The position numbers and the translations under genes are program-made. Source: a virus (lineage: Duplodnaviria; Heunggongvirae; Uroviricota; Caudoviricetes). From it: a stretch of 44,004 nucleotides of DNA. Shown here piece by piece: positions 1 to 44,004 of the stretch; positions within the stretch are counted from its first letter, which is position 1, and each line of letters starts with the position of its first letter. The stretch lies in the IMG/VR virus record IMGVR_UViG_2579778670_000004; one strand, given 5' to 3'. Below the pieces are notes generated by a model, which was not told where the DNA came from, did not search any database, and saw only the letters and a list, made by a program, of their open reading frames with translations.

Positions 1-10305: not shown

Positions 10306-10807
10306 GTTCTGCGCCGATATCTGGTGCTATTCCGACGTATATATTTTTCAGGGTCCCCTGTGAGGGATAATCGAAAATATCTGGACCAACGCCTACAACC
10401 TGCGTGAACGACACGCACTGAACTGAATGCGAACCGACTGACTGCCCGTTTTTAATCCAGTCGCACGGTTCCGCGTCGCTGAATTTTGCCGGTTTAGTTC
10501 CGGGACCGAACATTCGCCCATTGATCCAGCTCGTCATATAGAGCGCTGCATTCTGCGATTTCAGTCCGTACTGATCAGCTGCAAATTCACGCAGCAAATA
10601 CAAATTACACGACAGCTCGACTGACTGAATTGAGCCTGGAACCGATTCGTCACTCTGTGACCAGTTGCTGATTTCCAGGAACAGAGCTGGCGTTTCAAAT
10701 CCAGCCGGAATTTCCGGATAAATTCCGAATGTTTTGATGAACGGTATTTGTAAAACCGCGCCTTTAACGCGATCAAGATATTCGTCAAATGCATCCAGTC
10801 CGCTCAT
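10271..10807 (-). CDS. Phage virion morphogenesis/tail completion protein (unassigned)
   Basis: 178-aa ORF between head and baseplate genes; no motif recognised. Confidence 0.3.
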   Translation of the reverse strand: MSGLDAFDEYLDRVKGAVLQIPFIKTFGIYPEIPAGFETPALFLEISNWSQSDESVPGSIQSVELSCNLYLLREFAADQYGLKSQNAALYMTSWINGRMFGPGTKPAKFSDAEPCDWIKNGQSVGSHSVQCVSFTQVVGVGPDIFDYPSQGTLKNIYVGIAPDIGAEHEGDYYGPIGR

Positions 10808-11484
10808 AATCGTTTACCTGTTTTTGGGTCTACGTGGACATTACCTTTCACGCGACCGCGCAAATCTTTCTCAAAAAAGCCCATAAAAACAGGGCCAATG
10901 TTTTCAAAAATATAATCATCGATAGCATCCTCCAGCGCGTCGTGCACAGGTACGCGAGCCTCTTCGATTCCTCCGCGATCCAGTCGAATCCAGACACTTT
11001 TCGCACCGTAGCGTTTCGCTACGAATGAATCGGGCCAACTCATCATCGCCAGCCCTGCACTTTTGGGTGTAAAAGTTGCCCCTCTAGCGCCTTTTTTGGT
11101 TTTCAAAAACAGGCCGGTCTCAAGATCGCGAGGCTGTTTTTGCCTCCGTGGATTTTGTAATCGCCCCTTTAGCTCAGATACCCGGAAATCATTCAGACCG
11201 TACCAGAGCTTGGCGCTGCTCAGGTCTCCTGCCCCTTCTTTTGTAAAATTACGGCGCTTAATGAACGGCTTGATTCGTTTATCTACGGCCTTATGATTTT
11301 TAGCTGCCAGTGCAGTCAAAATCATTCCTGCTGAAATTCGGTGCATATGTTTTGCAGTTCGGTTCAGCGCCCTGTTGTATACCATTAACATTTGATGTTG
11401 CGTCGCGCTGATTTCGACTCTGAGCTGCTCCAGCGCCGAAACATCGATATCGAACATCTGCGCGTTACTACGTAAATCGGCCAC
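10804..11484 (-). CDS. Phage virion morphogenesis protein (unassigned)
   Basis: 226-aa ORF in the head-tail junction region; start overlaps the downstream gene stop (translational coupling). Confidence 0.3.
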   Translation of the reverse strand: MADLRSNAQMFDIDVSALEQLRVEISATQHQMLMVYNRALNRTAKHMHRISAGMILTALAAKNHKAVDKRIKPFIKRRNFTKEGAGDLSSAKLWYGLNDFRVSELKGRLQNPRRQKQPRDLETGLFLKTKKGARGATFTPKSAGLAMMSWPDSFVAKRYGAKSVWIRLDRGGIEEARVPVHDALEDAIDDYIFENIGPVFMGFFEKDLRGRVKGNVHVDPKTGKRL

Positions 11485-11515
11485 GGTTCCCCCTTAAGTG
11501 GGACCGAGGTCCCAC

Positions 11516-11896
11516 TTAGTATTTTGAATACTCGCTGTTTTCGCTGGACGTGTGAGGCTCTAAAAAAATATTCGTGAGCCCTGTGCCATCAGGTTGAGGC
11601 TCTTTAACCACGTAATCGGTCCAGCCAGACCAGGTAACAGAGCCGTCAGGTTCGATGCTGCGCTGCTTTGGAACCTGGACGACGTCACGCGCAACAACGC
11701 CAGCGACGTCGTCCGAGAGCGCCGTCAGGCTCGTTACTGTACCGGTAATAAAACCAGCGTGAGGAACGTCAACGCGCGCGTAAGGCTCGTTGAAAATAGC
11801 GATAATGGGGTCGGTTTTACCGCGTAATTTAACGGGCCGTCCCCACTCACGGATCATCTCCTCGTCGCCGGCCCGGAGGTCATCGTAGTAGCTCAT
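11516..11896 (-). CDS. Head-tail joining region protein (unassigned)
   Basis: 126-aa ORF; position only. Confidence 0.3.
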   Translation of the reverse strand: MSYYDDLRAGDEEMIREWGRPVKLRGKTDPIIAIFNEPYARVDVPHAGFITGTVTSLTALSDDVAGVVARDVVQVPKQRSIEPDGSVTWSGWTDYVVKEPQPDGTGLTNIFLEPHTSSENSEYSKY

Positions 11897-12312
11897 AGAG
11901 CGTAAACGTGATCAGCTGCGATAAGGTCTGCGACCTCCGGTGAATCAACAACAATTTCACGGCCTGCGGCAACAATCTCGCGAACGCGACGCCCGTTCAC
12001 GTAGTGATAAACGTCCAGCGTGTTACGCAACTTGACGCGGCGCGTAGCCGGTGCGAGCTCCTGCTCTTGTGACTGTGAAACGATAGCGCTCGCGATTGAT
12101 TGAGCGAGTTCATTATCGGTCCCGGACGCAGTATTCACTGTAATCTCGATGCCTCCCGCGTCACCGGATTGCTCGTTCAGAATATCGAGCTCTGACTCAG
12201 CGCCGGCAACGATTGATTCCAGTTCCGCAATAGTCCCGCTGCGCGGTAATTCGCGACCGAGCTGAGCGCTCAGATCGTCAATACGCGCCAGCAATTCTGT
12301 TTTTGTGCTCAT
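11893..12312 (-). CDS. Head-proximal structural/packaging accessory protein (unassigned)
   Basis: 139-aa ORF directly downstream of the major capsid gene. Confidence 0.3.
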   Translation of the reverse strand: MSTKTELLARIDDLSAQLGRELPRSGTIAELESIVAGAESELDILNEQSGDAGGIEITVNTASGTDNELAQSIASAIVSQSQEQELAPATRRVKLRNTLDVYHYVNGRRVREIVAAGREIVVDSPEVADLIAADHVYAL

Positions 12313-12346
12313 GTTGATTCCTTAACAAAAAAGAGCCTTTCGACTC

Positions 12347-13381
12347 TTACGCGATTTTTACGACAACGAACGCGTCGGCGTCCGTGAGGACCATTGCTGG
12401 CGCGGATTGCGTCATTGTTTGCGTCACTGCCGGATCACCGGTAGTGGTCCAGACTTTTGGATAGCGCGTCGCTTCGGAAATACCCTCTTTCAGCGCGTCT
12501 TCGTCCTGAATTGCGCCATAAGTGCGGAGCCCGCGGTTTTTTGTGTTGCCAAGGATCATCGTGTTATCCGGCATATAACGCGTTTCAGTGTCTGTTACCG
12601 GGTCGAGGTATTGCCCTTTGTAGACAAACAGCGCAGTGTCGCCGTAGTAGCCTTTAAAGCTGACAACGTCGCCCAGGTTTTTCAGCGCGACCTCGAGCTG
12701 GCTGTTTGAGCCACGGCGCGTATCCAGTGCCGTCCAGAATTTTTTAAAACGCTTCAACTGCTTCCAGGCTTTACCATCCATGATGATCACGTTAACCGCA
12801 CCGGAGGCGAGGTCCGCGTAGGATTCAATATCGTCGCTCGGGTCATACGTTTCCGCGTCCTGAGTCGACCAGGCTGTCGAACCGGACTGAGTGACGTTAT
12901 TCGTCGCGCTGCGGCTCATGTCGATCTCATAGGTCTCGATATTGCTGCCGGAAACAGTGTATTTACCGTACAGAACAGCCTGTACCGCCTGGAACTCTTC
13001 GAGCTGGCTGATGCTCAGTTCCTCATCAAGCAGGTTCTGCATGATGATTTTTGCACGACGTTCGACCGGCGTTTCCGGCTGGCCAATCTGCTCACCGGCT
13101 GCGCGCTTGATGCTCATATTCGGATTGATCGTGTGCTTGGGTTTCGTGTAACCCGGTTTGAAATGGTTCGTTGAATAGCCGCGAGTGCGGTCAACTTTGC
13201 CGGTGATCATCGGCGCGCAGTACACGGCCATGTTCACTTTTCCCGGGATTTTATCCAGAAAAACCTCTTCGCTCGTAAACGTGTAGGTCTCACGGAAAAA
13301 CAGCTTTAAAAACAACGGATTGAACTTAAATACCTGCTGTGTCGCGGTAATCAGTTCTGACGTAGTAAACGAATCGCTCAT
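12347..13381 (-). CDS. Major capsid protein (lambda gpE family)
   Basis: 344-aa ORF with extended similarity to lambda gpE as remembered (FKF.PLFL.LFFRE...LPDNTM.LGNT..RGLRTYG.IQD). Confidence 0.85.
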   Translation of the reverse strand: MSDSFTTSELITATQQVFKFNPLFLKLFFRETYTFTSEEVFLDKIPGKVNMAVYCAPMITGKVDRTRGYSTNHFKPGYTKPKHTINPNMSIKRAAGEQIGQPETPVERRAKIIMQNLLDEELSISQLEEFQAVQAVLYGKYTVSGSNIETYEIDMSRSATNNVTQSGSTAWSTQDAETYDPSDDIESYADLASGAVNVIIMDGKAWKQLKRFKKFWTALDTRRGSNSQLEVALKNLGDVVSFKGYYGDTALFVYKGQYLDPVTDTETRYMPDNTMILGNTKNRGLRTYGAIQDEDALKEGISEATRYPKVWTTTGDPAVTQTMTQSAPAMVLTDADAFVVVKIA

Positions 13382-13439
13382 TTATATATCCTGTTATAAA
13401 AAAACCGCCCGGAGGCGGCTTGTTTTGAGTTTTTTGCTA

Positions 13440-13769
13440 TCAGCCGACGCTGATCGGCGTACCCGCAAATGCTGATTTGCGTTTAGCTACGTCGGTAACC
13501 GTACCCCAGTTAATCGCCGTGTAACGGAACGAGCCTGATTTATAGTACGAGCAGTCTGCAGAACTGGAGCCAGTATTAACTGCGGTGGCAGTGAGGCCAA
13601 TAGCTTTACCGACTGAGCCGTCCCAAACCTTAAACGTCCCGACAGTAGCGTCGAGCATAATCGGTGTCAGCCGGGGTACGTTGATCCCGCCCTGAAAATG
13701 ACCGACGGTCGTGACAACAAGGTCAGGCCCAAGAATAAAATCGTCCGGGCTATACGTTTCTGTAGTCAT
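13440..13769 (-). CDS. Head decoration protein (lambda gpD-like)
   Basis: 109-aa ORF between protease and capsid genes; C-terminal KRKSAFAGTPISV resembles lambda D. Confidence 0.7.
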   Translation of the reverse strand: MTTETYSPDDFILGPDLVVTTVGHFQGGINVPRLTPIMLDATVGTFKVWDGSVGKAIGLTATAVNTGSSSADCSYYKSGSFRYTAINWGTVTDVAKRKSAFAGTPISVG

Positions 13770-15076
13770 TATTCATCCCCTAAAATTGAACGCCCTGCAG
13801 CAACCAGCATCGAGACGTTTGCGGTTGTTCCTGTTGCCGTAGTACTGCCAGCATCCTGAATAGTCGCTGGTGATTCAGTGCTCATTAGTGTATCGAGCGC
13901 CGTTTCTGTCCGCGCCTGCGCCGTTTTAGGTGCTGCAGCGAGGACTACCTGCGCCTGCCCGACCGTCATCCCGGGGACGCCAGCGAGCGCTTTTGCCTGC
14001 GCCTCGCGCCCAACAGCTTCGGGACAATTGATGATGGCCATCACACGCGCCAGTTCGCTTGATGCGGCGTCCGCGCGAATCTGCTCCGTGTTAAACTCAA
14101 CCTGCGCGACAGTAGTCGTGGTCGCGGTTTGTTCTGTGGTCGTGGTCTCCGCCGTGGTTTCTGTACCAGACATAAAGCGCTCCATTTTTGGTTTCAGTGC
14201 GTCGGCCATCACTGCGATAGCGTCCGCGTAATTAACGAGTTGATCAGCGAGACCAGATTTAATCGCGTCCGCGCCGATAAATACTGCAGCTTCCGTGGCC
14301 AGCACCCTGGATTTTTTCAGCCCGGTATAATCCGAGACTTTTTGCGCGAACTGCTCGCGCGTGCTGTTAATACTCAGCTGGAATTCGTCGCGAACGTCGC
14401 CTGGCAGCTGGGAATACGGGTTCCCGTCAACTTTGTGCGCGCCGGCGTAAATCAGCGTCACGTCGACGCCAGCAATCTCCAGCGCTTTTTCGACGCAGCG
14501 GTGAGCCATCAGGACACCGATTGAACCAACTGTGCCTGTCTGCGTTATCAGCCGGCGCGAACACGCTGACGCCAGCAAATAGGCAGCGCTGCAGGCCGTA
14601 TCGCTGGCCAGCGCCCACACAGGTTTTTGCTCTCGCGCCCGGGCGATTAAATCAGCAGTATCAAACGCGCCGGCGACTTCACCGCCAGGGGAGTCAATAT
14701 CAAGCAGGACCCCTCTTACATCGGGATCAGAAATCGCCTGCTGCAGGCGTTTTGCGATTCCGTTGTAACCGCTCATCCCGCTAACTGGGTTGATATAACC
14801 CAATTTATGAACCAGCGTCCCGGTAACCGGCAGAACGGCTATACCACGCTCCACGCGATACGATTTCTGGCGTGTTCGCTCGCTGCTGTCCCACCCCATC
14901 GCGAGCGCGTTCATTTCGTCGCTGTTCATTACCTCTCCAGACGCTGTATCAATCAGTCGCCCGGTACCGAACCGGTCGCTCAGCGCCGAAAAAAATACCC
15001 GCGCGTAGGTGGGCTCCAGCAAAAGCGGTTGATTGAACGCCCTGGCGGCGAGGTGCGGAAAATTGTTCCACGGCAT
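13769..15076 (-). CDS. Prohead protease/minor capsid protein C (S49 peptidase family, lambda gpC-like)
   Basis: 435-aa ORF following the portal gene; Ala/Thr-rich C-terminal region typical of a nested scaffold domain. Confidence 0.7.
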   Translation of the reverse strand: MPWNNFPHLAARAFNQPLLLEPTYARVFFSALSDRFGTGRLIDTASGEVMNSDEMNALAMGWDSSERTRQKSYRVERGIAVLPVTGTLVHKLGYINPVSGMSGYNGIAKRLQQAISDPDVRGVLLDIDSPGGEVAGAFDTADLIARAREQKPVWALASDTACSAAYLLASACSRRLITQTGTVGSIGVLMAHRCVEKALEIAGVDVTLIYAGAHKVDGNPYSQLPGDVRDEFQLSINSTREQFAQKVSDYTGLKKSRVLATEAAVFIGADAIKSGLADQLVNYADAIAVMADALKPKMERFMSGTETTAETTTTEQTATTTTVAQVEFNTEQIRADAASSELARVMAIINCPEAVGREAQAKALAGVPGMTVGQAQVVLAAAPKTAQARTETALDTLMSTESPATIQDAGSTTATGTTANVSMLVAAGRSILGDE

Positions 15077-16650
15077 CAGTTACCTCCCCAGCCGTTATCG
15101 TTGGTATTTGAGGGGTGAGATACAGACCATGACGGTTCGCTCAGCCCCATTTCACGCCGGCGCTGAATTTCGTATTCCTGCTGCTCCATAACCTCCTCGT
15201 AATCCTGTCCCTGCAGCGCCAGTTCGTTCTGATACGTGCTGAGGCCAGTTGTGATGCGCATGGCGCTCTCCTGAACCTCTTTCAGCCCATCAATCGCCAT
15301 GCGACCAGCGCCGATCCAGAGCGCGTTCGTCCAGGAGTTCCGCGCCTCATAAAACGACCGGACAGCTGAGCGTGGCAGGGTGATAATTCCGCGTGCCAGC
15401 GCCTCTTCAAACCAGCAGCAGAACATCAGCGACGCCTGTCGCGCGGCGATAAAACGTCGACGCCCCATGAAAAATCGCCAGCTGACGTTAGCACTGGCCC
15501 GGGCGCTGGAGTAACTGACCTGGCTGTAGTCCCGGCTAAGTTCTTCGTATGACGCGCCAACGCCAGCTGCAACGTAACGCAGGAGTGATTTTTCCAGTGA
15601 ACTAAAACCAGCATCAGCATTCTGAGCGGTCTGTAAACTGAGTTTGTCGCCGGGATGCAGGTGGGGAACTTTCACACCACCGAGCTTGATATTTGCGCCG
15701 TTGTAGTACGTCACGTAACTCTGAATAAACGAATTCAGCGGGTTCGAGTCGATATCAGTACCCGCGCCGGCGATATATTCAAACGCCTGCTGGCTGTCGA
15801 GCTCTGATTCGATTGTCGCGGCATACATCGCCTTCACAATGGCGCTCTGCAGTTGTGTTTGCTGCAGTGTGTCGAGCATTTTCAGGCGCTCCATGACGCT
15901 GTAAAAAATATTGTCCCCGCGGGTCTGTCCGTCCTCGAGCGGCTCGAATATGTGGATGAATGCGTGTCTGCCGCTGCTGAGCTGTGCTGGGATACGCCGG
16001 CATTTACCGACTCCGCCGAGAGGGTAAGTATCCTCGGCTATCCAGTACCCGACCGCGGCCCCGTTTTTATCGATATCAACACCGGCGCGGCGAAATTGAG
16101 TGTCAGCTGCGTAACCCGGATTTCGAATCCGTTTCGGTGAGACCATTTTGAATCGCGTCCGAAAAACGCTGCCGGCACTACTCTCCCAGACTGGTTGTAC
16201 GCAGGTTTCACCGTTGAAAGCGTGAGTAGCCACGCCCTCGCGGATCATCATTGTGAACGTCCGTTTCCGCTCGATATCAATCGTGCAGTGAGGGTCCTCG
16301 GCGTATTCAGTCCACGCTACCTCGACGTCACGCGCCAGCGCCCTGGCGTCCTCGCGAGATATGCCGAGGTAACGCCAGTTAGGGCGATAACTCAACTTAA
16401 ACAGATTGCCGACGATATGATCCTGGTGCAGCTGCACGGCGTTCGACGCGACGCCGTTATTGCGAACGAGATCGTCTGCTCGCGCGTTACCGCGATAAAA
16501 ATTCGGCAACAGTGCTGCGTCGGCGCTCTGCTGTGGTGCGTTCCAGTCAATCAGCTGGCCACCGAAACCGGGACCGCCGCCGTTATACCCCGCGTAACGG
16601 CGTAGTGGCGTTTTACCGTCAGGCCCGAGCAGCTGCTGCGGAGCAGTCAT
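15076..16650 (-). CDS. Portal protein (lambda gpB family)
   Basis: 524-aa ORF with long stretches resembling lambda B (LLGPDG...YAGY.GGG.GFGGQL; TFTMMIREGVA.HAFNGE). Confidence 0.85.
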   Translation of the reverse strand: MTAPQQLLGPDGKTPLRRYAGYNGGGPGFGGQLIDWNAPQQSADAALLPNFYRGNARADDLVRNNGVASNAVQLHQDHIVGNLFKLSYRPNWRYLGISREDARALARDVEVAWTEYAEDPHCTIDIERKRTFTMMIREGVATHAFNGETCVQPVWESSAGSVFRTRFKMVSPKRIRNPGYAADTQFRRAGVDIDKNGAAVGYWIAEDTYPLGGVGKCRRIPAQLSSGRHAFIHIFEPLEDGQTRGDNIFYSVMERLKMLDTLQQTQLQSAIVKAMYAATIESELDSQQAFEYIAGAGTDIDSNPLNSFIQSYVTYYNGANIKLGGVKVPHLHPGDKLSLQTAQNADAGFSSLEKSLLRYVAAGVGASYEELSRDYSQVSYSSARASANVSWRFFMGRRRFIAARQASLMFCCWFEEALARGIITLPRSAVRSFYEARNSWTNALWIGAGRMAIDGLKEVQESAMRITTGLSTYQNELALQGQDYEEVMEQQEYEIQRRREMGLSEPSWSVSHPSNTNDNGWGGN

Positions 16651-16880
16651 AATCGAACTCCCACGGGCCGACGGCGTCCCGTACTCAGACCGAGCTGTGA
16701 TTTCAGCTCGATAATGTACGTTCGGAGCTGCTCAATACTCGCCTGCGAGTATTGATAGCTCCGGTTATTTCCTGCTGAATCGCCGTGAGACAGCGACACG
16801 GTCGATTTACCCGTTAATAATTTGTGCAGAGCGATTTCCGCTTCCAGCAGTCGTTCTGTTAAAACCTCGCGCGACGTCAT
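16647..16880 (-). CDS. Head-tail joining protein gpW
   Basis: 77-aa ORF between terminase and portal; pattern like lambda W. Confidence 0.6.
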   Translation of the reverse strand: MTSREVLTERLLEAEIALHKLLTGKSTVSLSHGDSAGNNRSYQYSQASIEQLRTYIIELKSQLGLSTGRRRPVGVRL

Positions 16881-18841
16881 TAGCTCCCTCCGAGCATTCT
16901 GGCCATCTCCTCGAGAGACAGTTTGTTTTGTGATTTTTTCCGTTGCTCAGCGAGCGTCTCGAGATTGAGCTGGAAACGAATTTTACTGATACGCAGCGCT
17001 GCCAGTCCGTACACCCAGCAGTCGAGCGCCTCATTTCGCCGGCCCTGGTTGTCCCAACGATAAACGACGCGACCGTTAATGAGTTTCGGGATCAGAACCT
17101 CGGAGACGAGCTGTTTTGCCTCTGTCGTGCTGAATATTTCGTCGTCGTTGGGAAAATGAATCGCACCTGGTGTCGCCGATTTGGAGTCGGGTTCCAGCTG
17201 CAGGCGCATTGCGAGCAGGTCTTTCGCTGTATCTGTCCCAATCAACGACAAATACACTTTATTCGCGTTACGGGTACGAGGCATATTTACGACCGGCTGG
17301 CCGTATGAGCTCGCGCCCTTGATTGGAATGACCCACAGCGGACCGAGTTTCAGCGAGCGGTTATAAACGACCTGCGCATCTATACCACCGGTATCCCACG
17401 CCCAGCGACTGACGCCGATTGTGGTCCCGTCGCTGCGCCGGTATTGTTTGCGAATCACTCCGTCGACGCGCTGCAGCGTGTCCTCCTCGTCGTAGCGACC
17501 GAGGACGATTGTTTTATCAATCAGCCAGCACTCCTCCTCGGCTCCCCAGCCCCACACATAACACTCGTAGCGCCCGGACGTCTGAGAGTCGATGCCGCCG
17601 GTTATATAAACAACACCGTCAGGAACCTGGCTGGCGTATTTTTCCCGGCGATTAACCAGAATATCGTGCTCCAGCTGCTCGCTGGCCACGTCGCTCCAGA
17701 GTTCGCCGAGCGTCGTGTTATGAAACGTCTTTTCCTTGAGCGGGTCGCCTTTCGCTTTCAGCCACTCGCTGACAATCTCGCCCCATCCATCGAGGTTTAG
17801 TGAATACAGGGCGTTTATCACGATCGCAGCGTGTTTCGGCGCGCGAACGACGCCACCGTCATGATCAAAAAAATGAATGCCGTCTCGGGTCCAGGTGCAG
17901 TCCTCGGCTATCCAGCGCCCCCCGAACTCCATTTTTTCGAGATCGCGATAGTAAAAATGTTCCGGGCAGTGGCAGCACTGGTAATACGCGGACGACGATT
18001 TCGCCTCATTGGTCTGCAGGCTGTTATCCCATTTGAGGCCGTATTCGATACCGTCGAAACCAAATACCAGGACCTGCTCCTCGCCACAATGCGGACATGT
18101 CAGGTAAAAACGAAACGTCAGATCGGCAGCGTCTTCGAGCATTTCGATATGACTTTTGCCGGTAACGGTCGGCGTCGAACCAAAAATCGCCTTCGGGTAC
18201 GCTGCCCCTTTAATTCGAACGAGCGCCAGTTCGATGGGCGAGCCCTCGCCTTTGCCTTTTTTGGCAACTTCCAGCGGCCAGCCGTCAACTTCGTCACCCT
18301 CGACAACCTGTTTCGTTAGTCGCCGGAAATTTCCTGGTGCACTCGCGCCGCGAAAATCAAGAATCGCGCCGCTCATTTCTTTACGCTGGAGATTGTTACG
18401 CTCGTTGCTTTTATCCCAGTCGGGGAAAATTTTCTGAATCACTGGCATTTCGGCGATAGCGGGGTCAACCTCGTCGGCGACAAATCCATCCGATTCGTCA
18501 TCGATAGGCTGATAGACCACGGCACTACGTTTTTTGTGCTCAGCGAAATAGAGCAGCGCCGCGACGAGTATTTTTGTATAACCGAGACGAGCTGATTTGC
18601 GAACAGACACGATTTTTATCGCGTCGTTCGTCATCATATTGAGCATCACTACCTGGACCGGCTGAGTCGTCCAGTGCCCAGCGATGTGGCTGGAGCCCTC
18701 AGGGAGATAAAAATATTTATCAGCCCACTCAACACCCGTCATCGGTATCGTCACGCGCAAGGGATTCAACCCTGTCGAGATCGCGTTCGATATCGCTGAC
18801 ATCGTAATCGCTGAAGTCGATTCGTATGTCTGACAACTCAT
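16880..18841 (-). CDS. Terminase large subunit (lambda gpA family)
   Basis: 653-aa ORF; VEWADKYFYLP and CPHCGEEQ motifs as in lambda A. True start may be the internal Met near 18742, which removes most of the overlap with the small subunit. Confidence 0.9.
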   Translation of the reverse strand: MSCQTYESTSAITMSAISNAISTGLNPLRVTIPMTGVEWADKYFYLPEGSSHIAGHWTTQPVQVVMLNMMTNDAIKIVSVRKSARLGYTKILVAALLYFAEHKKRSAVVYQPIDDESDGFVADEVDPAIAEMPVIQKIFPDWDKSNERNNLQRKEMSGAILDFRGASAPGNFRRLTKQVVEGDEVDGWPLEVAKKGKGEGSPIELALVRIKGAAYPKAIFGSTPTVTGKSHIEMLEDAADLTFRFYLTCPHCGEEQVLVFGFDGIEYGLKWDNSLQTNEAKSSSAYYQCCHCPEHFYYRDLEKMEFGGRWIAEDCTWTRDGIHFFDHDGGVVRAPKHAAIVINALYSLNLDGWGEIVSEWLKAKGDPLKEKTFHNTTLGELWSDVASEQLEHDILVNRREKYASQVPDGVVYITGGIDSQTSGRYECYVWGWGAEEECWLIDKTIVLGRYDEEDTLQRVDGVIRKQYRRSDGTTIGVSRWAWDTGGIDAQVVYNRSLKLGPLWVIPIKGASSYGQPVVNMPRTRNANKVYLSLIGTDTAKDLLAMRLQLEPDSKSATPGAIHFPNDDEIFSTTEAKQLVSEVLIPKLINGRVVYRWDNQGRRNEALDCWVYGLAALRISKIRFQLNLETLAEQRKKSQNKLSLEEMARMLGGS

Positions 18842-19295
18842 TTAAGGCTATCGCCAGCTCCTCTCGTAATACACTGCTCGCCTCTTGCGGCATCTCCGGC
18901 CAGACCTTTTTCAGGCGTGGTGGCCACGACTCGACGCGGGTACGTAATTCAACGGCGACGCGAGATACAGCGACGCTAATTAATTCAATTGGCGCGTAGC
19001 GTTTAGCGAGAATGCGGCGTTTTACTCGTGCCATCAGGATTCGCTCCTGTCGTTCCTCATTTTTCAGCCACTGCTCGCGATTTTTTTCGGGAGAATTGTC
19101 CCCCGCTTCCGGTTCGTCATTACTAGTTGTGTCGCGTCTATTGCTCCGGAGATAACGAATATAAAAATGGCGCCATGCGTCTAGCTCCCAATCACCACGT
19201 CCTTGTGGGACTGGTGCTCCCGGAAGTTTTGCGAGATCGCGCAGACGACGATCAGATAGCAGTAAATGTGCTGCAACCTCAGCCTGACTTGCCAT
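18729..19295 (-). CDS. Terminase small subunit (Nu1-like), putative
   Basis: 188-aa ORF immediately upstream of and overlapping the large terminase; acidic C-terminus. Confidence 0.45.
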   Translation of the reverse strand: MASQAEVAAHLLLSDRRLRDLAKLPGAPVPQGRGDWELDAWRHFYIRYLRSNRRDTTSNDEPEAGDNSPEKNREQWLKNEERQERILMARVKRRILAKRYAPIELISVAVSRVAVELRTRVESWPPRLKKVWPEMPQEASSVLREELAIALNELSDIRIDFSDYDVSDIERDLDRVESLARDDTDDGC

Positions 19296-19648
19296 TAAAA
19301 ATCCTCACCGGAACCGGAAATACCCAAAATGAAAAAATACTAAAAACGAGCGAGTTTTTGCGCGTCTACCGACCCTCGGTGTTTTGGATTTCGGAAAGGA
19401 CCCGCGACCAGGGGGCTATCTCCCTTTCAGGACAGGAATTAGGGGCTCGCATCAGGTTCATCAAACTCAACTGTAGCCTCGCGGCGTACTTGTTTGCATA
19501 CATCAGCTTTGTGTATCTGATTATCAGCGTAAGCTTTCACTTTGGCAGCGAGCCATCCTTTTGTGCTGTATCGATAGACTACCGAACAAGTTTTCCATAT
19601 ATGTATATATCTTGAACTTATTGATATCATTACAGAAAAACAACAACC

Positions 19649-19909
19649 ATGAGAACGCAAAAAATGAACAGAGAAAAAATTGAAGCCTTAATGAGCGTAA
19701 TATTAAAAGAAGCTGACCCAAAAAAGTTTCCTGAGAAGTTATCAGAGGACGCCATCGTATCTTTTTATCGTGCGAACTCCTCTTATCTAAATTGTTCAAC
19801 TTTAAGAGAATGGCTAAGCGGCGAAGCAGAGCCTTCAGATGAGATACTTCAGAAGATTATGGTTCAGAACAACTGGCGCGCAACAAAATGGTCAAATCAG
19901 TTACCTTAA
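19649..19909 (+). CDS. Hypothetical protein (opposite-strand moron between lysis cassette and cos)
   Basis: 86-aa ORF on the opposite strand to all flanking phage genes, in an AT-rich segment; occupies the position held by bor in lambda but has no lipoprotein signal. Confidence 0.35.
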   Translation: MRTQKMNREKIEALMSVILKEADPKKFPEKLSEDAIVSFYRANSSYLNCSTLREWLSGEAEPSDEILQKIMVQNNWRATKWSNQLP

Positions 19910-19968
19910 TCTGTTGAATGTGTGCCGCCTTAAAACAAAAAGGCGGCCTCTCGTTAAAGTAAATTACC

Positions 19969-20163
19969 CTATTTTCCACCAAGGCATGAAGCCTCTGCCC
20001 CGGTTGAATCAATACAACCACCGTTCGCAGTAGTAATCTTCGTACCCGGCGCGATCATCACGTGTTTAATACTGCTGCCGTCAGCGCGAGTCGCTTCGGT
20101 GTATGTCGAATGTGTGCAGCCTGCCAGCGTGAAGAACGCGACAGCTAAGAGAAGTTTTTTCAC
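19969..20163 (-). CDS. Small lipoprotein (lysis-cassette associated; possible o-spanin-like)
   Basis: 64-aa ORF with signal peptide and lipobox LAGC, GTG start, directly downstream of the endolysin gene. Confidence 0.4.
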   Translation of the reverse strand: MKKLLLAVAFFTLAGCTHSTYTEATRADGSSIKHVMIAPGTKITTANGGCIDSTGAEASCLGGK

Positions 20164-20170
20164 GTTTTAC

Positions 20171-20650
20171 CTACGCTTCTGAGATAGATTTCTCAGCATT
20201 CACCAATGGAAGTGATTGTGGAACATCCGTTTGACCTGCTGGCCAGCGGTAGCCTGTTACGCGGGAACGAGGAAAAGCTTTGATATTTACTTCATCTGCC
20301 TGGTTGCCCCCCAAAATCATTAAATCCCCGGCGGCATTTTTCCCGACAACAAAGCCGACGTGACCACCGCCAGACCGAGACAGAATAGCAATGCATCCAT
20401 AGGCGGGTTCCTTCAGTTCATTACCCCAATCGAGATAAGAATTCGCAGACTCAAAACGCGTTGAGCGAATACCCGCACGTTCCAGCATTGCCCCGGTGAA
20501 AGCAGCGCACCACGGTGTTTCGTCATCCTTAATGCCGCCGCGTTTGATATCTTTCCAGTACTGCACAATTTCTGCAGCATGTTGCTTCCCTTTCATTTCC
20601 CGAATGCCGAGGTTTTTTCGAGCCTCGATTAGCCATTTAGGATCCGTCAT
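20171..20650 (-). CDS. Endolysin-like peptidoglycan hydrolase (Cys-His peptidase type, CHAP/NlpC-P60-like)
   Basis: 159-aa ORF after two membrane-protein genes; candidate catalytic Cys (WCAAF) and His (GGHVGF). Confidence 0.5.
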   Translation of the reverse strand: MTDPKWLIEARKNLGIREMKGKQHAAEIVQYWKDIKRGGIKDDETPWCAAFTGAMLERAGIRSTRFESANSYLDWGNELKEPAYGCIAILSRSGGGHVGFVVGKNAAGDLMILGGNQADEVNIKAFPRSRVTGYRWPAGQTDVPQSLPLVNAEKSISEA

Positions 20651-20922
20651 TACCTGTCTCCTGTTATTTTTGAAATATTCCCTCGTGCCCGCCAGACAGC
20701 AATACAGATGGTGAGGTTGAGAAAGAACTCTGCGGGATCAACCTGCGTATATTTCCCGTAAAAAATTCGTAGGGCTATCCACGCAGCAGACAGAATCGCG
20801 AGGTAAGCAGTTAGTGAGATGAAAAAACGATAGCGGCCTGTTTTTTGAAAAAACATCAACCGTAGTGCCAACATCAGACAAATAATTGCATTGGCATTGA
20901 TGAGGACAGAGTGCAGGGTCAT
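20650..20922 (-). CDS. Holin-like small membrane protein
   Basis: 90-aa ORF with about three hydrophobic helices, between holin and endolysin. Confidence 0.45.
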   Translation of the reverse strand: MTLHSVLINANAIICLMLALRLMFFQKTGRYRFFISLTAYLAILSAAWIALRIFYGKYTQVDPAEFFLNLTICIAVWRARGNISKITGDR

Positions 20923-21305
20923 TATTTCATCCCCTTATCTGATTTCCATAAACGAGCTTGTGACATGATCCGCAACAGTGATGTAACGCTGATTACTGAT
21001 GCAACCAGTGCACCAATGGCGGGAGAGACTTTTACTGTTACGGGAGGGTTCAGGTGACTCAGCACCGCGTTCAGAATACCGGTAATGATGGCTGACGCTG
21101 TCTCAGCGCAATACACACCGCCAACAAACGAAATGAGTGCGAAAATAACCTGCTTCCAGAATCGATGCTGCCCGGACGACAACACATAGAGAGCTGCGCC
21201 TGCCAGCGCACAGATCATCACTGCAGGTGTTGCCTCAGGAAATAACGCAGCAAACGTCACCCCCGCCGAGCCAGCAGCAACGCCAGCGGTTAGAGGTTCA
21301 GACAT
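20922..21305 (-). CDS. Holin (putative)
   Basis: Multi-TM small protein; start set at the internal ATG 21303..21305, which has an AGGA Shine-Dalgarno, rather than the longer track ORF to 21386. Confidence 0.45.
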   Translation of the reverse strand: MSEPLTAGVAAGSAGVTFAALFPEATPAVMICALAGAALYVLSSGQHRFWKQVIFALISFVGGVYCAETASAIITGILNAVLSHLNPPVTVKVSPAIGALVASVISVTSLLRIMSQARLWKSDKGMK

Positions 21306-21320
21306 GATTTTTCCTGATTC

Positions 21321-21350
21321 AGAAACGACAAAACCCCGCCGTGGCGAGGT
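21321..21350 (-). terminator. Intrinsic terminator between Q-like gene and holin (tR'-like)
   Basis: On the minus strand CCTCGC-CACG-GCGGGG hairpin (21334..21349) followed by a U-rich tract. Confidence 0.4.
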
Positions 21351-21417
21351 TCTTAGAAATTTGGCAACATACCAAATTAGCGTCAAATATGGCCTATTTT
21401 GTTCGTTTTTGCAAGCA

Positions 21418-22089
21418 TTATACGCAAACGTCGTCTAAATGGTTCTGATAATGATGCAAAGTTGCAAGAAGTGCCACTTCATCAAGTGCTCTCACCGCCT
21501 CTTTCATTCCTACCCAGTGCAGGGAGTATGTTTCGCACCAGGTGGAACGAGAAACCGACAGCATTCCTGCTAGGGTAGATCCGGCCATCTCCTTAAAATC
21601 CTCGCGTTTATTTGCTGCTGCGACCGCCTGCACGGACAACCACACCAACGAAAGCAGGCGCTTAACTACTTTTCTCTGAGTTGACGCGGGGATGTTTCCT
21701 TTATAGCGACTCCAGACAGCCTCACAAATAGCTGTTTGGTGTTTGAATGCCAGGTTACCACCGTAGCAATAACGCAACCACGCTTGCTGACTTGCATCCA
21801 GCGAGTTCACAGAACGCCGCCAGGATGAATCAGCAAATTCAAAATCACTCATCGGCGGCGCGGGGCGACGTCTGCTGAAACTTTCCAGAGCGTAAACTGG
21901 CGTAACCAGAGCATCAACGGTCCGGTCCTCCAGCTGCACACGGTGAATATGTTTGCGTGGGTATGCGTTTTTGTCTGCCGGTGGGTGCTCACACAATGCT
22001 TCCAGTTGCCCCTTAGAACCACCAGACAAATCCCGCAATGCAGCGCGCAGTTTTATGCGGGTATATTCCAATAAATACTCGTTACTCAT
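21418..22089 (-). CDS. Putative late-gene antiterminator (Q-like)
   Basis: 223-aa ORF immediately upstream of the terminator and lysis genes; assignment by position, not by a recognised motif. Confidence 0.35.
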   Translation of the reverse strand: MSNEYLLEYTRIKLRAALRDLSGGSKGQLEALCEHPPADKNAYPRKHIHRVQLEDRTVDALVTPVYALESFSRRRPAPPMSDFEFADSSWRRSVNSLDASQQAWLRYCYGGNLAFKHQTAICEAVWSRYKGNIPASTQRKVVKRLLSLVWLSVQAVAAANKREDFKEMAGSTLAGMLSVSRSTWCETYSLHWVGMKEAVRALDEVALLATLHHYQNHLDDVCV

Positions 22090-22382
22090 CAGATAAACTC
22101 CTCATCGCGCCAGATAGCCAGTGTTCTGAAAACTCCCTCAGCGTGCATCAACAACAATGAGTCGTGCTCGTAATCCGTTTTTGTACGTCCGTCGATGGCA
22201 TCGTGACACGCACTGCAGGCGATAGCGCCCTGCATATCGTGAGGTTTGATGGCTGTGCCGCACGTTCCGGCGAGACGATAATGAGCCAGTACGCTGGTTT
22301 CAGGATTGTGATTGCACACACCGGGGATACGCACAGTACAAGCGCGACTGCGTGCAGCTTTTCTCAGGTCGATTTTTTTCAT
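22089..22382 (-). CDS. YbcO-like DUF1364 protein (putative nuclease)
   Basis: 97-aa ORF; motifs RIPGVCN.NPETSVLAH and IACSACHD.ID closely match E. coli prophage YbcO as remembered. Confidence 0.65.
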   Translation of the reverse strand: MKKIDLRKAARSRACTVRIPGVCNHNPETSVLAHYRLAGTCGTAIKPHDMQGAIACSACHDAIDGRTKTDYEHDSLLLMHAEGVFRTLAIWRDEEFI

Positions 22383-22975
22383 GATGTGTAATCCAGCAGC
22401 TGCGCGGCGGCATTTTCAGCGGCCTCCTGAGAGGCAAATGTGCGGAACAAAATATAATTCCACAGCACATCTAAAACGGCTGAATACAGTTGACCGAACT
22501 CAAGATCGTCCATCGCTGCAAACGAGATTGAACGAGGTACGCGCATCAAACTGCCGTCTGGCATCTGATGAACGTCATAAAACCCAGCTTCCATAATCGC
22601 CCATGCGCGAAACGCCTCGAACGACTTCACCGCACTGATACTCCCCGCGCGCTTTTCCGACTCATCGAGAAGATACTGATCAGCCAGCTCTGCCATGACA
22701 TCACCGTGTCCACCGTAATACGCCAGTAACTTAACGTAGCCGTGAACCAGTTCGCGCTCCGCAGGAGAAATAGCCCCTCCGGACGGATGCCAGTAATCAA
22801 AGCCCAGGTTGAGAAGTGAGAAAAATTTACGATGAAACGCGGGATTACGCGCCTGTTTGAAATCTGCATACACAACAGCACCTGGTTTGACTCGTTCAGT
22901 CAACCAGCGTTGCGTGTCTGGTGTCGCGGGTATTAGCGAACCGCCGGATACCCTGATAAATGAATGCTGCGCCAT
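22379..22975 (-). CDS. Conserved lambdoid nin-region protein (possibly DUF1367 family)
   Basis: 198-aa ORF coupled by a 4-bp overlap to the YbcO-like gene. Confidence 0.35.
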   Translation of the reverse strand: MAQHSFIRVSGGSLIPATPDTQRWLTERVKPGAVVYADFKQARNPAFHRKFFSLLNLGFDYWHPSGGAISPAERELVHGYVKLLAYYGGHGDVMAELADQYLLDESEKRAGSISAVKSFEAFRAWAIMEAGFYDVHQMPDGSLMRVPRSISFAAMDDLEFGQLYSAVLDVLWNYILFRTFASQEAAENAAAQLLDYTS

Positions 22976-23052
22976 GGTTAACTCCAGGTGGCGCGGCAGT
23001 GTTCAGAAAATGATGCCGGGTGTTCAATCCAGCACCGATATTATACCGTGTT

Positions 23053-23232
23053 TTACGCGTCAGGGGGTGTAATAGTATATCCAGCTATTTCTGCCAACTC
23101 GAGAAACGCCATCAGGCTGGCAATCCGCTCATCATCGGTCAGAACACGCACACCAACGATGTGTCCGTCCTTACGCTTGATAACAGCCCGGCATGTTTCC
23201 GGTAGTTCGCCTATAGATTCTTGAATATTCAT
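23053..23232 (-). CDS. Small protein downstream of a LexA box (putative SOS-inducible factor)
   Basis: Track ORF 23053..23253 begins at TTG; the in-frame ATG at 23230..23232 is the more likely start (59 aa). A consensus LexA box lies about 25 bp upstream. Confidence 0.35.
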   Translation of the reverse strand: MNIQESIGELPETCRAVIKRKDGHIVGVRVLTDDERIASLMAFLELAEIAGYTITPPDA

Positions 23233-23254
23233 GTCTTCCCCCCAATGCCACAAC

Positions 23255-23270
23255 CTGTATATTTATACAG
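23255..23270. promoter_or_regulatory. LexA (SOS) box CTGTATATTTATACAG
   Basis: Perfect CTGT-N8-ACAG with AT-rich spacer, palindromic, in the promoter region of the 23053..23232 gene. Confidence 0.6.
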
Positions 23271-23383
23271 TATTTTATGGCATTTGTCATAACGCCAAAT
23301 ACAATGAGGGAATAATGAACAATTATATTCACGTCGTGAATTTTATTAAACGGTTTTATAGGGGATTAAACCGTTTATGGTCA

Positions 23384-24025
23384 TTATTTATCACTCCTGT
23401 AAATTGGAATTAACCATTTTCTAATCGTCGACGCTGCAGGTGGGTCAGAGTATTTCGCCACAAAAATACCGGATATGTATTGCACGCCACGCGATAATGG
23501 CGCTGTCGGGTTTTCAGTAAAAAAACGATCAGCCAGTTCAATGGCTTCGCTTTTTAATCTGTGCTGTGGTCGTCCTCCGCCCTTTGTTCCCAGGTATCGC
23601 GCCAGTTGTTTGAAACGGTAGGCGATGATTAACGGTCGCATCATCATATTGAAAAAATCGCGGGCATCGTTGTCAGCGCCTTGCGCTATCAACAGTGCAA
23701 AAAACAGATACGGGATTATGTACACTTCAGGAGATATACGAACCCGTTCACAAGTTGGTGGAGCCAACTCAATAAGTAAGTCAGCCAGCGGATTCCCCTT
23801 TTCTCCACGTTTGTAATAGCGATACAGCGGCCCGATATCAAGTTCACTCACGTCGATTTCAGGATGCCCGGCAACGACTGTACGTATCTCTTCTGCCAGA
23901 GCGTCAAATATTGCCCCGGTCCGTTCAAGATAGAGCCTCCGGGTCGAACCGCGATCATCCAACGCCCGTAACATATCTAACCGGCTAACGAAAGTTTCAG
24001 GCCAGTCCTCATAGAAGGTTTTCAT
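23384..24025 (-). CDS. Hypothetical cargo protein (unknown function)
   Basis: Start placed at the Met with GAGGT Shine-Dalgarno (MKTFYEDW...), 213 aa; no recognisable motif. Followed on its strand by a 9-bp inverted repeat AAACGGTTT/AAACCGTTT at about 23,342..23,370. Confidence 0.45.
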   Translation of the reverse strand: MKTFYEDWPETFVSRLDMLRALDDRGSTRRLYLERTGAIFDALAEEIRTVVAGHPEIDVSELDIGPLYRYYKRGEKGNPLADLLIELAPPTCERVRISPEVYIIPYLFFALLIAQGADNDARDFFNMMMRPLIIAYRFKQLARYLGTKGGGRPQHRLKSEAIELADRFFTENPTAPLSRGVQYISGIFVAKYSDPPAASTIRKWLIPIYRSDK

Positions 24026-24268
24026 AATTACCTCGAATAATAAAAACTGCACTATTTGCACAATTTATTATTCGTTTTCACGCCGCTGAGTTCTATAAAA
24101 AAGAAAAAACCTCCGAGGCAGGGTTTTGTTATGGCTCGTTAAATCATCATCCAACTTTTTAGACTGAACGGTGATACTTGCAAATATTTGAAAATATGGG
24201 CTGGAACCCTATCTTATGATGTGCCTGGTAATTTATATTGTTGGGTCTTTATATCATGAGGAATCACT

Positions 24269-24502
24269 ATGGGTACGTTAGGCAACCAGCCGTGCAGAAG
24301 TCGTTATGAGTTCGATGATTTTAATTTAGCCAATCGAGCTGCGGCTCTTACTAAGTTAGCAAAAGAAACTGGTGTATCGGTGGATACCTTAATCAAACTT
24401 GAAATTGCTATGCAACTGAATCGGCTCAACTCCATCCTTATCGAAAACGGTGACAAGATGGACGAGAATCTGGCAGGTATTGGCGAGATACTGCAGAAGT
24501 GA
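24269..24502 (+). CDS. Small protein, possible degenerate HTH regulator
   Basis: 77-aa ORF with GAGGA Shine-Dalgarno; segment LAKETGVSVDTLIKLE resembles an XRE-type helix-turn-helix; followed by hairpin CCCCTC-TTCT-GAGGGG. Confidence 0.4.
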   Translation: MGTLGNQPCRSRYEFDDFNLANRAAALTKLAKETGVSVDTLIKLEIAMQLNRLNSILIENGDKMDENLAGIGEILQK

Positions 24503-24809
24503 GAGTAGCCCCTCTTCTGAGGGGTTGCACATTTAAAATATTAAGGGCGGTCTTCTTCACGTACACAGTCACCTGGTCGAATCGTTCACGCATACTGAGT
24601 ACAAAAAATCTCAACGATAAGATCAGGTTAGACCTGTATTTTCCAGAAACATATAGACGCCTAAAAAAACACTAAACTCATGATTATCATGTATGTTTTT
24701 ACTGGAAACATTGAACCATCCACAATACAGCGTAAAAAGCAAGCAATTCACAAGATTTTAAAGTGATTTATCTGGAAGACTTTACTACTAACAGTTAATA
24801 TCGTACCAG

Positions 24810-24828
24810 AAGTGCAGAATTTGCACTT
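24810..24828. promoter_or_regulatory. 19-bp perfect palindrome AAGTGCAGAATTTGCACTT (candidate operator)
   Basis: Perfect inverted repeat about 75 bp upstream of the metallopeptidase start codon. Confidence 0.4.
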
Positions 24829-24900
24829 TTACAGGAATGTGGTACGGAACATGCTGTCTATATTTCAACCAATAATCGTAATGCAGTAACTGGAGGAGCT

Positions 24901-25389
24901 ATGGCTACCAACCCAAGAGAGCACGCCCGGCGAGTGCTGGACACGTTCTGGTGCGGGCGTGGTTTCCCTGTTGATCCAGCGAAAATTGCTCACGACATGG
25001 GATTAGATGTTTTTATTACCGATCTTCCTGGGAAAGTTTCTGGCGCACTGATTAAACAAAAAGATCAAGATCCAGCGATCTTTCTAAACAGTGATGACAA
25101 CAAAGTTCGTCAACGTTTTTCATGTGGGCATGAGTTGGGGCATTACATCGCCCGGCAAGCATCGCATAGCGATGAATATGAGTACGTTGATTTACGTGGC
25201 GAAACCGCAAGCGCCGGAACGCATCCTGATGAAATTTTTGCAAACAAGTTCGCAGCAGAACTTCTGATGCCGGTAGATGAGGTCAGAAAACTGCACGCTG
25301 ACGGTCAACCAAGTTATATAATGGCGCATTATTTTGGCGTATCTGACGATGCGATGACTTATCGTTTAAAGAACTTGAGGTTGGGGTAA
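24901..25389 (+). CDS. ImmA/IrrE-family zinc metallopeptidase (HExxH)
   Basis: 162-aa ORF with HELGHY motif and overall ImmA/IrrE (COG2856-type) pattern; GGAGGA Shine-Dalgarno. Confidence 0.7.
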   Translation: MATNPREHARRVLDTFWCGRGFPVDPAKIAHDMGLDVFITDLPGKVSGALIKQKDQDPAIFLNSDDNKVRQRFSCGHELGHYIARQASHSDEYEYVDLRGETASAGTHPDEIFANKFAAELLMPVDEVRKLHADGQPSYIMAHYFGVSDDAMTYRLKNLRLG

Positions 25390-25398
25390 CGCTTTAAA

Positions 25399-26004
25399 AT
25401 GCCATCGGATGACGATTTTAACAGCCGTTTCAAACAGGAAGTAGCACGCAGACTGAAGGATTCCCTCAACCTACACCGTCAGTTAGCAGAAGAGGTTGAG
25501 CCGGAGGACGATGAAACTCCGGTTCAGTCTCCTGACGAAGCTTCACCTCAGCCAAAGGTTTCGCACGCCCCCAAAAAAACGGCTGTCCGTATTCGCGGAA
25601 TAGCCAGAAAAAGAGCTGCCGAAGCTCGCAAAATGGCTGTAGCTGCGTCTAGCAAAAGAATTCCAACTGCTACACCCTCTCAACAAGTCACCCGTACTGA
25701 GAGTAAAATCTTGACCGAGTTCACATCTGTGAAACAGGTGAATTCACTTGATACCGAGCATGAGCGCAAACAACTCAACAACAAAGATTTTGAAGCAGAA
25801 ATCGCTCTAAAAAAACGATACGGGAAATGGTTCCTGATTATCCTTGCTTTCCAACTTCTGATAATGAATGGTGTATTTATTGCCGACGGCGCAGGTAAGC
25901 TGGAATTTGAGGATTTAACACTACAGTTGTACATGGGCGGTACTTTGACAGAGGTATTCGGCCTCGTGCTGGTCGTGACAAAATACCTTTTTAAACGCAA
26001 GTAA
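25399..26004 (+). CDS. Membrane protein with charged N-terminal region and two C-terminal transmembrane helices
   Basis: 201-aa ORF 9 bp after the peptidase stop; about 140 aa Lys/Arg/Glu-rich, then FLIILAFQLLIMNGVFIA and TLTEVFGLVLVVTKYLF helices. Confidence 0.55.
   Translation: MPSDDDFNSRFKQEVARRLKDSLNLHRQLAEEVEPEDDETPVQSPDEASPQPKVSHAPKKTAVRIRGIARKRAAEARKMAVAASSKRIPTATPSQQVTRTESKILTEFTSVKQVNSLDTEHERKQLNNKDFEAEIALKKRYGKWFLIILAFQLLIMNGVFIADGAGKLEFEDLTLQLYMGGTLTEVFGLVLVVTKYLFKRK
25933..26004 (+). repeat. Direct repeat copy 1 (3' end of membrane-protein gene)
   Basis: About 72 bp, roughly 90 percent identical to 29354..29425. Confidence 0.7.
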
Positions 26005-26248
26005 CTCTCTCGGTCCAACAGTCTTTCGAAGGCCCTGATCAAAGGGCCTTGATAAATTAGCAGTGCGTTGAAAACAGATAGTTATTCCCATCAGTTCCAA
26101 CGTAATACACATCAAAAAAATCACCATTCTTTTGCTCTAACGTCAACACCTACCCTTAAAAAAATAATTCTCCAAGAATGAGAAAGTTATTGTGTGTATT
26201 AGATAAGATATGAGCTGACACATCTATGGCGTGGAGCCAAATTTAATA

Positions 26249-26282
26249 TGACAGTCCGCTCTGTGCCATAAGCGGACTGTCA
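26249..26282. other. Perfect 11-bp inverted repeat (TGACAGTCCGC / GCGGACTGTCA) with 12-nt loop; possible terminator or protein-binding site
   Basis: Seen directly in sequence, in the intergenic space downstream of both convergent genes. Confidence 0.4.
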
Positions 26283-26466
26283 ATAAACAGATTCACTTGT
26301 AAATCTTGAAGCTATACATATTTACTTTCAATGATAAATAAAAGAACTATCCAAAAATCACTGAGAGCATATTTTAACTAACCCTCCGCTACTATTAACA
26401 TAAATTTCACCCAACCATAATTAAATTGATACATATAGCAACTTACCTTGATACGAATCATCTGGG

Positions 26467-27165
26467 TTATATTTTTCCATATTTTTTTCCGTCAAATCGA
26501 ATCATGCCAGGATCAAGAAAATTAATTAAATCGATTAACGCGTGCTGTATTCTGATTAGCCTTTCTTTATAAATTCCGATATCTCTTGTCATATTTATCA
26601 CTTCATTGTTTAAATCTAAAAAAAATGGCTCATTGATAAAGCAATTTTCCTTTGTGAAACTGCCGTAACCTATGCAATCAAATCCAGTATCTGTTGATAT
26701 CAGCATCTTTTCTGCAATAGCTCTCTGCTCTCCTATGAAAAACATAAAATACTGACCAAAGACGTCTGTTTGGATTAATGAGTTAATATTGTTCTGTAAT
26801 CTAATAAACTCCCTCATTTTTTTATTTTTTTCTAGGCTAAGGTATTGAATGTCTATGCGGGCAGCTTCTGTCCATGCAAAAAACTGGGAAAAAAGAAAAA
26901 CAGTATTGTTGATAACATAATCTTGTTGGCGCTTATTCCCATTATGATAAAACTCTTCAATGAACCCCAATTCTAATATATTATAAATACGGCTTTGTAA
27001 GTCTGAAGCTGAGCGAATTAACGGTTCAATATAGTACTGATGTTTTCTCCTTACATCCAGTGATTCATTGAGCTTGTTTATTCTATTCTGATTATAAGTA
27101 GATATAGCAATAGAGATTATAGCTATTGCACCACTAATAAAGCTTGAAATTAATGCCGTACCCAT
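26467..27165 (-). CDS. Hypothetical protein with N-terminal transmembrane anchor (unknown function, AT-rich cargo)
   Basis: 232-aa ORF; N-terminal hydrophobic helix (ALISSFISGAIAIISIAIS); low-GC codon usage unlike the phage backbone. Confidence 0.5.
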   Translation of the reverse strand: MGTALISSFISGAIAIISIAISTYNQNRINKLNESLDVRRKHQYYIEPLIRSASDLQSRIYNILELGFIEEFYHNGNKRQQDYVINNTVFLFSQFFAWTEAARIDIQYLSLEKNKKMREFIRLQNNINSLIQTDVFGQYFMFFIGEQRAIAEKMLISTDTGFDCIGYGSFTKENCFINEPFFLDLNNEVINMTRDIGIYKERLIRIQHALIDLINFLDPGMIRFDGKKYGKI

Positions 27166-28352
27166 CTAAAAGTCCTTTGATTCTTGCTTGGTTAACAAAA
27201 TGACATAATTTTATTTAATGCCATAACAACTTAACAATATATCATAATATGATTATTATGGTGTAGCTTGTCGCATCTACGCTCCATTACAAACAGATGT
27301 AAGATATAACCTATATGTTTTAGCCAGCAAATTCGAAAGCATTCAAAGTAGTCTCATCGAACTCTCGAAACCCTATGTCTTCGGGTATAAAATATTTAAA
27401 TCCATTTGCATAATATCGACTCATGTTTATTATATTCTCCCCATTCACCATTAAGATTTGACATTATTTTCAACAATCGGTTATTGCAAGATTGAAATAT
27501 ATTTTTACTTGACACAATATTCCATGTAGCCCAGCGATTCGACTTACCCCCAACTATACGGACAATCTAAATTAAATCGATGATTTTTTGATACATTCTC
27601 CTCTCTCCATTACTTTATGTTTTTGTTCCCCAAAAATACCTTGCTCTCTAAAAAATAATTGTTCTTTAAGTTCAAAATCGAGATCTACATGAGCGTTAGA
27701 TACAAAGCTAATATGTTGAAATGTCTTTCCCCCCCCATAACGGCATTGTTATCTAAACTATGTTACACAAATATAATATTACCCTTTCAACGTAATCCAA
27801 GAATAAGATTAATGCCATTATATATATCATAAATATGATATTTTGTATATTTTTATCATTTAGCCTTGATTGTACTAGGTGTACTCTCAACGAAGTAGGG
27901 AAAGTCTGTTCCTCGCTCACAGCTGCCCTTCAGTAAGCGAAAAAATGCCTACTCGGTGCCATATACAGCCATTGTTATTAACAGCAGGGAATAATTCAAA
28001 ACTGAAATTAAATATCTACCTTTTACAGTAGAAATAGTTCCTCCAGGACACTATCCATTGCCGGGCACAATCACTCGGGGTATAACGATATAAAATATGT
28101 TCATGATAGTGCAGGTTCGTATATTAAGTTCAGCAGCGAAAACATGCCTTACAGGTTTCCGGTTTTGGGAGCGTCGTTACAGGATCCTGCGCATACCGTT
28201 CCCATCTGTTGAATTAAAGGTTTCACAGCCTTTGCCGATATCACCTTTTACCTTACCTGTGATGCGTTCAGTGCTCAGCGTTGTTTACTGTAGCTCTCGG
28301 GACTGATTACAGACCGCGTCTTAAAAACCAATCCTTACTCTAAAGGGAATTC

Positions 28353-29276
28353 ATGAGATTAAAATACTCAGTACTCTTACTCGCCATTGCCCTTACAGGC
28401 TGTGATAACAAAAAAGATGAGATCGGTTGTTCTTCGGAAATAACCCAGTCAGCTCTCATGGATTTATTAAAAAAATCTGCTTATGAAGGACTCTCTGAAC
28501 AGGTCGATAAATACCCTGATGTCACTAATCAGACCAAACGAAGCACACTGGACAAGATCAAACTAGCCATCTCTGAGATCTCCACAACATCAAGTGACAC
28601 GGGCAGCACAATGAAAACTTGTGAAGGGACCGTGACGATGACTCTATCTGCGAACGAGTACGTCCAGCTTTCAGATGCTTACAGAAAGAATTTTAATCGT
28701 AATCTCGATAAGCAAATGGAAAGCCTGTTTTTGGAGAACAACGCAAACGCCTTTTCAAAACGTATCACCTACACCGTGCAGGCGACCGACGATCAGAAAA
28801 ACGTTTTTGTAAAAACCTCTACTGATAATCCGATATCAGTGGGCGCCGCTTTACTGACATCGCTTTCCATTATCACCCCGATCGTTGAGCAGCAGAAAAT
28901 CCAGCAGGCTAAGGATGCCCAACAGAGTCAAATTGAAGCGGAACAACAGGTGCAACTCAGGGCGCAAGAACAGGCTAAGTATGAGGCGGAGAAGCAAATA
29001 GAGAGACAGGCACAACTTCAGCCGCAAAAAGCTGACAACCTTGATCAGTCCCGAATGGCATTTGCGAATGCCGACTCTGATTTGAGTACCGTCTGGAGCA
29101 AGTTAACCCCGGCGAAGAAAAAAGATTTGCTGCCTTCTCAGCGTCAGTGGATCAAAACTAAGGATGCTATGTGCGGTAAAGTTTCAATGCAGGGAACAGA
29201 TGCTGAAGTCAAGAAAATGGTCGACTGCCAGACGCAAATGACCCTTTCAAGAATCGCTTTCCTCAGAAACCAATAA
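28353..29276 (+). CDS. Lipoprotein with C-terminal DUF1311 (LprI-like) domain
   Basis: 307-aa ORF; signal peptide plus lipobox LTGC; Gln/Glu-rich coiled-coil linker; C-terminal pattern QRQWIKTKDAMC...DCQTQMTLSRIAFL fits the DUF1311 signature as remembered. Confidence 0.55.
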   Translation: MRLKYSVLLLAIALTGCDNKKDEIGCSSEITQSALMDLLKKSAYEGLSEQVDKYPDVTNQTKRSTLDKIKLAISEISTTSSDTGSTMKTCEGTVTMTLSANEYVQLSDAYRKNFNRNLDKQMESLFLENNANAFSKRITYTVQATDDQKNVFVKTSTDNPISVGAALLTSLSIITPIVEQQKIQQAKDAQQSQIEAEQQVQLRAQEQAKYEAEKQIERQAQLQPQKADNLDQSRMAFANADSDLSTVWSKLTPAKKKDLLPSQRQWIKTKDAMCGKVSMQGTDAEVKKMVDCQTQMTLSRIAFLRNQ

Positions 29277-29353
29277 CTGAAGTCTCCTTCAAGCTGGCGC
29301 CAGGTGTTAACCTGGTGCCAGCTTAGTCATCAAGTGCATATGTAACTGTTTTA

Positions 29354-29425
29354 TATGGGCGGTACTTTGACAGAGGTATTCGGTCTCGTGCTGGTCGTGG
29401 TCAAATACCTTTTTAAGCGCAAATA
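29354..29425 (+). repeat. Direct repeat copy 2 (displaced duplicate of the membrane-protein gene 3' end)
   Basis: Core ATGGGCGGTACTTTGACAGAGGTATTCGG is identical to copy 1 and would encode the same C-terminal peptide (MGGTLTEVFGLVLVV..KYLFKRK). Confidence 0.7.
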
Positions 29426-29450
29426 GAGTATTTCCGCCCCAAACAACCTG

Positions 29451-30269
29451 TCAAAATGCTGAATTAGCAACGGATATAGCCGACTTTTTCCCCATTACCA
29501 TCAATTTATCCAGTGTCATACTTCGCAGATTGTCGCTGTGGATCACCAGATACCCTGCCCGCTCAGCGATCTCTTTGAAAGCGTCAAAGGTCATCAGATG
29601 TTCGCCTTTGGCAACATGGCGCATCCCGGTCACTTTTCCATTTTTGATAGTGGTGATAAAAGAAAAATCTGGAATGGTTGGGTGATTTTCATCGAGTAGC
29701 AGGCAGTGGATGTATTCAATCGCCTCTAACATTTGCGTCTGTGACAGTTGTTCTATGTGAGAGACGGCGAAGCGTTGATGAATCATGGTGTAGGCATCGG
29801 GATACATCATGCCTTTCTTGCCGACCAGTATATTAACGGCATCACGCAAGGGAGTACGGTCATCGGTAGTTGTACTCCGCCTCTCTGGACGCTGGCTAAA
29901 ATAACAATCTTCCAGCTTTTCGAAAACTTCCCAGGCCTGTTCTGTTTCCAGCATTTTGGCATGGCGAGCTGCGCCGCGTTCTGTCCAGAGAATGAGGGAT
30001 CGGGTATGTTTAGCAACTGACTGACTATCTGTCAGTCTGTTTTTGAAGTCGCGTAATTCATTACCTTCCAGCTTAAAAAAATGCTTTCCTACGACAAATC
30101 TGGCGATGTTGCGCTTGAAGTTTTGCTGGATACCATTTACTTCCGTGCCATACAAACTGGCAAGCAATTCAGTAGTGATGACGGGAAGTTGGTTATGATG
30201 TAGCGGAGAAAGGGATTCCGCAGATATTTGGACTGTCATCGCAGTGGCCTCACTTAGTGTTTTTTTCAT
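29451..30269 (-). CDS. Phage antirepressor (ORF6N-type N-terminal domain, KilAC-type C-terminal domain)
   Basis: N-terminal pattern LPVITTELLASLYG...NFKRNIARFVVGKHFFKLEG matches antirepressor domains as remembered. Start moved to the ATG at 30267..30269; the track ORF begins at a TTG at 30287. Confidence 0.6.
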   Translation of the reverse strand: MKKTLSEATAMTVQISAESLSPLHHNQLPVITTELLASLYGTEVNGIQQNFKRNIARFVVGKHFFKLEGNELRDFKNRLTDSQSVAKHTRSLILWTERGAARHAKMLETEQAWEVFEKLEDCYFSQRPERRSTTTDDRTPLRDAVNILVGKKGMMYPDAYTMIHQRFAVSHIEQLSQTQMLEAIEYIHCLLLDENHPTIPDFSFITTIKNGKVTGMRHVAKGEHLMTFDAFKEIAERAGYLVIHSDNLRSMTLDKLMVMGKKSAISVANSAF

Positions 30270-30511
30270 CACCACCAGCGACGCCAATCATCTGGTGGTG
30301 AGCTGTGCAGGGTTGGCGTAACCGGCTAAGTGAACCCGGCGCTTCCACAGAAGCCCCCACACAGCCCACCATAATGCGAATGTGGCCGTGCCTAACACAT
30401 AAAAAAACCGCTAACGCGGCTATGCGTCACTTAGATATCCGGGACGCCAATCCCGGCAACCGATTTTGCGGCTGCGCGGAAACTATAGCCCCGGACTTTT
30501 TCTAAGTCAAT

Positions 30512-30733
30512 TCAATCAACTTCAAACCTCCGGTGTTCACATTCCATACACTCAACGGGAACATCATCGCGATGCAAGTCCACATATCCGACCCGCTTAT
30601 ACAACTCAATAATGTCCGGTAACGTGACCAGATGTTTTTCCGGTTCCAACACCTCAGCCCGGGTTACTTTGTAATCTGAAATATAGAGCACTATCCGCCC
30701 GTTCCGTGGTAACTCCAGTTTATCGCCAAACAT
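30512..30733 (-). CDS. Hypothetical phage protein
   Basis: 73-aa ORF in the early-right operon. Confidence 0.35.
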   Translation of the reverse strand: MFGDKLELPRNGRIVLYISDYKVTRAEVLEPEKHLVTLPDIIELYKRVGYVDLHRDDVPVECMECEHRRFEVD

Positions 30734-30920
30734 GTCCTTTCCCTCCGGGAAACCAATGATATTGACGATATTACACCCACAACGATTCGTTTTACGTCAC
30801 TCCGCAATCACCATACATCCGTACCAATCCGTACATTCCCACCACAAAAACGATATTTGACAGGCACTGGTAATAGATTTTTAACGCGTGCTATTGCCTT
30901 GCGACGTATTTTCAATTCAC

Positions 30921-31145
30921 TCATACAGCCTCCCTGCTCTCAAACGGACGAATATTGGTTGGTTCTCCACACGGAATAGCCCAACCCAGCCAGGTAAATA
31001 TTTTCAGGTCACACATCGCGTCATACCGTTCGCCAGGATTCACATCCACCATGCTGCAGGCAATTTCATATTGTTCACCATTATCAGTCAGTGCGATCTG
31101 GTCATTAATAAACCGGGGCACAAATGCAAGAAAAAGTTCTTTCAT
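30921..31145 (-). CDS. Hypothetical phage protein
   Basis: 74-aa ORF, 4-bp overlap with the upstream gene. Confidence 0.35.
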   Translation of the reverse strand: MKELFLAFVPRFINDQIALTDNGEQYEIACSMVDVNPGERYDAMCDLKIFTWLGWAIPCGEPTNIRPFESREAV

Positions 31146-31453
31146 GAAATTCTCCGCTCAAAATAAACAAACTGATTCACCGCTCCGATCGGCATTTCGA
31201 GTTTTTCTGCGATATCCTGGCGATTAATACCCGACTGATGTAATTCCCTTGCCAGCTCGATATCTTCCTGGAGGTATTTCACTGACTGGTGATAATTACC
31301 CCGCAGATACATACAGATTTTCAGCTCGCGCGCTTTTGTGCGTACCGCTGCACCGGTTCTGCCAATAAGCTGCCCTATACGTTCAACTGTCATGCTGCCC
31401 GCACATTGTTTGATGATTACGACTTCCGCACGCACCCACCGTTTGTATTTCAT
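31142..31453 (-). CDS. Hypothetical phage protein with HTH-like segments
   Basis: 103-aa ORF; segments such as GINRQDIAEKLEMPIGAVNQ resemble helix-turn-helix; coupled to neighbours by 4-bp overlaps. Confidence 0.35.
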   Translation of the reverse strand: MKYKRWVRAEVVIIKQCAGSMTVERIGQLIGRTGAAVRTKARELKICMYLRGNYHQSVKYLQEDIELARELHQSGINRQDIAEKLEMPIGAVNQFVYFERRIS

Positions 31454-31686
31454 TGTTCCATCACCCCTCTCCAGTAGTTCAGACGCTCTCTGAAAAATTC
31501 CCGGTACGTATCTGGCGTCATTCCGATTTGCTCAATCACGCTTCCCCTCGGAATACGTTTCTCAAAGAGTTGGCGGATCAGCGCCGCCGCTCGCATGTCG
31601 TAGTGCTCTTTAAGCTGGTATTCCTGGGGCCATTTGGCGCGGTTGTGTGGTAAGCCGGGCGGCAGGTAATCTGATTGCCCGGCCAT
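31450..31686 (-). CDS. Hypothetical phage protein
   Basis: 78-aa ORF in the operon. Confidence 0.35.
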   Translation of the reverse strand: MAGQSDYLPPGLPHNRAKWPQEYQLKEHYDMRAAALIRQLFEKRIPRGSVIEQIGMTPDTYREFFRERLNYWRGVMEQ

Positions 31687-31687
31687 A

Positions 31688-32098
31688 TCACGCCCCTTTC
31701 TTTGCTATCGGAGTGATGGAACTCAGCAGCAGGCGGCAGCGACCAGGCGCGCCAATGCGCTGCCCGGTTATCTTGTCGTAAGTTTCATGCGGTGAGGCAC
31801 ACCAGGTTGTCGCTGTTTCGTGGAGTTTCACTTGCCGCTCACCATTTCTGCGAATCGCGATCCCGGTGTGCGTTTTGCCCTTACGTTTCACTGCTGGCGC
31901 TGCGGCTACGGATGCCTGACGGGCAGGCTTAGCAGGGGTTGAAAAATTGCCTGCTTTAGGTCTTGGCACAAAAACCGCGCGAGTGCGCGCACGTGGCCCG
32001 ACGTTCATATTCCACAAAATGACGTCGAGATAGTTTTTACCGTCGTCTATGTGTCCTTTGTCCGACGGGTACTCTAATTTGCCTGGAGTGGTGGTCAT
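31688..32098 (-). CDS. Hypothetical phage protein
   Basis: 136-aa ORF downstream of the helicase gene. Confidence 0.35.
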   Translation of the reverse strand: MTTTPGKLEYPSDKGHIDDGKNYLDVILWNMNVGPRARTRAVFVPRPKAGNFSTPAKPARQASVAAAPAVKRKGKTHTGIAIRRNGERQVKLHETATTWCASPHETYDKITGQRIGAPGRCRLLLSSITPIAKKGA

Positions 32099-32136
32099 TG
32101 GTCTTTCCTCGGTTATTTCACGCTGGTCAGGCGTGG

Positions 32137-33579
32137 TTAAAATTCATTTGTGCGAGAATTATCGCTACGGGAATAACGTTTATTTTTTTCTGAGCGGTCG
32201 TTGGTAAGGCGATAAACCTCCTCATCGCTGATATCAATAACTGAGCCATTTTTCATCAGGGCATAGGCTGTTCCCGATGGTCCTTCGCGGTTCAGACGTA
32301 GCAACATTTCCATGAGATTTGGGTCGGCATTTTCGTTATAAACAGCATCACGATAGAGGCCAATCCAGACATCGCAATCTTGTTCGATCTGCCCGGTATC
32401 TTTACTGTCGCTCGGGTTAGGCCGCTTATCGGCACGTTCTTCAAGCTTTCGGTTGAGTTGCGTCAGCAGGACCACAACACAATCCAGCTCTTTTGCCAGG
32501 TTCTTCAAACCGGTTGTGATATCGCCATACGCAATATCCCTACGCTCTGCCGATTCGGTCTTCATCAGCGTCAAATAGTCAATTGCCACCAGGCCAACCG
32601 AGCCACGCATCCGTTTAACTTTTCGACATTCAGCGACAATATGCGCAAGGGTTACACCTGCCGTGCTGTCAATCATCATGTTGGATTCGGCAATCTCCCC
32701 CGCCTTTGCTATTGCGAGACTCAATTCAGATTCATCGTTAGGGCCAAGATAAAAAATCTCCGAATTGACCTTTGCTTCCTGCGCAACCATGCGTTCAATG
32801 AGACTTCTGTCAGTCATTTCCAGGCTAAATACCAGCGTCGGCAAACGATGATTCAGAGCAAAATGCACCGCAATTTTATTAAACGCGGCTGTCTTGCCCA
32901 TTTTTGGCCGGGCACCAATAACGACCAATGAACCTCTTAACGCCTGCTTTGGTGCCATTAAGCGATCAAGGCTTTCGATTCCGAGCGTTAGTCCGGCTGC
33001 ATGTGCTGGATCATTGAAACGGCGCTCAAGGTCATCTATCCAGTCATCGACGACTTCACTTGCCGGACGCAAACCGCCCTTATGCCCGGTACGGGAATGT
33101 TCGGCCACCTGCCCAATCACTTGCTGAACGGCGGTGATCCTGTCAGTAGCAGTCATATCTGCAGGCTGGATCATAATCTCCAGACAAGAATTCAACTTTT
33201 CCACGGCATAACGAAGAATGGCTTTTTCACGTACAATTTTCGCGTAGTTGACCATTGAGGCCGGAATCGCCGCCTTACTCATTTCAGCCAGGTATGCGAA
33301 TCCCCCCACGCGCTCATACAGCCCCTTCGATTCCATCAGTTCGGTCAGTGTTATCAGGTCAGTTGGTTTATCAGCTTGAAATAATCCTTTGATCTCCCGG
33401 TAGATAACCTGATGCGCATTGATATAAAACGTTTCCGGTTTCAGTAACGCAAATACCGCATTGGTTCTGTCGTGGTCGGTATTCAGCATCAGACAGCCCA
33501 GAACAGCCTGTTCTGCGTCAACGCTGTACAGTGCAATCGCGTTATTTATCATTTGCGCGTTCTTCCTTGACCGAAACAT
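32137..33579 (-). CDS. Replicative DNA helicase (DnaB family)
   Basis: 480-aa ORF with DnaB-like N-terminal domain and Walker A (GARPKMGKT) in the C-terminal RecA-like domain. Confidence 0.85.
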   Translation of the reverse strand: MFRSRKNAQMINNAIALYSVDAEQAVLGCLMLNTDHDRTNAVFALLKPETFYINAHQVIYREIKGLFQADKPTDLITLTELMESKGLYERVGGFAYLAEMSKAAIPASMVNYAKIVREKAILRYAVEKLNSCLEIMIQPADMTATDRITAVQQVIGQVAEHSRTGHKGGLRPASEVVDDWIDDLERRFNDPAHAAGLTLGIESLDRLMAPKQALRGSLVVIGARPKMGKTAAFNKIAVHFALNHRLPTLVFSLEMTDRSLIERMVAQEAKVNSEIFYLGPNDESELSLAIAKAGEIAESNMMIDSTAGVTLAHIVAECRKVKRMRGSVGLVAIDYLTLMKTESAERRDIAYGDITTGLKNLAKELDCVVVLLTQLNRKLEERADKRPNPSDSKDTGQIEQDCDVWIGLYRDAVYNENADPNLMEMLLRLNREGPSGTAYALMKNGSVIDISDEEVYRLTNDRSEKNKRYSRSDNSRTNEF

Positions 33580-34297
33580 AGCAGCGTTCGGTAATCAGAT
33601 AATCAAGATTTTTACGCCGCCAGAATCCTCCCCTGCCATTTGGCCTGTCCTCCAGCATCCAGCGACAATTGCCACCGATAAATTCCAGATAGGCCCGCCA
33701 ACGGGACTCATTGAAATTGAATTTTTTCCAGAAAGTGCGAAGGTGTTTTTTTCTGCCGTCAGTGAGGATTTTCACTGGTGGCATCTCTGGCAAAATCTCG
33801 TGATAGGTATCGAGTATCACCTGATAATTTATTCTCTGGTCGGCAGGTTGTTGGGTGTCGGCGTCAGCCGATTCACCATCAGTAATAATCTCTGTAGTAT
33901 TCTCTGTAAGAATGTTTGTTGGTTTTCCACGTACAGGCCTGGTGGTTTTCCCCTCACCTGTATGTGGTTTTTCCGCATCCTTGTATGCGGACGTAAGTAG
34001 CTGGCACAACACATCATTATCGATTTTGTAGTACAGCCTGGCAGGCAAGCCCTGTTTACGTTCCAGCAAGACGCCGAGACCACGTAGTTTTTTGCGCGCG
34101 CCCTCCTGCTCGTATCGTGAAAGCCCTGTTTCCTCTTCCCACTCATCCTGGGTTTTATATACCCAGCCGTCGTCAGTTGTTCTGTTTGTCCAGTACGTCA
34201 ACTGCGACAGAAACAATGCGGCAGTCACGCCCATTTCAAGACGGATAAAACTTCTCTGGAAGGCTATGGGTCTATCAAGTAACGGGAGGATGTTCAT
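33542..34297 (-). CDS. Replication initiation/replisome organizer protein (O-like)
   Basis: 251-aa ORF immediately upstream of the helicase; N-terminal winged-helix-like region. Confidence 0.5.
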   Translation of the reverse strand: MNILPLLDRPIAFQRSFIRLEMGVTAALFLSQLTYWTNRTTDDGWVYKTQDEWEEETGLSRYEQEGARKKLRGLGVLLERKQGLPARLYYKIDNDVLCQLLTSAYKDAEKPHTGEGKTTRPVRGKPTNILTENTTEIITDGESADADTQQPADQRINYQVILDTYHEILPEMPPVKILTDGRKKHLRTFWKKFNFNESRWRAYLEFIGGNCRWMLEDRPNGRGGFWRRKNLDYLITERCYVSVKEERANDK

Positions 34298-34518
34298 ATG
34301 CCCAAAGCCTCTGAGAGAACGCGACAGCCAGCCTCATAGGCAGCGCCAGAGAGATTTTGCTCACGCAGTTTCGCTTTTTCTTCTTCGTACTTTTCCCATA
34401 CAGAACGTGCAGCTGCGACGCGGCCATCGAATATGGGGCGGATCTCTGCAACATGTGCCGGGCGTCCATTCAGGTGCCAGCCGTTACGCCAGGTAATGCG
34501 GTCAATATGTCTTAACAT
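34294..34518 (-). CDS. Hypothetical phage protein
   Basis: 74-aa ORF between the CII-position gene and the replication initiator. Confidence 0.35.
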   Translation of the reverse strand: MLRHIDRITWRNGWHLNGRPAHVAEIRPIFDGRVAAARSVWEKYEEEKAKLREQNLSGAAYEAGCRVLSEALGI

Positions 34519-34557
34519 CGGTCTTTCCTCGGTATAAGTTAAACGCTGGTCAGGCGC

Positions 34558-35034
34558 TCATGCATGGTGGTCTTGCGCAGTGCGTATCACTGCTCCTCGC
34601 GTCGCTACCAGCGCCGCTATTGCTTCGTCAATTTCCTGAATAGTTAACTCTGGCGCGAAGTGGAGATGTACAGCGTTAATCGCTTCCACCCCTTCTTTTG
34701 CCGCCAGCGTTGCCAGCAAAACGGGATCGCCCGGCGACTCCAGACGTGCCCGCCGTTCTGCGGGTAGCACGGCTTTCATCACACTGGCCAGCACCTGAGT
34801 TTTTCGGCGCGCCGCCGTTGTCTCGCCACGTAACCAGCGAAAGATTTTCTGCCGATTGTTGTTGATGGCTCTCCAGTCCACGTTGCCGTCCGCGTCCTCA
34901 AATTCATGTAGTCTCAACTCATCATTGCGTCCCTGACTGAACCAGGCCCGGCAGATTTCAATCGTGACGAGTTCCTGCCCTGCCCTTGCCGCCCAGGTCA
35001 AAATCTCTTTTTGTAATTCCTCTTGGTTTTCCAT
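34558..35034 (-). CDS. Early regulatory-region protein (YdaT/CII-position protein, function uncertain)
   Basis: 158-aa ORF directly downstream of the Cro-like gene, arranged as in Rac-type prophages. Confidence 0.35.
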   Translation of the reverse strand: MENQEELQKEILTWAARAGQELVTIEICRAWFSQGRNDELRLHEFEDADGNVDWRAINNNRQKIFRWLRGETTAARRKTQVLASVMKAVLPAERRARLESPGDPVLLATLAAKEGVEAINAVHLHFAPELTIQEIDEAIAALVATRGAVIRTAQDHHA

Positions 35035-35092
35035 AGCGTCTCCTGTCGCTAAAAATTGATTACGCTTAATCAGATTTGGGGCTCACCAACAG

Positions 35093-35323
35093 TTAAGCTG
35101 CTTCCGTTTTAGGCAAGCTGTCATCTGGGTTTGGGTAAAGATCCGGTCTAAGATCATGAGGGGTCACGCGCCATTCAAGAGCTTCAGATGTGCGCAAAAC
35201 CTCTTCACCGGGAACCCGTCCTTTGAACCAGAGGCTTACCGTTTGTGGTTTTTTCCCTAATCGCCGCCCTAACTCGGATTGACTCATTACGGAAAGAATT
35301 TTGTCTTGCAGTTGTTTATCCAT
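35093..35323 (-). CDS. Cro-like HTH regulator (YdaS-like)
   Basis: Start set at the ATG with AAGGAG Shine-Dalgarno (MDKQLQDKILSVMSQSELGRRLG...), 76 aa; divergent from the repressor gene. Confidence 0.5.
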   Translation of the reverse strand: MDKQLQDKILSVMSQSELGRRLGKKPQTVSLWFKGRVPGEEVLRTSEALEWRVTPHDLRPDLYPNPDDSLPKTEAA

Positions 35324-35348
35324 ATGGACTCCTTGTGTCCGCGTCATC

Positions 35349-35387
35349 ATTACAAACAATAACTGTAATTACAAATTATATTTGCAA
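35349..35387. promoter_or_regulatory. Operator region between divergent cro-like and repressor genes
   Basis: Inverted repeats ATTACA-N9-TGTAAT (35349..35369) and TTACAAAT-TAT-ATTTGCAA (35369..35387). Confidence 0.45.
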
Positions 35388-35406
35388 TGCTCCCTACAAT
35401 TAAACC

Positions 35407-35835
35407 TTGTATCCTTACGGTATGAACACAAAAACGAAAAACATGGCTTTTGCTAGCCGACTACAACGGATTCTAAAAGACTTAGGCTGGTCTCAATCTG
35501 AGTTAGCTCGCCATATTGGGGTTACGGCTCAATCAGTTCAGGCATGGTGTAATGGGGTAACTCCAAGAAAAGATAAATTAGACAAGCTAGCAAAAGTGAC
35601 CGGATACCCTGTTCATTTTTTCTTCATGAATGAAGGGGAATATTTGGATGAATCCACACTACACCCGGGTAATTACAATCAAGAACTAACCCCGCAAGAA
35701 CAGGCTCTACTGCAACTATTCAGAGGACTGCCTGAGAGCGAAAAAAATAAATTAATCAATGAGCTAAAAGAAAAAAGAGAGCACTTCGATCTACTGCTAA
35801 AAGAACTACTTGAAGCCAAAAACCAGACAAAATAG
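35407..35835 (+). CDS. CI-like prophage repressor (XRE-family HTH, no S24 peptidase domain)
   Basis: 142-aa ORF; N-terminal HTH (LGWSQSELARHIGVTAQSVQAW); C-terminal short coiled-coil segment only. Confidence 0.6.
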   Translation: MYPYGMNTKTKNMAFASRLQRILKDLGWSQSELARHIGVTAQSVQAWCNGVTPRKDKLDKLAKVTGYPVHFFFMNEGEYLDESTLHPGNYNQELTPQEQALLQLFRGLPESEKNKLINELKEKREHFDLLLKELLEAKNQTK

Positions 35836-35953
35836 TTCAGTTCAAATTTCCAGGCCAGCCGCTGCTGGCATGCAACTTTCCCCTAACACAAAAACACCTT
35901 TACACAGTGAATATTTTTTTGCCCCTCACTACAAATTATTTTTTAAAAACACA

Positions 35954-35982
35954 TTGACCATTACAAATACAAATTGTAAAGT
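35954..35982 (+). promoter_or_regulatory. Sigma70-like promoter with embedded operator palindrome (early-left promoter candidate)
   Basis: TTGACC, 17-bp spacer, TAAAGT; spacer contains TTACAAATACAAATTGTAA, related to the operator half-sites at 35369..35387. Confidence 0.4.
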
Positions 35983-36845
35983 CACTTTCATCAACAACGC
36001 TTACCCAGCGGCAGTTGTTCAGAAACACGTTCTGACAGCCGGAAAGACGGCACCAAATTTTGCGCGTCGGCGCCAACACGGTGACAGAGGGAAAGACTTC
36101 ACCGGCATATGGCACATGTGTCGAAGCGGTCTGGATGGAAGCGGAGCCTTAACGCGTTGTCTCCATAGCAGGTAGCCGGAATGTGCAAGCCACAGCCAGG
36201 TATGAGCGATTGATTCACCATCAAGGCGATACGGTGTGACCACCAGGGAAGAGTCCTGGCTACAACACGAGAGCGCACTTCATCGACTCAACTTTGAGCT
36301 TTGTCGTTAAATTTTGAAATGGCGGAGTGCGCTCCCGGTTGTGGTGAACAGGTGTTTAACGGGAACTCCCTGCCCGTTACCCGGTTCGATTCCGGGCGCC
36401 CATCATCAATTTGCTGTGTTTAGTCTTTGCCCAGTCCGCACGATGGGCCATTTTTTCACACAGCCAGGTTTTATCGCTGTGCCTGAGTCCCCAACAGGAG
36501 AGGCCAAACCCGCAGCGTGACACCAGGGAAAGACCGGAGGAAGTACCACGCCTGACCAGCGTTGACCATGAGCCTGACCAGCTCAAAACAGGAAAGACCA
36601 GCCCGGGCCTGACCAGCCCTGTACGGTCGTAATGGAAACATAACGACGCCGGAAACGTAACCGGCACCCTTTAGATAGCAAAAGACCCGCACAAGGCGGG
36701 CCAGTTACCCCGAACGGCGACCAAACCATTCGGATTTATCACAAGTGACCAAACTTGTGATGAGGAAAGACCAACGACACTGACGCTATGGAAGCTGATC
36801 AATATTCGCTGATCGGCTCTGAGTATACATTACCAAGGAGTCGCT

Positions 36846-37166
36846 ATGGAAGCGCGCACCATCCCAGTAACACTCTTTATTCATTATGCAACTTCAACTT
36901 TCAGCCACGAAAAGCTGCTTGTTGCGACTGTTGATATGTCAAAAAATTTTCCAGACAGGTACATCCTTCTGGAAAGCCGCGAAATTGAAATTACCGTTAA
37001 CCAGCCCGAGCCAATCGACATCATCGGTTTACAGGTCGAGCAACTGCGTGAACAAAAACAGAAAACAGTCGCCGACGCCCAACAGCGTATTGCTGCTATC
37101 GATGACAAAATCCAGCAGTTACTTTGCATCGAATACACGCCAGATACCGATGAGCTCCCCTACTAA
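36846..37166 (+). CDS. Hypothetical early-left protein
   Basis: 106-aa ORF with AAGGAG Shine-Dalgarno. Confidence 0.4.
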   Translation: MEARTIPVTLFIHYATSTFSHEKLLVATVDMSKNFPDRYILLESREIEITVNQPEPIDIIGLQVEQLREQKQKTVADAQQRIAAIDDKIQQLLCIEYTPDTDELPY

Positions 37167-37196
37167 AAACCACTGACCTGTAATGAGGAAAGACCA

Positions 37197-38151
37197 ATGA
37201 CCATTTTTAACGGCTTGTTAGAAGCGAAAAAAGGCGCGCTCAAAAACGGCGCGATCCCGGCGCTGGCCATCGCCATCGCCGCCCCTAACAAAAAAGTTGC
37301 CGAGAACATCATCATCGGCAAATTGTGGGAAGCCTACCCTGACCACGGCGACAACTATTTCAAACCTAAAATCTGGGAAGATGCCCCGGGCCAACCGCGC
37401 CCAGGCGTCGGTGAGTTTGATGAGACGTTTGCCACAGAACACAGTTTTGATGGCGAAAAATGGGTAGTTAACACTCCTGTTGATTCAGATTGCAGTTCAG
37501 CAGATATCTCACAGGTTAGCGACCTGATGAAACTGCCGGCTCGTGAACGATTCGCCGCCGTTCTGCTGTTCAGCCACGACGCCAACGAAGTCGACAGTGA
37601 ATTGCTTGTGCAGACGCGTGAATACCTGGAGATGCTCGATAACAGTGATACTGACAGTGAGGATGAGGTTGACGCGTTTAACCGCATCGTTCTTGATGCC
37701 ATGGTGGCGTGTAAGCCCATCGAGTACATGCATATTGCTGGATTGAATAATCTGGTACATGCAATTTTGGCAAGTTGCGATACCCAGGAACAAAACCCGA
37801 CCAGTTGGACTATCTCCAAATTTATAAAAAAATGGGTAGAGAATCCCGGTAAACGAGATGAAATGCTGCCGGAGGTAAAACCAGAAACAGCATCCGCACG
37901 TCCTTACAAACAGACTCACGCCACTCTGGATCGTGAAATTGCCTGCGCCCTGTTACCTGTTGCCCCGGAAAAAATCACCCCCAGCATCCTGAAAGCGGCA
38001 GACGAAATAATCAGTCAGGACAGGGAAGATTTTAAACGCTGGTCAATGGCCTTGCGCACAACGGATCAGATCCTTGCCTATGACCGCGCATCAGTATTCG
38101 GTGTTATTCAGAGCGCCCCCGCAAAAGACACGTACCACTTCCCACAATCCC
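37197..38151 (+). pseudogene. 5' part (codons 1-318) of a roughly 738-codon gene disrupted by IS911
   Basis: Reading frame runs into the IS left end at 38152; after removing the IS and one CCC target copy the frame continues into 39405..40666 without a stop. Confidence 0.6.
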
Positions 38152-38181
38152 TGAAGTGGTCAACAAAAACTGGCCACCGAG

Positions 38182-39329
<1,148 letters not shown>

Positions 39330-39404
39330 TATGGCACCTGTGTTGTTCTGAGGTGAGCATATCACCTCTGTTCAGGTGGCCAAATTCAGTAAACCACTTC
39401 ACCC

Positions 39405-40666
39405 TGCGCAGTCACATCGACAACTGGCTGCAAGCTAACGGGCAGCGTGATGCAAATGCTGTTGAAGAGAAGCCAAAGGAAGCAGCACCCAAGGATGATG
39501 TAAAAGTCACCAACCACGGCGGCGGACGATTCTCAATTGATGGGATGATGTCAGAAACACCCTCAAATCAGGGCGAAAAAAGCGAAGCTGCAAATGCTGG
39601 AGAACGTAGTTTGCAGCAGTTGCGTGAGCAGTTTGTCACGCCTCGCCATGTGTATGACGTACCTGAAAATAACGCCGTATCACAGAGGGAACCTGCAGCT
39701 ATTACCCTGGCAGAAGAGACTCCTCCACAAGAACAACTTAGCGAGCAGGTAAAGGATCTGGTGCAGAACGTTGACGCGCTGGTTGAGCGGATCCATGCCG
39801 AAGAGCACAAGCGGCAGAATGCAATCTCAGCTATCGAAACGGAGTTAAAGGACTCAGATGACACGGATAACCTGGCATTGTGGAAGAACGTATTCAAAAC
39901 CGATGAGCGCTTCACCAGTGCTTTCTCTCAGAATGGCGGCGGCACATCCATCAACGGCACTTATATAGCGATGAAAGCGACTCGCGAATTTGGGCCATTT
40001 GGTATTGGCTGGGGGGTAGAGGTGCTGGAGGAGCGCTTTGATAAAGGCGCACCAATAGTTCGCAAAAAACAGGTTGGTGAAAAAATAGAATGGGATCTGA
40101 TTCAAGACGGTGTTGGCGGGTACCTATGTGAAATGCACCACACCATGAAAGTGAGAGTCTGGTACATATTGAATGGGGTACGCGGTGAGTCCGAGGCTTA
40201 CGGATGCACACCTTATATCTACGACACTAAATACGGACCAACAAGCGACGGCGAAGCACCGAAGAAATCCTGGACGGATGCTGTTAAGAAAGCGCTATCC
40301 CCTCTCGGATTCAGCGCCGATATTTTCATGGGCCTGTACGACAATCCGGAATACCGCCAGAGGAATAAAGCTGAGTTTGATATCAAGAATGCCAGCGAGA
40401 ATGCGGAAGATGCTACCCGTCTGCGTAAGGAACTGGATGAGAAGCTTATCAACGTTGCCAATACGCTGGCCGCCGCGGTAACCGCCAACGAAGTAAACAA
40501 GGTATTTGGCCTCATCGCCCGCGAAGTGGATGTACACAGGAAAGCAGCGGAAACCAAAGGCGATAAAGAATATTCATCGTATCTGGGATCACGTCTGCGC
40601 CGTATCACCGACATTAAAACTGAACGCCTCGCCGCCCTTACCGCTGCACAGGAGCAAACAGCATGA
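39405..40666 (+). pseudogene. 3' part of the IS911-disrupted gene; contains a Rad52/Sak-like single-strand annealing domain
   Basis: Frame contiguous with 37197..38151 after IS excision. Motifs FGPFGIGWGVEV and KKSWTDAVKKALSPLGFSADIF resemble the conserved Rad52-family cores (FG..GW and K.A.TD..KRAL..FG) as remembered. Confidence 0.5.
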
Positions 40667-41232
40667 GCACTGCTATCGCTATTGCAAAAGAATATGCCAG
40701 TCTGATTGACCTGTTAGAAACCGCCGATGAACTGACGCCAGAGATGATCGCCGACACGCTTGAAGGCATGGAAGGAGAACTGGGAGACAAACTGGACGCC
40801 ATGATGGTCATCTGCCGTAATTTACAGGGCAATGCCAATACCTGCGCTGAAGAAATGTCTCGCCTGGCAACCCGTAAGACGTCCTTTGAAGGCAAGGAAA
40901 AAGCAATTCGAAAGCATATGCTCACCTGCCTGCAAGCTGCTGGCCTGGATAAACTGAAAACCGCAAAAAACACATTTACTGATGCACAGGGGGCTATCCG
41001 GGTAATTATCGATAGCAAAGATAAGATCCCGGATGAGTATGAGGGCGTGTCACTTGTTGATGTAGAAACGGTTATTACACCAAACAAGCGAGCCATTAAA
41101 GAAGTGATTGAATCTGCGGAGGCGGTTGCCGCCGAAATACTGGCGCGTGGAGAAACACCACCAGCCGAGTTATTAAACCCGGTACCAGGCGCACATCTGG
41201 AACGCGGCGAACGGTCACTGAGGATACGCTAA
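40663..41232 (+). CDS. Gam-like host-nuclease inhibitor / Gp157-like recombination accessory protein (putative)
   Basis: 189-aa ORF, start overlaps the upstream stop (ATGA); coiled-coil N-terminus and KLKTAKNTFTDAQGAIRV segment resembling Mu Gam as remembered. Confidence 0.4.
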   Translation: MSTAIAIAKEYASLIDLLETADELTPEMIADTLEGMEGELGDKLDAMMVICRNLQGNANTCAEEMSRLATRKTSFEGKEKAIRKHMLTCLQAAGLDKLKTAKNTFTDAQGAIRVIIDSKDKIPDEYEGVSLVDVETVITPNKRAIKEVIESAEAVAAEILARGETPPAELLNPVPGAHLERGERSLRIR

Positions 41233-41414
41233 TGCTTAAACTCACATTAAAGCGTGGTGACGCGGTTCACCTGGTACTTGCCGATGGTACCAATGGCATT
41301 ATTGAAGCACGGAGCCGCTGCGAACTTGGGCTACACCTGCCAGAAAACATTAAGGTCACTCGGGAGAAATCGGCATTCACCCCACAAGAACTGATTACGC
41401 CTAATCAGAAATAA
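41232..41414 (+). CDS. Hypothetical small protein
   Basis: 60-aa ORF with GAGGA Shine-Dalgarno, start overlapping the upstream stop. Confidence 0.3.
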   Translation: MLKLTLKRGDAVHLVLADGTNGIIEARSRCELGLHLPENIKVTREKSAFTPQELITPNQK

Positions 41415-41463
41415 AAACTCACCATCGCTAGCATTGCGATTCACCAGACACCGGAGGATCACA

Positions 41464-41688
41464 ATGCTGCGATGGCAACCGGGAGCAACTCTGCTCTCCG
41501 CATTTGATATCAAAATTGGTCGACTGTCGGCCAGCGTCAGGAAACAGACTTTGACCGAGTCTGATATTGCCCGTGCCTGCCAGAAGGCAGATGACGCAAT
41601 AAGCTACATAATGAGGAAAGACCATGAAAAGCGATCACGACATAATCACCAGAGAAGAAATGGTCGAGCTGACGGGAAGCCCACTTAA
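41464..41688 (+). CDS. Hypothetical small protein
   Basis: ATG with GGAGGA Shine-Dalgarno (shorter than the 41434 track ORF); overlaps the next gene by about 65 bp, so one of the two may be shorter than drawn. Confidence 0.3.
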   Translation: MLRWQPGATLLSAFDIKIGRLSASVRKQTLTESDIARACQKADDAISYIMRKDHEKRSRHNHQRRNGRADGKPT

Positions 41689-41887
41689 ATCAAAGCAATG
41701 TGAGGCTCTTCGCCGGGCTGGAATTTTCTTCATGGAAAGGGCTGACGGACACCCAAAAACAACCTGGGGCCATTTCATGAACCCAATAAAATTTCGCAAT
41801 TTACAGGAGGTGACGACGCGAAAAGATGATGAACCTGATTTTGGAGCAATATTTAATGGCCGGAAAGAGAAAGAACCCAGCAGATAA
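41624..41887 (+). CDS. DUF4224-family protein (integrase-associated, excisionase-like candidate)
   Basis: 87-aa ORF; EEMVELTGSPLKSKQCEALRRAGIFF fits the DUF4224 pattern (ELTG..SKQ...L.R.GI) as remembered; directly upstream of the integrase. Confidence 0.5.
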   Translation: MKSDHDIITREEMVELTGSPLKSKQCEALRRAGIFFMERADGHPKTTWGHFMNPIKFRNLQEVTTRKDDEPDFGAIFNGRKEKEPSR

Positions 41888-42872
41888 CTGGATGCCGCCT
41901 CGTGTTTACCAGGGCAAAGCGGCCTACGAATTCAGGAATAAAGATAACAAAGCGATACGCCTGTGCGCATTGGATGCACCACGATCAGCCGTATGGCTGG
42001 CATATGAAAAAGCGGTCGGTGACGAAAAAGAAAGAAATACTTTTCAGGCGCTCACGGAACAATTCATGACCTCCCCTGATTTTATGGATTTGGCAGTCGA
42101 AACCCGGAAAGACTACACAAAATATTCCGGAAAAGTTCTGCCTGTCTTCGGGAAGATCGACCCGGATAAAATCAAACCTGAACATATTCGGCGCTATATG
42201 GATCAACGCGGTTTATCAAGCCGAACTCAGGCAAACAGGGAAAAAAGCTTTATGTCCCGGGTATTCCGTTGGGGTTATGAACGAGGTTATGTTCAGAGGA
42301 ATCCTTGTCAGGGAGTTAAACAGTTTAAAGAGAAAGCTCGCGAACGTTATATTACGGATGAAGAATATCAGGCCGTTTATGAAGTGTCTCCTGATGTTGT
42401 TCGCGTAGCAATGGAGATTGCCTACTTATGCGTGGCCAGACAGAGTGATGTACTTTCATTGCAGAAAGACCAGCTGTTCGATTCCGGGATCTACATTCGT
42501 CAGGGAAAAACCGGCGTTAAGCAAATCAAAGCCTGGTCGCCTCGTCTGCAGAAAGCGATAGCTCTGGCTCGTTCTCTGCCATTAAAAACGGGAATCAGTA
42601 GCCTGTTTGTGATTCATCAAACTACCGGTGGCAAGTATACCCGTGATGGTTTTAACTCTCGTTGGCGTGATGTCAAAGCGGCAGCACAGGAAAAATATCC
42701 TCATCTGCAAATAGACTTCACATTTCATGATCTGAAAGCAAAAGGTATCTCTGATCTGGAAGGCAGCCTGGAAGAGAAGCAAGCAATTTCCGGGCATAAG
42801 AACCCGCGACAGACAGCAGCATATGACCGGAAAGTTAAAGTAGTGCCCGTAGTTGGTGGCCAGAGAAAATGA
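41856..42872 (+). CDS. int: Tyrosine integrase (lambda family)
   Basis: Catalytic-domain motifs (R..., HDLKAKGIS, AAYDRK with candidate catalytic Tyr); start set at MAGKRKN... (track ORF begins at 41826); adjacent to a tRNA gene. Confidence 0.85.
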   Translation: MAGKRKNPADNWMPPRVYQGKAAYEFRNKDNKAIRLCALDAPRSAVWLAYEKAVGDEKERNTFQALTEQFMTSPDFMDLAVETRKDYTKYSGKVLPVFGKIDPDKIKPEHIRRYMDQRGLSSRTQANREKSFMSRVFRWGYERGYVQRNPCQGVKQFKEKARERYITDEEYQAVYEVSPDVVRVAMEIAYLCVARQSDVLSLQKDQLFDSGIYIRQGKTGVKQIKAWSPRLQKAIALARSLPLKTGISSLFVIHQTTGGKYTRDGFNSRWRDVKAAAQEKYPHLQIDFTFHDLKAKGISDLEGSLEEKQAISGHKNPRQTAAYDRKVKVVPVVGGQRK

Positions 42873-42930
42873 ATGATGATGCGTCCAGAGAAAAATCATC
42901 TTCGGACGCATCTTCGGAAATGAGAAAGAA

Positions 42931-42960
42931 GATACAAAAAAACCACCCGAAGGTGGTTTC
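42931..42960 (-). terminator. Intrinsic terminator of the glyW-cysT-leuZ tRNA operon
   Basis: Minus strand: hairpin AACCACC-TTCG-GGTGGTT followed by a run of U; lies between leuZ and the integrase stop. Confidence 0.5.
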
Positions 42961-43002
42961 ACGACACTGCTTATTGCTTTGATTTTATTCTTATCTTTCC
43001 CA

Positions 43003-43089
43003 TGGTACCCGGAGCGGGACTTGAACCCGCACAGCGCGAACGCCGAGGGATTTTAAATCCCTTGTGTCTACCGATTCCACCATCCGGGC
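43003..43089 (-). tRNA. leuZ: tRNA-Leu (anticodon UAA)
   Basis: Reverse complement reads GCCCGGATGGTGGAATCGGTAGACACAAGGGATTTAAAATCCC...GGGTTCAAGTCCCGCTCCGGGTACCA, a canonical 87-nt tRNA-Leu with encoded CCA. Confidence 0.97.
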
Positions 43090-43101
43090 TCGGGAAAAAA
43101 G

Positions 43102-43175
43102 TGGAGGCGCGTTCCGGAGTCGAACCGGACTAGACGGATTTGCAATCCGCTACATAACCGCTTTGTTAACGCGCC
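43102..43175 (-). tRNA. cysT: tRNA-Cys (anticodon GCA)
   Basis: Reverse complement GGCGCGTTAACAAAGCGGTTATGTAGCGGATTGCAAATCCGTCTAGTCCGGTTCGACTCCGGAACGCGCCTCCA. Confidence 0.97.
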
Positions 43176-43228
43176 AAATTCTTCAGGCCTTTCAGCCAGA
43201 CATCCGCTGACGCCGATGCCTTTTAAAC

Positions 43229-43304
<76 letters not shown>

Positions 43305-43455
43305 ATTCATCAAGCAATCAGTTAATCACTTGATTTTATTATCGTCTGGCAATCAGTGCCGCCGTTCGATGCGTTGCATTCTACTTACCTGGCGCGATGA
43401 GTCAACGATATTTTTCACCACTTTTGATCGTTTGCTGAAAATTGCGCCGAAACGA

Positions 43456-44004
43456 TCACTGATCAAGCAAATCTGCACGCGCAGCGCTCAAATATTGCAA
43501 CATTGACCACAGAGTCAGTACCGCAGCCACAAAGAAAAGTGCAATACCGGCGTACTCAACCCAAATATTCGGACGCCACAGCAGCCATGCCAACGCCACC
43601 ATCTGGGCAGTGGTTTTCACTTTTCCAATCCAGGAGACAGCCACGCTACTGCGTTTACCCAACTCCGCCATCCATTCGCGTAGCGCAGAAATAATAATTT
43701 CACGGGCGATCATCGTTGCTGCCGGTAAGGTCACCCACCAGCTGTGGTAATGCTCGGTTACCAGCACCATGGCGATAGCCACGAGAACTTTATCTGCGAC
43801 AGGGTCAAGGAAAGCACCAAACCGGGTACTCTGATTCCAGCGGCGTGCCAGAAAACCATCGAACCAGTCAGTCACCGCCGCGACGCAGAAAATGAGCGCG
43901 GCGGCAAACGGCGACCAGGTGACAGGCAAATAAAAGACCAATACAAAGAATGGGATAAGGATGACACGGAACAGTGTAAGCAACGTAGGGATATTAAATT
44001 GCAT
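43456..44004 (-). CDS. pgsA: CDP-diacylglycerol--glycerol-3-phosphate 3-phosphatidyltransferase (phosphatidylglycerophosphate synthase)
   Basis: 182-aa ORF with the CDP-alcohol phosphotransferase motif ([10 protein letters not shown]...[10 protein letters not shown]); upstream of the glyW-cysT-leuZ cluster as in E. coli. Confidence 0.9.

What the first reader, a model, noticed from the sequence alone, without database searches (positions are those of the whole stretch)
23053..23270. Consensus LexA box driving a small ORF at the edge of the cargo island
CTGTATATTTATACAG is a near-ideal SOS box and lies about 25 bp upstream of a 59-aa ORF that leads into the nin/Q/lysis operon. The repressor has no autocleavage domain, so induction probably depends on an SOS-controlled factor. 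This small protein is a candidate, alongside the ORF6N/KilAC antirepressor. No LexA box was found upstream of that antirepressor.
Basis: partly seen in the sequence, partly recalled or inferred. Interest (0 to 1): 0.55.

Follow-up and report, generated by a model that had tools for sequence, protein, structure and literature searches.

The report
SOS-controlled small antirepressor of a prophage
A near-perfect LexA (DNA-damage) operator sits on the promoter of a 59-residue prophage gene that is a relative of the Salmonella Gifsy/Fels antirepressors, so this E. coli ST131 prophage very probably wakes up by the already known Gifsy-type route, not a new one.

Summary
CTGTATATTTATACAG (23255..23270) is the only strong LexA box in the window: 24.7 bits, inside the range of my set of known E. 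coli sites, with 0 of 300 simulated windows reaching it. It overlaps the -10 hexamer of a promoter 22 nt upstream of a 59-aa ORF (23053..23232, minus strand).

The 59-aa protein is homologous to GfoA-type proteins (E 5e-10) and to FsoA (E 3e-8), the experimentally shown antirepressors of Gifsy-1/3 and Fels-1. It sits in the same slot, directly upstream of an irsA/DUF1367 orthologue (56% identical to Gifsy-2 IrsA) and of Q. The prophage repressor is a short DicA/GtgR-type protein with no S24 cleavage domain.

Across 80 irsA-anchored loci from Enterobacterales species, "LexA box - family ORF - irsA" without dinI is the commonest layout (25 loci).

Corrections to the finding: the ORF6N protein has no detectable KilAC domain. 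Its C-terminus and an unannotated 73-aa ORF are two further copies of the same module. The family has no Pfam or NCBIfam model, and its PHROG is labelled function unknown.

Verdict: new member of a known kind, modest interest.

The parts
23253..23272 (-). LexA operator (SOS box), 20-mer TACTGTATAAATATACAGGT; 16-mer core at 23255..23270
   Evidence: Unique in the window. PWM 24.7 bits, 0/300 simulations reach it. CTGT/ACAG arms conserved in diverged alleles and in distant homologues.
23262..23290 (-). Putative sigma-70 promoter: -35 ATGACA (23290..23285), 17-nt spacer, -10 TATAAA (23267..23262) lying inside the LexA box. Inferred start about 23255, leader about 23 nt.
   Evidence: Read from the sequence. 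The -35 hexamer and the 17-nt spacing are invariant in L003-L008 while the spacer sequence varies. The consensus scanner missed it because the -10 ends in A. No experimental evidence.
23053..23232 (-). 59-aa GfoA/FsoA-family antirepressor gene (WP_001025459.1); SD G-run at 23243..23238
   Evidence: BLASTP to FsoA E 3e-8 and to the GfoA-type SEN34 gp55 E 5e-10. Family HMM E 3e-29. phrog_340. dN/dS 0.17-0.19. AF2 pLDDT 88.7.
22379..22975 (-). irsA homologue (DUF1367, NinB-like), next gene of the putative SOS operon
   Evidence: Pfam DUF1367 E 6e-78. 56% identical to Gifsy-2 IrsA/STM1020, E 5e-82. No terminator-like site between it and the 59-aa gene.
22089..22382 (-). YbcO/DUF1364 putative nuclease
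   Evidence: Pfam YbcO E 2.7e-40.
21418..22089 (-). Late-gene antiterminator Q, reachable by read-through from the LexA-controlled promoter
   Evidence: Pfam Phage_antiter_Q E 2.7e-38. No convincing terminator upstream of it; the first strong terminator-like hairpin is at 21353..21330, after Q.
35443..35835 (+). Prophage repressor, short DicA/GtgR type (130 aa), the presumed target of the antirepressor
   Evidence: HTH_3 only, no Peptidase_S24. NCBIfam DicA E 3e-20 over the full profile. 33% identical to Gifsy-2 GtgR, E 6e-23. 32% identical to K-12 DicA, E 1e-17.
30512..30733 (-). Unannotated 73-aa ORF: second copy of the antirepressor module, in the early-right operon, with no LexA box
   Evidence: BLASTP to the 59-aa protein E 5e-5. 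Family HMM E 9e-11. Conserved as P0008 and P0011. Falls in an annotation gap in RefSeq.
29451..30239 (-). ORF6N-domain protein whose C-terminus (about 29508..29675) is the third copy of the module
   Evidence: Pfam ORF6N E 1e-21 and no ANT/KilAC hit. BLASTP to the 59-aa protein 37% over 38 aa, E 5e-7. Family HMM E 5e-11.
23347..23377 (-). AT-rich hairpin (UAAACGGUUU / AAACCGUUUA) after the stop of the upstream 225-aa ORF; possible weak insulator, not a canonical terminator
   Evidence: RNA fold of 23290..23400, z = -2.26. No U-tract; not reported by the terminator scan.

Best explanation
This is a Gifsy-type SOS induction module.

In the lysogen, host LexA binds the operator at 23253..23272. 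That operator covers the -10 hexamer of the promoter of a 59-aa gene and keeps it off. DNA damage activates RecA, LexA cleaves itself, and the promoter fires. The 59-aa protein, a member of the GfoA/GfhA/FsoA antirepressor family, is made. It binds the prophage's short DicA/GtgR-type repressor, which cannot self-cleave, and removes it from its operators. The early operons are then derepressed and lytic growth follows. The same transcript probably continues into irsA (DUF1367), ybcO and Q.

Shown here: the operator's quality and uniqueness, its conservation and recurrence upstream of distant homologues, family membership, gene position, and repressor type.

Inferred from the characterised relatives (Lemire 2011; Ragunathan 2023): LexA binding, SOS-dependent transcription, and physical inactivation of this particular repressor.
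For: (1) Operator:
- 24.7 bits, unique in the window, 0/300 simulations reach it.
- It overlaps a -35/17 nt/-10 promoter whose hexamers and spacing are invariant while the flanks vary.

(2) Family:
- The Fels-1 ORF STM0898.2n is FsoA: published primers le154 and le162 encode its two ends.
- It matches the 59-aa protein (41% over 39 aa, E 3e-8) and the family profile (hhalign 97.9%, E 5.8e-13).
- GfoA-type ORFs retrieved with the published gfoA primer (SEN34 gp55, mEp237 gp49) match at E 5e-10 and hhalign 96.4%.
- K-12 Rem, the shown antirepressor of DicA, is a distant member (hhalign 90.8%).

(3) Position: directly upstream of an irsA orthologue (56% identical, E 5e-82), between the replication genes and Q, as in Gifsy.

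(4) Repressor: HTH only, homologous over its full length to GtgR and DicA.

(5) Recurrence:
- In IMG/VR loci, 7 of 12 protein clusters (70% identity) have a box of >=16 bits within 300 nt upstream, against 8 such hits in 586 kb elsewhere.
- In 80 irsA-anchored loci from species-representative genomes, 25 show LexA > family ORF > irsA and 15 show LexA > dinI > family ORF > irsA.

(6) The ORF is under purifying selection (dN/dS 0.17-0.19) and is predicted to fold confidently (pLDDT 88.7).

(7) The module is kept in sister prophages whose neighbouring cargo island is entirely different.
Against: - No experiment on this phage: LexA binding, SOS-dependent transcription and the repressor-antirepressor interaction are all inferred.
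- Antirepressor specificity is not predictable from sequence. In Lemire 2011, FsoA has no apparent role in inducing its own phage and acts on a different phage's repressor, so family membership does not prove that the cognate target is this prophage's repressor.
- The prophage has two more copies of the module that could share or take that role.
- There is no dinI gene and no canonical terminator upstream of the box, unlike the Gifsy operons.
- My LexA PWM was built from sites recalled from memory.
Confidence: 0.78

Rival explanations
1. The main job of the LexA-controlled promoter is to transcribe irsA-ybcO-Q, so that SOS directly supplies the late-gene antiterminator (and recombination functions). 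On this reading the small protein is accessory.
For: No convincing terminator lies between the promoter and the end of Q; the first strong one follows Q. The box-irsA linkage is widespread.
Against: [quoted passage not shown] Two of the 80 irsA-anchored loci (L120, L122) do show LexA > dinI with no family or GftA-type ORF detected, but in nearly all boxed loci a family or GftA-type ORF lies between box and irsA. In L072 the boxed homologue is followed by Q with no irsA. Q without derepression of replication would give unproductive lysis. This reading may hold as an additional effect, not as the main one.
Confidence: 0.1
2. The 59-aa protein is an antirepressor, but it acts mainly in trans on repressors of other resident prophages (crosstalk). 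Self-induction of this prophage would depend on another factor, such as the 73-aa paralogue or the ORF6N fusion.
For: Precedent: FsoA does not contribute to Fels-1 induction but inactivates the Gifsy-2 repressor, and GfoA acts on both Gifsy-1 and Gifsy-3 repressors. The window has three copies of the module.
Against: The other two copies lie inside the repressor-controlled early operon and have no LexA box, so they cannot start induction. Only the 59-aa gene has an SOS input, and the repressor cannot sense RecA itself.
Confidence: 0.08
3. Induction goes through the CapP/ImmA-like metalloprotease of the cargo island (24901..25389), which would cleave the HTH repressor after DNA damage. The LexA-controlled gene would then do something else.
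For: The protease matches Peptidase_M78 and PADLOC capP at E 2.4e-25. From general knowledge, proteases of this kind cleave HTH repressors in ICEBs1 and in CBASS regulation.
Against: The protease is cargo. Sister prophages L005-L009 lack it yet keep the LexA box, the 59-aa gene and the irsA-Q block. It lies on the opposite strand, far from the immunity region.
Confidence: 0.03
4. The LexA-like sequence is a chance AT-rich palindrome with no regulatory role.
For: The bare CTGT-N8-ACAG pattern occurs in 34 of 100 shuffles.
Against: The full-site score is never reached in 300 simulations. The site is conserved in position relative to the promoter in diverged alleles. It recurs upstream of homologues in many genera.
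Confidence: 0.01

Closest known systems
Gifsy-1/Gifsy-3 GfoA/GfhA with repressors GfoR/GfhR (Salmonella; Lemire, Figueroa-Bossi & Bossi 2011, PMC3121763)
   Same: - Small antirepressor of the same sequence family (E 5e-10 to the GfoA-type SEN34 gp55; shared C-terminal GY-x-[IV]-TPP motif).
- A LexA box on the promoter.
- The gene lies directly upstream of irsA/DUF1367, between the replication genes and Q.
- The repressor is short, DicA-like and not cleaved.
   Different: - No dinI gene heads the operon.
- The protein is shorter (59 aa against about 77-82 aa) and lacks the N-terminal extension.
- No canonical terminator precedes the box.
- The host phage has a P2-like contractile tail and a lambda-like head module.
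- I compared with close GfoA homologues (primer match 97%), not with the ATCC14028 protein itself.
Fels-1 FsoA (same paper)
   Same: Clear homologue (41% over 39 aa, E 3e-8; hhalign 97.9%). Shown experimentally to inactivate GtgR, to which the window's repressor is 33% identical.
   Different: FsoA sits in the left early operon under the Fels-1 repressor, not under LexA, and is not needed for Fels-1 induction. In that respect it resembles the window's 73-aa ORF and ORF6N fusion more than the 59-aa gene.
Gifsy-2 GftA with repressor GtgR
   Same: Same slot (LexA box, then dinI, gftA, irsA) and the same repressor family (E 6e-23).
   Different: Sequence similarity is only marginal: no BLASTP hit, hhalign 11%, HMM E about 0.1. 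Two ORFs in other genera match both HMMs, and the GftA HMM ranks GfoA-type ORFs and FsoA next. It is probably a very distant relative.
Rem-DicA of the E. coli K-12 Qin prophage (Ragunathan et al. 2023, PMC10448788)
   Same: A DicA-type repressor relieved by a small protein encoded upstream of ydfU and Q. Rem's C-terminal 48 residues align to the module (hhalign 90.8%). The window's repressor is 32% identical to DicA.
   Different: No BLASTP similarity between Rem and the 59-aa protein. There is no LexA box upstream of rem, and the paper states that the inducing signal is not known.
Coliphage 186 Tum and N15 AntC (LexA-controlled antirepressors)
   Same: Same logic: LexA represses an antirepressor gene that lies outside the immunity region.
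   Different: No detectable sequence relationship to the family. Tum carries a DinI-like half, which the window lacks.

Membership tests
Gifsy-type LexA-controlled antirepressor module (GfoA/GfhA/FsoA family) | Small protein homologous to an experimentally shown antirepressor (GfoA, GfhA, FsoA) | tested here: met
   FsoA identified by published primers. BLASTP E 3e-8; hhalign 97.9%. GfoA-type SEN34 gp55: E 5e-10, hhalign 96.4%.
Gifsy-type LexA-controlled antirepressor module (GfoA/GfhA/FsoA family) | LexA operator overlapping the promoter of the antirepressor operon | tested here: met
   At sequence level only: 24.7-bit box covering the -10 hexamer, conserved. LexA binding itself is not testable here.
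Gifsy-type LexA-controlled antirepressor module (GfoA/GfhA/FsoA family) | Gene outside the immunity region, downstream of the replication genes and immediately upstream of irsA (DUF1367) | tested here: met
   Gene map. The irsA orthologue is 56% identical, E 5e-82.
Gifsy-type LexA-controlled antirepressor module (GfoA/GfhA/FsoA family) | Cognate repressor is short, DicA/GtgR-like and lacks the RecA-stimulated self-cleavage (S24) domain | tested here: met
   130 aa, HTH_3 only. DicA profile E 3e-20. GtgR E 6e-23. DicA E 1e-17.
Gifsy-type LexA-controlled antirepressor module (GfoA/GfhA/FsoA family) | dinI homologue as the first gene of the operon | tested here: not met
   The DinI HMM finds the Gifsy-2, SEN34 and mEp237 DinI proteins and 186 Tum, but nothing in the window (best E 2.9). 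This is not a universal feature: 25 of 80 irsA-anchored loci also lack dinI.
Gifsy-type LexA-controlled antirepressor module (GfoA/GfhA/FsoA family) | Rho-independent terminator just upstream of the LexA box | tested here: inconclusive
   Only an AT-rich hairpin without a U-tract at 23347..23377.
Gifsy-type LexA-controlled antirepressor module (GfoA/GfhA/FsoA family) | Protein binds the repressor and releases it from DNA; induction is blocked in lexA(Ind-) | not testable with these tools
   Needs pull-down or EMSA and genetics. Shown for GfoA/GftA and, genetically, for Rem.
186 Tum / N15 AntC | Sequence homology to the Tum antirepressor half or to AntC | tested here: not met
   The family HMM at maximum sensitivity finds no hit in 186 (26.5-30.6 kb) or in N15 (24.0-46.4 kb).
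P22 Ant / KilAC (Pfam ANT) antirepressors | ANT/KilAC or P22_AR_C domain | tested here: not met
   No Pfam hit for the 59-aa protein. The ORF6N protein shows only ORF6N.
DinI family | Homology to DinI | tested here: not met

The most novel reading that the evidence does not exclude
The roughly 45-residue GfoA/FsoA module (beta-hairpin plus helix plus a G-Y tail) may be a general, portable repressor-binding 'warhead'.

It occurs alone, and also as the C-terminal domain of proteins with Rha, Bro-N, KilA-N, ORF6N or P22_AR_N N-domains. It has no Pfam model and no solved structure.

This prophage deploys three copies with two different inputs. One is under LexA and would start induction. Two are in the early operon and would lock in the decision or induce co-resident prophages in trans. 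If so, many 'phage antirepressor-like' proteins of unknown mechanism would act through this module, and polylysogenic ST131 strains would have wired prophage crosstalk.
Probability: 0.3. Interest if true: 0.5.

Novelty: new member of a known kind. Interest (0 to 1): 0.3.

Why it matters
- It explains how a prophage present in about 8% of complete E. coli genomes (445 of 5426), including the pandemic ST131 strains EC958 and JJ1886, is likely induced by DNA-damaging antibiotics such as fluoroquinolones, even though its repressor cannot be cleaved.
- It gives a function to a protein family annotated as 'hypothetical' in RefSeq and 'unknown function' in PHROGs (phrog_340), with no Pfam or NCBIfam model.
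- It shows that the dinI-less layout 'LexA box - antirepressor - irsA' is the commonest form of the Gifsy-type module across Enterobacterales.
- It does not reveal a new mechanism.

Tried and rejected
- Pfam, NCBIfam and PADLOC scans of the 59-aa protein: no hit.
- BLASTP against GftA and against Rem: no alignment. Only profile methods link them, weakly for GftA.
- The word-indexed protein search gave only 7 close relatives. The GftA search gave only close relatives, so no deep GftA profile could be built.
- An exact search for the gfoA primer in IMG/VR found nothing. BLAST in the phage collection found SEN34 and mEp237.
- 186 Tum and the N15 ORFs: no relationship.
- Sequence search of the PDB and Foldseek against the PDB: nothing significant.
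- A canonical terminator upstream of the box: not found.
- The TTG start at 23253 (66 aa) was rejected. It would lie inside the operator, several alleles lack it, and RefSeq uses the ATG.
- The CapP/ImmA-like protease as the inducer was rejected because sister prophages lack it.
- Not attempted: a complex prediction of the 59-aa protein with the repressor. The structure tool takes single chains only.

Full report
WHAT THE WINDOW IS. The window is a prophage identical to one in E. coli ST131 strains (EC958, JJ1886). Matches to the 601-base query around the finding occur in 445 of 5426 complete E. coli genomes, 410 of them at >=99% identity. The prophage is integrated next to the tRNA-Leu/Cys/Gly cluster and pgsA-uvrC. 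On the minus strand the order is: cro-like (YdaS) gene, YdaT-like gene, replication genes including DnaB, several small ORFs, an ORF6N-domain gene, a mixed-orientation cargo island (about 24.2-29.3 kb), a 225-aa ORF, the 59-aa ORF, DUF1367, YbcO/DUF1364, Q, two holins, an endolysin, then lambda-like head genes and P2-like tail genes. The repressor gene is divergent from cro, at 35443..35835 on the plus strand.

THE OBSERVATION. CTGTATATTTATACAG is at 23255..23270 and is the only CTGT-N8-ACAG in the window. That bare pattern is weak evidence, because 34 of 100 shuffles contain one. The whole 20-mer (minus strand TACTGTATAAATATACAGGT) differs from the E. coli consensus TACTGTATATATATACAGTA at three positions. 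On a PWM built from 30 E. coli LexA sites that I recalled from the literature (Lewis 1994; Fernandez de Henestrosa 2000; recalled from memory, so approximate) it scores 24.7 bits. The training sites score 12.3-26.0. The next best site in the window scores 11.0, and none of 300 Markov-1 simulated windows reaches 24.7 (maximum 21.1).

Read on the minus strand, the box sits in a good promoter. The -35 hexamer ATGACA is at 23290..23285, followed by a 17-nt spacer, and the -10 hexamer TATAAA at 23267..23262 lies inside the box. Next comes a G-run SD at 23243..23238, and the ATG at 23232. The ORF (23053..23232) encodes 59 aa, and RefSeq calls it a hypothetical protein. The consensus scanner did not list this promoter because its rule requires T at position 6 of the -10.

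CONSERVATION OF THE BOX. In sister prophages whose 59-aa protein is only 73-76% identical (L003-L009), several features are invariant: the -35 hexamer, the 17-nt spacing and the CTGT/ACAG arms. The spacer and leader around them differ. The two substitutions inside the box are LexA-compatible, and one of them moves towards consensus. The ORF has dN/dS of 0.17-0.19 against these alleles, so it is a real gene.

WHAT THE PROTEIN IS. Pfam, NCBIfam and PADLOC give nothing. PHROGs places it in phrog_340, function unknown. An exhaustive profile search found 125 clusters (at 50% identity) with E<1e-3. Most are standalone proteins of 55-100 aa, and some are C-terminal modules of proteins of 170-290 aa. 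In those larger proteins Pfam identifies the N-terminal domains as Rha, Bro-N, P22_AR_N, ORF6N or KilA-N, the domains typical of proteins annotated as phage antirepressors.

The decisive link came from a tblastn hit in Salmonella phage Fels-1. The hit ORF, STM0898.2n, is 78 aa. Its N-terminus (MNSQQMM) and C-terminus (EAGIRFEEISNVG) are exactly what primers le154 and le162 of Lemire et al. 2011 encode; those primers were used to build PBAD-fsoA and fsoA::3xFLAG. The ORF is therefore FsoA, an antirepressor shown to inactivate the Gifsy-2 repressor. FsoA matches the 59-aa protein (41% over 39 aa, E 3e-8) and the family profile (hhalign 97.9%, E 5.8e-13).

The published gfoA::3xFLAG primer encodes ...RRLGYRVTPPSDI, which resembles the window's ...EIAGYTITPPDA. 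With that primer I retrieved GfoA-type genes from Salmonella phage SEN34 and coliphage mEp237 (97% match), both in the order dinI - gfoA-like - irsA. The SEN34 protein matches the 59-aa protein at E 5e-10 (33% over 51 aa) and the profile at 96.4%.

GftA of Gifsy-2 is only marginally similar. It is linked by two ORFs in other genera that match both HMMs, and by the paper's own statement that FsoA shares residues with both GftA and GfoA. Rem of the K-12 Qin prophage was shown in 2023 to relieve DicA repression, and was found through GfoA/FsoA homology. It is a distant member (hhalign 90.8%). 186 Tum and the N15 ORFs are not detectably related.

POSITION AND PARTNER. The gene just downstream (22379..22975) is DUF1367 and is 56% identical to Gifsy-2 IrsA (E 5e-82). 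In Gifsy the LexA-controlled operon is dinI - antirepressor - irsA, located between the replication genes and ninG/Q. The window has the same slot.

The repressor is 130 aa with only an HTH_3 domain. It matches the DicA profile over its whole length, Gifsy-2 GtgR (33%, E 6e-23) and K-12 DicA (32%, E 1e-17). These are the repressors shown not to be cleaved and to be inactivated by small antirepressors.

HOW GENERAL THE LAYOUT IS. Two surveys were run:
- Eighty IMG/VR loci encode homologues 29-100% identical. Seven of 12 protein clusters (70% identity) carry a box of >=16 bits within 300 nt upstream, against 8 such hits in 586 kb elsewhere. Representatives of the divergent boxed groups lie directly upstream of DUF1367 (L028, L074), or between DnaB and a Q-like gene (L072).
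- Anchoring on irsA in species-representative genomes gave 80 loci from about 30 genera of Enterobacterales. Of these, 25 show LexA > family ORF > irsA, which is the window's layout. Fifteen show LexA > dinI > family ORF > irsA. About 10 have a GftA-type ORF in the slot, 4 have a family ORF without a box, and 23 have none of these.

The window has no DinI homologue, and the positive controls were found. The window is therefore the commonest variant of a widespread module.

MECHANISM. The shown and inferred steps are separated in the Best explanation section. Two further points apply:
- No convincing terminator lies between the promoter and the end of Q, so SOS may also feed Q expression directly. 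This is inferred and untested.
- Unlike Gifsy, there is no canonical terminator upstream of the box. There is only an AT-rich hairpin (23347..23377) and a conserved palindrome ATTCAC-N3-GTGAAT (23341..23327) inside a second promoter-like site.

The 'ORF6N/KilAC' protein has no ANT/KilAC hit. Its C-terminus is another copy of the module (E 5e-7). An unannotated 73-aa ORF (30512..30733) is a third copy, and the HMM finds exactly these three in the window. The two extra copies lie in the repressor-controlled early operon without a LexA box, as FsoA does in Fels-1.

STRUCTURE. AlphaFold2 with a 19-sequence alignment gives a confident model (pLDDT 88.7). It has a short helix at residues 3-8, a beta-hairpin at 16-30, a helix at 40-49 and an extended tail. 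Nothing in the PDB matches by sequence or by fold.

RIVALS. Four were considered:
- A CapP/ImmA-like protease in the cargo island could in principle cleave an HTH repressor. It is absent from sister prophages that keep the LexA module.
- Chance occurrence of the box is excluded.
- A role mainly in driving Q remains possible as a secondary effect.
- A role only in trans on other prophages also remains possible as a secondary effect.

VERDICT. It is a new member of the known Gifsy-type antirepressor system, not a new mechanism. Its value lies mainly in annotation, because the family has no curated model, and in applied work on antibiotic-triggered induction of an ST131 prophage. Interest 0.3.

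Noticed in passing
window 24901..26004 (+): The cargo island carries an ImmA/IrrE metalloprotease that matches PADLOC capP (E 2.4e-25) and RmrA models. It is followed by a 201-aa protein with a hydrophobic C-terminus (phrog_5346, no Pfam). This may be a DNA-damage-responsive defence or toxin module.
   Followed up: partly
window about 24200..29300, compared with L003-L009: The island between the early genes and the LexA-antirepressor-irsA-Q block is a variable cargo hot-spot. Sister prophages carry SMEK_N plus Peptidase_M78, or GmrSD_N genes plus an IS element, in its place, while the flanks stay conserved.
   Followed up: partly
window 30512..30733 (-): A 73-aa ORF not annotated in RefSeq. 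It is a second copy of the GfoA/FsoA module with a C-terminal Cys-rich tail (CMECEH), and is conserved as P0008 and P0011.
   Followed up: partly
window 29451..30239 (-), C-terminal part about 29508..29675: The ORF6N protein ends in the same module and has no KilAC/ANT domain. The module is also fused to Rha, Bro-N, KilA-N and P22_AR_N domains in other phages, and no Pfam model covers it.
   Followed up: yes
window 23322..23349 and 23327..23341 (-): A second promoter-like site (TTAATA-16-TATAAT, 10 of 12 matches) lies about 60 nt upstream of the LexA-controlled promoter. Its spacer holds a palindrome ATTCAC-N3-GTGAAT whose arms are conserved while the 3-nt centre varies among alleles. This may be an operator for an unknown regulator.
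   Followed up: no
L175 (E. coli K-12 Qin) 4652..4903 (-): rem, the shown antirepressor of DicA, is a distant member of the same family and lies upstream of ydfU and the Q gene. It has no LexA box, which fits the published statement that its inducing signal is not known.
   Followed up: partly
window 26467..27165 (-): A 232-aa protein with an N-terminal hydrophobic segment gives a weak PADLOC hit to RTasTM, a DRT-associated TM protein (E 1.8e-5). No reverse transcriptase was seen nearby.
   Followed up: no
window 21330..21353 (-): A strong terminator-like hairpin (10 bp, 5 of them GC pairs) lies just after Q and before or within the start of the first holin ORF, where a lambda-style tR' target of Q would be expected.
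   Followed up: no
L113, L114, L116 (Yersinia), L157 (Erwinia): Family ORFs directly upstream of irsA but with no LexA box of >=14 bits. This is either a different regulatory input or a diverged operator.
   Followed up: no

Follow-up and report, generated by a model that had tools for sequence, protein, structure and literature searches.

The segment 24577-29449 of the window (the whole 44,004-nt stretch analysed here, IMG/VR record IMGVR_UViG_2579778670_000004) is the variable segment proper of an about 6-kb region, and currently fills a hotspot of recombination at which accessory ('moron') cassettes are exchanged. This hotspot is situated between an Ant-like ORF6N gene and an ORF1-nin-Q block, in a family of lambdoid prophages that is known best from E. 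coli ST131. Its structure is secure: the same backbone carries at least 5 other cargo sets at this position, and the region upstream of ORF1 homologues takes ~10 different forms. In the literature found, neither the position (Ant-like gene / ORF1-nin) nor the anchor ORF1 is described as a hotspot. A prophage defence or exclusion hotspot with exchangeable cassettes is the best reading of this locus and probably the right one.

A first-pass annotation had drawn one AT-rich cargo island at 23254-29450, and the features it listed are confirmed. Six ORFs were found, together with a break in strand polarity (four of the six genes lie on the + strand, the operon around them on the - strand), noncoding gaps of 398, 462 and 1187 nt, palindromes (inverted repeats at 24034-24074 and 24174-24197) and a direct repeat of 81 nt (25923-26003 and 29345-29425, 89% identical, far above chance). 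The GC drop holds for the island as a whole (40.4% vs 48.3% in the whole window and ~49-50% in the flanks), but the steep fall (32-33%) is limited to 26012-27951, and no other 2-kb stretch of the window is as low. Terminator-like hairpins number 12, vs 6.6 ± 2.3 expected. The island as one unit did not survive: several independently exchanged units were found, and the variable segment is a mosaic of them.

Table 1 Features of the hotspot and its flanks (positions in the window).
Feature	Position	Strand	Description
Small ORF, DUF1367, YbcO, Q	21418-23253	-	Left flank
ORF1	23384-24025	-	213 aa, all-alpha protein
ORF1-ORF2 divergent intergenic region	24026-24268		Two palindromes
ORF2	24269-24502	+	77 aa, phrog_5550
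ORF2's own hairpin	24509-24524		Read from sequence
ImmA/IrrE-type M78 zinc metallopeptidase	24901-25389	+	162 aa; Pfam PF06114 Peptidase_M78, E 7.7e-18
2-TM partner protein	25399-26004	+	201 aa; begins 9 nt past ImmA stop
3' flank of ImmA-TM module	26012-26204		Hairpin 26030-26049
AT-rich cassette	26205-27935	-	32% GC; fills most of slot B (26012-27951)
Left-end 72-nt element of cassette			13-bp-stem hairpin 26249-26282, terminator-like
ORF5	26467-27165	-	232 aa; one N-terminal TM helix, then helical-bundle domain
LprI/DUF1311 lipoprotein	28353-29276	+	307 aa; Pfam PF07007, 30.8 bits (cutoff 22)
Second TM-gene remnant	29345-29425	+	Last 26 codons + stop, LFYMGGTLTEVFGLVLVVVKYLFKRK*; abuts ORF6N gene stop
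ORF6N-domain antirepressor-like gene	29451-30287	-	Right flank; Pfam ORF6N, E 1e-21

ORF1 had been counted as cargo. Its homologues (60-72% identity) in Klebsiella, Salmonella and E. coli prophages belong to the conserved core and keep the same position adjoining NinB/DUF1367...Q, so ORF1 is a conserved flank, the syntenic anchor on the nin/Q side of the hotspot, rather than cargo. The proposal of accessory cargo between the antirepressor and the nin genes thus stands for the content swapped among sister prophages and fails for ORF1. Taken alone, ORF1 could quite possibly have a regulatory role in the lifecycle, and its C-terminus may form an HTH-like domain. On the other side, C4/isrK antisense-RNA elements lie at 30291-30488, upstream of the ORF6N gene (Rfam matches: isrK 80.4 bits, C4 75.2 bits, c4-a1b1 52.9 bits), and homology to the sister prophage L020 picks up again at 29450, the edge of that gene.

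Related prophages without the island's content do exist: L020 has a single 226-aa gene in place of 24577-29449. SE11/LD91-1 carry ~7 kb of other genes at the hotspot, and RM10042/MEI3O-23 are exchanged only at slots A and B. Slot A (24133-24638) contains ORF2. Homology to RM10042/MEI3O-23 ends at 24125-24132, placing the left junction at ~24133, and these prophages hold a different gene there (79-92 aa, opposite strand); L020/L021 keep ORF2 beside ORF1 without ImmA-TM. With its own hairpin and separate swapping, ORF2 is a mini-cassette independent of ImmA-TM, and the 'three-gene module' of the first-pass annotation reduces to a two-gene ImmA-TM module. The HTH proposed for ORF2 finds no support in Pfam (best match MerR, E 0.13). 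Slot B of RM10042/MEI3O-23 is filled by 134-aa, GIY-YIG/T5orf172 and 65-aa genes.

This organization resembles lambdoid morons and prophage defence hotspots such as those of P2/P4 (Rousset et al. 2022, PMC9122126; PMC13586616): its cassettes deviate in composition and bring their own hairpins, and it shows presence/absence polymorphism in otherwise collinear phages, fixed-junction swapping and cargo exchanged between kinds of mobile element. The filling would have been built stepwise from independent units, most ending in a hairpin. Most units are oriented against the repressed early-right operon and could therefore be expressed in the lysogen. Promoter-like sites are not enriched (17 observed vs 18.3 expected) and the annotated promoter of P2-EC58 is not conserved in the island cassette, so lysogenic expression, like every biochemical activity of the cargo, is a prediction.

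In sister prophages this slot is occupied by anti-phage genes. One is PD-T4-3, which PADLOC labels as a published defence gene; it is present in full length (E 5.7e-138) and again, beside ImmA-TM, in L035. Sister prophages also have there PDC-M25A/B, NsnA/B and an AriA/AbiL/HEC-01-like ATPase (PADLOC families). These genes make three units of the island good candidates for host-cell protection and, with the P2 Z/fun cassette described below, agree with the earlier suggestion that anti-phage cargo accumulates here. Among the proteins of the island itself there is no match to a validated defence system: PADLOC gave only matches to the generic peptidase domain of capP and RmrA and one weak match to RTasTM, so their anti-phage function is a prediction. 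The Klebsiella version of the hotspot holds an anti-CRISPR-like gene, and location among defence genes is in itself no proof of defence.

The calls of an ImmA-like peptidase and a 2-TM protein were both sound, the latter with hydrophobic segments at residues 142-165 and 180-198. The peptidase consists of the peptidase domain only, and its HEXXH motif (H77-E78-L-G-H81) is invariant among homologues of 75-89% identity. The TM protein belongs to a family of 48 proteins, confined to Enterobacterales, whose alignment runs from a conserved N-terminal helix through a hypervariable charged linker and an amphipathic segment to two C-terminal TM helices; close alleles differ mainly in the linker and in the loop between the TM helices. 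The TM gene is invariably directly 3' of a 162-aa M78 peptidase gene across unrelated prophage positions, including the classic moron sites beside int and between Q and holin. Judged from these sequence comparisons, the two genes of ImmA-TM form a conserved module that is mobile. Its 3' flank accompanies the end of the TM gene in L021 (homology 25922-26205) and is missing in RM10042, in which homology stops at 26011.

The pair could instead serve the prophage lifecycle, with ImmA as an induction protease cutting the short CI-like repressor, as ImmA/ImmR in ICEBs1, the TM protein in lysis or injection, and ORF1/ORF2 as regulators of nin-Q expression. The repressor is indeed short (130 aa in RefSeq; longest ORF 142 aa, 35407-35835), by its size too short for a LexA-type S24 self-cleavage domain; the ImmA family are classically anti-repressor proteases (PMC10440598); and ORF1 keeps synteny with the nin region, with a possible HTH-like C-terminus and palindromes upstream. 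However, ImmA-TM lies ~10 kb from the immunity region on the opposite strand, the invariable partner of ImmA is the TM protein and not a repressor, and the pair shifts between unrelated prophage positions. Moreover, L020 and SE11/LD91-1 share the late, nin and replication genes but have no ImmA-TM at all, and for induction the prophage already carries an Ant-like gene under C4/isrK control. We therefore regard a lifecycle role as improbable and return to defence.

Among known systems the closest analogue of ImmA-TM is RosmerTA (RmrT/RmrA), toxin-antitoxin phage-defence systems with a Zn-peptidase antitoxin (Millman et al. 2022; Ernits et al. 2023, PMC10440598). Both are phage-borne two-gene operons of an ImmA/M78 Zn-peptidase and a small partner, and the RmrT toxin of phage Kita, which is membrane-anchored via its C-terminus and depolarises the membrane (PMC10440598), resembles in its anchor the predicted 2-TM partner. 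In PADLOC, 13 RmrA profiles match the peptidase (best 5.8e-12), in the peptidase part only. RmrA is, however, ~360-400 aa long with an N-terminal HTH, whereas the island peptidase has 162 aa and no HTH, and the TM partner matches none of the RmrT models in PADLOC. By analogy, ImmA-TM would act as a toxin-antitoxin-like abortive-infection module in the RosmerTA manner: the Zn-peptidase would restrain a small membrane-permeabilising effector, which infection would free. The TM protein is thereby a predicted membrane effector or toxin, and toxicity, neutralisation and defence are predictions alike.

The best PADLOC match of the peptidase is capP (E 2.4e-25, profile positions 3-151 of 242). CapH/CapP regulate CBASS and other defence operons (bioRxiv 10.1101/2022.04.27.489752); variable cargo adjoins the island peptidase, and the small upstream ORF2 could in principle fill the CapH role. 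However, the CapP profile is matched without its C-terminal part, ORF2 has its own terminator, an independent history of swapping and no detectable HTH, neither CBASS nor another recognised operon adjoins, and the constant neighbour is a TM protein. The NCBIfam spr1629 repressor/antitoxin model scored 6.7e-6, under its cutoff.

The slot B cassette matches the Z/fun region of P2-EC58 at 86.7% nucleotide identity over 1.7 kb (AJ512683 positions 49-1762), and the homology stops within the depositor's left and right inverted repeats. In LD91-1 the 72-nt end element stands alone, adjoining ORF1. The Z/fun locus is reported to be a second P2 defence hotspot (Vassallo et al. 2022, PMC9519451). The cassette is the same, with the P2-EC58 ORF1 protein 93% identical to ORF5, but the P2 copy sits between P2 tail genes and the island copy in a lambdoid prophage between the TM and LprI genes. 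ORF5, which has the N-terminal hydrophobic helix expected of an anchored protein, is ~93-95% identical to the P2 copy, vs ~80% with indels for the part upstream, where ~770 nt (27166-27935) look degraded. SIR2-HerA adjoins ORF5 homologues. The database name is 'lysogenic protein', the literature found reports no function for P2-EC58 ORF1 ('putative lysogenic protein'), and fold comparison of ORF5 gave no informative match. ORF5 is a candidate single-gene membrane defence or exclusion factor, an inner-membrane-anchored helical-bundle protein that would work at the membrane against superinfecting phage.

The remaining unit is the lipoprotein, as which it had correctly been called: a signal peptide and lipobox (LTG-C) are followed by Asp at +2 and Asn at +3, and a Q/E-rich linker precedes the C-terminal LprI/DUF1311 domain (residues 225-304). 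Because of the Asp at +2 it is probably retained in the inner membrane. A second hydrophobic stretch (residues 160-179) would, if membrane-spanning, place the LprI domain in the cytoplasm, which counts against a periplasmic inhibitor role. The RefSeq name of the lipoprotein is 'lysozyme inhibitor LprI family protein', and tblastn gave no match in 50,697 phage records. A 14-bp-stem hairpin (29292-29323) lies 3' of the gene, within a block (27952-29344) common to the RM10042, MEI3O-23, SE11, L029 and L040 variants and missing in L020 and L035. Every variant with this block also has the TM-gene remnant, a recombination scar; L021 has a similar one.

In the literature, LprI/DUF1311 domains are T6SS immunity proteins or lysozyme inhibitors: LprI of M. 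tuberculosis inhibits lysozyme, and the DUF1311 protein Etsi4 neutralises periplasmic cell-wall effectors, as Psi15 is predicted to do. The lipoprotein would inhibit periplasmic muramidase-type enzymes, namely the tail lysozymes that incoming phages carry, cell-wall effectors delivered by T6SS, or the lysozyme of the host. T4 Spackle, which blocks the gp5 tail lysozyme and excludes superinfecting phage (PMC7677548), is likewise a phage-encoded envelope protein, and the lipoprotein's domain family is known for muramidase inhibition. It has, however, no sequence relation to Spackle, and only its C-terminal 80 residues match LprI/DUF1311, the N-terminal part being 200 residues.

The same domain family suits cargo for host fitness (lysogenic conversion) unrelated to phages, in which the lipoprotein shields the ExPEC host from host lysozyme or competitors' T6SS cell-wall effectors and the membrane proteins serve envelope physiology. 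The LprI block is the most widely kept cargo unit among the variants, and 403 complete genomes carry the island fixed at ~100% identity; many of them bear the label ST131, which is successful as an extraintestinal pathogen. We nevertheless consider host fitness the less likely explanation of the island, given the phage-defence genes in neighbouring slots of the hotspot in sister prophages, the derivation of ORF5 from a P2 defence hotspot, and a TA-like ImmA-TM pair with no obvious virulence role. For the lipoprotein itself the two readings are compatible.

The near-100% identity over hundreds of genomes also reflects, in another account, clonal ST131 expansion rather than independent selection, with addiction modules and recombination debris hitch-hiking without benefit. 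The gene remnant, the degraded-looking sequence upstream of ORF5 and the IS insertions that the island segment attracts fit such selfish or decaying DNA. It is a doubtful explanation, since none of the five cargo ORFs is disrupted, ORF5 has kept a higher identity to the P2 copy than its flanks have, and the ImmA-TM and ORF5 families are intact across genera. Finally, CRISPR spacers match the island region, which indicates that it circulates on active phages.

The 6.2-kb island at 23254-29450 belongs to the prophage accessory/defence hotspots, and its candidates are clearly bounded, open to experiment and carried by a lineage that dominates in the clinic. The kind is already known and offers nothing very surprising to a specialist; in the literature we found no description of a lambdoid hotspot at the Ant-like gene/ORF1-nin position and nothing on the accession WP_000536231. 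The lambdoid prophage lies on the minus strand of the window, with its late genes at low coordinates. The first-pass annotation described an AT-rich cargo island of six ORFs, and ORF calling in the window recovers all six where they were claimed, four of the six on the plus strand, opposing the early-right operon and breaking its polarity as proposed. Also present are the long noncoding stretches (gaps of 398, 462 and 1187 nt), the palindromes (24034-24074 and 24174-24197) and the direct-repeat pair (81 nt, 25923-26003 and 29345-29425, 89% identical). The drop in base composition is real for the island as a whole (40.4% GC, compared with 48.3% for the window and 49-50% for the flanks), but the deep trough of 32-33% is restricted to 26012-27951, the lowest 2-kb stretch in the whole window.

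Coordinates of the island ORFs and of the surrounding prophage genes
Feature	Position	Setting
Lysis genes	20171-21386	prophage on minus strand
Q	21418-22089	prophage on minus strand
YbcO/DUF1364	22089-22382	prophage on minus strand
DUF1367	22379-22975	prophage on minus strand
Small ORF	23053-23253	prophage on minus strand
ORF1 (213 aa)	23384-24025(-)	conserved anchor
ORF2 (77 aa)	24269-24502(+)	slot A
ImmA (162 aa)	24901-25389(+)	ImmA-TM module
TM protein (201 aa)	25399-26004(+)	ImmA-TM module
ORF5 (232 aa)	26467-27165(-)	slot B
LprI lipoprotein (307 aa)	28353-29276(+)	
ORF6N-domain Ant-like gene	29451-30287	other side of the island, followed by small ORFs
DnaB	32137-33579	beyond the ORF6N gene and small ORFs
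cro/repressor region	near 35100-35835	repressor gene 35407-35835

Terminator-like hairpins occur in the island at about twice the shuffled expectation (12 versus 6.6 ± 2.3) and are located 3' of ORF2, the TM gene, ORF5 and the LprI gene. Promoter-like sites are not enriched (17 found, 18.3 expected by chance), the only tandem repeats are trivial ones, and we attribute a further direct repeat, D2 (24 nt, 75%), to chance. Rfam detected no RNA family inside the island (22500-30500 at E values up to 1, whole window at the gathering score), the only matches being C4/isrK outside it. The C4 antisense RNA, isrK and a1/b1 target elements lie at 30291-30488 (-), directly upstream of the ORF6N Ant-like gene, an arrangement that resembles immI of P1/P7 and suggests by analogy that the antirepressor may be under antisense-RNA control.

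The boundaries of the hotspot were obtained by blastn against prophages with the same late, nin and replication genes, which gave sharp junctions at 24125-24132, 24576/24577, 24638/24639, 26011/26012, 27951/27952 and 29449/29450. RM10042 and MEI3O-23 have 22001-24132, 24639-26011 and 27952-31000 in common with the window and diverge from it at two slots. Where the window has ORF2 in slot A (24133-24638), both relatives carry a 79-92-aa gene on the opposite strand, and where it has the ORF5 cassette in slot B (26012-27951), they carry 134-aa, GIY-YIG/T5orf172 and 65-aa genes. In L020, for which 20000-24576 and 29450-31145 are common with the window, one 226-aa gene replaces 24577-29449, and in SE11 and LD91-1 the ORF1, LprI and ORF6N genes are retained with approximately 7 kb of other genes in between. 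Upstream of ORF1 homologues we count about ten distinct arrangements, IMG/VR loci included (1 ORF1 locus from species-representative genomes and 12 from IMG/VR). Cargo is thus present or absent among collinear phages at fixed junctions, as in morons and accessory hotspots. The exact junctions, together with ORF1 as the conserved anchor gene, delimit a lambdoid hotspot. The comparison with sister prophages bears out the cargo-island reading in kind, but the boundaries have to be redrawn and the island viewed as modular.

The repeat copy at 29345-29425 consists of the last 26 codons and stop of a second TM gene, has a stop codon just 5' of it and abuts the stop of the ORF6N gene; a similar TM-gene remnant is found in L021. 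It follows that an ImmA-TM module once lay directly beside ORF6N, and that later recombination brought in slot B and LprI, the 3.3 kb that now separates the two copies. Insertion sequences are also seen in the region. In strain Ec55, ISEc53 and a ClbS/DfsB gene have inserted at 23259-23266, where 8 bp are duplicated, BCE-1 has an IS3-family element between the ORF5 cassette and LprI (about 27900-28350), and IS1 is found in the hotspot of 20AR0479; the loci with insertions include L003 and L027.

The site had also been proposed to accumulate anti-phage cargo. This holds for sister prophages, in which defence genes occupy the slot, but not for the proteins of the window itself, none of which matches a complete known anti-phage defence system in PADLOC v2; known ones are found only in allelic variants. 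PD-T4-3 is present at full length at the slot in LD91-1/SE11 (E 5.7e-138) and, 98.5% identical, adjoins ImmA-TM in L035. Among 39 further cargo proteins of the variants PADLOC reports matches to PDC-M25A/B, NsnA/B and an AriA/AbiL/HEC-01-like ATPase, with gene-level assignment by BLAST or motif for PD-T4-3 and the P-loop ATPase only. Some of the 39 lie outside the hotspot proper, such as the SspD-like match, which we attribute to a PAPS-reductase-domain gene of L023 (Pfam PAPS_reduct). The RM10042 cargo and the 226-aa and 182-aa alternative cargo gave no significant PADLOC matches. In the sister loci the defence-like cargo, namely PD-T4-3, the P-loop ATPase with a 252-aa neighbour and genes matching PDC-M25A/B and NsnA/B, is located at 11191-11997 in L026, 3788-4615 in L035, 1960-3902 in L029, 5340-6985 in L040 and 1391-5865 in L034.

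A Klebsiella prophage (L018, 4120-5779) carries a gene with an AcrIF11-type ADP-ribosyltransferase domain and a DNA polymerase III theta (HOT-like) gene upstream of its ORF1 homologue. This cargo is counter-defence rather than defence, and its AcrIF11-like gene means that conflict genes acting in either direction occur in the region. For the three uncharacterised units of the window (ImmA-TM, the ORF5 cassette and the LprI lipoprotein), location, architecture and analogy point to a possible anti-phage function.

The ImmA protein consists of an M78 peptidase domain (Pfam PF06114, E 7.7e-18) with an intact HEXXH motif that is invariant in homologues, and the TM gene starts 9 nt 3' of it. The TM-protein family has 48 members, all in Enterobacterales. 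Their N-terminal helix is conserved, their charged linker, 0-100 residues long, is hypervariable, and conservation is high in the C-terminal part with its two TM helices. The pair recurs in four unrelated prophage contexts with ImmA 75-89% identical; an E. coli prophage of Rac type has it beside the integrase, and Serratia and Enterobacter prophages have it between Q and holin. When modules that are nearly identical are compared, more changes fall in the TM protein than in ImmA, and they cluster in the linker and the inter-TM loop. The first-pass annotation had proposed a three-gene module that included ORF2 as a possible HTH protein; this did not stand, given that ORF2 has no HTH in Pfam and is exchanged independently. 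The idea that a leader or small gene is conserved in front of ImmA was likewise rejected, with only the RBS and start codon common to 4 loci, and since upstream DNA is not conserved between loci the module is the two genes.

The closest known analogue of ImmA-TM is RosmerTA, a Zn-peptidase antitoxin paired with diverse toxins. In Gordonia phage Kita the RosmerTA toxin is C-terminally membrane-anchored and causes depolarisation, and toxin and antitoxin together confer protection against some coliphages (PMC10440598). Both have an ImmA/M78 Zn-peptidase domain and a conserved bicistronic pairing, the partner here being the TM protein, for which a toxin role is predicted by analogy. However, RmrA is about 360-400 aa long with an N-terminal HTH, whereas ImmA here has 162 aa and no HTH in Pfam. 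In PADLOC, 13 RmrA profiles match only the peptidase part (best 5.8e-12, from positions about 145-205 of 357-400), and the TM protein has no match, to the RmrT models included. Because a defining feature, the HTH, is missing, we describe the module as probably working like RosmerTA and not as a RosmerTA member. The strongest peptidase match is to capP (2.4e-25), but it covers only profile positions 3-151 of 242, the C-terminal domain being absent, and in further contrast to CapH/CapP the neighbouring ORF2 lacks an HTH and swaps independently, and no recognised defence operon adjoins the module here. In the ImmR/ImmA switch the protease gene adjoins, and is co-transcribed with, the gene of its HTH repressor substrate; here the repressor gene is approximately 10 kb away, beyond the replication genes. 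ImmA could in principle act as the induction protease of the prophage, a role that is unlikely because the module is remote from the repressor gene, the TM protein is the constant partner of ImmA and sister prophages without ImmA-TM exist.

The ORF5 cassette links the hotspot to that of P2-like phages. The segment 26205-27935 is 86.7% identical over 1714 nt to the Z-region cassette of P2-EC58 (AJ512683), ORF5 itself is 92.9% identical at the protein level, and the homology stops inside the inverted repeats annotated by the depositors, so that the likeness to a P2 Z/fun cassette extends to its ends. Z/fun is described as a second defence-enriched locus of P2-like phages (PMC9519451), and its occurrence here documents a concrete case of one cassette in both a P2 and a lambdoid hotspot. 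Compared with P2-EC58, the ORF5 gene is better conserved (about 93-95%) than the 770 nt upstream of it (about 80%), and the annotated P2-EC58 promoter has no conserved counterpart in the window. Six-frame translation gives a degraded-gene signal in the 1.2-kb gap upstream of ORF5, which suggests that the 770 nt may be a degraded gene. For a pseudo-protein built from the gap fragments, the sole match was a 55-aa phrog of unknown function, NCBIfam models giving none, and these searches gave no support to the gap as the remnant of an RT-nitrilase partner.

The ORF5 family comprises proteins of approximately 240 aa (290 matches) with no Pfam domain. Their genes stand alone, in Providencia at the P2 Z position and in Xanthomonadaceae beside SIR2-HerA. 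The structural model of ORF5 (pLDDT 86) has an N-terminal TM helix continuing into a helical bundle, and fold searches with it returned generic bundles only. PADLOC gives a weak match to RTasTM, the DRT-associated TM effector (E 1.8e-5, 22 bits); we rejected this identity, given that the island has no RT gene and the homologues stand alone. The 72-nt left end of the cassette (26205-26276), with a 13-bp hairpin at 26249-26282, occurs alone at the hotspot junction by ORF1 in LD91-1 and also in strain GF131, and may be a recurrent junction or terminator element.

The third unit is the lipoprotein. Its translation contains the lipobox LLAIALTG-C, with Asp and Asn as residues +2 and +3. Under the +2 rule, Asp at position +2 leads to retention in the inner membrane, which is the location that we predict; a second hydrophobic stretch, spanning residues 160-179, makes the topology uncertain. 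Residues 225-304 match LprI/DUF1311 (PF07007; 30.8 bits against a gathering score of 22), and RefSeq gives the same LprI name. DUF1311 proteins are lysozyme inhibitors and also immunity proteins against periplasmic cell-wall-degrading T6SS effectors, and T4 Spackle excludes superinfecting phage by inhibition of tail lysozyme (PMC7677548). By analogy, the lipoprotein is a candidate lysozyme/muramidase inhibitor. Since the endolysin of the prophage is a TIGR02594/CHAP-like protein, such an inhibitor need not disturb its own lysis.

A wider joint reading, which we consider rather improbable, is that the 162-aa ImmA with its two-TM partner would form a new minimal class of protease-gated abortive-infection membrane effector, ORF5 a new single-gene membrane defence, and the junction elements recombination handles. 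ImmA-2TM would be set apart from RosmerTA by the absent HTH, and the hypervariable linker of the TM protein would be either what the protease cleaves or what senses the phage. As handles, the 72-nt hairpin element and the TM gene's conserved 3' end would let cassettes pass between hotspots of P2 type and lambdoid ones.

Of 5,426 complete E. coli genomes, 403 carry the full 6.2-kb island at 99% identity or more, including JJ1886 and many strains labelled O25b:H4-ST131. With near-identity in so many genomes, largely of pandemic ST131, any function of the genes belongs to the clone's standing phage-resistance (or envelope-protection) profile and bears on phage therapy for this clinically important lineage. 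Given that the hotspot holds the published defence gene PD-T4-3 in sister phages, the three units and the uncharacterised cargo of the other variants are cheap, well-motivated candidates for screening.

E. coli type I-E CRISPR arrays contain spacers against this prophage. One, seen in AR_0372, matches the start of the LprI gene (its first 32 nt, 28353-28384) in 32 of 32 positions, with an ATG PAM on the protospacer strand; in an E. coli genome search it was apparently present in most of the approximately 120 genomes of the 90-95% identity band. Other spacers match ORF1, DUF1367 and ORF6N, with sites at 23627-23660, 22834-22867, 22976-23008 and 30082-30114. The stretch of approximately 1 kb that separates the CI-like repressor gene from the first early-left gene (35836-36845) has no RefSeq gene, holds unannotated ORFs of up to 121 aa, has a locally high GC content (0.54) and gives no Rfam match at the gathering threshold. 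Three tRNA genes are located at 43006-43304 (-), near the right end of the window and beyond the integrase end of the prophage. In the 27-kb phage record ON470624.1 (vB_EcoM-705R4), positions 24977-27112 are 100% identical to 23254-25389, with the match ending at the record end, which suggests that this prophage, or one closely related to it, has been obtained in phage form.

Follow-up and report, generated by a model that had tools for sequence, protein, structure and literature searches.

A narrowly distributed protein family encoded beside the induction switch of lambdoid prophages and PICI-type satellites: a candidate regulator or competition factor

Small antirepressor genes have been described in two kinds of enterobacterial prophage, and both bear on the locus considered here. 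In the Gifsy prophages, the stretch separating the replication region from the Q region contains a terminator-like palindrome, a LexA box and a small antirepressor gene (PMC3121763), and experiments have established that the Rem protein of the Qin prophage acts as an antirepressor against DicA, a repressor (PMC10448788). A second group of elements of relevance here is the satellites known as PICIs (phage-inducible chromosomal islands), for which immune systems have been reported at the 5' (int-proximal) or 3' ends (PMC11364771). The window, by which we mean the whole 44,004-nucleotide stretch of viral DNA that was analysed (IMG/VR record IMGVR_UViG_2579778670_000004), has the same palindrome-LexA box-antirepressor neighbourhood as the Gifsy dinI-gfoA/gftA-irsA locus (PMC3121763), and by analogy the 9-bp inverted repeat found in it would be the palindrome of a Gifsy-type locus. 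Directly before this module lies a gene of 213 codons, here called X, whose more distant relatives (X') occupy an equally regular position in PICI-type satellites.

In the prophage represented by the window, the head and early region are lambda-like and the tail module is of the contractile, sheath-and-tube type; the prophage repressor is encoded at 35407-35835. In the SK1144 genome this prophage is located beside the tRNA-Leu/Cys/Gly-pgsA-uvrC locus, the region recurs with 100% identity in many complete genomes of E. coli, of which several carry an ST131 label, and the window also matches the induced phage vB_EcoM-705R4. X itself is found in 449 of 5426 complete genomes of E. coli. It is bordered by a low-GC cargo island on one side and by the nin/Q region on the other, and its own GC content (~0.47-0.49) is near that of the phage backbone, the nearby island having values of 0.31-0.34.

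The gene, its family and its predicted fold

By the ORF list and its translation, X (Table 1) starts with ATG and occupies the minus strand, and the RefSeq entry for it, a hypothetical protein, has the same bounds. An in-frame GTG upstream of this ATG, at 24061, would extend the reading frame to 225 codons (225 aa), but alignments of homologues begin at the ATG. Comparison with seven homologues yields dN/dS values of 0.10-0.30, and X is a genuine gene under purifying selection. The original prediction had described a well-formed gene headed by a GAGGT Shine-Dalgarno sequence, a description that is borne out by the ATG-initiated frame of 213 codons and by these dN/dS values, as well as by the GAGGT itself, which is found at a spacing of four bases from the ATG.

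The sole family match of X is to phrog_5215 (E=1.1e-150, residues 1-213 of the 213-position profile), a profile which 42 of 42 aligned relatives match as well and which has no functional annotation. Against Pfam-A and NCBIfam, X gave no family match at E<=1, and the 42 family members gave only scattered single matches with E of 0.002-0.06, HTH_32 and HTH_16 (Pfam) being matched by one member each at E ~0.02. The PADLOC-DB v2 defence HMMs returned no match for X and, for the 42 members, a single chance-level match to DpdC (E=0.005). Sequence searches of the PDB with single-sequence queries were empty for X and for the family, and profile searches of the PDB returned designed helical repeats and nothing else. 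The earlier statement that the protein could be placed in no family from sequence alone is upheld by these Pfam, NCBIfam, PADLOC and PDB sequence searches, made with X and the 42 members, and no housekeeping or phage structural homologue was found.

With respect to distribution, a word-indexed search of 5.8 billion proteins returned 14 relatives, and when 1.84 billion cluster representatives were searched exhaustively with a profile, the family came to only 55 clusters. The named sources are all Enterobacterales (Escherichia, Salmonella, Klebsiella, Citrobacter, Scandinavium, Yersinia, Serratia, Dickeya, Morganella and Rahnella). One of 50,697 records in the phage collection and one GTDB species representative hold a member, and no record in the plasmid collection does; the satellite subfamily had no match in alignment-based scans of GTDB representatives, and a literature search found no paper mentioning WP_000847617. 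On these searches, the X family is uncharacterised, narrowly distributed and small.

The AlphaFold model of X (m8c7dce44f449), built with a 42-sequence alignment, is all-helical, with ten helices, a pLDDT of 90.4 and a pTM of 0.68, and is divided into the two domains listed in Table 1. Mean pairwise identity is 34% in the C-terminal domain versus 18.7% in the N-terminal domain, the former exceeding the latter in 95% of pairs. Conserved positions of the N-terminal domain include C92 (in 38 of 42 members), D23, S98 and P131, and the conserved signature of the C-terminal domain consists of a GGRPxHxxKxEA arm followed by three helices, which span residues 158-171, 177-191 and 198-212 of the model. 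The original prediction had seen no recognisable motif in the protein; this does not hold for the family, as the C-terminal signature G..GGRPxHxxKxEAL...P.A...L..KY.D.PS..TI..WL is sharply conserved across phrog_5215. No catalytic motif or membrane segment was recognised in X.

No structural analogue was found for full-length X or for its N-terminal domain. The model does have weak fold matches to helix-turn-helix or winged-helix domains, which we take to be located on the C-terminal three-helix module, and the remote-homology check recommended at the outset has as such yielded weak matches of fold and no sequence or profile match to a named family. The GRP arm and three helices resemble, as we presume, the corresponding domains of Hin, resolvase and Tc1-type proteins. 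Assignment of the C-terminal domain as a resolvase/Hin-type HTH was rejected at the sequence level, an hhalign comparison of its profile with Hin, Gin and resolvase HTH sequences having given a probability of 0.4%. Given this value, the designation of an HTH-like nucleic-acid-binding domain is to be read as a structural one and not as a family assignment. On the strength of the model, the C-terminal domain is predicted to bind nucleic acid, likeliest DNA.

Table 1. Features of X and its surroundings, with positions in the window
Feature	Position	Strand	Basis or remarks
Rem-family gene, 59 aa	23053..23232	-	phrog_340; PF27490 matches on syntenic homologues; predicted SOS-controlled antirepressor
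LexA (SOS) box TACTGTATAAATATACAG	23255..23272	-	perfect; single in the 44 kb window; 23-40 nt 5' of the Rem-family gene
Hairpin 3' of X	23347..23377	-	z = -4.2; terminator-like insulator or possibly paired protein-binding sites
CDS of X, 213 aa, WP_000847617.1, phrog_5215	23384..24025	-	ORF, RefSeq, dN/dS, phrog_5215 E=1e-150
C-terminal domain, residues 146-213	23387..23590	-	basic, pI 9.99; GGGRPQHRLKSEA arm and three helices; predicted nucleic-acid-binding, HTH-like
N-terminal domain, residues 1-145	23591..24025	-	acidic, pI 5.25; predicted seven-helix bundle, fast-evolving (AlphaFold, alignment)
Shine-Dalgarno GAGGT	24030..24034	-	four bases 5' of the ATG (24023-24025); direct sequence reading
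Inverted repeat CGAATAATAAA-N19-TTTATTATTCG	24034..24074	-	between -10-like AATAAT and Shine-Dalgarno; -15.1 kcal/mol, z = -3.2
Weak terminator-like hairpin AAAACC-N10-GGTTTT and T-run	24090..24127	-	upstream of X; z = 0.44, not significant
77-aa gene, phrog_5550	24269..24502	+	weak MerR-type HTH hint; divergent from X, 243-bp shared intergenic region
ImmA gene	24901-25389	+	upstream cargo
201-aa TM protein gene	25399-26004	+	upstream cargo

Genomic address in prophages and satellites

The minus strand of the window is common to X, the Rem-like gene, DUF1367, YbcO/DUF1364, Q, the holins, the endolysin, the terminase and all structural genes. X had been described beforehand as opposite in orientation to the adjacent phage operon, which is incorrect; it is co-oriented with the rem-DUF1367-YbcO-Q-lysis operon, and only the three plus-strand cargo genes upstream of it are divergent from it. 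The nearest of these, the 77-aa gene, accompanies both E. coli alleles of X and is missing from several loci. The low-GC island, at the edge of which X is situated, contains genes for an ORF6N protein, an LprI-family protein, 232-aa and 201-aa TM proteins, an ImmA/IrrE protease and the 77-aa HTH-like protein, and its contents can also be described as ImmA/CapP-like, TM and DRT-like genes.

On the downstream side, a 9-bp inverted repeat (AAACGGTTT/AAACCGTTT, at 23348-23356 and 23368-23376) begins 8 nt past the X stop codon, in agreement with the original prediction of such a repeat after the gene. Its arms extend to 13 nt with 92% complementarity, and the region folds better than 200 of 200 shuffles (z = -4.2). 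The word AAACNGTTT occurs five times in the window against 1.1 expected, and each arm is self-palindromic; from these features of the sequence, the pair could possibly be operators instead of a terminator. A hairpin follows the stop codon of X or its homologue in 13 of the 13 distinct loci inspected for this feature. The central bases of the repeat are unpaired in L003, L005 and L029, some satellites have similar AAACCGGTTT pairs 3' of X', and more distant loci have ordinary GC-rich terminators at the same position.

Directly downstream of X there is also a LexA box, followed by a Rem-type antirepressor gene, both of which the original prediction had missed. In nine of nine lambdoid loci tested, the LexA box is found 110-121 nt past the X stop codon. 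The Rem-family gene is also listed as a 66-aa ORF starting from TTG 23253, and is predicted to be the first gene of a rem-DUF1367-YbcO-Q unit.

The upstream neighbour of X is divergent in the window, and X therefore needs its own promoter within 24026-24268. A promoter scan for X found no consensus-grade promoter in this role, and the best manual candidate, TAGAAC-17-AATAAT, scores 8/12. The inverted repeat that follows its -10-like element (Table 1) is a candidate operator or 5'-UTR hairpin, and most homologous loci have an inverted repeat at the same position between a -10-like element and the Shine-Dalgarno sequence, with arms that differ between subfamilies. Clear intrinsic terminators are present upstream of X in Klebsiella and Salmonella loci (L003, L010, L034). 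Of the features of a moron cassette, X has a downstream hairpin in every locus, upstream terminators in several loci, and a promoter candidate of 8/12.

The lambdoid loci inspected come from E. coli, E. whittamii, Salmonella, K. oxytoca and K. pneumoniae; they span differing replication, immunity and nin modules, and include homologues of ~30% identity (P0075 and P0088). In every one of them the order is X, hairpin, LexA box (nine loci tested) and small antirepressor gene. The gene after X encodes 54-77 aa in all lambdoid loci, most matching Pfam Rem (PF27490), and beyond it lie NinB/NinG, DUF1367/YbcO or DUF968/RusA, and then Q. Among E. coli, Salmonella and Klebsiella, the X-rem intergenic DNA is more conserved than either coding sequence. 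It was considered whether X and Rem form an allele-specific interacting pair, as their identities co-vary across alleles, but this was rejected on the basis of L034 and L036, which are identical in X and in the intergenic region up to the LexA box and have different antirepressor and immunity genes. The same comparison argues that X is linked to the promoter region, and not to a particular Rem allele or repressor.

Near-identical E. coli prophages differ in the genes just upstream of X, whose own place next to rem is constant. The upstream sets comprise ImmA-TM-p77, or a 255-aa protein with a possibly HEPN-like protein, or others, and elsewhere HOT/theta, an orphan methyltransferase or ORF6N. 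Locus L030 has the 255-aa protein there together with a 132-aa protein with an R-x6-H motif, the latter being the possibly HEPN-like one. Qin has a Rem locus with neither X nor a LexA box, and a relBE-hokD toxin-antitoxin cassette occupies the slot upstream of rem. The existence of Rem loci without X, such as that of Qin, indicates that X is dispensable for Rem control.

The satellite loci (L014, L015, in which int is uncalled, L016-18 and L039-44; eight distinct) were chosen for containing X'. Their layout is int-alpA-Bro/AntA-(Ash)-primase, with X', a distant family member, between int and alpA, and the order int-X'-terminator-alpA is found in eight of the eight distinct loci inspected, representing at least five genera. 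The hosts, named or inferred, are Yersinia, Dickeya, Morganella, Scandinavium and further Enterobacterales. X' points the same way as alpA but is not part of the induced alpA operon; it sits in the int-proximal PICI region, and the position of X/X' is fixed while other cargo varies. The start called for X' in the loci of Yersinia and Morganella overlaps the int stop codon; judging from the sequence, the true start may be an internal Met, and translational coupling of int and X' is uncertain. Between L014 and L016, identity is 79% for int, 64% for AlpA and 32% for X', and between L039 and L043 the corresponding values are 67%, 73% and 39%. Specificity determinants, for example satellite master repressors, diverge faster than the genes flanking them. 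A k-mer survey of the intergenic regions of phages and satellites revealed no operator motif shared by the two; the LexA box alone emerged, in the phages.

Possible functions of X

Taken together, X is most likely a regulator or a competition factor. The reading that we prefer, to which we assign a probability of roughly 0.4, is that X is a sensor-coupled DNA-binding regulator located beside the induction switch of its element. As a regulator, X would be a cytoplasmic, two-domain, all-alpha protein which acts by binding and not by catalysis. The acidic, fast-evolving N-terminal bundle would provide a recognition or sensor module, and the basic, conserved C-terminal module, with its GGRP arm and three-helix HTH-like fold, would contact nucleic acid, most likely DNA. 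The protein would be made from its own small transcription unit, closed by the hairpin and placed directly before the induction trigger, that is, before LexA-controlled rem in the lambdoid prophages and before alpA in the PICI-type satellites. It is reasonable to postulate that X would function there as an accessory transcriptional gatekeeper at its own promoter, at the neighbouring switch promoter or at both, and that a protein or ligand sensed by the N-terminal domain would alter its activity. The reality of the gene, its conservation pattern, the synteny, the LexA box and the flanking hairpins are shown by the sequences, and the domain architecture is predicted; DNA binding, the targets, the direction of regulation and the expression of X in a lysogen are all elements that we infer. 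Counted against a regulator are the lack of a sequence link to any HTH family, of an operator motif shared by phages and satellites and of a consensus promoter; furthermore, LexA and a CI-type repressor are already at work in these phages, and some Rem loci lack X altogether.

The main rival reading, which we rate somewhat less probable, is that X is moron cargo expressed in the lysogen, where it would shield host and element from competing phages or satellites by anti-phage defence or superinfection exclusion, in which case the variable N-terminal domain would recognise an invader protein and the C-terminal domain would act on DNA, for instance by blocking replication, transcription or packaging. 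The int-proximal end of PICIs, where X' resides, is among the sites at which immune systems have been reported (PMC11364771). X is moreover a self-contained unit with hairpins on both sides, its occurrence in the phage, GTDB and plasmid collections is rare and patchy, and it is found at the edge of an island with ImmA/CapP-like, TM and DRT-like genes. In Qin, relBE-hokD takes the place before rem, the 255-aa and possibly HEPN-like 132-aa proteins lie upstream in L030, and a hypervariable N-terminal domain fits with a sensor engaged in an arms race. Opposed to this are the PADLOC searches, in which the 42 members had no match save the one at chance level, the lack of a recognisable enzymatic or membrane effector, and a GC content near that of the backbone, unlike that of the island. 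Mobile defence cargo usually shifts position, unlike X, whose place beside rem or alpA is constant although the true cargo upstream varies, and is kept down to ~30% identity in unrelated phage backbones.

A more specific version of the regulator seems unlikely to us, namely that the X family supplies the lysogeny-side regulator still missing for Gram-negative PICI-type satellites, as a functional analogue of Stl, with the phage copies acting as a lock on rem or as a mimic that silences satellites. Under such a scheme, X' would hold the alpA operon off and would be released when its hypervariable N-terminal domain binds a helper-phage protein; the phage copies would constitute a second lock on SOS-controlled rem, or a repressor mimic keeping parasitic satellites silent.

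We consider it quite improbable that X is an early accessory protein of the lytic cycle, expressed through early-right read-through and involved in host takeover or counter-defence. In every lambdoid locus X does point the same way as the early-right, nin and Q genes, its place, with the replication genes on one side and ninB or DUF1367 on the other, is of the ren/nin type, and in some loci its neighbours are counter-defence-like (orphan N6-methyltransferase, Acb2/Tad1, Tad2 and AcrIF11-like). Such expression is difficult to reconcile with the intrinsic terminators upstream of X in the Klebsiella and Salmonella loci, with the opposite strand of the upstream genes in the window, with the hairpin after X in every locus, and with the satellites, in which X' is grouped with int and is outside the induced alpA operon.

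The hydrophobic central segment noted in the original prediction is present, as residues 101-117 (VYIIPYLFFALLIAQGA), but is not a notable feature of the family. The Kyte-Doolittle 19-residue maximum is 1.61 for X and has a family median of 1.40, with 10 of 42 members reaching 1.6 or above, which is the usual transmembrane threshold for this window size. In many homologues the segment carries charged residues (E, K, H and D), and in the AlphaFold model the helix 99-114 is buried inside a compact bundle with a pLDDT of ~98. X has a GRAVY of -0.25 and lacks a signal peptide-like N-terminus. Judged from the model, the hydrophobic stretch is in all probability a core helix of a soluble helical bundle and not a membrane anchor. 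A membrane protein of exclusion or holin-like type anchored by these residues is consequently a very remote prospect, its one point of support being a maximum that just reaches 1.6, and the transmembrane reading of the segment was rejected for the reasons of family median and member counts, charges and burial given above.

What is new here is a defined signature, a confident structural model and a strict genomic address common to temperate phages and satellites. If X is truly a regulator, it would represent an extra layer of control on the SOS-dependent, antirepressor-mediated induction of a prophage carried by ~8% of complete E. coli genomes. If the regulator reading is true, the satellite X' would also be a concrete candidate for the factor through which enterobacterial PICIs silence alpA and detect their helper. 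If, on the other hand, X is a defence gene, it would constitute a new single-gene system with a DNA-binding effector, common to phages and satellites. Were the analogy with Stl to be true, it would amount to previously undescribed regulatory cross-talk between phages and satellites through one protein family.

Comparison with known systems

A categorically new mechanism is not indicated by these data, and the most economical placement of X is as a new family among the DNA-binding regulators or conflict proteins of mobile elements. With regard to the module in which it is found, the Gifsy and Qin antirepressor papers (PMC3121763, PMC10448788) mention no X-like gene upstream of those loci. By comparison with these loci, X would be an add-on to a Gifsy/Qin-type antirepressor module, and not a described component of it.

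With respect to its C-terminal domain, X has no profile similarity to the HTH domains of Hin/resolvase, Tc1/mariner, IS630 or Pax proteins (hhalign 0.4%; HTH_32 in one member, E=0.02). It differs from Hin/Tc1/Pax-type domains in having a longer linker between helices 2 and 3 (KYxDxPS) and a conserved His and Lys after the arm (GGRPxHxxK), and, unlike proteins of the resolvase or transposase type, it has no catalytic domain.

Two regulators come closer in arrangement. In P22 immI, Mnt and Arc are small DNA-binding proteins that repress the antirepressor gene ant and are transcribed separately beside it, and X would presumably add a similar lock. Mnt and Arc are ribbon-helix-helix proteins of ~53-83 aa, whereas X is an all-alpha protein of 213 aa; their genes are divergent from ant or in an operon with it, whereas the hairpin and the LexA box intervene between X and rem. 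Stl, the master repressor of SaPIs and other Gram-positive PICIs, is, like X', encoded next to int, outside the induced operon and beside the promoter of the induction genes. Stl combines a conserved DNA-binding module, as is predicted for X', with a highly divergent module for partner recognition, and both proteins outpace the flanking core genes in divergence. Stl has an N-terminal HTH and is divergent from the lytic operon, whereas X' has its HTH-like module at the C-terminus and is co-directional with alpA, with a terminator between them. There is no sequence or fold match between Stl and X, X is also present in complete phages, and repression by X' that is relieved by a helper is put forward here as a hypothesis. 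Tests of membership in either group failed on orientation, fold and size; by analogy, it is in its logic that X would appear to resemble Stl or Mnt.

The hairpin downstream of the 213-aa gene and allelic decay

Both arms of the hairpin that lies 3' of the 213-aa protein gene (23348-23376) are themselves palindromic, with two copies of AAACNGTTT positioned 20 bp apart. Near-identical pairs of AAACCGGTTT are found 3' of the more distant homologues of this gene in satellite elements of Dickeya and Yersinia (L042 and L039), and the central bases of the hairpin are unpaired in the related loci L003, L005 and L029. Because of these three features, we consider that the palindromic elements may serve as tandem protein-binding sites, either instead of or besides acting as a terminator.

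The gene is not uniformly intact elsewhere. At 6001-6638 of an Escherichia whittamii locus (L031) its homologue matches as two pieces, 6001-6120 and 6117-6638, an arrangement that suggests a frameshift, and several truncated variants of the protein are also present in databases (P0003, P0010, P0012 and P0013). Certain lineages are thus losing the gene by decay.

Neighboring genes, possible cargo and a probably foreign segment

The ImmA/IrrE metalloprotease gene, the 201-aa protein gene and the 77-aa HTH-like gene upstream of the 213-aa gene (see table) could constitute a cargo or defence module under protease control. Directly upstream of the allele carried by a viral contig (L030, 996-2158) are genes for a 255-aa and a 132-aa protein, the latter containing the sequence GRSYYGVFH, an R-x6-H motif of HEPN-like appearance; the two genes might form a toxin-antitoxin or defence pair.

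The 232-aa protein gene, which weakly matches RTasTM (DRT-associated TM protein), sits inside a strongly AT-rich island at 26-28.5 kb (GC 0.31-0.34) which, set against the phage backbone, appears foreign. A 24-residue fragment that matches a portion of the 201-aa TM protein at 96% identity recurs between the genes for LprI and ORF6N, and similar fragments of 28 residues occur in the related loci L006, L028 and L029; it appears to be either a recombination scar or a repeated module boundary.

Coordinates of features in the window
Feature	Position	Strand	Remarks
Rem-family gene, 59 aa	23053-23232	-	
LexA/SOS box	23255-23272	-	
77-aa HTH-like gene	24269-24502	+	~400 bp upstream of the ImmA/IrrE and 201-aa pair
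ImmA/IrrE metalloprotease	24901-25389	+	Pfam Peptidase_M78 8e-18; PADLOC CapP 2e-25
201-aa protein	25399-26004	+	phrog_5346; hydrophobic C-terminal region; immediately 3' of ImmA/IrrE gene
232-aa protein	26467-27165	-	hydrophobic segment at N-terminus; PADLOC RTasTM, E=1.8e-5
201-aa TM protein fragment, second occurrence	about 29353-29424		L001 26154-26225
YdaT-family gene	34558-35034	-	
Cro-like gene	35093-35359	-	
HTH protein, 142 aa	35407-35835	+	repressor candidate

CRISPR matches and prophage induction

Annotated CRISPR arrays of other E. coli genomes (NZ_CP020106, NZ_CP028744 and NZ_CP166879) hold 33-34-nt sequences that are 100% identical to the window at about 22834-22867 and 22976-23008, segments located inside the DUF1367 gene and immediately 5' to it. 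These are probably spacers that were gained against this phage lineage.

Given that a perfect LexA box lies directly 5' of the Rem-family gene, induction of the prophage is probably Gifsy-style, in which a LexA-controlled antirepressor is set against a small, non-cleavable repressor, rather than proceeding through self-cleavage of the repressor.

Follow-up and report, generated by a model that had tools for sequence, protein, structure and literature searches.

A Probable RosmerTA-Type Toxin-Antitoxin Pair of the Phage Kita D25/D5 Subtype in an Escherichia coli Prophage

Genomic Context and Gene Content of the Locus

The analyzed window, i.e., the whole stretch of 44,004 nucleotides of the IMG/VR record IMGVR_UViG_2579778670_000004, is an E. 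coli prophage inserted beside tRNA-Leu/Cys/Gly and pgsA-uvrC. The prophage combines lambdoid early, nin and Q genes with a contractile tail. Three open reading frames that a previous sequence-only reading had grouped into one candidate module proved to be real: 24269-24502 (77 aa), 24901-25389 (162 aa), and 25399-26004 (201 aa), all on the plus strand. They are located in an accessory stretch, with replication genes on one side and the nin/Q region on the other.

The second and third genes encode a peptidase and a protein with two transmembrane (TM) helices, respectively. This pair is transcribed from the strand opposite to that of its prophage neighbors, and the GC content of its stretch is 41-47% versus ~50% in the prophage backbone. 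The opposite strand, the lower GC content and, at other loci of the pair, neighbors resembling toxin-antitoxin (TA) or defense genes make up a context typical of TA and defense cargo. In sister prophages, the same slot is filled by DUF262-like cargo along with a remnant of the 3′ end of the gene for the two-TM protein.

The 77-aa Gene and the Upstream Repeat

The 77-aa protein had been thought to contain a possible helix-turn-helix (HTH) domain. In the Pfam analysis, its only match was MerR with an E value of 0.13, which is far under the cut-off. The AlphaFold2 model (pLDDT 82) consists of one helix and one long helix that form a two-helix hairpin, and a tri-helical HTH is absent from it; a search of PDB by fold and by sequence gave no significant match. 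The gene is separated from the peptidase gene (immA) by 398 bp and by a hairpin of its own (24509-24524). It was found in none of the 23 other pair loci searched, including that of E. whittamii, where the pair is near-identical, whereas a homologue with 53% identity is present in an unrelated prophage that has no pair. Among complete E. coli genomes, the 77-aa gene occurs in 418 versus 431 for the pair. A three-gene module is ruled out by the absence of this gene elsewhere, its solo occurrence, the unequal counts and the lack of an HTH; of the proposed module, only the coupling between the peptidase and the two-TM protein held, and the 77-aa gene is regarded as an orphan outside it.

As for the perfect 19-bp palindrome of the sequence-only reading, analysis revealed only an imperfect 19-bp inverted repeat, AAGTGCA-GAATT-TGCACTT (24810-24828), with perfect 7-bp arms and a 5-bp spacer (7+5+7). 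It lies not before the small gene but between that gene and immA, 72 nt upstream of the latter. Hyphenated repeats of such a kind are expected by chance: four were found in 2.4 kb, while about two were expected. The repeat could be an operator; it is conserved in E. whittamii only, and not in Leclercia or Buttiauxella. A conserved operator was rejected, as Escherichia, Leclercia and Buttiauxella have nothing in common in this region except the ribosome-binding site (RBS), which in the prophage is a strong GGAGGA sequence 5 nt 5′ of immA. In the region upstream of immA, no LexA box was seen by eye, and the promoter scan called no consensus promoter.

The M78 Peptidase

The immA/rmrA-like gene (24901-25389, plus strand) encodes a 162-aa zinc peptidase composed of a single Peptidase_M78/ImmA-IrrE domain (Pfam E value 7.7e-18), in agreement with the initial assignment to the ImmA/IrrE-type HExxH peptidases. 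The protein has neither an HTH nor a C-terminal sensor domain. Its zinc-binding and catalytic motif HELGH (H77, E78, H81) is encoded at 25129-25143 and the third zinc ligand, E111, at 25231-25233, both on the plus strand. The HExxH motif and E111 are unchanged in 24 ImmA partners from Proteobacteria to Actinobacteria; this invariance indicates that the enzyme activity is under selection.

According to the analysis with PADLOC, the best model for the peptidase is capP (2.4e-25), although the match covers only profile positions 3-151 of 242. The RmrA models match it with E values down to 5.8e-12, below capP in score, and the match to these profiles spans positions ~166-290 of 357-400. In addition, the NCBIfam model spr1629 matches the peptidase domain. 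The only solved relative found by sequence is CapP (PDB 7t5t, 291 aa), in which only residues 79-152 are matched by the peptidase.

These matches, along with the imperfect inverted repeat upstream of immA, would suit a switch similar to that of CapH/CapP, which is found in CBASS and other defense operons and shares the M78 peptidase core (Lau et al. 2022; PDB 7t5t). The 77-aa protein would then act as a repressor that is cleaved by the peptidase after DNA damage or infection, turning on the membrane effector. However, just the N-terminal 150 positions of the capP profile are covered, and the C-terminal domain is missing; besides, capP is also the first-scoring model for the experimentally validated peptidase of Gordonia phage Kita described below. 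The presumed repressor lacks an HTH fold, is missing at every other locus and occurs elsewhere without the pair. The locus contains neither a partner HTH repressor gene nor a regulated downstream defense operon. The predicted co-transcription of the peptidase and the effector also differs from the CapH/CapP layout, and the conserved partner of the peptidase here is a membrane protein. There is scarcely any chance that the locus works in this manner.

The same peptidase family, with HExxH and a downstream Glu, includes the proteases of ImmR/ImmA of ICEBs1 and IrrE/DdrO of Deinococcus, which are encoded beside an HTH repressor and act on it, the repressor being the protein that governs induction of the element or the response to damage. 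The small ImmA of ICEBs1 is comparable in size to the 162-aa peptidase, and ImmR is similar in size to the 130-aa Xre-type repressor of the prophage (35443-35835). It could be supposed that the peptidase cleaves this repressor as an induction switch and that the membrane protein is unrelated cargo, as the repressor has HTH_3 only and no S24 peptidase domain, and the 162-aa protein is a genuine M78 enzyme whose active site is intact. Inactivation of the peptidase-less repressor by the 162-aa enzyme had been raised in the sequence-only reading. In contrast to the known systems, no repressor gene is linked to the pair: immA lies ~10 kb from the prophage repressor, outside the repressor operon, and the same peptidase clade is tied to the two-TM gene at sites where a prophage repressor is absent (after sucCD, after pheT-ihfA). 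Furthermore, the prophage carries a P1-immI-like set consisting of C4 antisense RNA, isrK and an ORF6N antirepressor (29451-30488), which makes up a complete alternative route of induction. With this C4/isrK-controlled antirepressor present, inactivation of the repressor does not require the peptidase, and such a switch appears very improbable.

The Two-Helix Membrane Protein

The 201-aa protein (25399-26004, plus strand) has, as had been noticed before, a long charged region followed by two C-terminal helices. Its N-terminal helix (residues 4-32; 25408-25494, plus strand) was delineated from alignment A1 and the AlphaFold2 model, where its pLDDT is 65-84. Conservation of this helix is confined to the members from Enterobacterales, and it may serve for docking or recognition. 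It is followed by a hypervariable, charged and disordered linker (residues 34-118; 25498-25752, plus strand; pLDDT < 50). Both the length and the sequence of the linker vary among the members of the family, which have from 106 to 239 aa, and the C-terminal ~90 residues are very conserved among the homologues.

The conserved part contains two TM helices at approximately residues 144-163 and 173-196 (25828-25986, plus strand), which are supported by alignments A1, A3 and A4 and by the model helices. The AlphaFold2 model based on 20 homologues shows a C-terminal helical hairpin (helices 119-164 and 172-199) with an overall pLDDT of 60. Within the TM helices, the family as a whole keeps the polar residues Q152, N157 and E185 with few or no exceptions, and the closer members also have an invariant T182. 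The positive-inside rule would place the acidic loop between the helices in the periplasm and the basic flanks (LKKRYGK, KYLFKRK) in the cytoplasm. Given these flanks and the loop, a hairpin with both ends inside the cell (N-in/C-in) is predicted, and we infer that ~140 residues of the protein would be exposed to the cytoplasm, within reach of the peptidase.

No match to this family was found in Pfam, NCBIfam or PADLOC, the existing RmrT models of the latter included. In PHROGs, the protein belongs to phrog_5346 of unknown function. A Foldseek comparison of its model, which is weak (pLDDT 60), with viral structures revealed nothing significant. The family comprises 671 cluster representatives at E <= 1e-3 and 182 at E <= 1e-10, and is spread over Proteobacteria, Desulfuromonas and Actinobacteria.

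The small size of the protein and its C-terminal TM hairpin may also suggest a lysis or superinfection-exclusion accessory, i.e., a holin/antiholin- or Sie-like protein serving the phage's own cycle and matured or timed by the peptidase. In the Mu-like prophage L010, whose genes were identified by reading the sequences, the pair is indeed located just upstream of an amidase gene and a holin-like gene. On the other hand, searches of Pfam, PHROGs and NCBIfam assigned the protein to no holin, spanin or other lysis family, and the low-confidence model matched no known fold. The lysis cassette of the analyzed prophage is situated elsewhere (~20171-21305), on the strand opposite to that of the pair. 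The pair is also present outside prophages, and its homologue in phage Kita is a toxin-antitoxin pair that defends a heterologous host. A role in lysis or exclusion is, in our opinion, unlikely.

Linkage and Distribution of the Gene Pair

The unit consists of two genes only, those of the 162-aa M78 peptidase and the 201-aa two-TM protein. The stop codon of the former is separated from the ATG of the latter by 9 nt, the same distance as first reported. A GC-rich hairpin, AAGGCCCT-N6-AGGGCCTT (26029-26050), is located 25 nt past the stop codon of the second gene; it has no T-run and was not flagged by the terminator scan, but is likely the end of the transcription unit.

The conservation of the pair was analyzed in 30 loci that contained a full gene for the two-TM protein together with upstream sequence and came from viral contigs and from genomes scanned at one per species. 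Alignment A4 was used for the locus scan instead of the very diverse alignment A3, which was too divergent for this purpose. A short HTH-less ImmA gene was found directly upstream of the two-TM gene, on the same strand, in all 30 loci, and the distance between the genes ranged from -23 to +11 nt in the 24 loci measured. The loci belong to Escherichia, Leclercia, Buttiauxella, Thalassotalea, Gallibacterium, Microbulbifer, Desulfuromonas, a Rhodococcus MAG and many uncultured phages, thus ranging from Enterobacterales to Actinobacteria. Pairwise identities of the peptidases and of the two-TM proteins co-vary across the loci (r = 0.87). Of the 5,426 complete E. coli genomes, immA and the two-TM gene were each detected in 431; many of the genomes with the prophage are listed as O25:H4 or ST131.

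A reciprocal test starting from the peptidase showed that 49 of 80 short-ImmA viral loci carry the two-TM family. In most of the remaining ones, another small ORF encoding two or three hydrophobic segments is found downstream of the peptidase gene. These ORFs were considered as possible members of the same family; HMM iteration did not recruit them, and they are therefore treated as different toxin families.

The neighbors of the pair at other loci, identified by reading the sequences, are heterogeneous. They include Mu-like early and lysis genes, antirepressors, sucCD and pheT-ihfA, as well as ParE/Phd- and Panacea-like pairs and a large DNA methyltransferase-like gene. Some pairs stand alone between housekeeping genes, e.g., after sucCD or after pheT-ihfA. 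Across the loci compared, no HTH gene is conserved beside the pair.

Relationship to RosmerTA of Gordonia Phage Kita

A tblastn search with the Rhodococcus member of the two-TM family matched gene 33 of Gordonia phage Kita and its relatives. A direct tblastn search of phage genomes with the E. coli protein found nothing, and Kita was reached via the Rhodococcus intermediate only. In Kita, the metalloprotease encoded by gene 32 has 178 aa and the product of gene 33 has 119 aa, the two genes overlapping by 4 nt. These proteins are RmrA(D25) (YP_009301393) and RmrT(D5) (YP_009301394), respectively, and both accessions were confirmed in the supplement of Ernits et al. 2023. The sole domain of Kita RmrA is M78.

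The E. coli peptidase and Kita RmrA(D25) share 43% identity over 157 aa (E value 1e-41). As for the second protein, the HMM of the toxin family (149 sequences) matches Kita RmrT(D5) with 42 bits and an E value of 3e-9 (Z = 1e6), and no decoy was matched among ~1,000 ORFs. The similarity is remote, amounting to ~30% identity over the TM region. In the hhalign comparison with a narrow profile, the E value was 1.3e-4 at a probability of only 53%; in this alignment, N157 of TM1 and E185 of TM2 pair with identical residues of Kita RmrT(D5).

The Kita pair has been characterized experimentally. The toxin alone stops transcription, translation and replication; it depolarizes the E. coli membrane and admits Sytox Green, i.e., it is pore-forming (Ernits et al. 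2023, PMC10440598). The peptidase neutralizes the toxin incompletely, and the defense that the pair provides in E. coli covers a limited range of BASEL myoviruses; AlphaFold failed to model the complex of the two proteins (Ernits et al. 2023, PMC10440598).

The order of the genes is the same in the E. coli and Kita pairs, and in both the genes are tightly coupled (overlapping by 4 nt in Kita, 9 nt apart here). Both pairs also have a single-domain HTH-less M78 peptidase (178 aa in Kita, 162 aa here) and a toxin whose presumably cytoplasmic N-terminal part is followed by a C-terminal TM hairpin, and both are carried by temperate phages. They differ in the phylum of the host and in the size of the toxin, which has 201 aa in E. 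coli and 119 aa in Kita, the E. coli toxin possessing an extra Enterobacterales-specific N-terminal helix and the ~85-residue disordered charged linker. The roles of toxin and antitoxin are assigned to the E. coli proteins by homology: the 162-aa peptidase is predicted to be the antitoxin and the 201-aa protein, as a member of the rmrT(D5) family with ImmA always directly upstream, a membrane-depolarizing toxin. The earlier assumption that the membrane protein is an effector would agree with this, as its family includes a depolarizing and permeabilizing toxin of a phage-defense system. The suggested gating of the effector by the protease would not, since in the Kita homologue the full-length toxin is toxic alone and the peptidase is the antitoxin that restrains it.

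Overall, the pair probably represents a prophage-borne two-gene cassette of the RosmerTA type, i.e., a toxin-antitoxin/abortive-infection system of the HTH-less D25/D5 subtype, in which the toxin would form a pore. Contrary to the sequence-only reading, where the system was not recognized as a described one, RosmerTA and its D25/D5 subtype have already been described. As far as the literature shows, no description has been given of the E. coli/Enterobacterales members, of how widely the toxin family is spread or of its long-linker architecture. Among the listed entries of the NetFlax supplements, which were available in part, the E. coli accessions were not found.

In PADLOC, Kita RmrA matches capP first and the RmrA models second, and Kita RmrT(D5) matches no model. 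This pattern explains why the E. coli pair is annotated as "ImmA/IrrE" plus "hypothetical". Since PADLOC 2.0 has no model of the toxin, the Kita-type RosmerTA subtype goes undetected by it.

Canonical RosmerTA (Millman et al. 2022) and its relatives such as RipAB of S. pneumoniae (spr1630/spr1629) are likewise two-gene TA systems whose antitoxin contains an ImmA/M78 domain; their toxins are diverse, and the systems are related to defense or stress. Their antitoxins are longer (360-400 aa), as they include an Xre HTH at the N-terminus and additional sequence, whereas only the peptidase core is present here. The gene order in these systems is often toxin-first and not, as here, peptidase-first. 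In addition, their toxins are unrelated to the two-TM toxin; RipA, for instance, targets the sliding clamp.

Proposed Mode of Action of the Pair

Based on the likeness to the Kita system, the following mode of action may be proposed. The toxin would insert into the inner membrane by its C-terminal two-helix hairpin, with both ends in the cytoplasm, and oligomerize to a pore through which the membrane potential is lost; an oligomeric pore of this kind is suggested by the conservation of Q152, N157 and E185, which are polar. In the lysogen, the M78 peptidase encoded upstream and translationally coupled to the toxin would keep it harmless. The most likely route, we infer, is that the peptidase binds or cleaves the cytoplasmic N-terminal part of the toxin. 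As neutralization in Kita is incomplete and the Kita complex could not be modeled, the view that the peptidase acts directly on the toxin is put forward only as a proposal. Infection by another phage may upset the balance through loss or inhibition of the peptidase or through altered expression. The infected cell would then be killed or arrested by the pore ahead of replication of the invading phage, and the lysogen population and the resident prophage would thus be protected. Since the HTH found in most RmrA proteins is absent from the peptidase, autoregulation and sensing must differ from those of other RosmerTA systems.

A more specific version of this scheme, which we put forward tentatively and with considerable doubt, is that of a "proteolytic antitoxin". 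The HTH-less peptidase would continuously cut the linker of the toxin, using the N-terminal helix as a dock, and the system would be armed when a phage blocks or outcompetes the protease. If true, such an antitoxin would differ both from classical type II binding and from the HTH cleavage that has been suggested for Rosmer-like systems.

With the identification proposed here, two genes annotated as "hypothetical" and "ImmA-IrrE" would gain a name and a testable function, and the breadth of the toxin family would indicate that RosmerTA of the Kita type is no curiosity of actinophages. An HTH-less pair native to E. coli would be a convenient model of the restraint of a membrane toxin by an M78 peptidase, and the way in which such a peptidase restrains a pore-former appears to be the most valuable lead from this locus.

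Insertions within the Locus

Some E. coli strains carry an interrupted version of the locus. In strain AR_451, IS1 truncates the C-terminal end of the toxin and immA is intact, an arrangement that lends indirect support to the proposed roles of toxin and antitoxin. IS1 of the same size is located within the locus in the S9, R10 and R13 genomes.

Variable surroundings of the pair

In the related prophages L033-L038, just the terminal 75-85 bp of the rmrT(D5)-family toxin gene are left (amino acid identity 89-92%), and the cargo adjoining this remnant differs among them. In L033 the 3' remnant (4001-4084) has as neighbours a DUF262-like gene and an unknown gene of 182 aa, and in L035 (4001-4075) it lies beside LprI and antirepressor genes. 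Since toxin remnants are found next to differing cargo, the slot acts as a hotspot of recombination for accessory or defence genes. Such a 3' remnant probably also explains why most carrier genomes give a second match.

The segment 26000-28200 of the window is a very AT-rich island, with a GC content of 31-37%. A gene within it (26467-27165, minus strand) encodes a protein of 232 aa that has a TM helix at its N-terminus and a weak match (E 1.8e-5) to 'RTasTM', the PADLOC model of a DRT-associated membrane protein; this ORF is followed by approximately 1.2 kb without a long ORF. The 232-aa gene may represent further defence-type cargo.

In a Desulfuromonas Mu-like prophage (L010, 3784-4675, the same as L031), the pair is flanked on one side by a mor-like gene and on the other by genes for an amidase and a holin-like protein, as identified by reading the sequences of the neighbouring genes. 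This position could suggest a link to lysis; a moron slot also fits.

The 77-aa protein encoded upstream of immA (24269-24502, plus strand) is an orphan that occurs almost only in E. coli prophages. Its N-terminus MGTLGNQ and its core MQLNRLNSILIE are invariant, and its predicted structure consists of a helix followed by a long helix. The gene comes with an RBS of its own, and there is a hairpin at 24509-24524.

CRISPR spacers and insertion sequences

Type I-E CRISPR arrays of other E. coli strains contain 32-nt spacers that match immA (24965-24996) and the toxin gene (25956-25987) without a mismatch. The PAM flanking the immA match is ATG, and that flanking the toxin-gene match is AAG. The immA spacer is carried by about 10 genomes, and the spacer adjoining it matches the DUF1364 gene of the prophage (22117-22148, minus strand) with 3 mismatches.

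In strain AR_451 (NZ_CP030337.1, 1720-2983), an IS1 interrupts the toxin gene towards its 3' end, and immA is intact; 171 aa of the toxin remain, lacking the C-terminal tail and the last portion of TM2. In strains S9, R10, and R13, the locus also carries an IS1, equal in size to that of AR_451. In the window itself, a large early-region gene lies in two pieces (37197-38306 and 39353-40666), split by an IS3-family element (38182-39365, minus strand; orfA 39027-39365, orfB 38182-39000); this gene is intact in strain SK1144 (738 aa).

Probable control of the prophage repressor

A gene for an ORF6N-domain protein (29451-30287, minus strand) has three Rfam-annotated elements directly upstream on the same strand, namely, a C4 antisense RNA (30291-30376), isrK (30401-30475), and an a1/b1 target (30436-30488). 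The whole segment (29451-30488) looks like an antirepressor module of the P1 immI/Gifsy-1 isrK type, and this C4/isrK/ORF6N module is probably what inactivates the Xre repressor (35443-35835), which lacks a peptidase domain.

What the first reader, a model, noticed from the sequence alone, without database searches (positions are those of the whole stretch)
24810..24828. Perfect 19-bp palindrome upstream of the peptidase operon
AAGTGCAGAATTTGCACTT is an exact inverted repeat, unlikely by chance, placed where an operator for the module would sit. Additional ATGAT/ATCAT-type palindromes occur at 24,679..24,691.
Basis: seen in the sequence. Interest (0 to 1): 0.35.

Follow-up and report, generated by a model that had tools for sequence, protein, structure and literature searches.

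The report
Leader hairpin of a prophage peptidase cassette

Summary
AAGTGCA-GAATT-TGCACTT is at 24810-24828 as reported. It is not a perfect 19-bp palindrome: it has 7-bp arms, a 5-nt spacer and a G8/T12 mismatch. It is not improbable on its own. The window holds 43 repeats of this grade against about 27 in shuffles, and a 261-nt region of this composition contains at least one in 23% of shuffles.

It lies 72 nt upstream of a 162-aa M78 (ImmA/IrrE-type) peptidase gene, which is followed by a membrane-protein gene. The two genes and about 260 nt of upstream DNA (24640-26011) move together as a cassette among enterobacterial prophages. No helix-turn-helix gene accompanies them in any context seen.

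In homologous upstream regions from Salmonella and other genera, a conserved TAnnAT box (window TAATAT, 24796-24801) is followed by a hairpin with different arms:
- window: AAGTGCA/TGCACTT
- L164: AACCACA/TGTGGTT
- L159: CAGAAGC/GCTTCTG
- a second class: longer stems with 5 compensatory pairs

Position is conserved, while sequence and loop length (3-20 nt) are not. This fits a stem-loop at the 5' end of the cassette mRNA better than a fixed-geometry operator, but the transcription start is only inferred.

The 77-aa ORF and the prophage CI/Cro operators are not linked to it. The finding is ordinary and of low to moderate interest.

The parts
24810..24828 (+). Inner inverted repeat AAGTGCA-GAATT-TGCACTT (7-bp arms, 5-nt spacer/loop). 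This is the reported finding.
   Evidence: I16. Identical in 417 of the 431 E. coli genomes that carry it; the other 14 differ only outside the arms.
24808..24830 (+). Extended stem-loop as RNA: AGAAGUGCA GAAUU UGCACUUUU. It has 8 pairs including G24809.U24829, with dG -9.1 kcal/mol.
   Evidence: The Salmonella L164 leader has the same geometry, with 3 of the 5 inner pairs changed on both sides.
24802..24808 (+). Left arm of the outer inverted repeat (CGTACCA).
   Evidence: I15. Kept as CGTACCAG in Salmonella L159.
24840..24846 (+). Right arm of the outer inverted repeat (TGGTACG). The 11 nt between it and the inner stem (24829-24839) carry the only substitutions seen in the 95%-identical variant.
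   Evidence: Deleted in L164 and L172.
24796..24801 (+). TAATAT, a conserved -10-like box (TAnnAT). If it is the -10, the transcription start is near 24808.
   Evidence: Aligned in all homologous leaders as TAATAT, TATTAT, TAAGAT or TATGAT, with T1, A2, A5 and T6 invariant. It is the only promoter candidate at a conserved position, ranking 1-15 of 173 in a simple PWM scan. There is no -35, so the start site is inferred, not shown.
24764..24778 (+). Conserved upstream block TGATTTATCTGGAAG (TGATTTnnCTrGnrG in relatives). Function unknown.
   Evidence: alignment (window, RM9387, E. whittamii, L159, L164, L172).
24679..24691 (.). CATGATTATCATG, the second palindrome named in the finding (6+1+6).
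   Evidence: Chance-level grade. Mutated in E. whittamii.
24640..26011 (+). Extent of the mobile cassette: about 260 nt of upstream region plus two genes. It is shared with prophages whose flanks differ on both sides.
   Evidence: left end near 24640; right end 7 nt after the stop codon.
24901..25389 (+). 162-aa M78 (ImmA/IrrE-type) zinc metallopeptidase with HELGH motif. It consists of the peptidase domain only.
   Evidence: Pfam PF06114 7.7e-18. PADLOC capP 2.4e-25, covering profile positions 3-151 of 242. About 125 homologues.
25399..26004 (+). 201-aa partner protein: a conserved N-terminal helix, a variable charged linker and a conserved hydrophobic C-terminal region likely to span the membrane twice (read by eye, not predicted with a tool). 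It always follows the peptidase.
   Evidence: (phrog_5346).

Best explanation
The inverted repeat is a cis element of the control region of a mobile two-gene prophage cassette (M78 peptidase plus membrane protein). It most likely acts as an RNA stem-loop at or very near the 5' end of the cassette mRNA.

Proposed mechanism:
1. Transcription starts about 7 nt after the conserved TAATAT box, near 24808 (inferred).
2. The transcript then begins AGAAGUGCA-GAAUU-UGCACUUUU and folds at once into an 8-9 bp hairpin.
3. In E. coli, a 5'-terminal hairpin of this kind shields an mRNA from 5'-end-dependent decay by RppH and RNase E. It therefore sets the steady-state level of a message that encodes a potentially harmful membrane protein (inferred by analogy).

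Shown: the repeat exists, it travels with the cassette, and homologous leaders keep a hairpin at this position with different arm sequences.
Inferred: the start site, that the element acts as RNA rather than DNA, and the effect on mRNA stability.
For: - The element belongs to the cassette, not to its neighbours.
- Homologous leaders align through a TAnnAT box and then carry hairpins of different sequence. The window has G.U, A-U, A-U, G-C, U-A, G-C, C-G, A-U. L164 has G.U, A-U, A-U, C-G, C-G, A-U, C-G, A-U. L159 has a 7-bp stem, CAGAAGC/GCUUCUG, with a 12-nt loop.
- In the second leader class (L015, L166, L173, L161), a 12-pair consensus helix has 85% of cells paired, against 27-42% when the partners are slid. 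Five pairs are changed on both sides, against 0-2 in slid controls.
- In 6 of 11 loci (five different leader sequences, since L001 is the window's own class), the most stable 44-nt fold in the whole 230-nt upstream region starts 1-6 nt after the box.
- The folds of the predicted transcripts start at nucleotide 1-2 in 8 of 9 loci carrying a TAATAT/TATTAT/TAAGAT box.
- Loop or spacer length varies (3, 5, 12 and about 20 nt), and apical parts differ. This is natural for RNA and unnatural for one family of dimeric DNA binders.
- No DNA-binding gene accompanies the cassette in lambdoid, P2-like, Mu-like or integrase-adjacent contexts across at least 7 genera.
- The 5'-terminal stem-loop stabiliser is an established E. 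coli mechanism (Emory, Bouvet & Belasco 1992; Bricker & Belasco 1999), as listed in PMC3997798.
Against: - The start site is not measured. The TAnnAT box has no recognisable -35 and ranks only 1-15 of 173 in a crude PWM scan.
- If the start is near 24808, the left arm of the outer repeat (24802-24808) is not transcribed. Yet that repeat is conserved in L159.
- There is no strand asymmetry. Mean folding z is -1.1 on the + strand and -1.4 on the - strand across 18 leaders, and G.U and A.C cells are equally frequent in class 2. DNA-level dyad symmetry explains the data equally well.
- In L019 and L015, near-consensus sigma-70 promoters (TTGTCA-17-CATAAT, TTGACA-18-GGTAAT) lie downstream and overlap the dyads, which is an operator-like position.
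- L019 and L013 carry perfect palindromes with no spacer (14 and 16 bp), which is more typical of protein-binding sites.
- One relative (L172) has lost the hairpin, and L171 has it 19 nt after the box.
- Only 4 + 4-6 distinct sequences are available, and they are related by descent.
Confidence: 0.4

Rival explanations
1. The repeat is a protein-binding dyad in DNA (an operator or activator site) for an unidentified trans-acting factor of the host or prophage, and it controls the cassette promoter. If the start is near 24808, the dyad is centred at about +11 or +12, a lac-O1-like repressor position. If the promoter is TTTACA(24828-24833)-16-CATGCT(24850-24855), the dyad is centred near -43 and abuts the -35.
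For: - It has dyad symmetry and a promoter-proximal position.
- Relatives carry perfect palindromes with no spacer: L019 GAGAGGTACCTCTC inside the spacer of TTGTCA-17-CATAAT, and L013 TTATCCGCGCGGATAA. L015's dyad overlaps a consensus TTGACA.
- Folding z-scores and mismatch types show no strand bias.
- The outer repeat, which an RNA starting at 24808 cannot use, is conserved in L159.
Against: - There is no cognate DNA-binding gene in or next to the cassette in about 15 contexts.
- Arm sequences differ completely among close relatives of the same two proteins. Each version would therefore need a different factor supplied by unrelated prophages or hosts.
- The spacing between arms varies (3, 5, 12, about 20 and 27-34 nt).
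- There is no second copy in the 44-kb window at up to 2 mismatches.
- By eye, it does not match the CRP, FNR, LexA, PurR, NtrC or Fur consensus in symmetry or spacing.
Confidence: 0.28
2. The repeat has no function. It is a chance inverted repeat, or a neutral remnant, in an AT-rich and recombination-prone upstream region.
For: - Repeats of this grade are common: 43 in the window, and at least one in 23% of shuffled 261-nt regions.
- E. coli copies are nearly clonal (417 of 431 identical), so conservation within E. coli carries no information.
- L172 lacks a stable hairpin.
- Several leaders have folding z-scores near 0.
Against: - A dyad recurs at the same place in at least 8 leaders with different sequences, with compensatory changes.
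- Nested repeats are about 6 times rarer in shuffles.
- The only two substitutions in this 45-nt stretch of the 95%-identical variant fall in the unpaired 11-nt bulge.
Confidence: 0.2
3. One reading: the repeat is the operator bound by the neighbouring 77-aa protein or by the prophage CI-like repressor.
For: It lies next to the 77-aa ORF on the same strand. By eye, that ORF contains a stretch (LAKETGVSVDTLIKLE) reminiscent of a helix-turn-helix.
Against: - The cassette with the identical palindrome occurs without the 77-aa ORF, and the ORF occurs without the cassette.
- The ORF has no domain hit. Its AlphaFold model is two long helices (17-34 and 38-76; pLDDT 81, shallow alignment), which is not a helix-turn-helix.
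- CI/Cro operators are of the ATTACA-N9-TGTAAT type.
- The dyad is unique in the window.
Confidence: 0.04
4. The repeat is an intrinsic terminator or attenuator that stops transcripts coming from upstream, or from the TAATAT promoter, before they reach the peptidase gene.
For: It has the outline of an A-tract, a short stem and a U-run: AGAA-GUGCA...UGCAC-UUUU. L164 has the same outline with UUUUUG.
Against: - The terminator scan does not call it.
- The stem has only 3 G-C pairs and at most 4 U follow it.
- L159 and all class-2 hairpins have no U-tract.
- The minus strand has no T-run.
Confidence: 0.05

Closest known systems
5'-terminal mRNA-stabilising stem-loops of E. coli (ompA and papA 5' UTR type; Emory/Bouvet/Belasco)
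   Same: It is a short hairpin predicted to begin within 0-2 nt of the inferred transcript 5' end. The structure is kept while the sequence drifts among relatives, and no protein partner is needed.
   Different: Neither the start site nor any effect on half-life has been measured here. The hairpin is weaker (-9 kcal/mol). An additional outer repeat would lie partly outside the transcript.
Operators of peptidase/repressor switches (ImmR/ImmA of ICEBs1, DdrO/IrrE of Deinococcus, CapH/CapP of CBASS)
   Same: An M78 peptidase gene lies downstream of a promoter-proximal dyad. The peptidase domain scores best against the capP profile.
   Different: There is no helix-turn-helix repressor gene in any context. 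The peptidase lacks the linker and GAF domains (162 aa, aligned to positions 3-151 of the 242-position capP profile). The dyad sequence is not conserved among relatives, whereas CapH sites are a conserved 22-bp element (bioRxiv 10.1101/2022.04.27.489752). The downstream partner is a membrane protein rather than an immune operon.
Prophage 'morons' (an accessory gene unit with its own promoter, inserted between phage genes)
   Same: It is a self-contained unit with its own upstream region. It is inserted in different positions of unrelated prophages and, in this window, is transcribed against the phage early-right operon.
   Different: The shared unit ends 7 nt after the stop codon and carries no terminator of its own.
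lac O1-type operators centred at +11
   Same: If the start is near 24808, the dyad centre (24819) is at +11 or +12.
   Different: There is no known cognate repressor. The symmetry is odd-numbered with 7-bp arms, and the geometry varies among relatives.

Membership tests
CI/Cro operator of the resident prophage | Sequence related to the repeated operators between the divergent cI-like and cro-like genes | tested here: not met
   The operators at 35348-35400 are ATTACAAACAATAACTGTAAT and ATTACAAATTATATTTGCAAT. They share no half-site with AAGTGCA, and the dyad is unique in the window.
ImmR/ImmA - CapH/CapP - DdrO/IrrE regulatory module | Adjacent helix-turn-helix (XRE/CI-type) repressor gene that is the peptidase substrate | tested here: not met
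   No helix-turn-helix gene flanks the cassette in the window or in about 15 other contexts.
ImmR/ImmA - CapH/CapP - DdrO/IrrE regulatory module | Three-domain peptidase (M78, helix-turn-helix-like linker, GAF) that senses ssDNA | tested here: not met
   The protein is 162 aa and covers capP profile positions 3-151 of 242. The domain description is from bioRxiv 10.1101/2022.04.27.489752.
ImmR/ImmA - CapH/CapP - DdrO/IrrE regulatory module | Operator sequence conserved among related systems | tested here: not met
   Arm sequences differ in every leader class.
5'-terminal stabilising stem-loop | Hairpin conserved as a structure (compensatory changes) in homologous leaders | tested here: met
   Window against L164: 3 of 5 inner pairs changed on both sides. 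Class 2: 5 of 12 pairs compensatory and 85% paired, against 27-42% in slid controls. The samples are small (4 sequences each).
5'-terminal stabilising stem-loop | Hairpin begins within a few nucleotides of the transcript 5' end | tested here: inconclusive
   This holds only if the conserved TAnnAT box is the -10. No start-site data are available.
5'-terminal stabilising stem-loop | Removing the hairpin shortens mRNA half-life in an RNase E/RppH-dependent way | not testable with these tools
   This needs rifampicin chase experiments on wild-type and arm mutants.
Intrinsic (Rho-independent) terminator | G+C-rich stem followed by at least 5 U within 8 nt | tested here: not met
   The scan does not call it on either strand. 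The stem has 3 G-C pairs and at most 4 U follow.
Known RNA families (Rfam 15) | Covariance-model match | tested here: not met
   No match at E <= 1 in 24000-26500 on either strand.
sigma-54 promoter (TGGCACG-N4-TTGCW) | GG at -24 and GC at -12, 10 nt apart, both conserved | tested here: not met
   TGGTACGGAACATGCT (24840-24855) fits in this window. However, the -12 GC is GT in RM9387 and E. whittamii, and the stretch is deleted in L164 and L172.

The most novel reading that the evidence does not exclude
The position-conserved, sequence-variable hairpin could be the control switch of an uncharacterised defence or abortive-infection module. The module is an M78 peptidase with no helix-turn-helix partner, followed by a two-pass membrane effector. 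In this reading the hairpin would be a cis RNA or DNA element that keeps the membrane protein silent until infection or DNA damage, for instance by being bound or unfolded by the peptidase itself or by an incoming phage factor. That would be a regulatory logic different from the repressor-cleavage switches known for ImmA, IrrE and CapP.
Probability: 0.06. Interest if true: 0.6.

Novelty: new member of a known kind. Interest (0 to 1): 0.2.

Why it matters
The repeat itself matters little. Promoter-proximal hairpins in prophage accessory genes are commonplace, and this one has no demonstrated partner.

Its context is of more value. It marks the control region of a widespread, unstudied two-gene cassette found in about 8% of complete E. 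coli genomes, mostly ST131, and in Salmonella, Klebsiella, Cronobacter and other genera. The cassette pairs a stand-alone ImmA/IrrE-type peptidase with a membrane protein and lacks the repressor that normally defines such peptidase switches.

Knowing where the transcript starts, and whether the hairpin acts as RNA or as a binding site, would be the first step towards learning how the cassette is kept in check.

Tried and rejected
- Rfam scan of 24000-26500: no match.
- Consensus promoter/terminator scan: nothing called at the repeat.
- Scan of IMG/VR for AAGTGCA-N5-TGCACTT: more than 120 hits, almost all inside unrelated coding sequence and with random spacers, so uninformative. A few AT-rich phages carry AAGTGCAAATTTTGCACTT in intergenic DNA; these look unrelated.
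- Searches of sequenced phages by DNA and by protein: a single record, identical to the window.
- E. coli genomes: 431 copies, 417 identical and 14 differing only in the bulge, so there is no informative polymorphism.
- MAFFT/RNAalifold on the four class-1 hairpins: the 3' arms are misaligned because loop lengths differ, so no consensus structure came out. Pairs were therefore listed sequence by sequence.
- Strand-asymmetry test to separate RNA from DNA dyads: no asymmetry.
- Matches to CRP, FNR, LexA, PurR, NtrC and Fur sites, lambda-type boxB (the pentaloop GAAUU lacks the closing A) and attC core sites were considered by eye and rejected on symmetry, spacing or key bases.
- The sigma-54 match was rejected because the -12 GC is not conserved.
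- A 28-codon ORF (24680-24766) has no ribosome-binding site and is not conserved in the relatives.
- The alternative -10 TATATT (24859-24864) is not conserved in L159.
- Literature search for the protein accessions: nothing found.

Full report
**Observation.** The 19-mer AAGTGCAGAATTTGCACTT is at 24810-24828. The repeat finder reports 7-nt arms (24810-24816 and 24822-24828), fully complementary, separated by 5 nt (I16). Read as a 19-bp palindrome it has one mismatch, G8 opposite T12, so "perfect" is an overstatement.

By chance alone the inner repeat is unremarkable. The window contains 43 repeats with perfect arms of at least 7 bp and spacers of 0-12 nt, against 26.8 +/- 4.2 in shuffles. In addition, 23% of shuffles of the 261-nt region hold at least one. 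Nested pairs are rarer, 3 against 0.47. The second palindrome, CATGATTATCATG (24679-24691), is exact but of a chance-level grade. It is mutated in the Escherichia whittamii copy.

**Context.** The window is a lambdoid prophage of ST131-type E. coli, integrated beside tRNA genes near pgsA and uvrC. The repeat lies 72 nt upstream of a 162-aa M78 (ImmA/IrrE) metallopeptidase gene (24901-25389; Pfam 7.7e-18). Its best defence-library match is capP, over the peptidase domain only. A 201-aa protein follows (25399-26004). It has a conserved N-terminal helix, a variable charged linker and a conserved hydrophobic C-terminal region that I read as two membrane spans. This last reading comes from the sequence by eye, not from a prediction tool.

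Variant prophages (RM9387, S42, Z0117EC0040) share only 24640-26011, and their flanks differ on both sides. The unit is therefore a cassette that carries its own 260-nt upstream region. The 77-aa ORF (24269-24502) is outside it. The cassette occurs without the ORF, and the ORF occurs without the cassette (H38-H40).

The same gene pair is found in E. coli, Salmonella, Klebsiella, Cronobacter, Lelliottia, Leclercia, Buttiauxella and Plesiomonas. It sits in several prophage positions:
- beside integrases;
- after P2-type tail genes;
- in Mu-like phages;
- after lysis genes.

A helix-turn-helix gene never accompanies it.

The CI/Cro operators of this prophage (35348-35400) are of the ATTACA-N9-TGTAAT type and are unrelated to the dyad. 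The dyad is unique in the window even when 2 mismatches are allowed. The 77-aa protein is an orphan with 15 homologues and no domain hit. Its AlphaFold model is two long helices, not a helix-turn-helix (shallow alignment, pLDDT 81). Neither candidate is supported.

**Comparative evidence.** Within E. coli there is no useful variation. Of 431 copies, 417 are identical over 24796-24850 and 14 carry two substitutions. In the RM9387-type variant aligned, both substitutions fall in the unpaired 11-nt bulge.

More distant cassettes (77-89% protein identity) have upstream regions that are either unalignable or partly homologous. Three lineages align with the window through two blocks, TGATTTnnCTrG and GTTAwTATCrTA. 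They are L159 (Salmonella Kentucky), L164 (Salmonella) and L172. Right after the second block each carries its own hairpin:
- window: G.U, A-U, A-U, G-C, U-A, G-C, C-G, A-U with a 5-nt loop (-9.1 kcal/mol);
- L164: G.U, A-U, A-U, C-G, C-G, A-U, C-G, A-U with a 3-nt loop (-8.4 kcal/mol), so three inner pairs are changed on both sides;
- L159: CAGAAGC/GCUUCUG with a 12-nt loop, and the outer repeat kept as CGTACCAG/CTGGTACG;
- L172: hairpin lost.

A second leader class (L015, L166, L173, L161, and more loosely L019 and L018) has the box as TAAGAT or TATGAT, followed by a longer imperfect hairpin. On four sequences the 12-pair consensus helix is 85% paired, against 27-42% for slid partners. It has 5 compensatory pairs, against 0-2 in the slid controls.

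In 6 of 11 loci, the most stable 44-nt fold in the whole 230-nt upstream region starts 1-6 nt after the box. These six represent five different leader sequences, because L001 belongs to the window's own class. A dyad at this position is therefore conserved, while its sequence and loop length are not.

**Mechanism.** The box keeps T1, A2, A5 and T6 in all versions while positions 3-4 and the flanks vary. That is the pattern expected of a -10 hexamer. It is also the only promoter candidate at a conserved position. If it is the -10, transcription starts near 24808 and the mRNA begins with the hairpin. The fold starts at nucleotide 1-2 in 8 of 9 loci carrying a TAATAT/TATTAT/TAAGAT box. This matches the established E. 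coli 5'-terminal stem-loop that protects mRNAs from 5'-end-dependent decay (references 93-95 in PMC3997798).

I take this as the best explanation, with a confidence of 0.4. The start site is inferred and several observations disagree:
- The box has no -35.
- The left arm of the outer repeat would not be transcribed, yet the repeat is conserved in L159.
- Folding z-scores show no strand bias (-1.1 on the + strand, -1.4 on the - strand).
- G.U and A.C cells are equally frequent.
- In L019 and L015, near-consensus sigma-70 promoters lie downstream and overlap the dyads.
- L019 and L013 have perfect palindromes with no spacer.

The main rival is therefore a DNA site for an unidentified trans-acting factor (0.28). 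Against it stand the lack of any cognate gene, the complete divergence of the arms among close relatives, and the variable spacing.

**Comparison with known systems.** The element works like a leader stem-loop or a promoter-proximal dyad of a moron. It is not a member of the ImmR/ImmA, DdrO/IrrE or CapH/CapP switches. There is no repressor gene, the peptidase has a single domain, and there is no conserved operator. No Rfam family matches. It is not an intrinsic terminator. A sigma-54-like match at 24840-24855 loses its -12 GC in the variants.

**Verdict.** The repeat is real but imperfect, and it is probably a functional cis element of the cassette. Interest is low to moderate (0.2), and I class it as a new member of a known kind. 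The cassette itself is the more interesting object.

Noticed in passing
window 24964-24996 and 25107-25141: E. coli type I-E CRISPR arrays carry spacers identical to two sites inside the peptidase gene. Strains JX21CE8 and 48 match 25107-25141, and strain GCM39-10-2-9-3-1 matches 24964-24996. In strain 48 the 32-nt spacer sits between canonical CGGTTTATCCCCGCTGGCGCGGGGAACTC repeats. PAM and array context were not checked.
   Followed up: partly
window 24640-26011: The cassette pairs a stand-alone 162-aa M78 peptidase with a membrane protein (130-236 aa in relatives). The partner has a conserved N-terminal helix, a highly variable charged linker and a conserved hydrophobic C-terminus read by eye as two membrane spans. 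The pair never has a helix-turn-helix partner and has no function assigned (phrog_5346, no Pfam or PADLOC hit for the partner). One Salmonella record names the peptidase 'toxin'. It may be an uncharacterised defence or toxin-like module.
   Followed up: partly
L004 2251-2948 (window about 24750); also strain S9 (H2): Some ST131 genomes carry IS1 inserted in the cassette upstream region. In strain 2020S05-235 the insertion is about 47 nt upstream of the TAATAT box and leaves 24750-24910 intact.
   Followed up: no
window 24840-24855: TGGTACGGAACATGCT matches the sigma-54 -24/-12 spacing (GG-N10-GC). The GC is GT in RM9387 and E. whittamii, so the match is probably fortuitous.
   Followed up: partly
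window 24834-24866: A second predicted RNA hairpin, rich in G.U pairs, gives the first 60 nt of the putative transcript a folding z-score of -4.75. It is weakened in the RM9387 variant (z -1.95) and absent in L159.
   Followed up: partly
window 24269-24502: The 77-aa ORF is an orphan: 15 homologues in 5.8 billion proteins, with only two at about 54% identity. Its predicted structure is a two-helix hairpin. A stem-loop, GCCCCTCTTCTGAGGGGT (seen by eye), follows its stop codon.
   Followed up: partly
window 35348-35400: The immunity-region operators of the prophage are two or three copies of ATTACA-N9-TGTAAT. They lie between the cro-like gene (35094-35324, - strand) and the CI-like helix-turn-helix gene (35444-35836, + strand).
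   Followed up: partly
window 26467-27165 (- strand): A 232-aa protein next to the cassette has a weak match (1.8e-5) to a transmembrane protein associated with defence reverse transcriptases (PADLOC RTasTM). No reverse transcriptase gene was seen nearby.
   Followed up: no
L015, L018, L019, L166, L173 (about 20-40 nt upstream of the ATG); L161 variant: Class-2 leaders share an invariant small hairpin, CATTTC-GATGAT-GAAATG, just upstream of the ribosome-binding site. L161 has CATTTCAATGATGAAATG.
   Followed up: no
L165, about 45-65 nt upstream of the ATG: The Klebsiella oxytoca version has TACTGTATAAATTAACTGGT, a LexA-box-like sequence (CTGT-N8-ACTG, 14 of 20 matches to the consensus). Other leaders do not share it.
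   Followed up: no
window 26031-26052: The hairpin AAGGCCCT-GATCA-AAGGGCCTT, seen by eye, lies just outside the right end of the shared cassette. The cassette itself carries no terminator.
   Followed up: no

Follow-up and report, generated by a model that had tools for sequence, protein, structure and literature searches.

A displaced copy of a gene's 3' end, separated from its intact counterpart by a slot of exchangeable cargo, appears to be preserved in a lambdoid-type prophage of E. coli ST131. The window analyzed here, a stretch of 44,004 nucleotides, is this prophage, and the genes in question form an accessory-gene island on the opposite strand, between the replication genes and the Q antiterminator. 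Taken as a whole, the locus is probably explained by an old out-of-register join that left a relic of a 2-TM protein gene behind, followed by swapping of cargo in the slot by way of linker sequences, with the two copies of the gene end remaining recombinogenic. An earlier note on this DNA, which proposed a single cassette inserted or exchanged between repeats, is partly supported.

A repeat search of the region recovers a single 81-nt direct repeat, with copy 1 at 25923-26003 and copy 2 at 29345-29425 (both on the plus strand), 89% identity and a spacing of 3422 bp; all remaining repeat families are 18 nt or shorter. The copies share an identical 29-nt core (25933-25961, plus strand), the sole exact direct repeat of 20 nt or more across the 44-kb window; in 30 first-order Markov simulations, which define the chance level for exact repeats, the longest repeat was 14-18 nt. 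Given that more than 400 complete E. coli genomes carry the identical locus, the repeat is not an assembly artefact. The earlier note had described a repeat of about 72 bp of the 2-TM gene end, with about 90 percent identity and an identical 29-bp core; both the direct repeat and the core are real, but the true start of the repeat lies about 10 nt further left. Translated in the 2-TM frame, copy 1 reads QLYMGGTLTEVFGLVLVVTKYLFKRK and copy 2 reads LFYMGGTLTEVFGLVLVVVKYLFKRK, each followed by a stop codon. The homology ends at this stop codon, and an in-frame TAA is found immediately 5' of copy 2.

Copy 1, on the basis of the repeat search and alignments of relatives, provides the 2-TM gene with its working 3' end, and is designated module M. 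The gene itself (25399-26004, plus strand, 201 aa, from ORF and alignment data) belongs to a portable two-gene module, the first member of which encodes an ImmA/IrrE (Peptidase_M78), CapP-like metalloprotease (24901-25389, plus strand; Pfam PF06114, 7.7e-18; PADLOC capP, 2.4e-25); the two genes are also paired at unrelated prophage positions. The 2-TM family occurs across the Enterobacteriaceae, and in its alignment the N-terminus and the TM1-TM2 loop vary, whereas the C-terminal helix hardly changes at all; for the last 29 codons, distant homologs show 20-26 synonymous versus 0-4 non-synonymous changes. Module M is 100% identical in all relatives bearing the 2-TM gene, and stays so on diverged gene bodies: the functional alleles have a sharp mosaic boundary at 25923, with 17 mismatches in the preceding 45 nt and none over the next 81-315 nt. 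This boundary coincides with the left edge of the repeat, and hence of the relic, and still favours the earlier proposal that the cargo brings its own 3' end. The coincidence is not predicted by a random illegitimate join, and is covered only indirectly by a linker model, which must assume that crossing over is restricted to the first segment of good match past the hypervariable loop.

The 3.4 kb between the copies is a composite of a flank, a moron and a block containing an LprI gene, rather than a single cassette. Flank F (26005-26194) is the sequence that natively lies downstream of the 2-TM gene; it has a match in L027, and a GC-rich hairpin can be read from its sequence at about 26029-26050. 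The relic, too, is followed by this flank in E. whittamii and LCP30S3_I5: relic and flank at 14125-14478 of L027 (E. whittamii) match window positions 25922-26276 at 96.3% over 355 bp, and L005 has the flank at both copies. As judged from these alignments, the duplicated unit in relatives is 355 bp long (3' end plus flank), not 81 bp.

The AT-rich moron cassette (26195-27923, minus strand, 1.73 kb) has a GC content of 32% versus 48% for the window. Its left-end repeat element (26197-26282, from a terminator scan and alignment) contains a hairpin with an 11-bp stem at 26249-26282 that looks like a bidirectional terminator, and weak copies of this element are dispersed in many E. coli genomes. 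The cargo gene (26467-27165, minus strand) encodes a 232-aa 'lysogenic protein' with an N-terminal TM helix and an all-alpha domain, for which searches returned no Pfam or NCBIfam family and generic fold matches only; a search for defence systems returned a weak RTasTM match alone (1.8e-5). Upstream of it lies an ORF-poor, AT-rich region (27166-27923) that has no annotated feature in 413 genomes, always travels with the cargo gene and is 81-86% conserved in P2-like prophages. The conserved LprI block (27924-29344, plus strand) consists of an upstream region of about 430 bp, a lipoprotein gene (28353-29276) whose product has an LprI/DUF1311 C-terminal domain (Pfam PF07007, 4.1e-7), and a hairpin at 29291-29324. 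It is conserved rightwards from 27910-27952 in all variants, the relic always coming next, and the right-hand conserved flank is formed by an ORF6N-domain antirepressor-like gene (29451-30239, minus strand; Pfam PF10543, 1e-21; PHROG anti-repressor; RefSeq coordinates) that converges on the relic. The two genes between the repeats had been called convergent, but they are divergent (26467-27165 minus, 28353-29276 plus), and the AT-richness attributed to all of the intervening DNA applies to 26050-28000 only (29-34% GC), whereas the GC-content profile gives the LprI part 44%, which is normal for this prophage.

The moron is shared with P2-like phages. Positions 26195-27923 match AJ512683.1 (P2-EC58 'proviral Z-region, ORF1') with 86% DNA identity over 1741 nt and 93% protein identity, and the same cassette was matched in a P2-like prophage of EC-107, where it occupies the P2 position. 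In P2-like phages the cassette lies between the tail-fibre assembly (G) and tail-sheath (FI) genes, whereas the window has it in a different phage type, a lambdoid-type prophage, with the 2-TM gene and the LprI block as its neighbours; both versions have a long ORF-free upstream region and a left repeat element. The annotation of AJ512683.1 includes a promoter about 200 nt upstream of the ORF, an RBS and a 'left inverted repeat'. However, while the P2-like Z-region cassette is flanked by annotated inverted repeats, the cassette in the window retains the left repeat (26197-26281) but has its right repeat truncated at 27923, and its terminal inverted repeats are not significant (local end alignment score of 18 versus a shuffle mean of 17.8). 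Z/fun-region inserts of P2-like coliphages are the subject of a paper whose title invokes site-specific recombination (Nilsson, Karlsson & Haggard-Ljungquist 2004, Mol Biol Evol 21:1). With its 32% GC, its terminator-like hairpin and the promoter and RBS of the homologous P2-EC58 record, the ST131 cargo would constitute an autonomous transcription unit of atypical composition.

Comparison with related prophages, as suggested in the earlier note, did uncover alternative cargos: at least six distinct contents are found to the left of the LprI block, bounded on their other side by the 2-TM gene or a 213-aa gene. The matches include PD-T4-3 in SE11 (5.7e-138), HEC-08 in AVS0747 (1.1e-173) and an NsnA/PD-T4-2_A-like DUF262 (GmrSD/NsnA-like) gene in LCP30S3_I5 (4.6e-41), and sibling prophages hold a further GIY-YIG/T5orf172 set. 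Because sibling prophages hold a PD-T4-3, HEC-08 or GmrSD/NsnA-like gene there, the slot between gene and LprI block is in all likelihood a defence hotspot, and the 232-aa cargo is, through guilt by association, a candidate defence or exclusion gene. Exchange at the repeats themselves was not borne out, given that the breakpoints of cargo exchange fall instead at 26026, at 26276-26281 (about 26277; recurring in L003, L027, L032, L035 and L041) and at 27910-27952. The foreign AT-rich cargo of the original proposal stands, but one 3.4-kb cassette bounded by the repeats does not.

Repeat search, frame reading and relatives all identify copy 2 as a displaced, non-functional and non-coding 3' end of a 2-TM gene. 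The junction of the LprI terminator with this relic is the same in all lineages; it is old and fixed in 443 of the 443 LprI-bearing genomes, including prophages without a 2-TM gene, such as SE11 and LCP30S3_I5, which lack ImmA as well and still retain the relic. V194 of the relic stands where 15 natural homologs have an invariant residue. That a displaced 3' end was left behind, as first proposed, is borne out by its decay: a 1-nt deletion frameshifts copy 2 in SE11-type loci, frameshifted copies are seen in L004, L007, L008, L009, L027 and L034, and in L035 it is reduced to 13 nt directly beside ORF6N. At all distant homologs examined (L010-L017, L028, L029 and L036-L040) the C-terminal segment occurs only once, a check that took in Klebsiella, Enterobacter, Leclercia, Buttiauxella and IMG/VR contigs. 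It is extremely unlikely that copy 2 instead acts in its own right, for example by encoding a hydrophobic 23-aa peptide (MGGTLTEVFGLVLVVVKYLFKRK) similar to a type I toxin, or as an RNA with a regulatory or decoy role towards the 2-TM mRNA. Its ATG start, the frame open to the stop codon in ST131 and L005, and its retention in 443 genomes would be consistent with such a role, but the SE11-type lineages are left with a 14-codon ORF and L035 with its 13 nt, no Shine-Dalgarno sequence is seen upstream, an Rfam search gave no family match, and the segment is placed between two convergent terminator regions. The relic is without function of its own.

The recombinogenic nature of the two 81-nt copies is shown by GPEC172, in which a crossover in the core has removed flank, cargo and LprI in one step. 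This genome matches the artificial deletion junction 100%/100% in one piece; its prophage proteins are the same as those of the ST131 prophage, and outside the repeat the two differ by one SNP in about 4.6 kb. Three left variant sites of its repeat are of the copy-1 type and six right sites are of the copy-2 type, which places the crossover in the 29-nt core, and the resulting hybrid 2-TM gene carries T194V, V194 being otherwise not known in functional alleles. The hybrid allele is found on 23 contigs in the wider collection. The empty-site variant envisaged in the earlier note does exist, in precise form, in GPEC172; a pre-insertion state, however, fits poorly with the single SNP in its flank and with the chimeric repeat, and the most plausible reading of this 'empty site' is a deletion that is recent and secondary. 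The converse, that GPEC172 preserves the ancestral arrangement, with the 2-TM gene directly convergent on ORF6N, and that the 3.4 kb was inserted recently in the ST131 prophage lineage, is quite improbable. Taken by itself, the junction is exactly what would be expected of an empty site, and L035 retains the last 13 nt of a copy-2-type end beside ORF6N, which shows a 2-TM end abutting ORF6N to be an old arrangement. Yet GPEC172 is one SNP from the ST131 prophage in about 4.6 kb of flank, while the relic arrangement is common to prophages that are 2-9% diverged and to E. whittamii; the deleted arrangement occurs in only 1 of 479 complete genomes with the region; its 81 nt combine the two ST131 copies in a clean chimera; and V194 is seen in no other functional allele.

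In the reading favoured here, the relic would be what remains of an earlier or a sister 2-TM gene, namely its 3' end, originally with about 275 bp of downstream flank, severed from the rest of the gene in a single old event in which related phage genomes recombined out of register. This founding event, which we infer to have been one illegitimate join, would have fused the LprI-block terminator to the last 85 nt or so of the 2-TM gene. The donor arrangement is hypothetical, because among 443 LprI-bearing genomes none was found whose prophage has the LprI block in a 'native' setting free of the relic. Comparison of relatives shows that the stretch from the intact gene to the LprI block afterwards served as a cargo slot for self-contained morons, filled in ST131 by the 1.73-kb cassette also found in the Z region of P2-like phages. 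Exchange would proceed by homologous recombination in linkers, namely the gene end and flank to the left of the slot and the LprI block to its right, breakpoints piling up at the hairpin-containing repeat near 26277 and at 27910-27952, and a crossover in the 29-nt core would cost the element its flank, cargo and LprI and leave a hybrid gene, as in GPEC172. A stricter form of the original proposal, in which a mobile cassette carrying a replacement 3' end (M, 25924-26004, plus flank) inserts at about 25923 by a targeted or site-specific process, displaces the resident 3' end much as phage 21 and e14 do at icd, and has the repeats as attL and attR, is doubtful. It would account for the mosaic boundary at the relic's left edge and for an invariant M on diverged gene bodies, and the GPEC172 variant sites fit a crossover in a common core, although for that precise junction with one hybrid repeat homologous recombination in the core makes the same prediction as site-specific excision. 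A dispersed hairpin repeat forms the left end of the cargo, the P2 Z-region record has an inverted repeat and its authors' title points the same way, and the sibling cargo in AVS0747 encodes a 200-aa tyrosine recombinase. However, the DNA between the repeats encodes just two proteins, the 232-aa one and LprI, neither with a recombinase domain; the alternative cargos neither start nor stop at the repeats; LprI and the relic persist without ImmA and the 2-TM gene; the duplicated unit of 355 bp in relatives is larger than an att core; distant target-gene homologs have no second copy beside them; and the window cassette is without significant terminal inverted repeats. It is improbable that M plus flank and the hairpin repeat of about 85 nt (26197-26281) are recognition sites of a dedicated, loosely integron-like cassette-exchange system instead of passive homology. 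If true, such a system would move defence morons between unrelated phage types while always restoring the interrupted gene, and the coincidence at 25923 would be its footprint.

The locus resembles several known systems without being identical to any. Phage 21 and e14 at icd, and many elements that integrate in tRNA genes, enter the 3' end of a gene and bring a replacement for that end. There, as here, a direct repeat of the gene's last codons brackets foreign DNA, the upstream copy keeping the gene intact and the downstream orphan having silent and other differences; however, those elements use a short identical core with arm sites, whereas this locus has 81-355 bp of diverged homology, no integrase, cargo edges away from the repeats and no recurrence in the target gene family. 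Displaced 'orphan' C-terminal modules are found downstream of rhs and cdiA, and they, like the relic, are 3' fragments displaced by recombination, left downstream of an intact gene and able to recombine back. In Rhs/CDI, a variable toxin tip and its immunity gene are displaced and still functional, while here it is the most conserved segment, with no partner gene, and it is decaying. Linker or boundary sequences, reportedly treated by Susskind & Botstein 1978, Juhala et al. 2000 and Clark et al. 2001 in connection with modular lambdoid phage evolution, are likewise short conserved stretches between variable modules that serve as preferred sites of homologous exchange, with sharp shifts from 100% to about 60-80% identity at module edges. 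Unlike such linkers generally, one linker here is a coding 3' end under extreme protein-level constraint, and its duplicate allows intramolecular deletion.

The ST131 cargo, like phage morons, is AT-rich and has its own putative promoter and terminator, and, as in prophage anti-phage hotspots, conserved phage genes surround a slot of differing content. Shared with the prophage-encoded anti-phage hotspots of P2 and P4 (Rousset et al. 2022, PMC9122126) are cargos that include validated or candidate defence genes (PD-T4-3, HEC-08, GmrSD-like), but the present slot lies in an opposite-strand island of a lambdoid-type prophage, between replication genes and Q and not beside cos, and in it the relic, as a dated scar of recombination, is preserved together with a naturally arisen deletion product. 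According to Rousset et al. (PMC9122126), the exchange routes of hotspot cargo still need validation; relic and deletion product are direct evidence on such routes.

Current views of phage mosaic evolution are not overturned by this locus, which is an ordinary and well documented case. Prophage hotspots are now a main hunting ground for anti-phage systems, and how their cargo is swapped is largely conjecture. In the globally dominant ST131 clone, one locus keeps several stages of exchange together: a scar, linkers whose breakpoints are mapped, six or more alternative cargos, a cassette that P2-like phages also carry and a natural deletion with its crossover narrowed to 29 nt. It also nominates the 232-aa 'lysogenic protein' as a candidate for phage exclusion, and the ImmA/CapP-like protease and 2-TM module as a candidate phage-exclusion system.

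The 3' end of the 2-TM gene (25399-26004, coding for a 201-aa membrane protein) occurs twice in the window. A repeat search resolves a two-copy direct repeat at 25923-26003 (copy 1) and 29345-29425 (copy 2), 81 nt long with 89% identity and a spacing of 3422 bp, and detects no other repeats longer than 18 nt in the surrounding region. The identical core of 29 nt (25933-25961) is the sole exact direct repeat of at least 20 nt within the 44-kb window; in 30 first-order Markov simulations of the window, the longest repeat measures 14-18 nt. In the frame of the 2-TM gene, copy 1 encodes a C-terminus ending in QLYMGGTLTEVFGLVLVVTKYLFKRK, and copy 2 in the same frame would encode LFYMGGTLTEVFGLVLVVVKYLFKRK, with an in-frame TAA directly upstream. 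The homology runs to the stop codon (TAA versus TAG) and no further. The observation in the earlier note, a repeated gene end bracketing a cassette, is confirmed, and its interpretation is partly supported. Three details of the note need correction: the repeat starts about 10 nt to the left of the position given there, the two inner genes described as convergent are in fact divergent (a 232-aa gene, 26467-27165, minus; LprI, 28353-29276, plus), and the reported AT-richness of the intervening DNA holds for 26050-28000 (29-34% GC) but not for the LprI part (44% GC).

E. coli ST131 genomes, EC958 and JJ1886 among them, carry the 5.6 kb around the repeats at 100% identity. Of 5426 complete E. coli genomes, 582 contain this stretch, 403 with at least 80% of its length. 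The prophage integration site adjoins tRNA-Leu/Cys/Gly. Leftward along the minus strand, a cro-like gene, YdaT, replication genes with DnaB, small genes and an ORF6N antirepressor-like gene (29451-30239) lead to the island, beyond which follow DUF1367, DUF1364, Q, the lysis genes and the head and tail genes. The island itself carries on the plus strand a 77-aa ORF, an ImmA/IrrE protease gene (Pfam 7.7e-18; PADLOC capP 2.4e-25), the 2-TM gene and the LprI gene. An Rfam search of 24000-30500 gives no match inside the repeat-bracketed segment. Directly upstream of ORF6N it detects, all on the minus strand, a C4 antisense RNA (30291-30376, 75 bits), isrK RNA (30401-30475, 80 bits) and a c4 a1/b1 target element (30436-30488, 53 bits), which together with ORF6N form a P1/P7 immI-like antisense-controlled antirepressor module in a lambdoid-type prophage. 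Near these RNAs, RefSeq annotates the 73-aa gene WP_000466605.1, which separates ORF6N from its next neighbour, in strain GPEC172 (locus L006, 7692-7913) and in SE11 but not in EC958, an annotation inconsistency, as the ORF does exist in the window (30512-30733, minus).

Type I-E CRISPR spacers (32 nt) of other E. coli strains match the prophage 32/32 at 25955-25986, 28353-28384 and 30082-30113, with proper PAMs (AAG, ATG and AAG). These protospacers lie, respectively, within the repeated 2-TM gene end (copy-1 type), at the LprI start codon and in ORF6N; the spacer matching LprI is found in many genomes, and 25107-25141 is an additional spacer-match site.

Copy 2 is a relic. Its frame is broken by a 1-nt deletion in the SE11-type loci of related prophages (L004, L007, L008, L009, L027 and L034), LCP30S3_I5 has an in-frame stop within one copy, and in the ST131 relic Val replaces the Thr194 of 15/15 aligned functional homologs. 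Both SE11 and LCP30S3_I5 are without the protease and 2-TM genes, yet keep the relic 3' of LprI, and LprI is followed by the relic in 443/443 complete genomes with the LprI gene. On an IMG/VR contig (L035) the relic is reduced to its final 13 nt (TAAGCGCAAATAG), adjoining ORF6N; this contig was considered as a pre-duplication state and rejected, because those 13 nt remain. The LprI hairpin joins the relic at an identical junction in all lineages, and no relic was found beside distant 2-TM homologs, which argues for one old event within this Escherichia prophage family rather than a recurring process.

The duplicated unit was originally longer than 81 nt and included the downstream flank of the gene. 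In the E. whittamii locus (L027) the relic continues into this native flank (14125-14478 versus window 25922-26276, 96.3% over 355 bp), with 2.4 kb of further cargo before ORF6N. The flank is present on both copies in LCP30S3_I5; in ST131 it is found only at copy 1 (26005-26194), and copy 2 directly adjoins ORF6N.

The 3.4 kb between the repeats is composite, and the slot that receives cargo is smaller than that. Breakpoints placed by pairwise comparisons of alternative contents fall at 26026 in the GIY-YIG/T5orf172 type (L002, L007, L009, L027 and L034), at 26276-26281 (L003, L032, L035, L041 and L027) and at 27910-27952 in all variants, and about 27924-29344 is a conserved block comprising the LprI upstream region, gene and hairpin. 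These breakpoints lie off the repeats, and the view of the 3.4 kb as a single cassette swapped at the repeats is not supported; alternative-cassette variants, which the earlier note suggested looking for in related prophages, do exist. Sibling cargos include PD-T4-3 with an HNH protein in SE11 (5.7e-138), HEC-08 with a 200-aa tyrosine recombinase in AVS0747 (1.1e-173) and an NsnA/GmrSD-like DUF262 protein (4.6e-41); others gave no match. The slot is a hotspot for defence genes and morons, of the same kind as those known from P2 and P4, for which the exchange pathways are stated still to need validation (PMC9122126). The 200-aa recombinase gene (L003, from AVS0747, 2334-2936) is FimB/FimE-sized and lies beside an ETEC_3214-family gene; the two may form a switch that works by inversion.

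In ST131 the slot holds a discrete cassette of 1.73 kb and 32% GC (26195-27923), which in some ST131 genomes is interrupted by IS1 or ISEc52. This cassette corresponds to the P2 Z-region insert: over 1741 nt it shares 86% identity with GenBank AJ512683.1, titled 'Bacteriophage P2-EC58 proviral Z-region, ORF1, putative lysogenic protein', and is matched equally well by the EC-107 P2-like prophage, where tail-fibre assembly genes lie on one side of it and tail-sheath genes on the other. AJ512683.1 comes with annotations for a promoter, an RBS and two inverted repeats, left and right. Of these repeats, the window keeps the left one (26197-26281, about 85 nt), whose 11-bp-stem hairpin (26249-26282) is called by a terminator scan for the minus strand; the right one is cut short at 27923. 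A comparison of the two cassette ends for terminal inverted repeats gave no significant match, and a promoter scan did not exceed shuffle expectation. Homologs of the cargo occur as stand-alone genes: in a xanthomonad one neighbours SIR2-HerA, in Serratia one neighbours an ORC/Cdc6-like ATPase, and Providencia has one in a P2-type prophage. The cargo gene is a plausible candidate for phage exclusion.

The hairpin-bearing left repeat, the 'left inverted repeat' of the P2-EC58 record, is also a site at which cargo breakpoints recur. About 1000 complete E. coli genomes contain weak copies at 60-80% identity, for example in other prophages and, in E. coli B, in the intergenic region that separates nanQ from a small transposase gene; the repeat is a candidate MITE-like element, recombination site or shared terminator. 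The 1.2 kb between the divergent 232-aa and LprI genes (27166-28352) contain no ORF longer than 69 aa and no Rfam match. Their left 745 bp always accompany the 232-aa gene and are 81-86% conserved in P2-like prophages, and the right 430 bp or so always accompany LprI. Both stretches are candidates for long untranslated or regulatory sequence, or may hold small genes or RNAs that have escaped recognition.

The 2-TM family is spread across Enterobacteriaceae, with a variable N-terminal half and TM1-TM2 loop and a nearly invariant last 29 residues. Because the last 29 codons of distant homologs differ by 20-26 synonymous but only 0-4 non-synonymous changes, the constraint acts on the protein and not on the DNA. 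The idea that the gene end is a universal linker conserved at the DNA level was considered and rejected, as synonymous change is saturated in distant homologs. The protease and 2-TM genes are a portable two-gene module (24901-26004) found at varied positions in unrelated prophages of several genera, beside the integrase in Klebsiella oxytoca and another E. coli prophage and before the holin in Enterobacter; in each of these places the gene end is present only once. A tblastn search of 50,697 phage records with the 2-TM protein gave no match, and searches of Pfam, NCBIfam and PDB sequences with the 2-TM and 232-aa proteins returned nothing informative. The pair could serve in exclusion or abortive infection, with the protease controlling a membrane effector.

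The repeats do recombine. An artificial junction fusing 25399-25932 to 29355-30287 matches GPEC172 in one piece, with 100% coverage and 100% identity; of the 479 genomes with a match to either half, GPEC172 alone has it unbroken. It has the form of the empty-site variant that the earlier note suggested looking for. GPEC172 has the same prophage proteins and differs from the window outside the repeat at one position (23013) in about 4.6 kb. Inside the repeat, its three left variant sites are copy-1 type and its six right sites copy-2 type, which places the crossover within 25933-25961. As the relic-bearing arrangement is common to prophages 2-9% diverged and to another species, GPEC172 is most economically read not as the ancestral state but as the product of a recent deletion, by homologous recombination, that removed flank, cargo and LprI. 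The hybrid 2-TM gene that results (L006, 6001-6606) carries T194V (25978-25980) at a residue invariant in 15 natural homologs, and this allele is on 23 contigs in a large collection.

The sequence comparisons show that copy 2 is a relic with one junction shared across lineages, that the 3.4 kb is composite and that the ST131 cassette is the P2 Z-region insert, together with the breakpoints, the sibling defence cargo and the deletion product. The founding event was probably one out-of-register join between two related genomes, in which the donor would have supplied the 2-TM gene, flank, cargo, LprI and hairpin, and the recipient the last 85 nt or so of its own 2-TM gene, its flank and whatever followed. 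Later cargo turnover probably uses homologous recombination in conserved linkers. Functional alleles in L007, L027 and L035 show 27 differences from the window in 25755-25923, with 17 falling in the final 45 nt, and none in 25924-26004 (in L035, none up to 26238), so that the edge of the perfectly shared module is the left edge of the relic to within a few nt.

This coincidence does not fit neatly with the linker model, on which crossovers would be limited to the place where the sequences first match well beyond the hypervariable loop. On the earlier proposal, cargo would travel with its own gene end. That proposal appears unlikely, given that there is no recombinase, that the cargo boundaries are not at the repeats, that LprI and the relic persist without the gene, and that the arrangement does not recur elsewhere. 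Still more doubtful is a dedicated system for exchanging cassettes that would act on the hairpin repeat and the gene end. The locus adds a well-preserved new case to a known class, that of prophage cargo hotspots with a recombination scar; deletion between its repeats may also inactivate or alter the 2-TM protein through T194V.

What the first reader, a model, noticed from the sequence alone, without database searches (positions are those of the whole stretch)
26467..27165. N-terminally membrane-anchored 232-aa protein of unknown function inside the cassette
Single TM helix at the N-terminus followed by a roughly 200-aa soluble domain, strongly AT-biased codon usage and no recognisable motif. 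This architecture is common among single-gene abortive-infection and exclusion proteins, but that is only an analogy.
Basis: inference. Interest (0 to 1): 0.5.

Follow-up and report, generated by a model that had tools for sequence, protein, structure and literature searches.

The report
Solo relative of a DRT membrane partner
This prophage gene encodes a membrane-anchored protein from a large uncharacterised family that is a distant, stand-alone relative of the membrane partner of a validated reverse-transcriptase anti-phage system, and it sits in a prophage slot that holds a known defence gene in a sister prophage, so it is a good but untested candidate for a single-gene phage-defence protein.

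Summary
The ORF is real: 26467-27165 (-), 232 aa, 32% GC against 48% for the window, dN/dS 0.10-0.25. It has one N-terminal TM helix (predicted N-out/C-in) and a ~190-aa helical cytoplasmic domain (AF2 pLDDT 86) with no solved structural relative. Pfam and NCBIfam find nothing. Profile-profile comparison shows remote homology (96% probability, E 2e-9, coinciding invariant residues, same secondary-structure order) to "RTasTM", the 1-TM partner of the validated UG5 RT-nitrilase + 1TM defence system. The target is not a member of that clade. It has no RT in the window, and at least 92% of E. coli carriers lack that RT. Its own family (about 1900 clusters, many phyla) has no conserved neighbour. 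Close relatives are single-gene cargo of a P2 Z/fun hotspot, an ICE, genomic islands and this lambdoid prophage. The equivalent slot in a sister prophage carries PD-T4-3. Best reading (confidence 0.45): a self-contained membrane sensor-effector for phage defence, probably acting by membrane damage. Function and mechanism are inferred and untested. Distant members beside housekeeping genes are the main caution. The 760 bp upstream is the fossil of an unrelated small gene.

The parts
26467..27165 (-). CDS of the 232-aa membrane-anchored protein (family named 'lysogenic protein' in NCBI; PHROG 5606)
27097..27159 (-). N-terminal transmembrane helix (residues ~3-23). It has a conserved face of small residues (S11, G/A12, A15, S/A18, A/G19, A/T/S22). 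Topology predicted N-out/C-in.
   Evidence: (column counts)
26470..27036 (-). Cytoplasmic conserved helical domain (residues ~44-232). Invariant residues include P48, L49, D55-R59, N62, Y83, Q94, W98, E100, R103, G145-A149, Q207 and L217-P219. Residues 44-185 align to RTasTM.
27173..27177 (-). Shine-Dalgarno-like AAGGA, 7 nt upstream of the ATG
   Evidence: read from the sequence
27208..27237 (-). Sigma-70-like promoter match (TTGTTA-18-TAAAAT) about 45 bp upstream of the ATG. This is a consensus match only; promoter-like sites are not enriched over shuffles in this AT-rich region.
26249..26282 (-). Intrinsic-terminator-like hairpin (13-bp stem, 7 GC pairs, T-rich tail) about 185 nt after the stop codon. 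It also lies inside the annotated 'left inverted repeat' of the P2-EC58 record.
27320..27765 (-). Pseudogene remnant of an unrelated ~151-aa conserved protein family with PD-(D/E)xK-like motifs. It is broken by frameshifts and stops, and accounts for most of the ORF-free 760 bp upstream of the gene.
26211..27934 (.). Portable 1.7-kb module (fossil gene + intact TM gene + terminator). It is found at 99.5% identity in a different island of E. coli AVS0747, at 86.7% in the P2-EC58 Z region and at 74% in an AlpA/DUF4238 island. The right edge coincides with the cargo junction in sister prophages.

Best explanation
The gene encodes a self-contained, membrane-anchored anti-phage protein carried as prophage cargo (a moron). 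A single N-terminal TM helix, whose conserved small-residue face suggests TM-TM oligomerisation, tethers a conserved cytoplasmic helical domain to the inner membrane. The proposed mechanism is that the cytoplasmic domain senses an infection cue and that activation re-packs the TM helices into a membrane lesion, which aborts or blocks the infection. It belongs to a large solo family. The enterobacterial UG5 RT-nitrilase systems appear to have recruited a divergent member of the same superfamily as their TM partner (RTasTM). Shown: the gene is real and under purifying selection; its architecture and predicted topology; the homology to RTasTM; the absence of a conserved partner; and its mobile-element and hotspot contexts. 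Inferred: the defence function, the sensing step, oligomerisation and membrane damage.
For: Homology to a validated defence component. PADLOC RTasTM is the protein 2 of Rousset's pFR76 'RT-nitrilase + 1TM' system. hhalign of the target family against it gives 95.9% probability, E 6.5e-9, and against its family alignment 96.3%, E 1.8e-9 over 142 columns, with invariant residues coinciding: R59/R83, Y83/Y98, T88/T103, Q94/Q109, W98/W113, R103/R118, EQ146-147/160-161, C164/C174, Y167/Y177. The AF2 models of both (pLDDT 86 each) show the same order of secondary-structure elements. Other family members also hit RTasTM at E 1e-5 to 1e-9.

Solo status. No neighbour family recurs in more than 7 of 80 loci. 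No RT or nitrilase is in the window. The E101-type RT is in 38 of 5426 E. coli genomes against 453 with the module.

Context. Relatives lie in the P2 Z/fun region, next to a P2-type integrase and an AAA_15/DUF4435 pair, next to SIR2-HerA, among TA modules, in an AlpA/DUF4238 island, in an ICE and in a dynamin/patatin island. The equivalent slot in sister prophages holds PD-T4-3 (E 5.7e-138) or a SMEK-domain protein. About 8-9 of 147 immediately flanking genes in 80 diverse loci hit defence profiles strongly, against 2% of E. coli genes lying within 10 genes of a defence gene.

Selection and architecture. dN/dS is 0.10-0.25 while the adjacent gene decayed. The TM helix is conserved in sequence, with A15 in 51 of 53 sequences. 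222 of 231 full-length members have one N-terminal TM helix.
Confidence: 0.45

Rival explanations
1. Superinfection exclusion without cell death. The membrane protein interferes with DNA entry or with an inner-membrane host factor used by incoming phages, as known single-pass prophage exclusion proteins do.
For: It is a prophage moron with its own promoter-like site and terminator. It occupies the P2 Z/fun position, where P2's own fun(Z) gene blocks T5 (established knowledge of P2 lysogenic-conversion genes). It is a single-pass inner-membrane protein.
Against: Only about 2 residues are predicted outside the cytoplasm, and the conserved ~190-aa domain is cytoplasmic, which is an odd geometry for blocking entry at the periplasmic face. 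Its homologue works with a cytoplasmic RT-nitrilase. The family is widespread in chromosomes of many phyla, not just prophages.
Confidence: 0.15
2. A membrane-tethered adaptor or sensor that needs a separate effector supplied in trans or by fusion. It would recruit or activate another protein at the membrane, as it may do for RT-nitrilase, and would not itself damage the membrane.
For: The RTasTM clade is always coupled to an RT gene with overlapping stop and start. Two family members are fused to a C-terminal trypsin-fold protease-like region, one with an intact SNHV/DAAV/GDSGS set. One member is fused to a LuxR-type HTH.
Against: No conserved neighbour was found in 80 loci. At least 92% of E. 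coli carriers lack the E101-type RT. The gene moves as a single intact ORF between unrelated elements. Fusions are rare among the 150 best representatives.
Confidence: 0.15
3. An accessory membrane protein with a non-defence role (for example envelope stress, signalling or regulation of a membrane process) that hitch-hikes on mobile elements.
For: Distant members lie within or beside housekeeping clusters, namely an MCC-like operon, hemB and ychF. A close relative lies between metabolic genes and another between ytjB and serB. There is no defence-specific domain. The fold is a generic helical bundle resembling many sensor domains.
Against: The only detectable homology is to a defence-system component. 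The gene has a patchy accessory distribution (453 of 5426 E. coli genomes). It is repeatedly placed in defence hotspots and swaps with PD-T4-3 in the same slot. Defence-profile neighbours are more frequent than background.
Confidence: 0.2
4. A toxin of an addiction or toxin-antitoxin module that stabilises the prophage, with the antitoxin encoded in the upstream 760 bp.
For: The gene is always transferred together with about 760 bp of upstream DNA among E. coli-type copies. Membrane proteins can be toxic.
Against: The upstream DNA is a decayed pseudogene of an unrelated family, with no codon-position bias and with frameshifts and stops. It has no Rfam match. It is not conserved with the gene in more distant homologues. 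Intact members of that small family are not paired with the TM family.
Confidence: 0.05

Closest known systems
RTasTM / 'cluster 1858' TM protein of the UG5-large 'RT-nitrilase + 1TM' defence system (E. coli E101, P4 hotspot; Rousset et al. 2022, PMC9122126; Mestre et al. 2022, PMC9226505)
   Same: Nearly equal length (229 vs 232 aa). One N-terminal TM helix with small residues. The same series of helices plus a small beta-hairpin. Profile-profile homology at 96% probability, with shared invariant R, Y, T, Q, W, R, EQ, IG, C and Y positions. Both are carried by phage or satellite hotspots.
   Different: About 20-25% identity. The target scores 22 bits on the RTasTM profile against 405-541 bits for true members. 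RTasTM is always immediately downstream of a ~960-aa RT and is confined to Enterobacterales (29 clusters). The target's family is solo, has about 1900 clusters and spans many phyla. The target's D55, Q57, S58, N62, E100, R148 and D218-P219 are not conserved in RTasTM.
Drt1b ('cluster 85' TM protein next to about 18% of DRT1/UG1 genes)
   Same: A facultative single-TM partner of an RT-nitrilase system whose role is unresolved. The DRT1 authors speculate that it is a channel gated by the RT product, as in Hailong (PMC13275509).
   Different: No sequence link was detected: the target hit no other DRT profile in PADLOC. I did not have a Drt1b sequence for a direct test.
P2 lysogenic-conversion genes at variable loci (fun(Z), tin, old) and the P2/P4 hotspot systems
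   Same: Same genomic niche: the P2-EC58 copy replaces fun(Z) in the Z region, and the Providencia copy lies next to the tail-fibre-assembly gene of a P2-like prophage. It is a single gene with its own promoter.
   Different: No sequence or fold relationship. The function of the target is untested.
PD-T4-3 (single-gene GIY-YIG defence system, PADLOC PDLC04031)
   Same: It occupies the equivalent cargo slot, left of the LprI-family gene, in a sister lambdoid prophage of E. coli TUM13936.
   Different: An unrelated soluble nuclease. The link is positional only.
Single-pass or few-pass membrane effectors of abortive-infection systems (for example Csx28, CBASS/Pycsar TM effectors, SLATT proteins, Hailong HalA)
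   Same: The general logic of a TM segment plus a cytoplasmic regulatory domain. This is a resemblance from general knowledge, used only as a mechanistic model.

Membership tests
Solo 'lysogenic protein' family (PHROG 5606; P2-EC58 Z-region ORF1, CAD54907) | Full-length sequence match to the family | tested here: met
   PHROG 5606 E 7.1e-163 over 1-232/232. 91% aa identity to P2-EC58 ORF1. 290 homologues, all invariant motifs present.
RTasTM clade (TM partner of UG5-large RT-nitrilase systems) | Family-level match to the PADLOC RTasTM profiles | tested here: not met
   22.4 bits, E 1.8e-5, partial (residues 71-204), against 405-541 bits for the E101 protein. Homology is only at superfamily level (hhalign 96%).
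RTasTM clade (TM partner of UG5-large RT-nitrilase systems) | Gene lies immediately downstream of a ~960-1000 aa RT(-nitrilase) gene | tested here: not met
   No ORF over 653 aa and no RVT or CN_hydrolase hit in the window. No RT among neighbours in 80 loci. True RTasTM genes overlap the RT stop codon.
RTasTM clade (TM partner of UG5-large RT-nitrilase systems) | One N-terminal TM helix followed by a ~200-aa all-helical cytoplasmic domain with a small beta-hairpin | tested here: met
   AF2 models of both give the same element order. TM analysis.
Anti-phage defence system (functional class) | Confers resistance to phage when expressed in a sensitive host | not testable with these tools
   No experimental data found. 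Brenes & Laub 2025 could not be read.
Anti-phage defence system (functional class) | Preferential location in defence islands or mobile-element cargo hotspots | tested here: inconclusive
   Strong for the close clade. About 10% of 80 diverse loci have a defence-profile gene directly adjacent. Several distant clades lie beside housekeeping genes, and there was no matched control.
Abortive-infection membrane effector | Membrane depolarisation or permeabilisation and growth arrest on infection | not testable with these tools
   Only indirect evidence: a conserved small-residue TM face. No pore-former fold was identified.
SLATT-type effectors | Match to SLATT Pfam families; 2-3 TM helices | tested here: not met
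   No Pfam hit at E up to 1. Exactly one TM helix in 220 of 231 members.
Toxin-antitoxin / addiction module | Conserved adjacent antitoxin gene or RNA | tested here: not met
   The upstream DNA is a pseudogene of an unrelated family and is not conserved beyond E. coli-type copies. No Rfam hit.

The most novel reading that the evidence does not exclude
The solo family (about 1900 clusters at 50% identity across Proteobacteria, Acidobacteriota, Cyanobacteria, Actinomycetota and others) is a new, widespread single-gene immune module in which one polypeptide both senses infection and damages the membrane. On this reading the TM partner of UG5 RT-nitrilase systems is a captured, specialised offshoot of it. 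That would mean the DRT 'effector' has an autonomous ancestral activity that the RT-nitrilase merely gates.
Probability: 0.35. Interest if true: 0.7.

Novelty: new variant of a known kind. Interest (0 to 1): 0.55.

Why it matters
If the protein defends on its own, it adds a very compact (232 aa) single-gene system that is common in pandemic E. coli ST131-type prophages (453 of 5426 complete genomes) and present across many phyla. It would also give a simple handle on an open question in the DRT field, namely what the TM partner of RT-nitrilase systems does. A stand-alone homologue can be studied without the RT. The shared invariant residues (R59, Y83, T88, Q94, W98, R103, E146-Q147, C164, Y167) give direct mutational targets. 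It also marks a cargo hotspot, between the LprI/anti-repressor block and the nin/Q block, in a family of E. coli prophages that can be mined for further systems.

Tried and rejected
1. Terminal inverted repeats, as annotated in the P2-EC58 record. No long inverted repeat flanks the window copy. The P2-EC58 'repeats' share only about 16-22 nt, and the left one is mainly the terminator hairpin. A transposon-like cassette is rejected.

2. ncRNA or riboswitch in the 760 bp upstream. No Rfam match (best E 0.94, inside the CDS on the other strand).

3. The 43-aa upstream ORF (27320-27451) as a real small gene. Mismatches are spread evenly over codon positions, and there is an in-frame stop in P2-EC58. 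It is the tail of a pseudogene.

4. The upstream fossil gene as a lost functional partner. Intact homologues are not adjacent to the TM family, and the pairing is absent in more distant copies.

6. The svsR prophage sRNA (PMC12803456) as an explanation for the non-coding stretch. svsR lies in cI and is unrelated.

7. Dependence on a UG5 RT in trans. Rejected for the E101-type RT. Other RT clades were not tested.

8. HEPN-like or other catalytic motifs. There is no invariant His and no known motif pattern among the invariant residues (my own inspection).

9. Literature search for a tested homologue. Nothing was found by accession or sequence in the held papers and supplements.

Full report
**Observation.** It is not a chance ORF. 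The longest ORF in 500 shuffles of the surrounding 2.4 kb was 133 codons. The gene has dN/dS of 0.10-0.25 against four diverged copies. It lies in a GC trough: CDS GC is 32.0% and GC3 30.5%, against 48.3% for the window and 45-52% for neighbouring genes. The only strongly hydrophobic stretch is residues ~3-23. AlphaFold2, run with a 53-sequence alignment, gives a confident model (mean pLDDT 86, pTM 0.79). It has one long helix (residues 3-65, TM plus stalk), followed by a helical bundle with a small beta-hairpin. Pfam, NCBIfam and PDB sequence searches give nothing. All four parts of the observation are therefore confirmed, with one qualification: a weak PADLOC hit exists.

**The family.** The protein matches PHROG 5606 (function unknown) full length. 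It has 290 word-indexed homologues and 1912 representative clusters at 50% identity with E up to 0.001. These come from Proteobacteria, Acidobacteriota, Cyanobacteria, Actinomycetota, Bacteroidota and others. NCBI's name 'lysogenic protein' goes back to GenBank AJ512683, 'Bacteriophage P2-EC58 proviral Z-region, ORF1', and implies no tested function. The alignment shows dense invariant polar positions: P48, L49, D55-L-Q-S-R59, N62, Y83, Q94, W98, E100, R103, F143, G145-E-Q-R-A149, Q207 and L217-D-P219. The architecture is family-wide. 222 of 231 full-length members have one N-terminal TM window starting at a median of residue 5, with no K/R before it and a median of three K/R in the 15 residues after it. 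By the positive-inside rule this predicts N-out/C-in, so the conserved domain is cytoplasmic. The TM helix is itself conserved, with small residues at positions 8, 11, 12, 15 (Ala in 51 of 53 sequences), 18, 19 and 22. That is a glycine-zipper-like face, which I read as a TM-TM packing surface. This last step is an inference.

**Homology to a known defence component.** PADLOC gave a weak partial hit to 'RTasTM' (E 1.8e-5). Table S2A of Rousset et al. 2022 gives the sequence of protein 2 of pFR76, the validated 'RT-nitrilase + 1TM' system from a P4 hotspot of E. coli E101. That protein is RTasTM (E 5e-164 and 1e-122). hhalign of the target family's alignment against it gives 95.9% probability and E 6.5e-9. 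Against an alignment of 17 RTasTM homologues it gives 96.3% and E 1.8e-9 over 142 columns. Positions invariant in each family align with each other: R59/R83, Y83/Y98, T88/T103, Q94/Q109, W98/W113, R103/R118, E146-Q147/E160-Q161, I150-G151/I164-G165, C164/C174 and Y167/Y177. An AF2 model of RTasTM (pLDDT 86) has the same order of elements over its whole length, including the hairpin that carries the conserved Cys and Tyr. Four other members of the target family also hit RTasTM (E 1e-5 to 1e-9). I regard superfamily-level homology as established.

**Why it is not a member of that clade.** RTasTM proper is a small, Enterobacterales-only clade of 29 clusters. Even its most divergent members sit directly after, and overlap, a ~960-aa RT gene. 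The target scores 22 bits on the RTasTM profile against 405-541 bits for true members. The window contains no RT or nitrilase; its largest ORF is the 653-aa terminase. The E101-type RT occurs in 38 of 5426 complete E. coli genomes against 453 with the target's module, and the visible accession lists do not overlap. In 80 loci from diverse genomes no neighbour family recurs in more than 7 loci. The target's family is therefore a solo family, and the RT-linked clade looks like a specialised offshoot.

**What is known about the homologue.** Rousset et al. validated the two-gene system and called the TM protein an 'effector'. I found no separate deletion of it in the text. Mestre et al. state that it is necessary, and that 31 of 299 UG5-large loci have a TM partner. 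A UG5-large system without any TM protein still defends. DRT1 works without its TM partner Drt1b, whose role is only speculated to be a gated channel. The homology therefore places the target in a defence context but does not deliver a mechanism.

**Genomic context.** The window is a prophage with a contractile tail, lambda-like early genes and an integrase. The target lies in a block of foreign cargo between the DUF1367/DUF1364/Q genes and the LprI-family and anti-repressor genes. The unit shared with other genomes is window 26211-27934.
- It is 99.5% identical in a different island of E. coli AVS0747, next to dynamin-family, RdcB-family and patatin-like genes.
- It is 86.7% identical in the P2-EC58 Z region.
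- It is 74% identical in an AlpA/DUF4238 island.

Sister prophages keep the flanks but carry other cargo in the slot. TUM13936 has PD-T4-3 (E 5.7e-138) plus an HNH protein. ECO21 has a SMEK-domain protein and a methyltransferase. More distant relatives lie in a range of contexts:
- in a P2-like prophage of Providencia, next to the tail-fibre-assembly gene
- after a P2-type integrase, beside an AAA_15/DUF4435 pair
- beside SIR2-HerA
- among TA modules
- in an ICE
- as a single-gene islet between ytjB and serB

Of 147 genes immediately flanking family members in 80 diverse loci, about 8-9 hit defence profiles strongly: type I REase, HerA, JukB, PDC-S14, PDC-M37B, PbeA, DolB and mad2. For scale, 2% of E. 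coli genes lie within ten genes of a known defence gene, and 17% of known defence genes do. The methods differ, so this is supportive only.

**Counter-evidence from context.** In one lineage the gene sits inside a carboxyltransferase-amidohydrolase-biotin carboxylase cluster. In Acidobacteriaceae it lies next to hemB, and in cyanobacteria next to ychF. One close relative lies between an aminotransferase gene and an Asp/Arg-hydroxylase gene. Only one of 50,697 phage records, and two Streptomyces plasmids, carry a homologue. These facts keep a non-defence role alive.

**The 760 bp upstream.** The first impression was a long non-coding leader. It has no Rfam match. Against P2-EC58 it is much less conserved than the CDS (67-82% against 92-98%), and its 43-aa ORF shows no codon-position bias. 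In the 74%-identical copy (L090) the region carries two longer ORFs with PD-(D/E)xK-like motifs ('HRFDLG', 'VECKSHRW'). The window has the same segments scattered over three frames with stops. It is therefore the fossil of a ~151-aa gene from a large, highly conserved family with no Pfam domain. Intact members of that family are not paired with the TM family, and the upstream homology disappears in more distant copies of the target. So it is not a partner gene. The target kept its reading frame while its neighbour decayed. The transcription signals are an AAGGA 7 nt before the ATG, a sigma-70-like site at 27237-27208, and a 13-bp-stem terminator at 26282-26249. The promoter match is weak evidence, because such matches are not enriched in this AT-rich DNA.

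**Fusions.** Two representatives (557 and 622 aa) carry a C-terminal trypsin-fold-like region after the family domain. One has intact SNHV/DAAV/GDSGS motifs and the other has degenerate ones (read from the sequences). Another member carries a LuxR-type HTH. This suggests that the conserved domain can act as a membrane-tethered regulatory or sensor module for an attached output.

**Interpretation.** My best reading (confidence 0.45 for the whole statement; about 0.65 that the gene is a defence or exclusion gene of some kind) is a self-contained membrane sensor-effector. The cytoplasmic domain detects an infection cue, and the oligomerising TM helices then damage the membrane. The rivals are:
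- exclusion without death (0.15)
- an adaptor that needs another effector (0.15)
- a non-defence accessory membrane protein (0.20)
- an addiction toxin (0.05)

The sensing step, the oligomerisation and the membrane damage are inferences. Nothing here distinguishes abortive infection from exclusion.

**Novelty and gaps.** No paper in the searchable library mentions the protein's accessions. Its sequence is absent from the held supplements of Rousset 2022 and DefensePredictor. Brenes & Laub 2025, on prophage-encoded defences in E. coli, could not be read, so prior validation cannot be excluded. As far as I can see, both the link between the solo family and RTasTM and the family's size and solo status are undescribed. 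I classify it as a new variant of a known kind and score interest at 0.55.

Noticed in passing
window 27320-27765 (-): Pseudogene remnant of a ~151-aa protein family that is unusually well conserved (about 60% identity across Gamma- and Betaproteobacteria, over 1300 clusters). The family has no Pfam domain and carries PD-(D/E)xK-like motifs. One intact E. coli homologue lies beside UvrD-helicase and Cap4-nuclease genes, so this family may itself be an uncharacterised defence-island gene.
   Followed up: partly
window 24901-25389 (+) and 25399-26004 (+): A two-gene pair on the opposite strand in the same cargo block. The first is an ImmA/IrrE M78 metallopeptidase (Pfam E 7.7e-18; PADLOC CapP-like E 2.4e-25). 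It is followed 10 nt later by a 201-aa protein (PHROG 5346, unknown function) with a disordered, charged N-terminal half and a hydrophobic C-terminal end. It could be a separate protease-regulated module.
   Followed up: no
window ~23300-28350, compared with L103 (E. coli TUM13936) and L104 (E. coli ECO21): The region between the DUF1367/DUF1364/Q genes and the LprI-family/anti-repressor genes is a variable cargo hotspot in this prophage family. Sister prophages carry PD-T4-3 + HNH, or a SMEK-domain protein + methyltransferase + several unknown genes, in place of the window's cargo.
   Followed up: partly
window 28353-29276 (+): A 307-aa predicted lipoprotein with a C-terminal LprI (lysozyme-inhibitor-like) domain and a Gln/Glu-rich coiled middle (PHROG 5094). 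It is conserved at the edge of the hotspot in sister prophages.
   Followed up: no
P0128 and P0130 (family representatives, not in the window): Fusions of the family domain to a C-terminal trypsin-fold-like region with a weak NAL1_N hit. P0130 keeps His/Asp/Ser motifs (SNHV, DAAV, GDSGS). P0128 has them degenerate (SNSV, GDVGS).
   Followed up: partly
L046, L048, L051, L055, L062, L068 (MAGs labelled Heliomicrobium / Blastocatellia): One subclade of the family, with its TM helix present, is embedded on the same strand with tight spacing between an amidohydrolase gene and a biotin-carboxylase gene of a carboxylase cluster. This is an unexplained housekeeping-like context.
   Followed up: partly
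L099 (E. coli JJ2434) 9422-10165: In strain JJ2434 the gene is annotated as 247 aa ('lysogenic protein', WP_225104467). The matched region is 1 nt shorter than in the window, which apparently shifts the frame near the 3' end and extends the ORF by 15 codons.
   Followed up: no
window 26096-26282: The sequence just downstream of the module, including the terminator hairpin, recurs at 88% identity at a cargo junction of the ECO21 prophage that lacks the gene. The hairpin also lies within the 'left inverted repeat' annotated in P2-EC58. It may be a recombination-prone junction shared by different cargo units.
   Followed up: partly
window 23384-24061 (-) and 24269-24502 (+): Two further cargo ORFs of unknown function (PHROG 5215, 225 aa; PHROG 5550, 77 aa). 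The 77-aa protein (WP_000536919) is conserved in the ECO21 sister prophage.
   Followed up: no

Follow-up and report, generated by a model that had tools for sequence, protein, structure and literature searches.

The 1.2-kb gap between annotated genes at positions 27166-28352 of the window (the whole 44,004-nt stretch of viral DNA analysed here) is the junction of two cargo modules in a lambdoid E. coli prophage integrated at leuZ. We consider it an ordinary relic, made up mostly of a decayed nuclease-like cargo gene together with the upstream flanks of two neighbouring genes, and give this reading a probability of roughly 0.85. The left part of the gap derives from a cassette of which the first gene encoded a protein of ~150 aa, probably a nuclease with the PD-(D/E)xK fold, and the second the 232-aa membrane "lysogenic protein". 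In this lineage, the first gene is dead and the second is intact and under purifying selection. What remains of the left part is the old 5' flank of the dead gene (27739-27935) and the 154-nt intergenic region (27166-27319), and the right third of the gap (27936-28352) arrived together with the lipoprotein gene that follows it. The features on which this reading is built are, in order along the window:

About 26170-27935, minus strand: the whole cassette, once two tandem genes
26170..26466, minus strand: 3' flank of the cassette, homologous in the window, GDAR2/P2-EC58 and L005
26249-26282: hairpin with a perfect 12-bp stem, within the cassette 3' flank
26467..27165, minus strand: 232-aa gene ("lysogenic protein"), RefSeq-annotated, with an N-terminal hydrophobic segment
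27166-27935: left module, part of the ~1.8-kb cassette with the 232-aa gene
27166..27319, minus strand: intergenic segment of 154 nt, from the stop of the pseudogene to the ATG of the 232-aa gene
27241..27253: palindrome 1, ATCATA-A-TATGAT (ATCATAATATGAT), centred 82 nt ahead of the start codon (ATG) of the 232-aa gene
27320..27738, minus strand: pseudogene of the ~150-aa family, delimited by tblastn, DNA alignment and a list of lesions
27575..27748, minus strand: longest stop-free stump, 58 codons, with no usable start codon
27739..27935, minus strand: 5' flank of the dead gene and the end of the shared cassette, with homology between the window, GDAR2/P2-EC58 and L005
27824..27841: palindrome 2, ATATCATA-AA-TATGATAT (ATATCATAAATATGATAT), its centre ~95 nt upstream of the start of the dead gene
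27936..28352, plus strand: right module, the 5' flank of the LprI-family lipoprotein gene
28353..29276, plus strand: LprI-family lipoprotein gene, 307 aa, lipobox LTGC, RefSeq-annotated, the right border of the gap

An initial sequence-only reading had described the gap as an AT-rich spacer of nearly 1.2 kb with no convincing ORF. The latter claim is borne out: the longest ORF reaches 69 aa at most, each of the six frames carries 15-29 stops, and RefSeq places no feature within the gap in hundreds of genomes. The former holds for the gap overall, at a GC content of 0.356 (0.36) against 0.483 for the whole window, but the AT-richness is confined to 27166-27935 (GC 0.285-0.335), and 27936-28352 has a GC content of 0.42, as in the lipoprotein gene. 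Treating the gap as one unit was thus mistaken, for it comprises two unrelated modules that are joined at ~27935, where the GC content rises from 0.32 to 0.42; in comparisons with every other context, homology ends at ~27922-27935. The gap as such is found in 446 of the 5426 complete E. coli genomes (~8%). Strain 81009 belongs to ST131.

Each module has been found in other company. The 232-aa gene and its spacer recur together in a P2-like prophage, where they are 81% identical to the window and separate the tail-fibre assembly gene from the sheath gene; the cassette is also present in the Z-region record of P2-EC58 (AJ512683). A third context, L005, carries a copy in which the first gene is broken by a 1-nt deletion only. 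The settings of the cassette include a P2 Z-region, a lambdoid cargo region and a genomic island. All copies returned by a scan of viral contigs for more cassette diversity were identical to either the window or GDAR2, and the less-decayed type of L005 occurs in none of the complete E. coli genomes. The right module (417 nt) moves with the LprI gene, at 98% identity, in prophages that differ in what lies to its left. The gene itself matches Pfam LprI (E 4e-7) and phrog_5094 (E 4e-188), and its 5' flank contains no promoter-like site, Rfam match or protein match. The suggestion that the right module is itself an internal mosaic was rejected, the arrangement in question being an IS1-mediated deletion.

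The evidence for a dead gene at 27738->27320 is found in both protein and DNA alignments. When the intact relative P0121 was used in tblastn, its residues 7-151 aligned to window positions 27730-27338 (E 6e-19), and the DNA of the same region aligns with the intact genes of L092 and L094, starting a short distance ahead of the start codon and continuing as far as the stop. The conceptual translation has 1801 database matches to intact ~150-aa proteins, the best at E 2e-87, and protein-like segments that are common to several lineages are placed in different frames. Seven deletions (10, 2, 11, 26, 1, 2 and 1 nt), in-frame stops and frameshifts interrupt the gene. The start codon is lost, the native start and RBS region having been removed by the 10-nt deletion and a G8 run standing in its place, and the 26-nt deletion takes out SAKLTVWNEA. 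In the projected frame (HRFNLDCP....IVGGKSNRW), the catalytic D60 has changed to N and E71 to G. The dN/dS ratio of the pseudogene is 0.40, as opposed to 0.15-0.17 in intact or near-intact copies, and in one strain, 1162T7, an IS1 lies within it at 27581-27588. Since the region is homologous to the family over its full length but its frame is broken and its start lost, it is a pseudogene and not a functional family member. A decayed gene had been among the options offered for the gap from sequence alone, and for 27320-27738 (minus strand) the search for gene remnants did reveal a degraded ordinary gene.

Other protein remnants were looked for in several ways. The six frames of 27734-28352, concatenated, had no match at E<=10 among 5.8 billion proteins, and further remnants in that segment were rejected on this basis; Pfam likewise had no match in the six frames of the gap. 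The possibility that the gap holds what is left of a gene that usually adjoins "lysogenic protein" homologs was rejected as well, since tblastn of 5057 flanking ORFs from 87 such loci against the gap yielded no match.

The N-terminal stump of the pseudogene deserves separate consideration, as it covers the whole 55-residue profile of phrog_7353 (E 2.3e-42), a family of "unknown function". This profile fits the stump in the window end to end and the intact ~150-aa protein just in its N-terminal third, and phrog_7353 therefore appears to have been built from stumps of the dead gene. The existence of a PHROG family composed of such stumps, along with 58 codons that stay stop-free, could be taken to mean that the stump, a phrog_7353-type ORF of ~55 aa, is still expressed as a functional micro-protein. 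We find this extremely unlikely, considering that no start codon in the stop-free stretch of the window gives a product of at least 30 aa, that the native start and RBS have been replaced by the G8 run, that the stump contains in-frame stops in GDAR2 and P2-EC58, and that it is devoid of the catalytic core.

What the intact gene encodes can be approached through its predicted structure. The ~150-aa family has no sequence match in Pfam, NCBIfam or PDB, and three residues, D60, E71 and K73 (D60 ... E71-x-K73), are invariant in it. The AF2 model of an intact relative (pLDDT 87.4, pTM 0.81) has an alpha-beta-beta-beta-alpha-beta core, and the top Foldseek matches to this model are mostly of the PD-(D/E)xK fold, but weak (best E 5.5e-3, TM 0.46-0.57). 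PADLOC adds a hint of an REase domain, at E 0.01-0.03 only. The family probably has a PD-(D/E)xK (restriction-endonuclease-like) nuclease fold.

The second gene of the cassette has fared differently. It matches phrog_5606 at E 7e-163, is 91-93% identical to ORF1 of GDAR2/P2-EC58 and has a dN/dS ratio of 0.12-0.25; it is intact and under purifying selection. The hairpin at 26249-26282, which falls on what the P2-EC58 Z-region record calls the "left inverted repeat", is probably its terminator. On its upstream side, 27166-27319 probably contains its proximal promoter and 5' UTR. A promoter-like TTGTTA-18-TAAAAT is present at 27237-27208 (minus strand), sites of this kind occurring at chance density in this AT-rich DNA, and the divergence of the segment from GDAR2 is 0.160, near neutral. 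Distant homologs of the gene have 0-350 nt upstream only: in L008 and L007 the short proximal region must hold the promoter, and in L010 the homolog overlaps an integrase gene that lies upstream on the same strand. The 232-aa protein also matches the PADLOC model RTasTM weakly (E 1.8e-5), with most of the model covered. This match prompted us to consider a decayed reverse transcriptase or a DRT ncRNA in the gap. This candidate was rejected, for the remnant is the ~150-aa gene and an RT domain was found neither in the six frames of the gap, nor in the annotated neighbours, nor in the four homolog contexts inspected.

The gap was also examined for RNA features. Rfam gave no match in the gap at the gathering threshold or at E<=1, folding energies were no better than those of shuffles (z-scores of +0.52, -0.82 and +0.57, the first of these for the right module), and the one terminator-like site in the gap is weak and equals chance expectation. 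A regulatory RNA, whether small or structured, encoded by either strand would be in keeping with such a long annotation-free stretch, with the known sRNAs nearby in the prophage (isrK and C4, 30291-30488) and with a plus-strand promoter-like site at 27812-27839 that includes the TATGAT of palindrome 2. However, matches in the sigma-70 promoter scan occur at chance density in AT-rich DNA and carry little weight, the gap diverges at a near-neutral rate with many indels, and its best-conserved stretch is accounted for by protein-coding ancestry. Taken with the Rfam, folding and terminator results, these observations make an RNA very improbable, and the small RNA that had been proposed for the spacer finds no backing here.

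The upstream flank of the dead gene, 27739-27935, probably contains its former promoter; in loci with intact genes, homology to it is lost beyond ~60 nt upstream of the start. Compared with GDAR2, the noncoding segments show a divergence of 0.16-0.21 and the adjacent gene a pS of 0.146, and by this measure the noncoding parts of the left module diverge at about the neutral rate. Within the flank, however, the 108-nt block 27814-27921 differs from GDAR2 at 8 of 108 sites (0.074), which is 2-3 times lower than the divergence of its neighbours (P = 0.018 to 2.6e-4, by the neutral rate assumed). The old operon promoter could still be in use within this block, such that the 232-aa gene is read through the pseudogene as a leader of ~650 nt and the block is conserved for that reason. 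The pseudogene and the 232-aa gene do share a strand and are not separated by any terminator-like site, and a TATAAT directly follows palindrome 2 on the minus strand. On the other hand, the site has a poor -35 and went unreported on the minus strand in the promoter scan, the block has diverged by 0.343 in L005, and the IS1 of strain 1162T7 sits between the block and the 232-aa gene. Short proximal upstream regions suffice in most distant homologs, and a local recombination tract could explain the low divergence equally well. Continued use of the old promoter thus seems to us quite unlikely.

The two palindromes pose a related question. Their letters and coordinates are as first described, and the pattern ATCATA-N{1,3}-TATGAT occurs in the 44 kb of the window at these two places alone, both in the gap, against an expectation of 0.00. 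Palindrome 1 does lie upstream of the 232-aa gene as had been proposed; palindrome 2, previously placed with respect to the lipoprotein gene, belongs to the cassette of the 232-aa gene and not to the lipoprotein module. Single hyphenated 6+6 palindromes turn up often when the gap is shuffled (1.4 per shuffle on average, at least one in 72%), but the same arms at two separate places, for any palindrome, arise in 0.1% of 3000 dinucleotide-preserving shuffles. By eye, ~8 of 19 positions near palindrome 1 match a Fur box.

Conservation of the palindromes, as judged from three lineages, is uneven. In L005, where the segment is 37% diverged, palindrome 1 preserves every one of the 12 bases of its arms and differs in the central base; in GDAR2, P2-EC58 and L103, one of its arms has 2 mismatches, and it is missing at the aligned position in L007, a relative with 71% identity. 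L005 has no palindrome 2, whereas GDAR2, P2-EC58 and L103 carry it with 1 mismatch. Both could be operators for one dimeric regulator, encoded by the prophage or the host, that co-ordinates the two cassette promoters, an arrangement that is compatible with the pseudogene. The rarity of a same-arm pair, the lack of further copies in the window, the similar distances from the two start codons, the preserved arms in L005 despite the changed spacer base, the low divergence of the block around palindrome 2 and the TATAAT that abuts it all speak for such operators. Yet palindrome 1 carries its two arm mismatches in GDAR2, P2-EC58 and L103 even though the 232-aa gene is intact there, L005 lacks palindrome 2, and the pattern, which had no match in 95 of 98 loci, accompanies neither any intact homolog of the dead gene nor any distant homolog of the 232-aa gene. 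At a neutral divergence of 16-21%, drift alone predicts 1-2 changes per site, so that conservation with respect to GDAR2 is uninformative, and the cassette encodes no candidate regulator. We regard paired operators as possible but unlikely. At most, the palindromes would serve the two tandem genes as elements of a promoter or operator, each palindrome consisting of two back-to-back -10-like TATGAT hexamers.

The relic reading, which we prefer for the gap as a whole, accounts for less when it is taken in its pure form, because it leaves the recurrence of the palindromes, the conserved arms in L005 and the low-divergence block unexplained. These, together with the similar distances to the start codons, suggest that the flanks have retained some regulatory function. 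Pushed to its limit, this line of thought would make the cassette a former two-gene module for phage defence or lysogenic conversion, in which a small PD-(D/E)xK nuclease was paired with a membrane protein. The nuclease would have been lost in the ST131 and P2-EC58 lineages and the membrane protein would have survived with its regulatory architecture, the palindromes serving as operators of some regulator and the 108-nt block as an upstream promoter that is active to this day, with transcription passing through the dead gene. Such a combination is, in our estimation, distinctly improbable.

For annotation, the value of this result is that an unannotated 1.2-kb gap is explained by a pseudogene and gene flanks; the understanding of these elements remains unchanged. 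The cassette illustrates cargo turnover, with one gene decaying and its neighbour staying under selection. As uncharacterised cargo at prophage accessory sites, both families, that of ~150 aa and that of 232 aa, make modest candidates for phage-defence screens.

Several known systems provide points of comparison. Members of the ~150-aa family (e.g. P0121, E. coli TA054 P0129 and Yersinia P0125), to which 27738-27320 is homologous over the full length in both protein and DNA, are intact single genes that stand by themselves in islands or at accessory sites of prophages, whereas the copy in the window is broken and has the equivalents of D60 and E71 mutated. The model of the intact relative has the same order of secondary-structure elements as PD-(D/E)xK nucleases (XisH-like 2okf, CdiA-CT 4g6v, Cdn1, Cas4 and BbvCI), although the family has no significant sequence match to them. 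RTasTM is an RT-associated transmembrane protein of DRT/UG systems, "cluster 85" being located downstream of UG1/UG5 (PMC9226505); the 232-aa gene of the window shares a marginal match to it, but has no reverse transcriptase nearby, either in the window or in the contexts examined.

The closest counterpart is P2-EC58 (GenBank AJ512683), in which the same cassette, with ORF1 as a "putative lysogenic protein", is a Z-region insert of a P2-like prophage. It shares with the window the same ~770 nt upstream of ORF1 at ~81% identity, the deletions of the dead gene and the 3' hairpin. The surroundings differ: the P2-EC58 cassette is flanked by the tail-fibre assembly and tail-sheath genes, and that of the window, which belongs to a lambdoid cargo region, has an ImmA/IrrE-type gene pair on one side and the LprI-family gene on the other. 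In the literature searched, P2-EC58 is mentioned only for an Abi-P2 RT in another variable region. Its depositors annotated ORF1, a predicted promoter and flanking inverted repeats only, leaving the pseudogene unannotated, and their predicted promoter corresponds to window positions 27370-27399, inside the pseudogene. The old Z-region record of P2-EC58 gains an interpretation.

The window is a segment of the E. coli chromosome whose sequence is identical in strain 81009 (which we take to be ST131) and related genomes, and it contains a lambdoid prophage whose integration site adjoins the leuZ-cysT-glyW tRNA genes. Between a hypothetical gene of 232 aa and an LprI-family lipoprotein gene, 1187 nt carry no RefSeq feature; this gap lies in a low-GC cargo block, with the replication/ORF6N module on one side and the Q/lysis module on the other.

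Features in and around the gap
26249-26282, perfect hairpin with a 12-bp stem (TGACAGTCCGCT...AGCGGACTGTCA), downstream of the 232-aa gene
26467-27165, minus strand, 232-aa hypothetical gene (RefSeq annotation)
27166-28352, the gap
27241-27253, palindrome 1
27738-27320, minus strand, pseudogene
27824-27841, palindrome 2
28353-29276, plus strand, LprI-family lipoprotein gene (RefSeq annotation)

The sequence-only reading had described an AT-rich spacer without a convincing ORF, and this description holds: the gap has a GC content of 0.356 (window, 0.483), no ORF in it is longer than 69 aa, and each of the six frames has 15-29 stops. Of 5426 complete E. coli genomes, 446 contain the gap sequence; among the matches listed, the only annotated gene beneath it is an inserted IS1. 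The same cargo block includes, at 24901-26004 (plus strand), a gene for an ImmA/IrrE metallopeptidase (PADLOC capP, E 2.4e-25; Pfam Peptidase_M78) and, after it, a 201-aa gene for which no family match was found; the pair is kept beside different cargo in strain RM10042 and looks like a protease-type regulator module. Elsewhere in the prophage, directly upstream of the ORF6N-domain gene, Rfam matches at 30291-30488 (minus strand) to isrK (80 bits), C4 antisense RNA (75 bits) and the c4 a1b1 target (53 bits) mark what is presumably a P1/P7-type antisense immunity (c4/ant-like) module.

In a sensitive search against E. coli genomes the gap fell into two parts. Positions 27166-27923 (query 1-758) were found at 81% identity in strain GDAR2-2 with the right part missing, and positions 27952-28352 (query 787-1187) at 98% identity in other prophages with the left part missing. 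At the junction, GC content rises from 0.32 to 0.42, and homology to every other context stops at about 27922-27935. In GDAR2-2, the left part stands immediately 5' of a homolog of the 232-aa gene (91% identity), within a P2-like prophage that has a tail-fibre assembly gene on one side of the cassette and a tail-sheath gene on the other. The cassette's other end lies about 300 nt past the stop of the 232-aa gene, at about 26170; the hairpin there is perfectly conserved and kept in three of three cassette contexts, and it was not called as a terminator because the T-run that follows it is poor. A third lineage, an 85%-identical relative (loci L005 and L006) located in a separate genomic island, has the upstream region too, more diverged and interrupted by indels.

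The suggestion of a decayed gene is borne out for the core of the left module. Gene-strand translations of the three lineages have protein-like segments in common, but in different frames (for example, YYANGFKYFIPEDIGFREFDETTLNAFEF in the window and YYVNRFEHLIPEGVEFWEYDENAMNALRIY in L005). The conceptual translation of L005 matched 1801 proteins (best E 2e-87, 87% identity), and among the matches listed nearly all are intact, 147-175 aa long, with about 84-97% query coverage. Conversely, when the intact member P0121 was used as a tblastn query, its residues 7-151 aligned to minus-strand positions 27730-27338 (E 6e-19) in an alignment broken by stops and gaps. The DNA of two intact-gene loci aligns to the window over a stretch that begins about 60 nt before the start codon and ends at the stop codon. 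The copy in the window shows seven deletions against the intact gene (10, 2, 11, 26, 1, 2 and 1 nt), of which the 11-nt and 26-nt ones are common to the window, GDAR2 and P2-EC58, and in the projected frame the family-invariant D60 and E71 have become N and G. The 10-nt deletion takes out the ribosome-binding site together with the start region, and a G8 run, read as eight C at 27729-27736, occupies the exact site of the loss. Homopolymer runs of this kind are prone to slippage; even with the frame restored there, the lesions further downstream would keep the gene inactive. The dN/dS values against the intact gene (window, 0.40; GDAR2, 0.32; L005, 0.17; another intact gene, 0.15) fit a relaxation of constraint once the gene was inactivated. 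The gene is an ordinary pseudogene in a prophage cargo region, without previous annotation. In strain 1162T7 an IS1 lies within it at 27581-27588 with an 8-bp duplication; separately, an IS1-associated deletion in strain FXCREC073 has taken out the whole stretch from a baseplate gene to 28080.

At 27748-27575 lies the longest stretch of the pseudogene without a stop, a stump that matches phrog_7353 from end to end (55 residues, a PHROG of unknown function; E 2.3e-42). Because phrog_7353 covers only the N-terminal third of the intact proteins, it looks like a collection of stumps and was probably built from pseudogene fragments. The L005 copy (3377-3840; likewise L006; Logan runs ERR15315902 and SRR33842717) differs from the intact gene solely by a 1-nt deletion adjoining an A-run, which leads gene callers to split it into ORFs of 63 and 61 aa; the deletion either inactivated the gene very recently or is an assembly error.

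Divergence between the window and GDAR2 was compared by segment, with the adjacent 232-aa gene (pS 0.146, dS 0.163; dN/dS 0.12-0.25) as the yardstick.

Divergence of left-module segments, window against GDAR2
3' flank, 0.199
Intergenic region, 0.160
Pseudogene, 0.211
Proximal 5' flank (27739-27813), 0.189
Block around palindrome 2 (27814-27921), 0.074 (8/108)

Since these values are near pS and dS of the gene, most segments are drifting at about the neutral rate. The 108-nt block is exceptional (P = 0.018 or 2.6e-4, by the neutral rate assumed), and against L005 its divergence is 0.343, so that it is not conserved there. Its low divergence could reflect residual promoter function or a recombination tract.

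Both palindromes lie exactly where they had been reported. ATCATA-N{1,3}-TATGAT has two matches in the 44 kb, both within the gap (expected 0.00). In 3000 dinucleotide-preserving shuffles of the gap sequence alone, single 6+6 hyphenated palindromes were frequent (mean 1.4), and identical arms at two places arose in 0.1%; the pair is real and not an artefact of composition. Palindrome 1 has its centre 82 nt before the ATG of the 232-aa gene, palindrome 2 about 95 nt before the start of the dead gene, and each consists of two back-to-back TATGAT hexamers resembling a -10 element. In L005, 12 of 12 arm bases of palindrome 1 are kept and the central base differs; in GDAR2, P2-EC58 and L103 its arms carry two mismatches, and at the aligned position in L007, a 71% relative, it is missing. 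The GDAR2 group shows one mismatch in palindrome 2, which L005 lacks. Across the other 95 loci, all intact-homolog loci included, no copy of the pattern occurs, and no regulator gene is encoded within the cassette. Given this mixed conservation, a role as operators is possible, and conservation gives it no support.

Outside the pseudogene core, the gap consists of the flanks of two cargo genes joined by mosaic recombination. The conserved 5' flank of the lipoprotein gene makes up the right module (27936-28352), which always accompanies that gene, whatever the left neighbour. Six-frame translations of 27936-28352 and 27734-27935 matched nothing at E<=10 among 5.8 billion proteins. Rfam gave nothing at E<=1 on the right module, whose fold (z = +0.52) is no better than shuffles and in which the scan reported no promoter-like site; since no E. 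coli copy falls below 97.8% identity, conservation is uninformative here. Across the whole gap, no Rfam family and, in any segment, no unusual RNA folding were found, the single weak terminator-like site equals chance expectation, and 10 promoter-like sites compare with 10.6 expected. The small RNA that had been suggested finds no support in these predictions.

Intact members of the ~150-aa family gave no sequence match in Pfam, NCBIfam or PDB. A confident AlphaFold2 model from a 36-sequence alignment (pLDDT 87.4, pTM 0.81) has an alpha-beta-beta-beta-alpha-beta core, and its Foldseek matches, weak as they are (best E 5.5e-3, TM 0.46-0.57), are mostly PD-(D/E)xK nucleases (XisH-like, CdiA-CT, Cdn1, Cas4, cap-snatching endonucleases, BbvCI and RecE). 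An invariant D...ExK motif agrees with them, and a PD-(D/E)xK nuclease fold is probable, not proven. These genes stand alone in islands, beside defence-type genes or beside a P2-like tail-fibre assembly gene. At the last type of site (L099 vs L100, 1844-2854, minus strand), a 336-aa NOV_C-domain gene adjoining an intact homolog in a P2-like prophage is whole in one genome and in pieces of 182, 33 and 50 aa in its sister; it is another decaying cargo gene.

The 232-aa 'lysogenic protein' family (phrog_5606, loci L012-L091) is spread over Proteobacteria, Acidobacteria, Cyanobacteria and Actinobacteria, with invariant residues including E47-P48-L49, D55-L56-Q57-S58-R59 and G145-E146-Q147-R148-A149, and in the contexts inspected is mostly a lone gene at prophage accessory sites. 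In Lonsdalea (L010, 715-4729), a 42%-identical homolog overlaps the end of a P2-type integrase gene and follows an AAA_15/SMC_N ATPase and DUF4435 pair, which we take to resemble PARIS-type defence genes; this locus puts the family at a second prophage accessory site. No 'lysogenic protein' partner was seen in the contexts of intact ~150-aa members, inspected distant homologs of the 232-aa gene have 0-350 nt of upstream space without a ~150-aa partner, and ORFs flanking its homologs at 87 loci did not match the gap. It follows that the two genes are paired in this cassette lineage only. The sole annotation lead for the 232-aa protein is a marginal PADLOC match to RTasTM, the transmembrane partner of UG1/UG5 defence reverse transcriptases (PMC9226505); no reverse transcriptase is present in the gap, its annotated neighbours or the four homolog contexts inspected, and the protein is therefore not part of a DRT system.

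The closest known object to the cassette is the Z-region insert of P2-EC58. Its record (AJ512683, a 1988-bp 'proviral Z-region') is the sole phage record with the 232-aa protein and has the same layout; in the searchable literature, P2-EC58 is mentioned only in connection with an Abi-P2 reverse transcriptase, which lies in a different variable region. The deposited features are ORF1, a predicted promoter and flanking inverted repeats: the 26249-26282 hairpin is part of the 'left inverted repeat', and the depositors' promoter corresponds to window 27370-27399, within the pseudogene.
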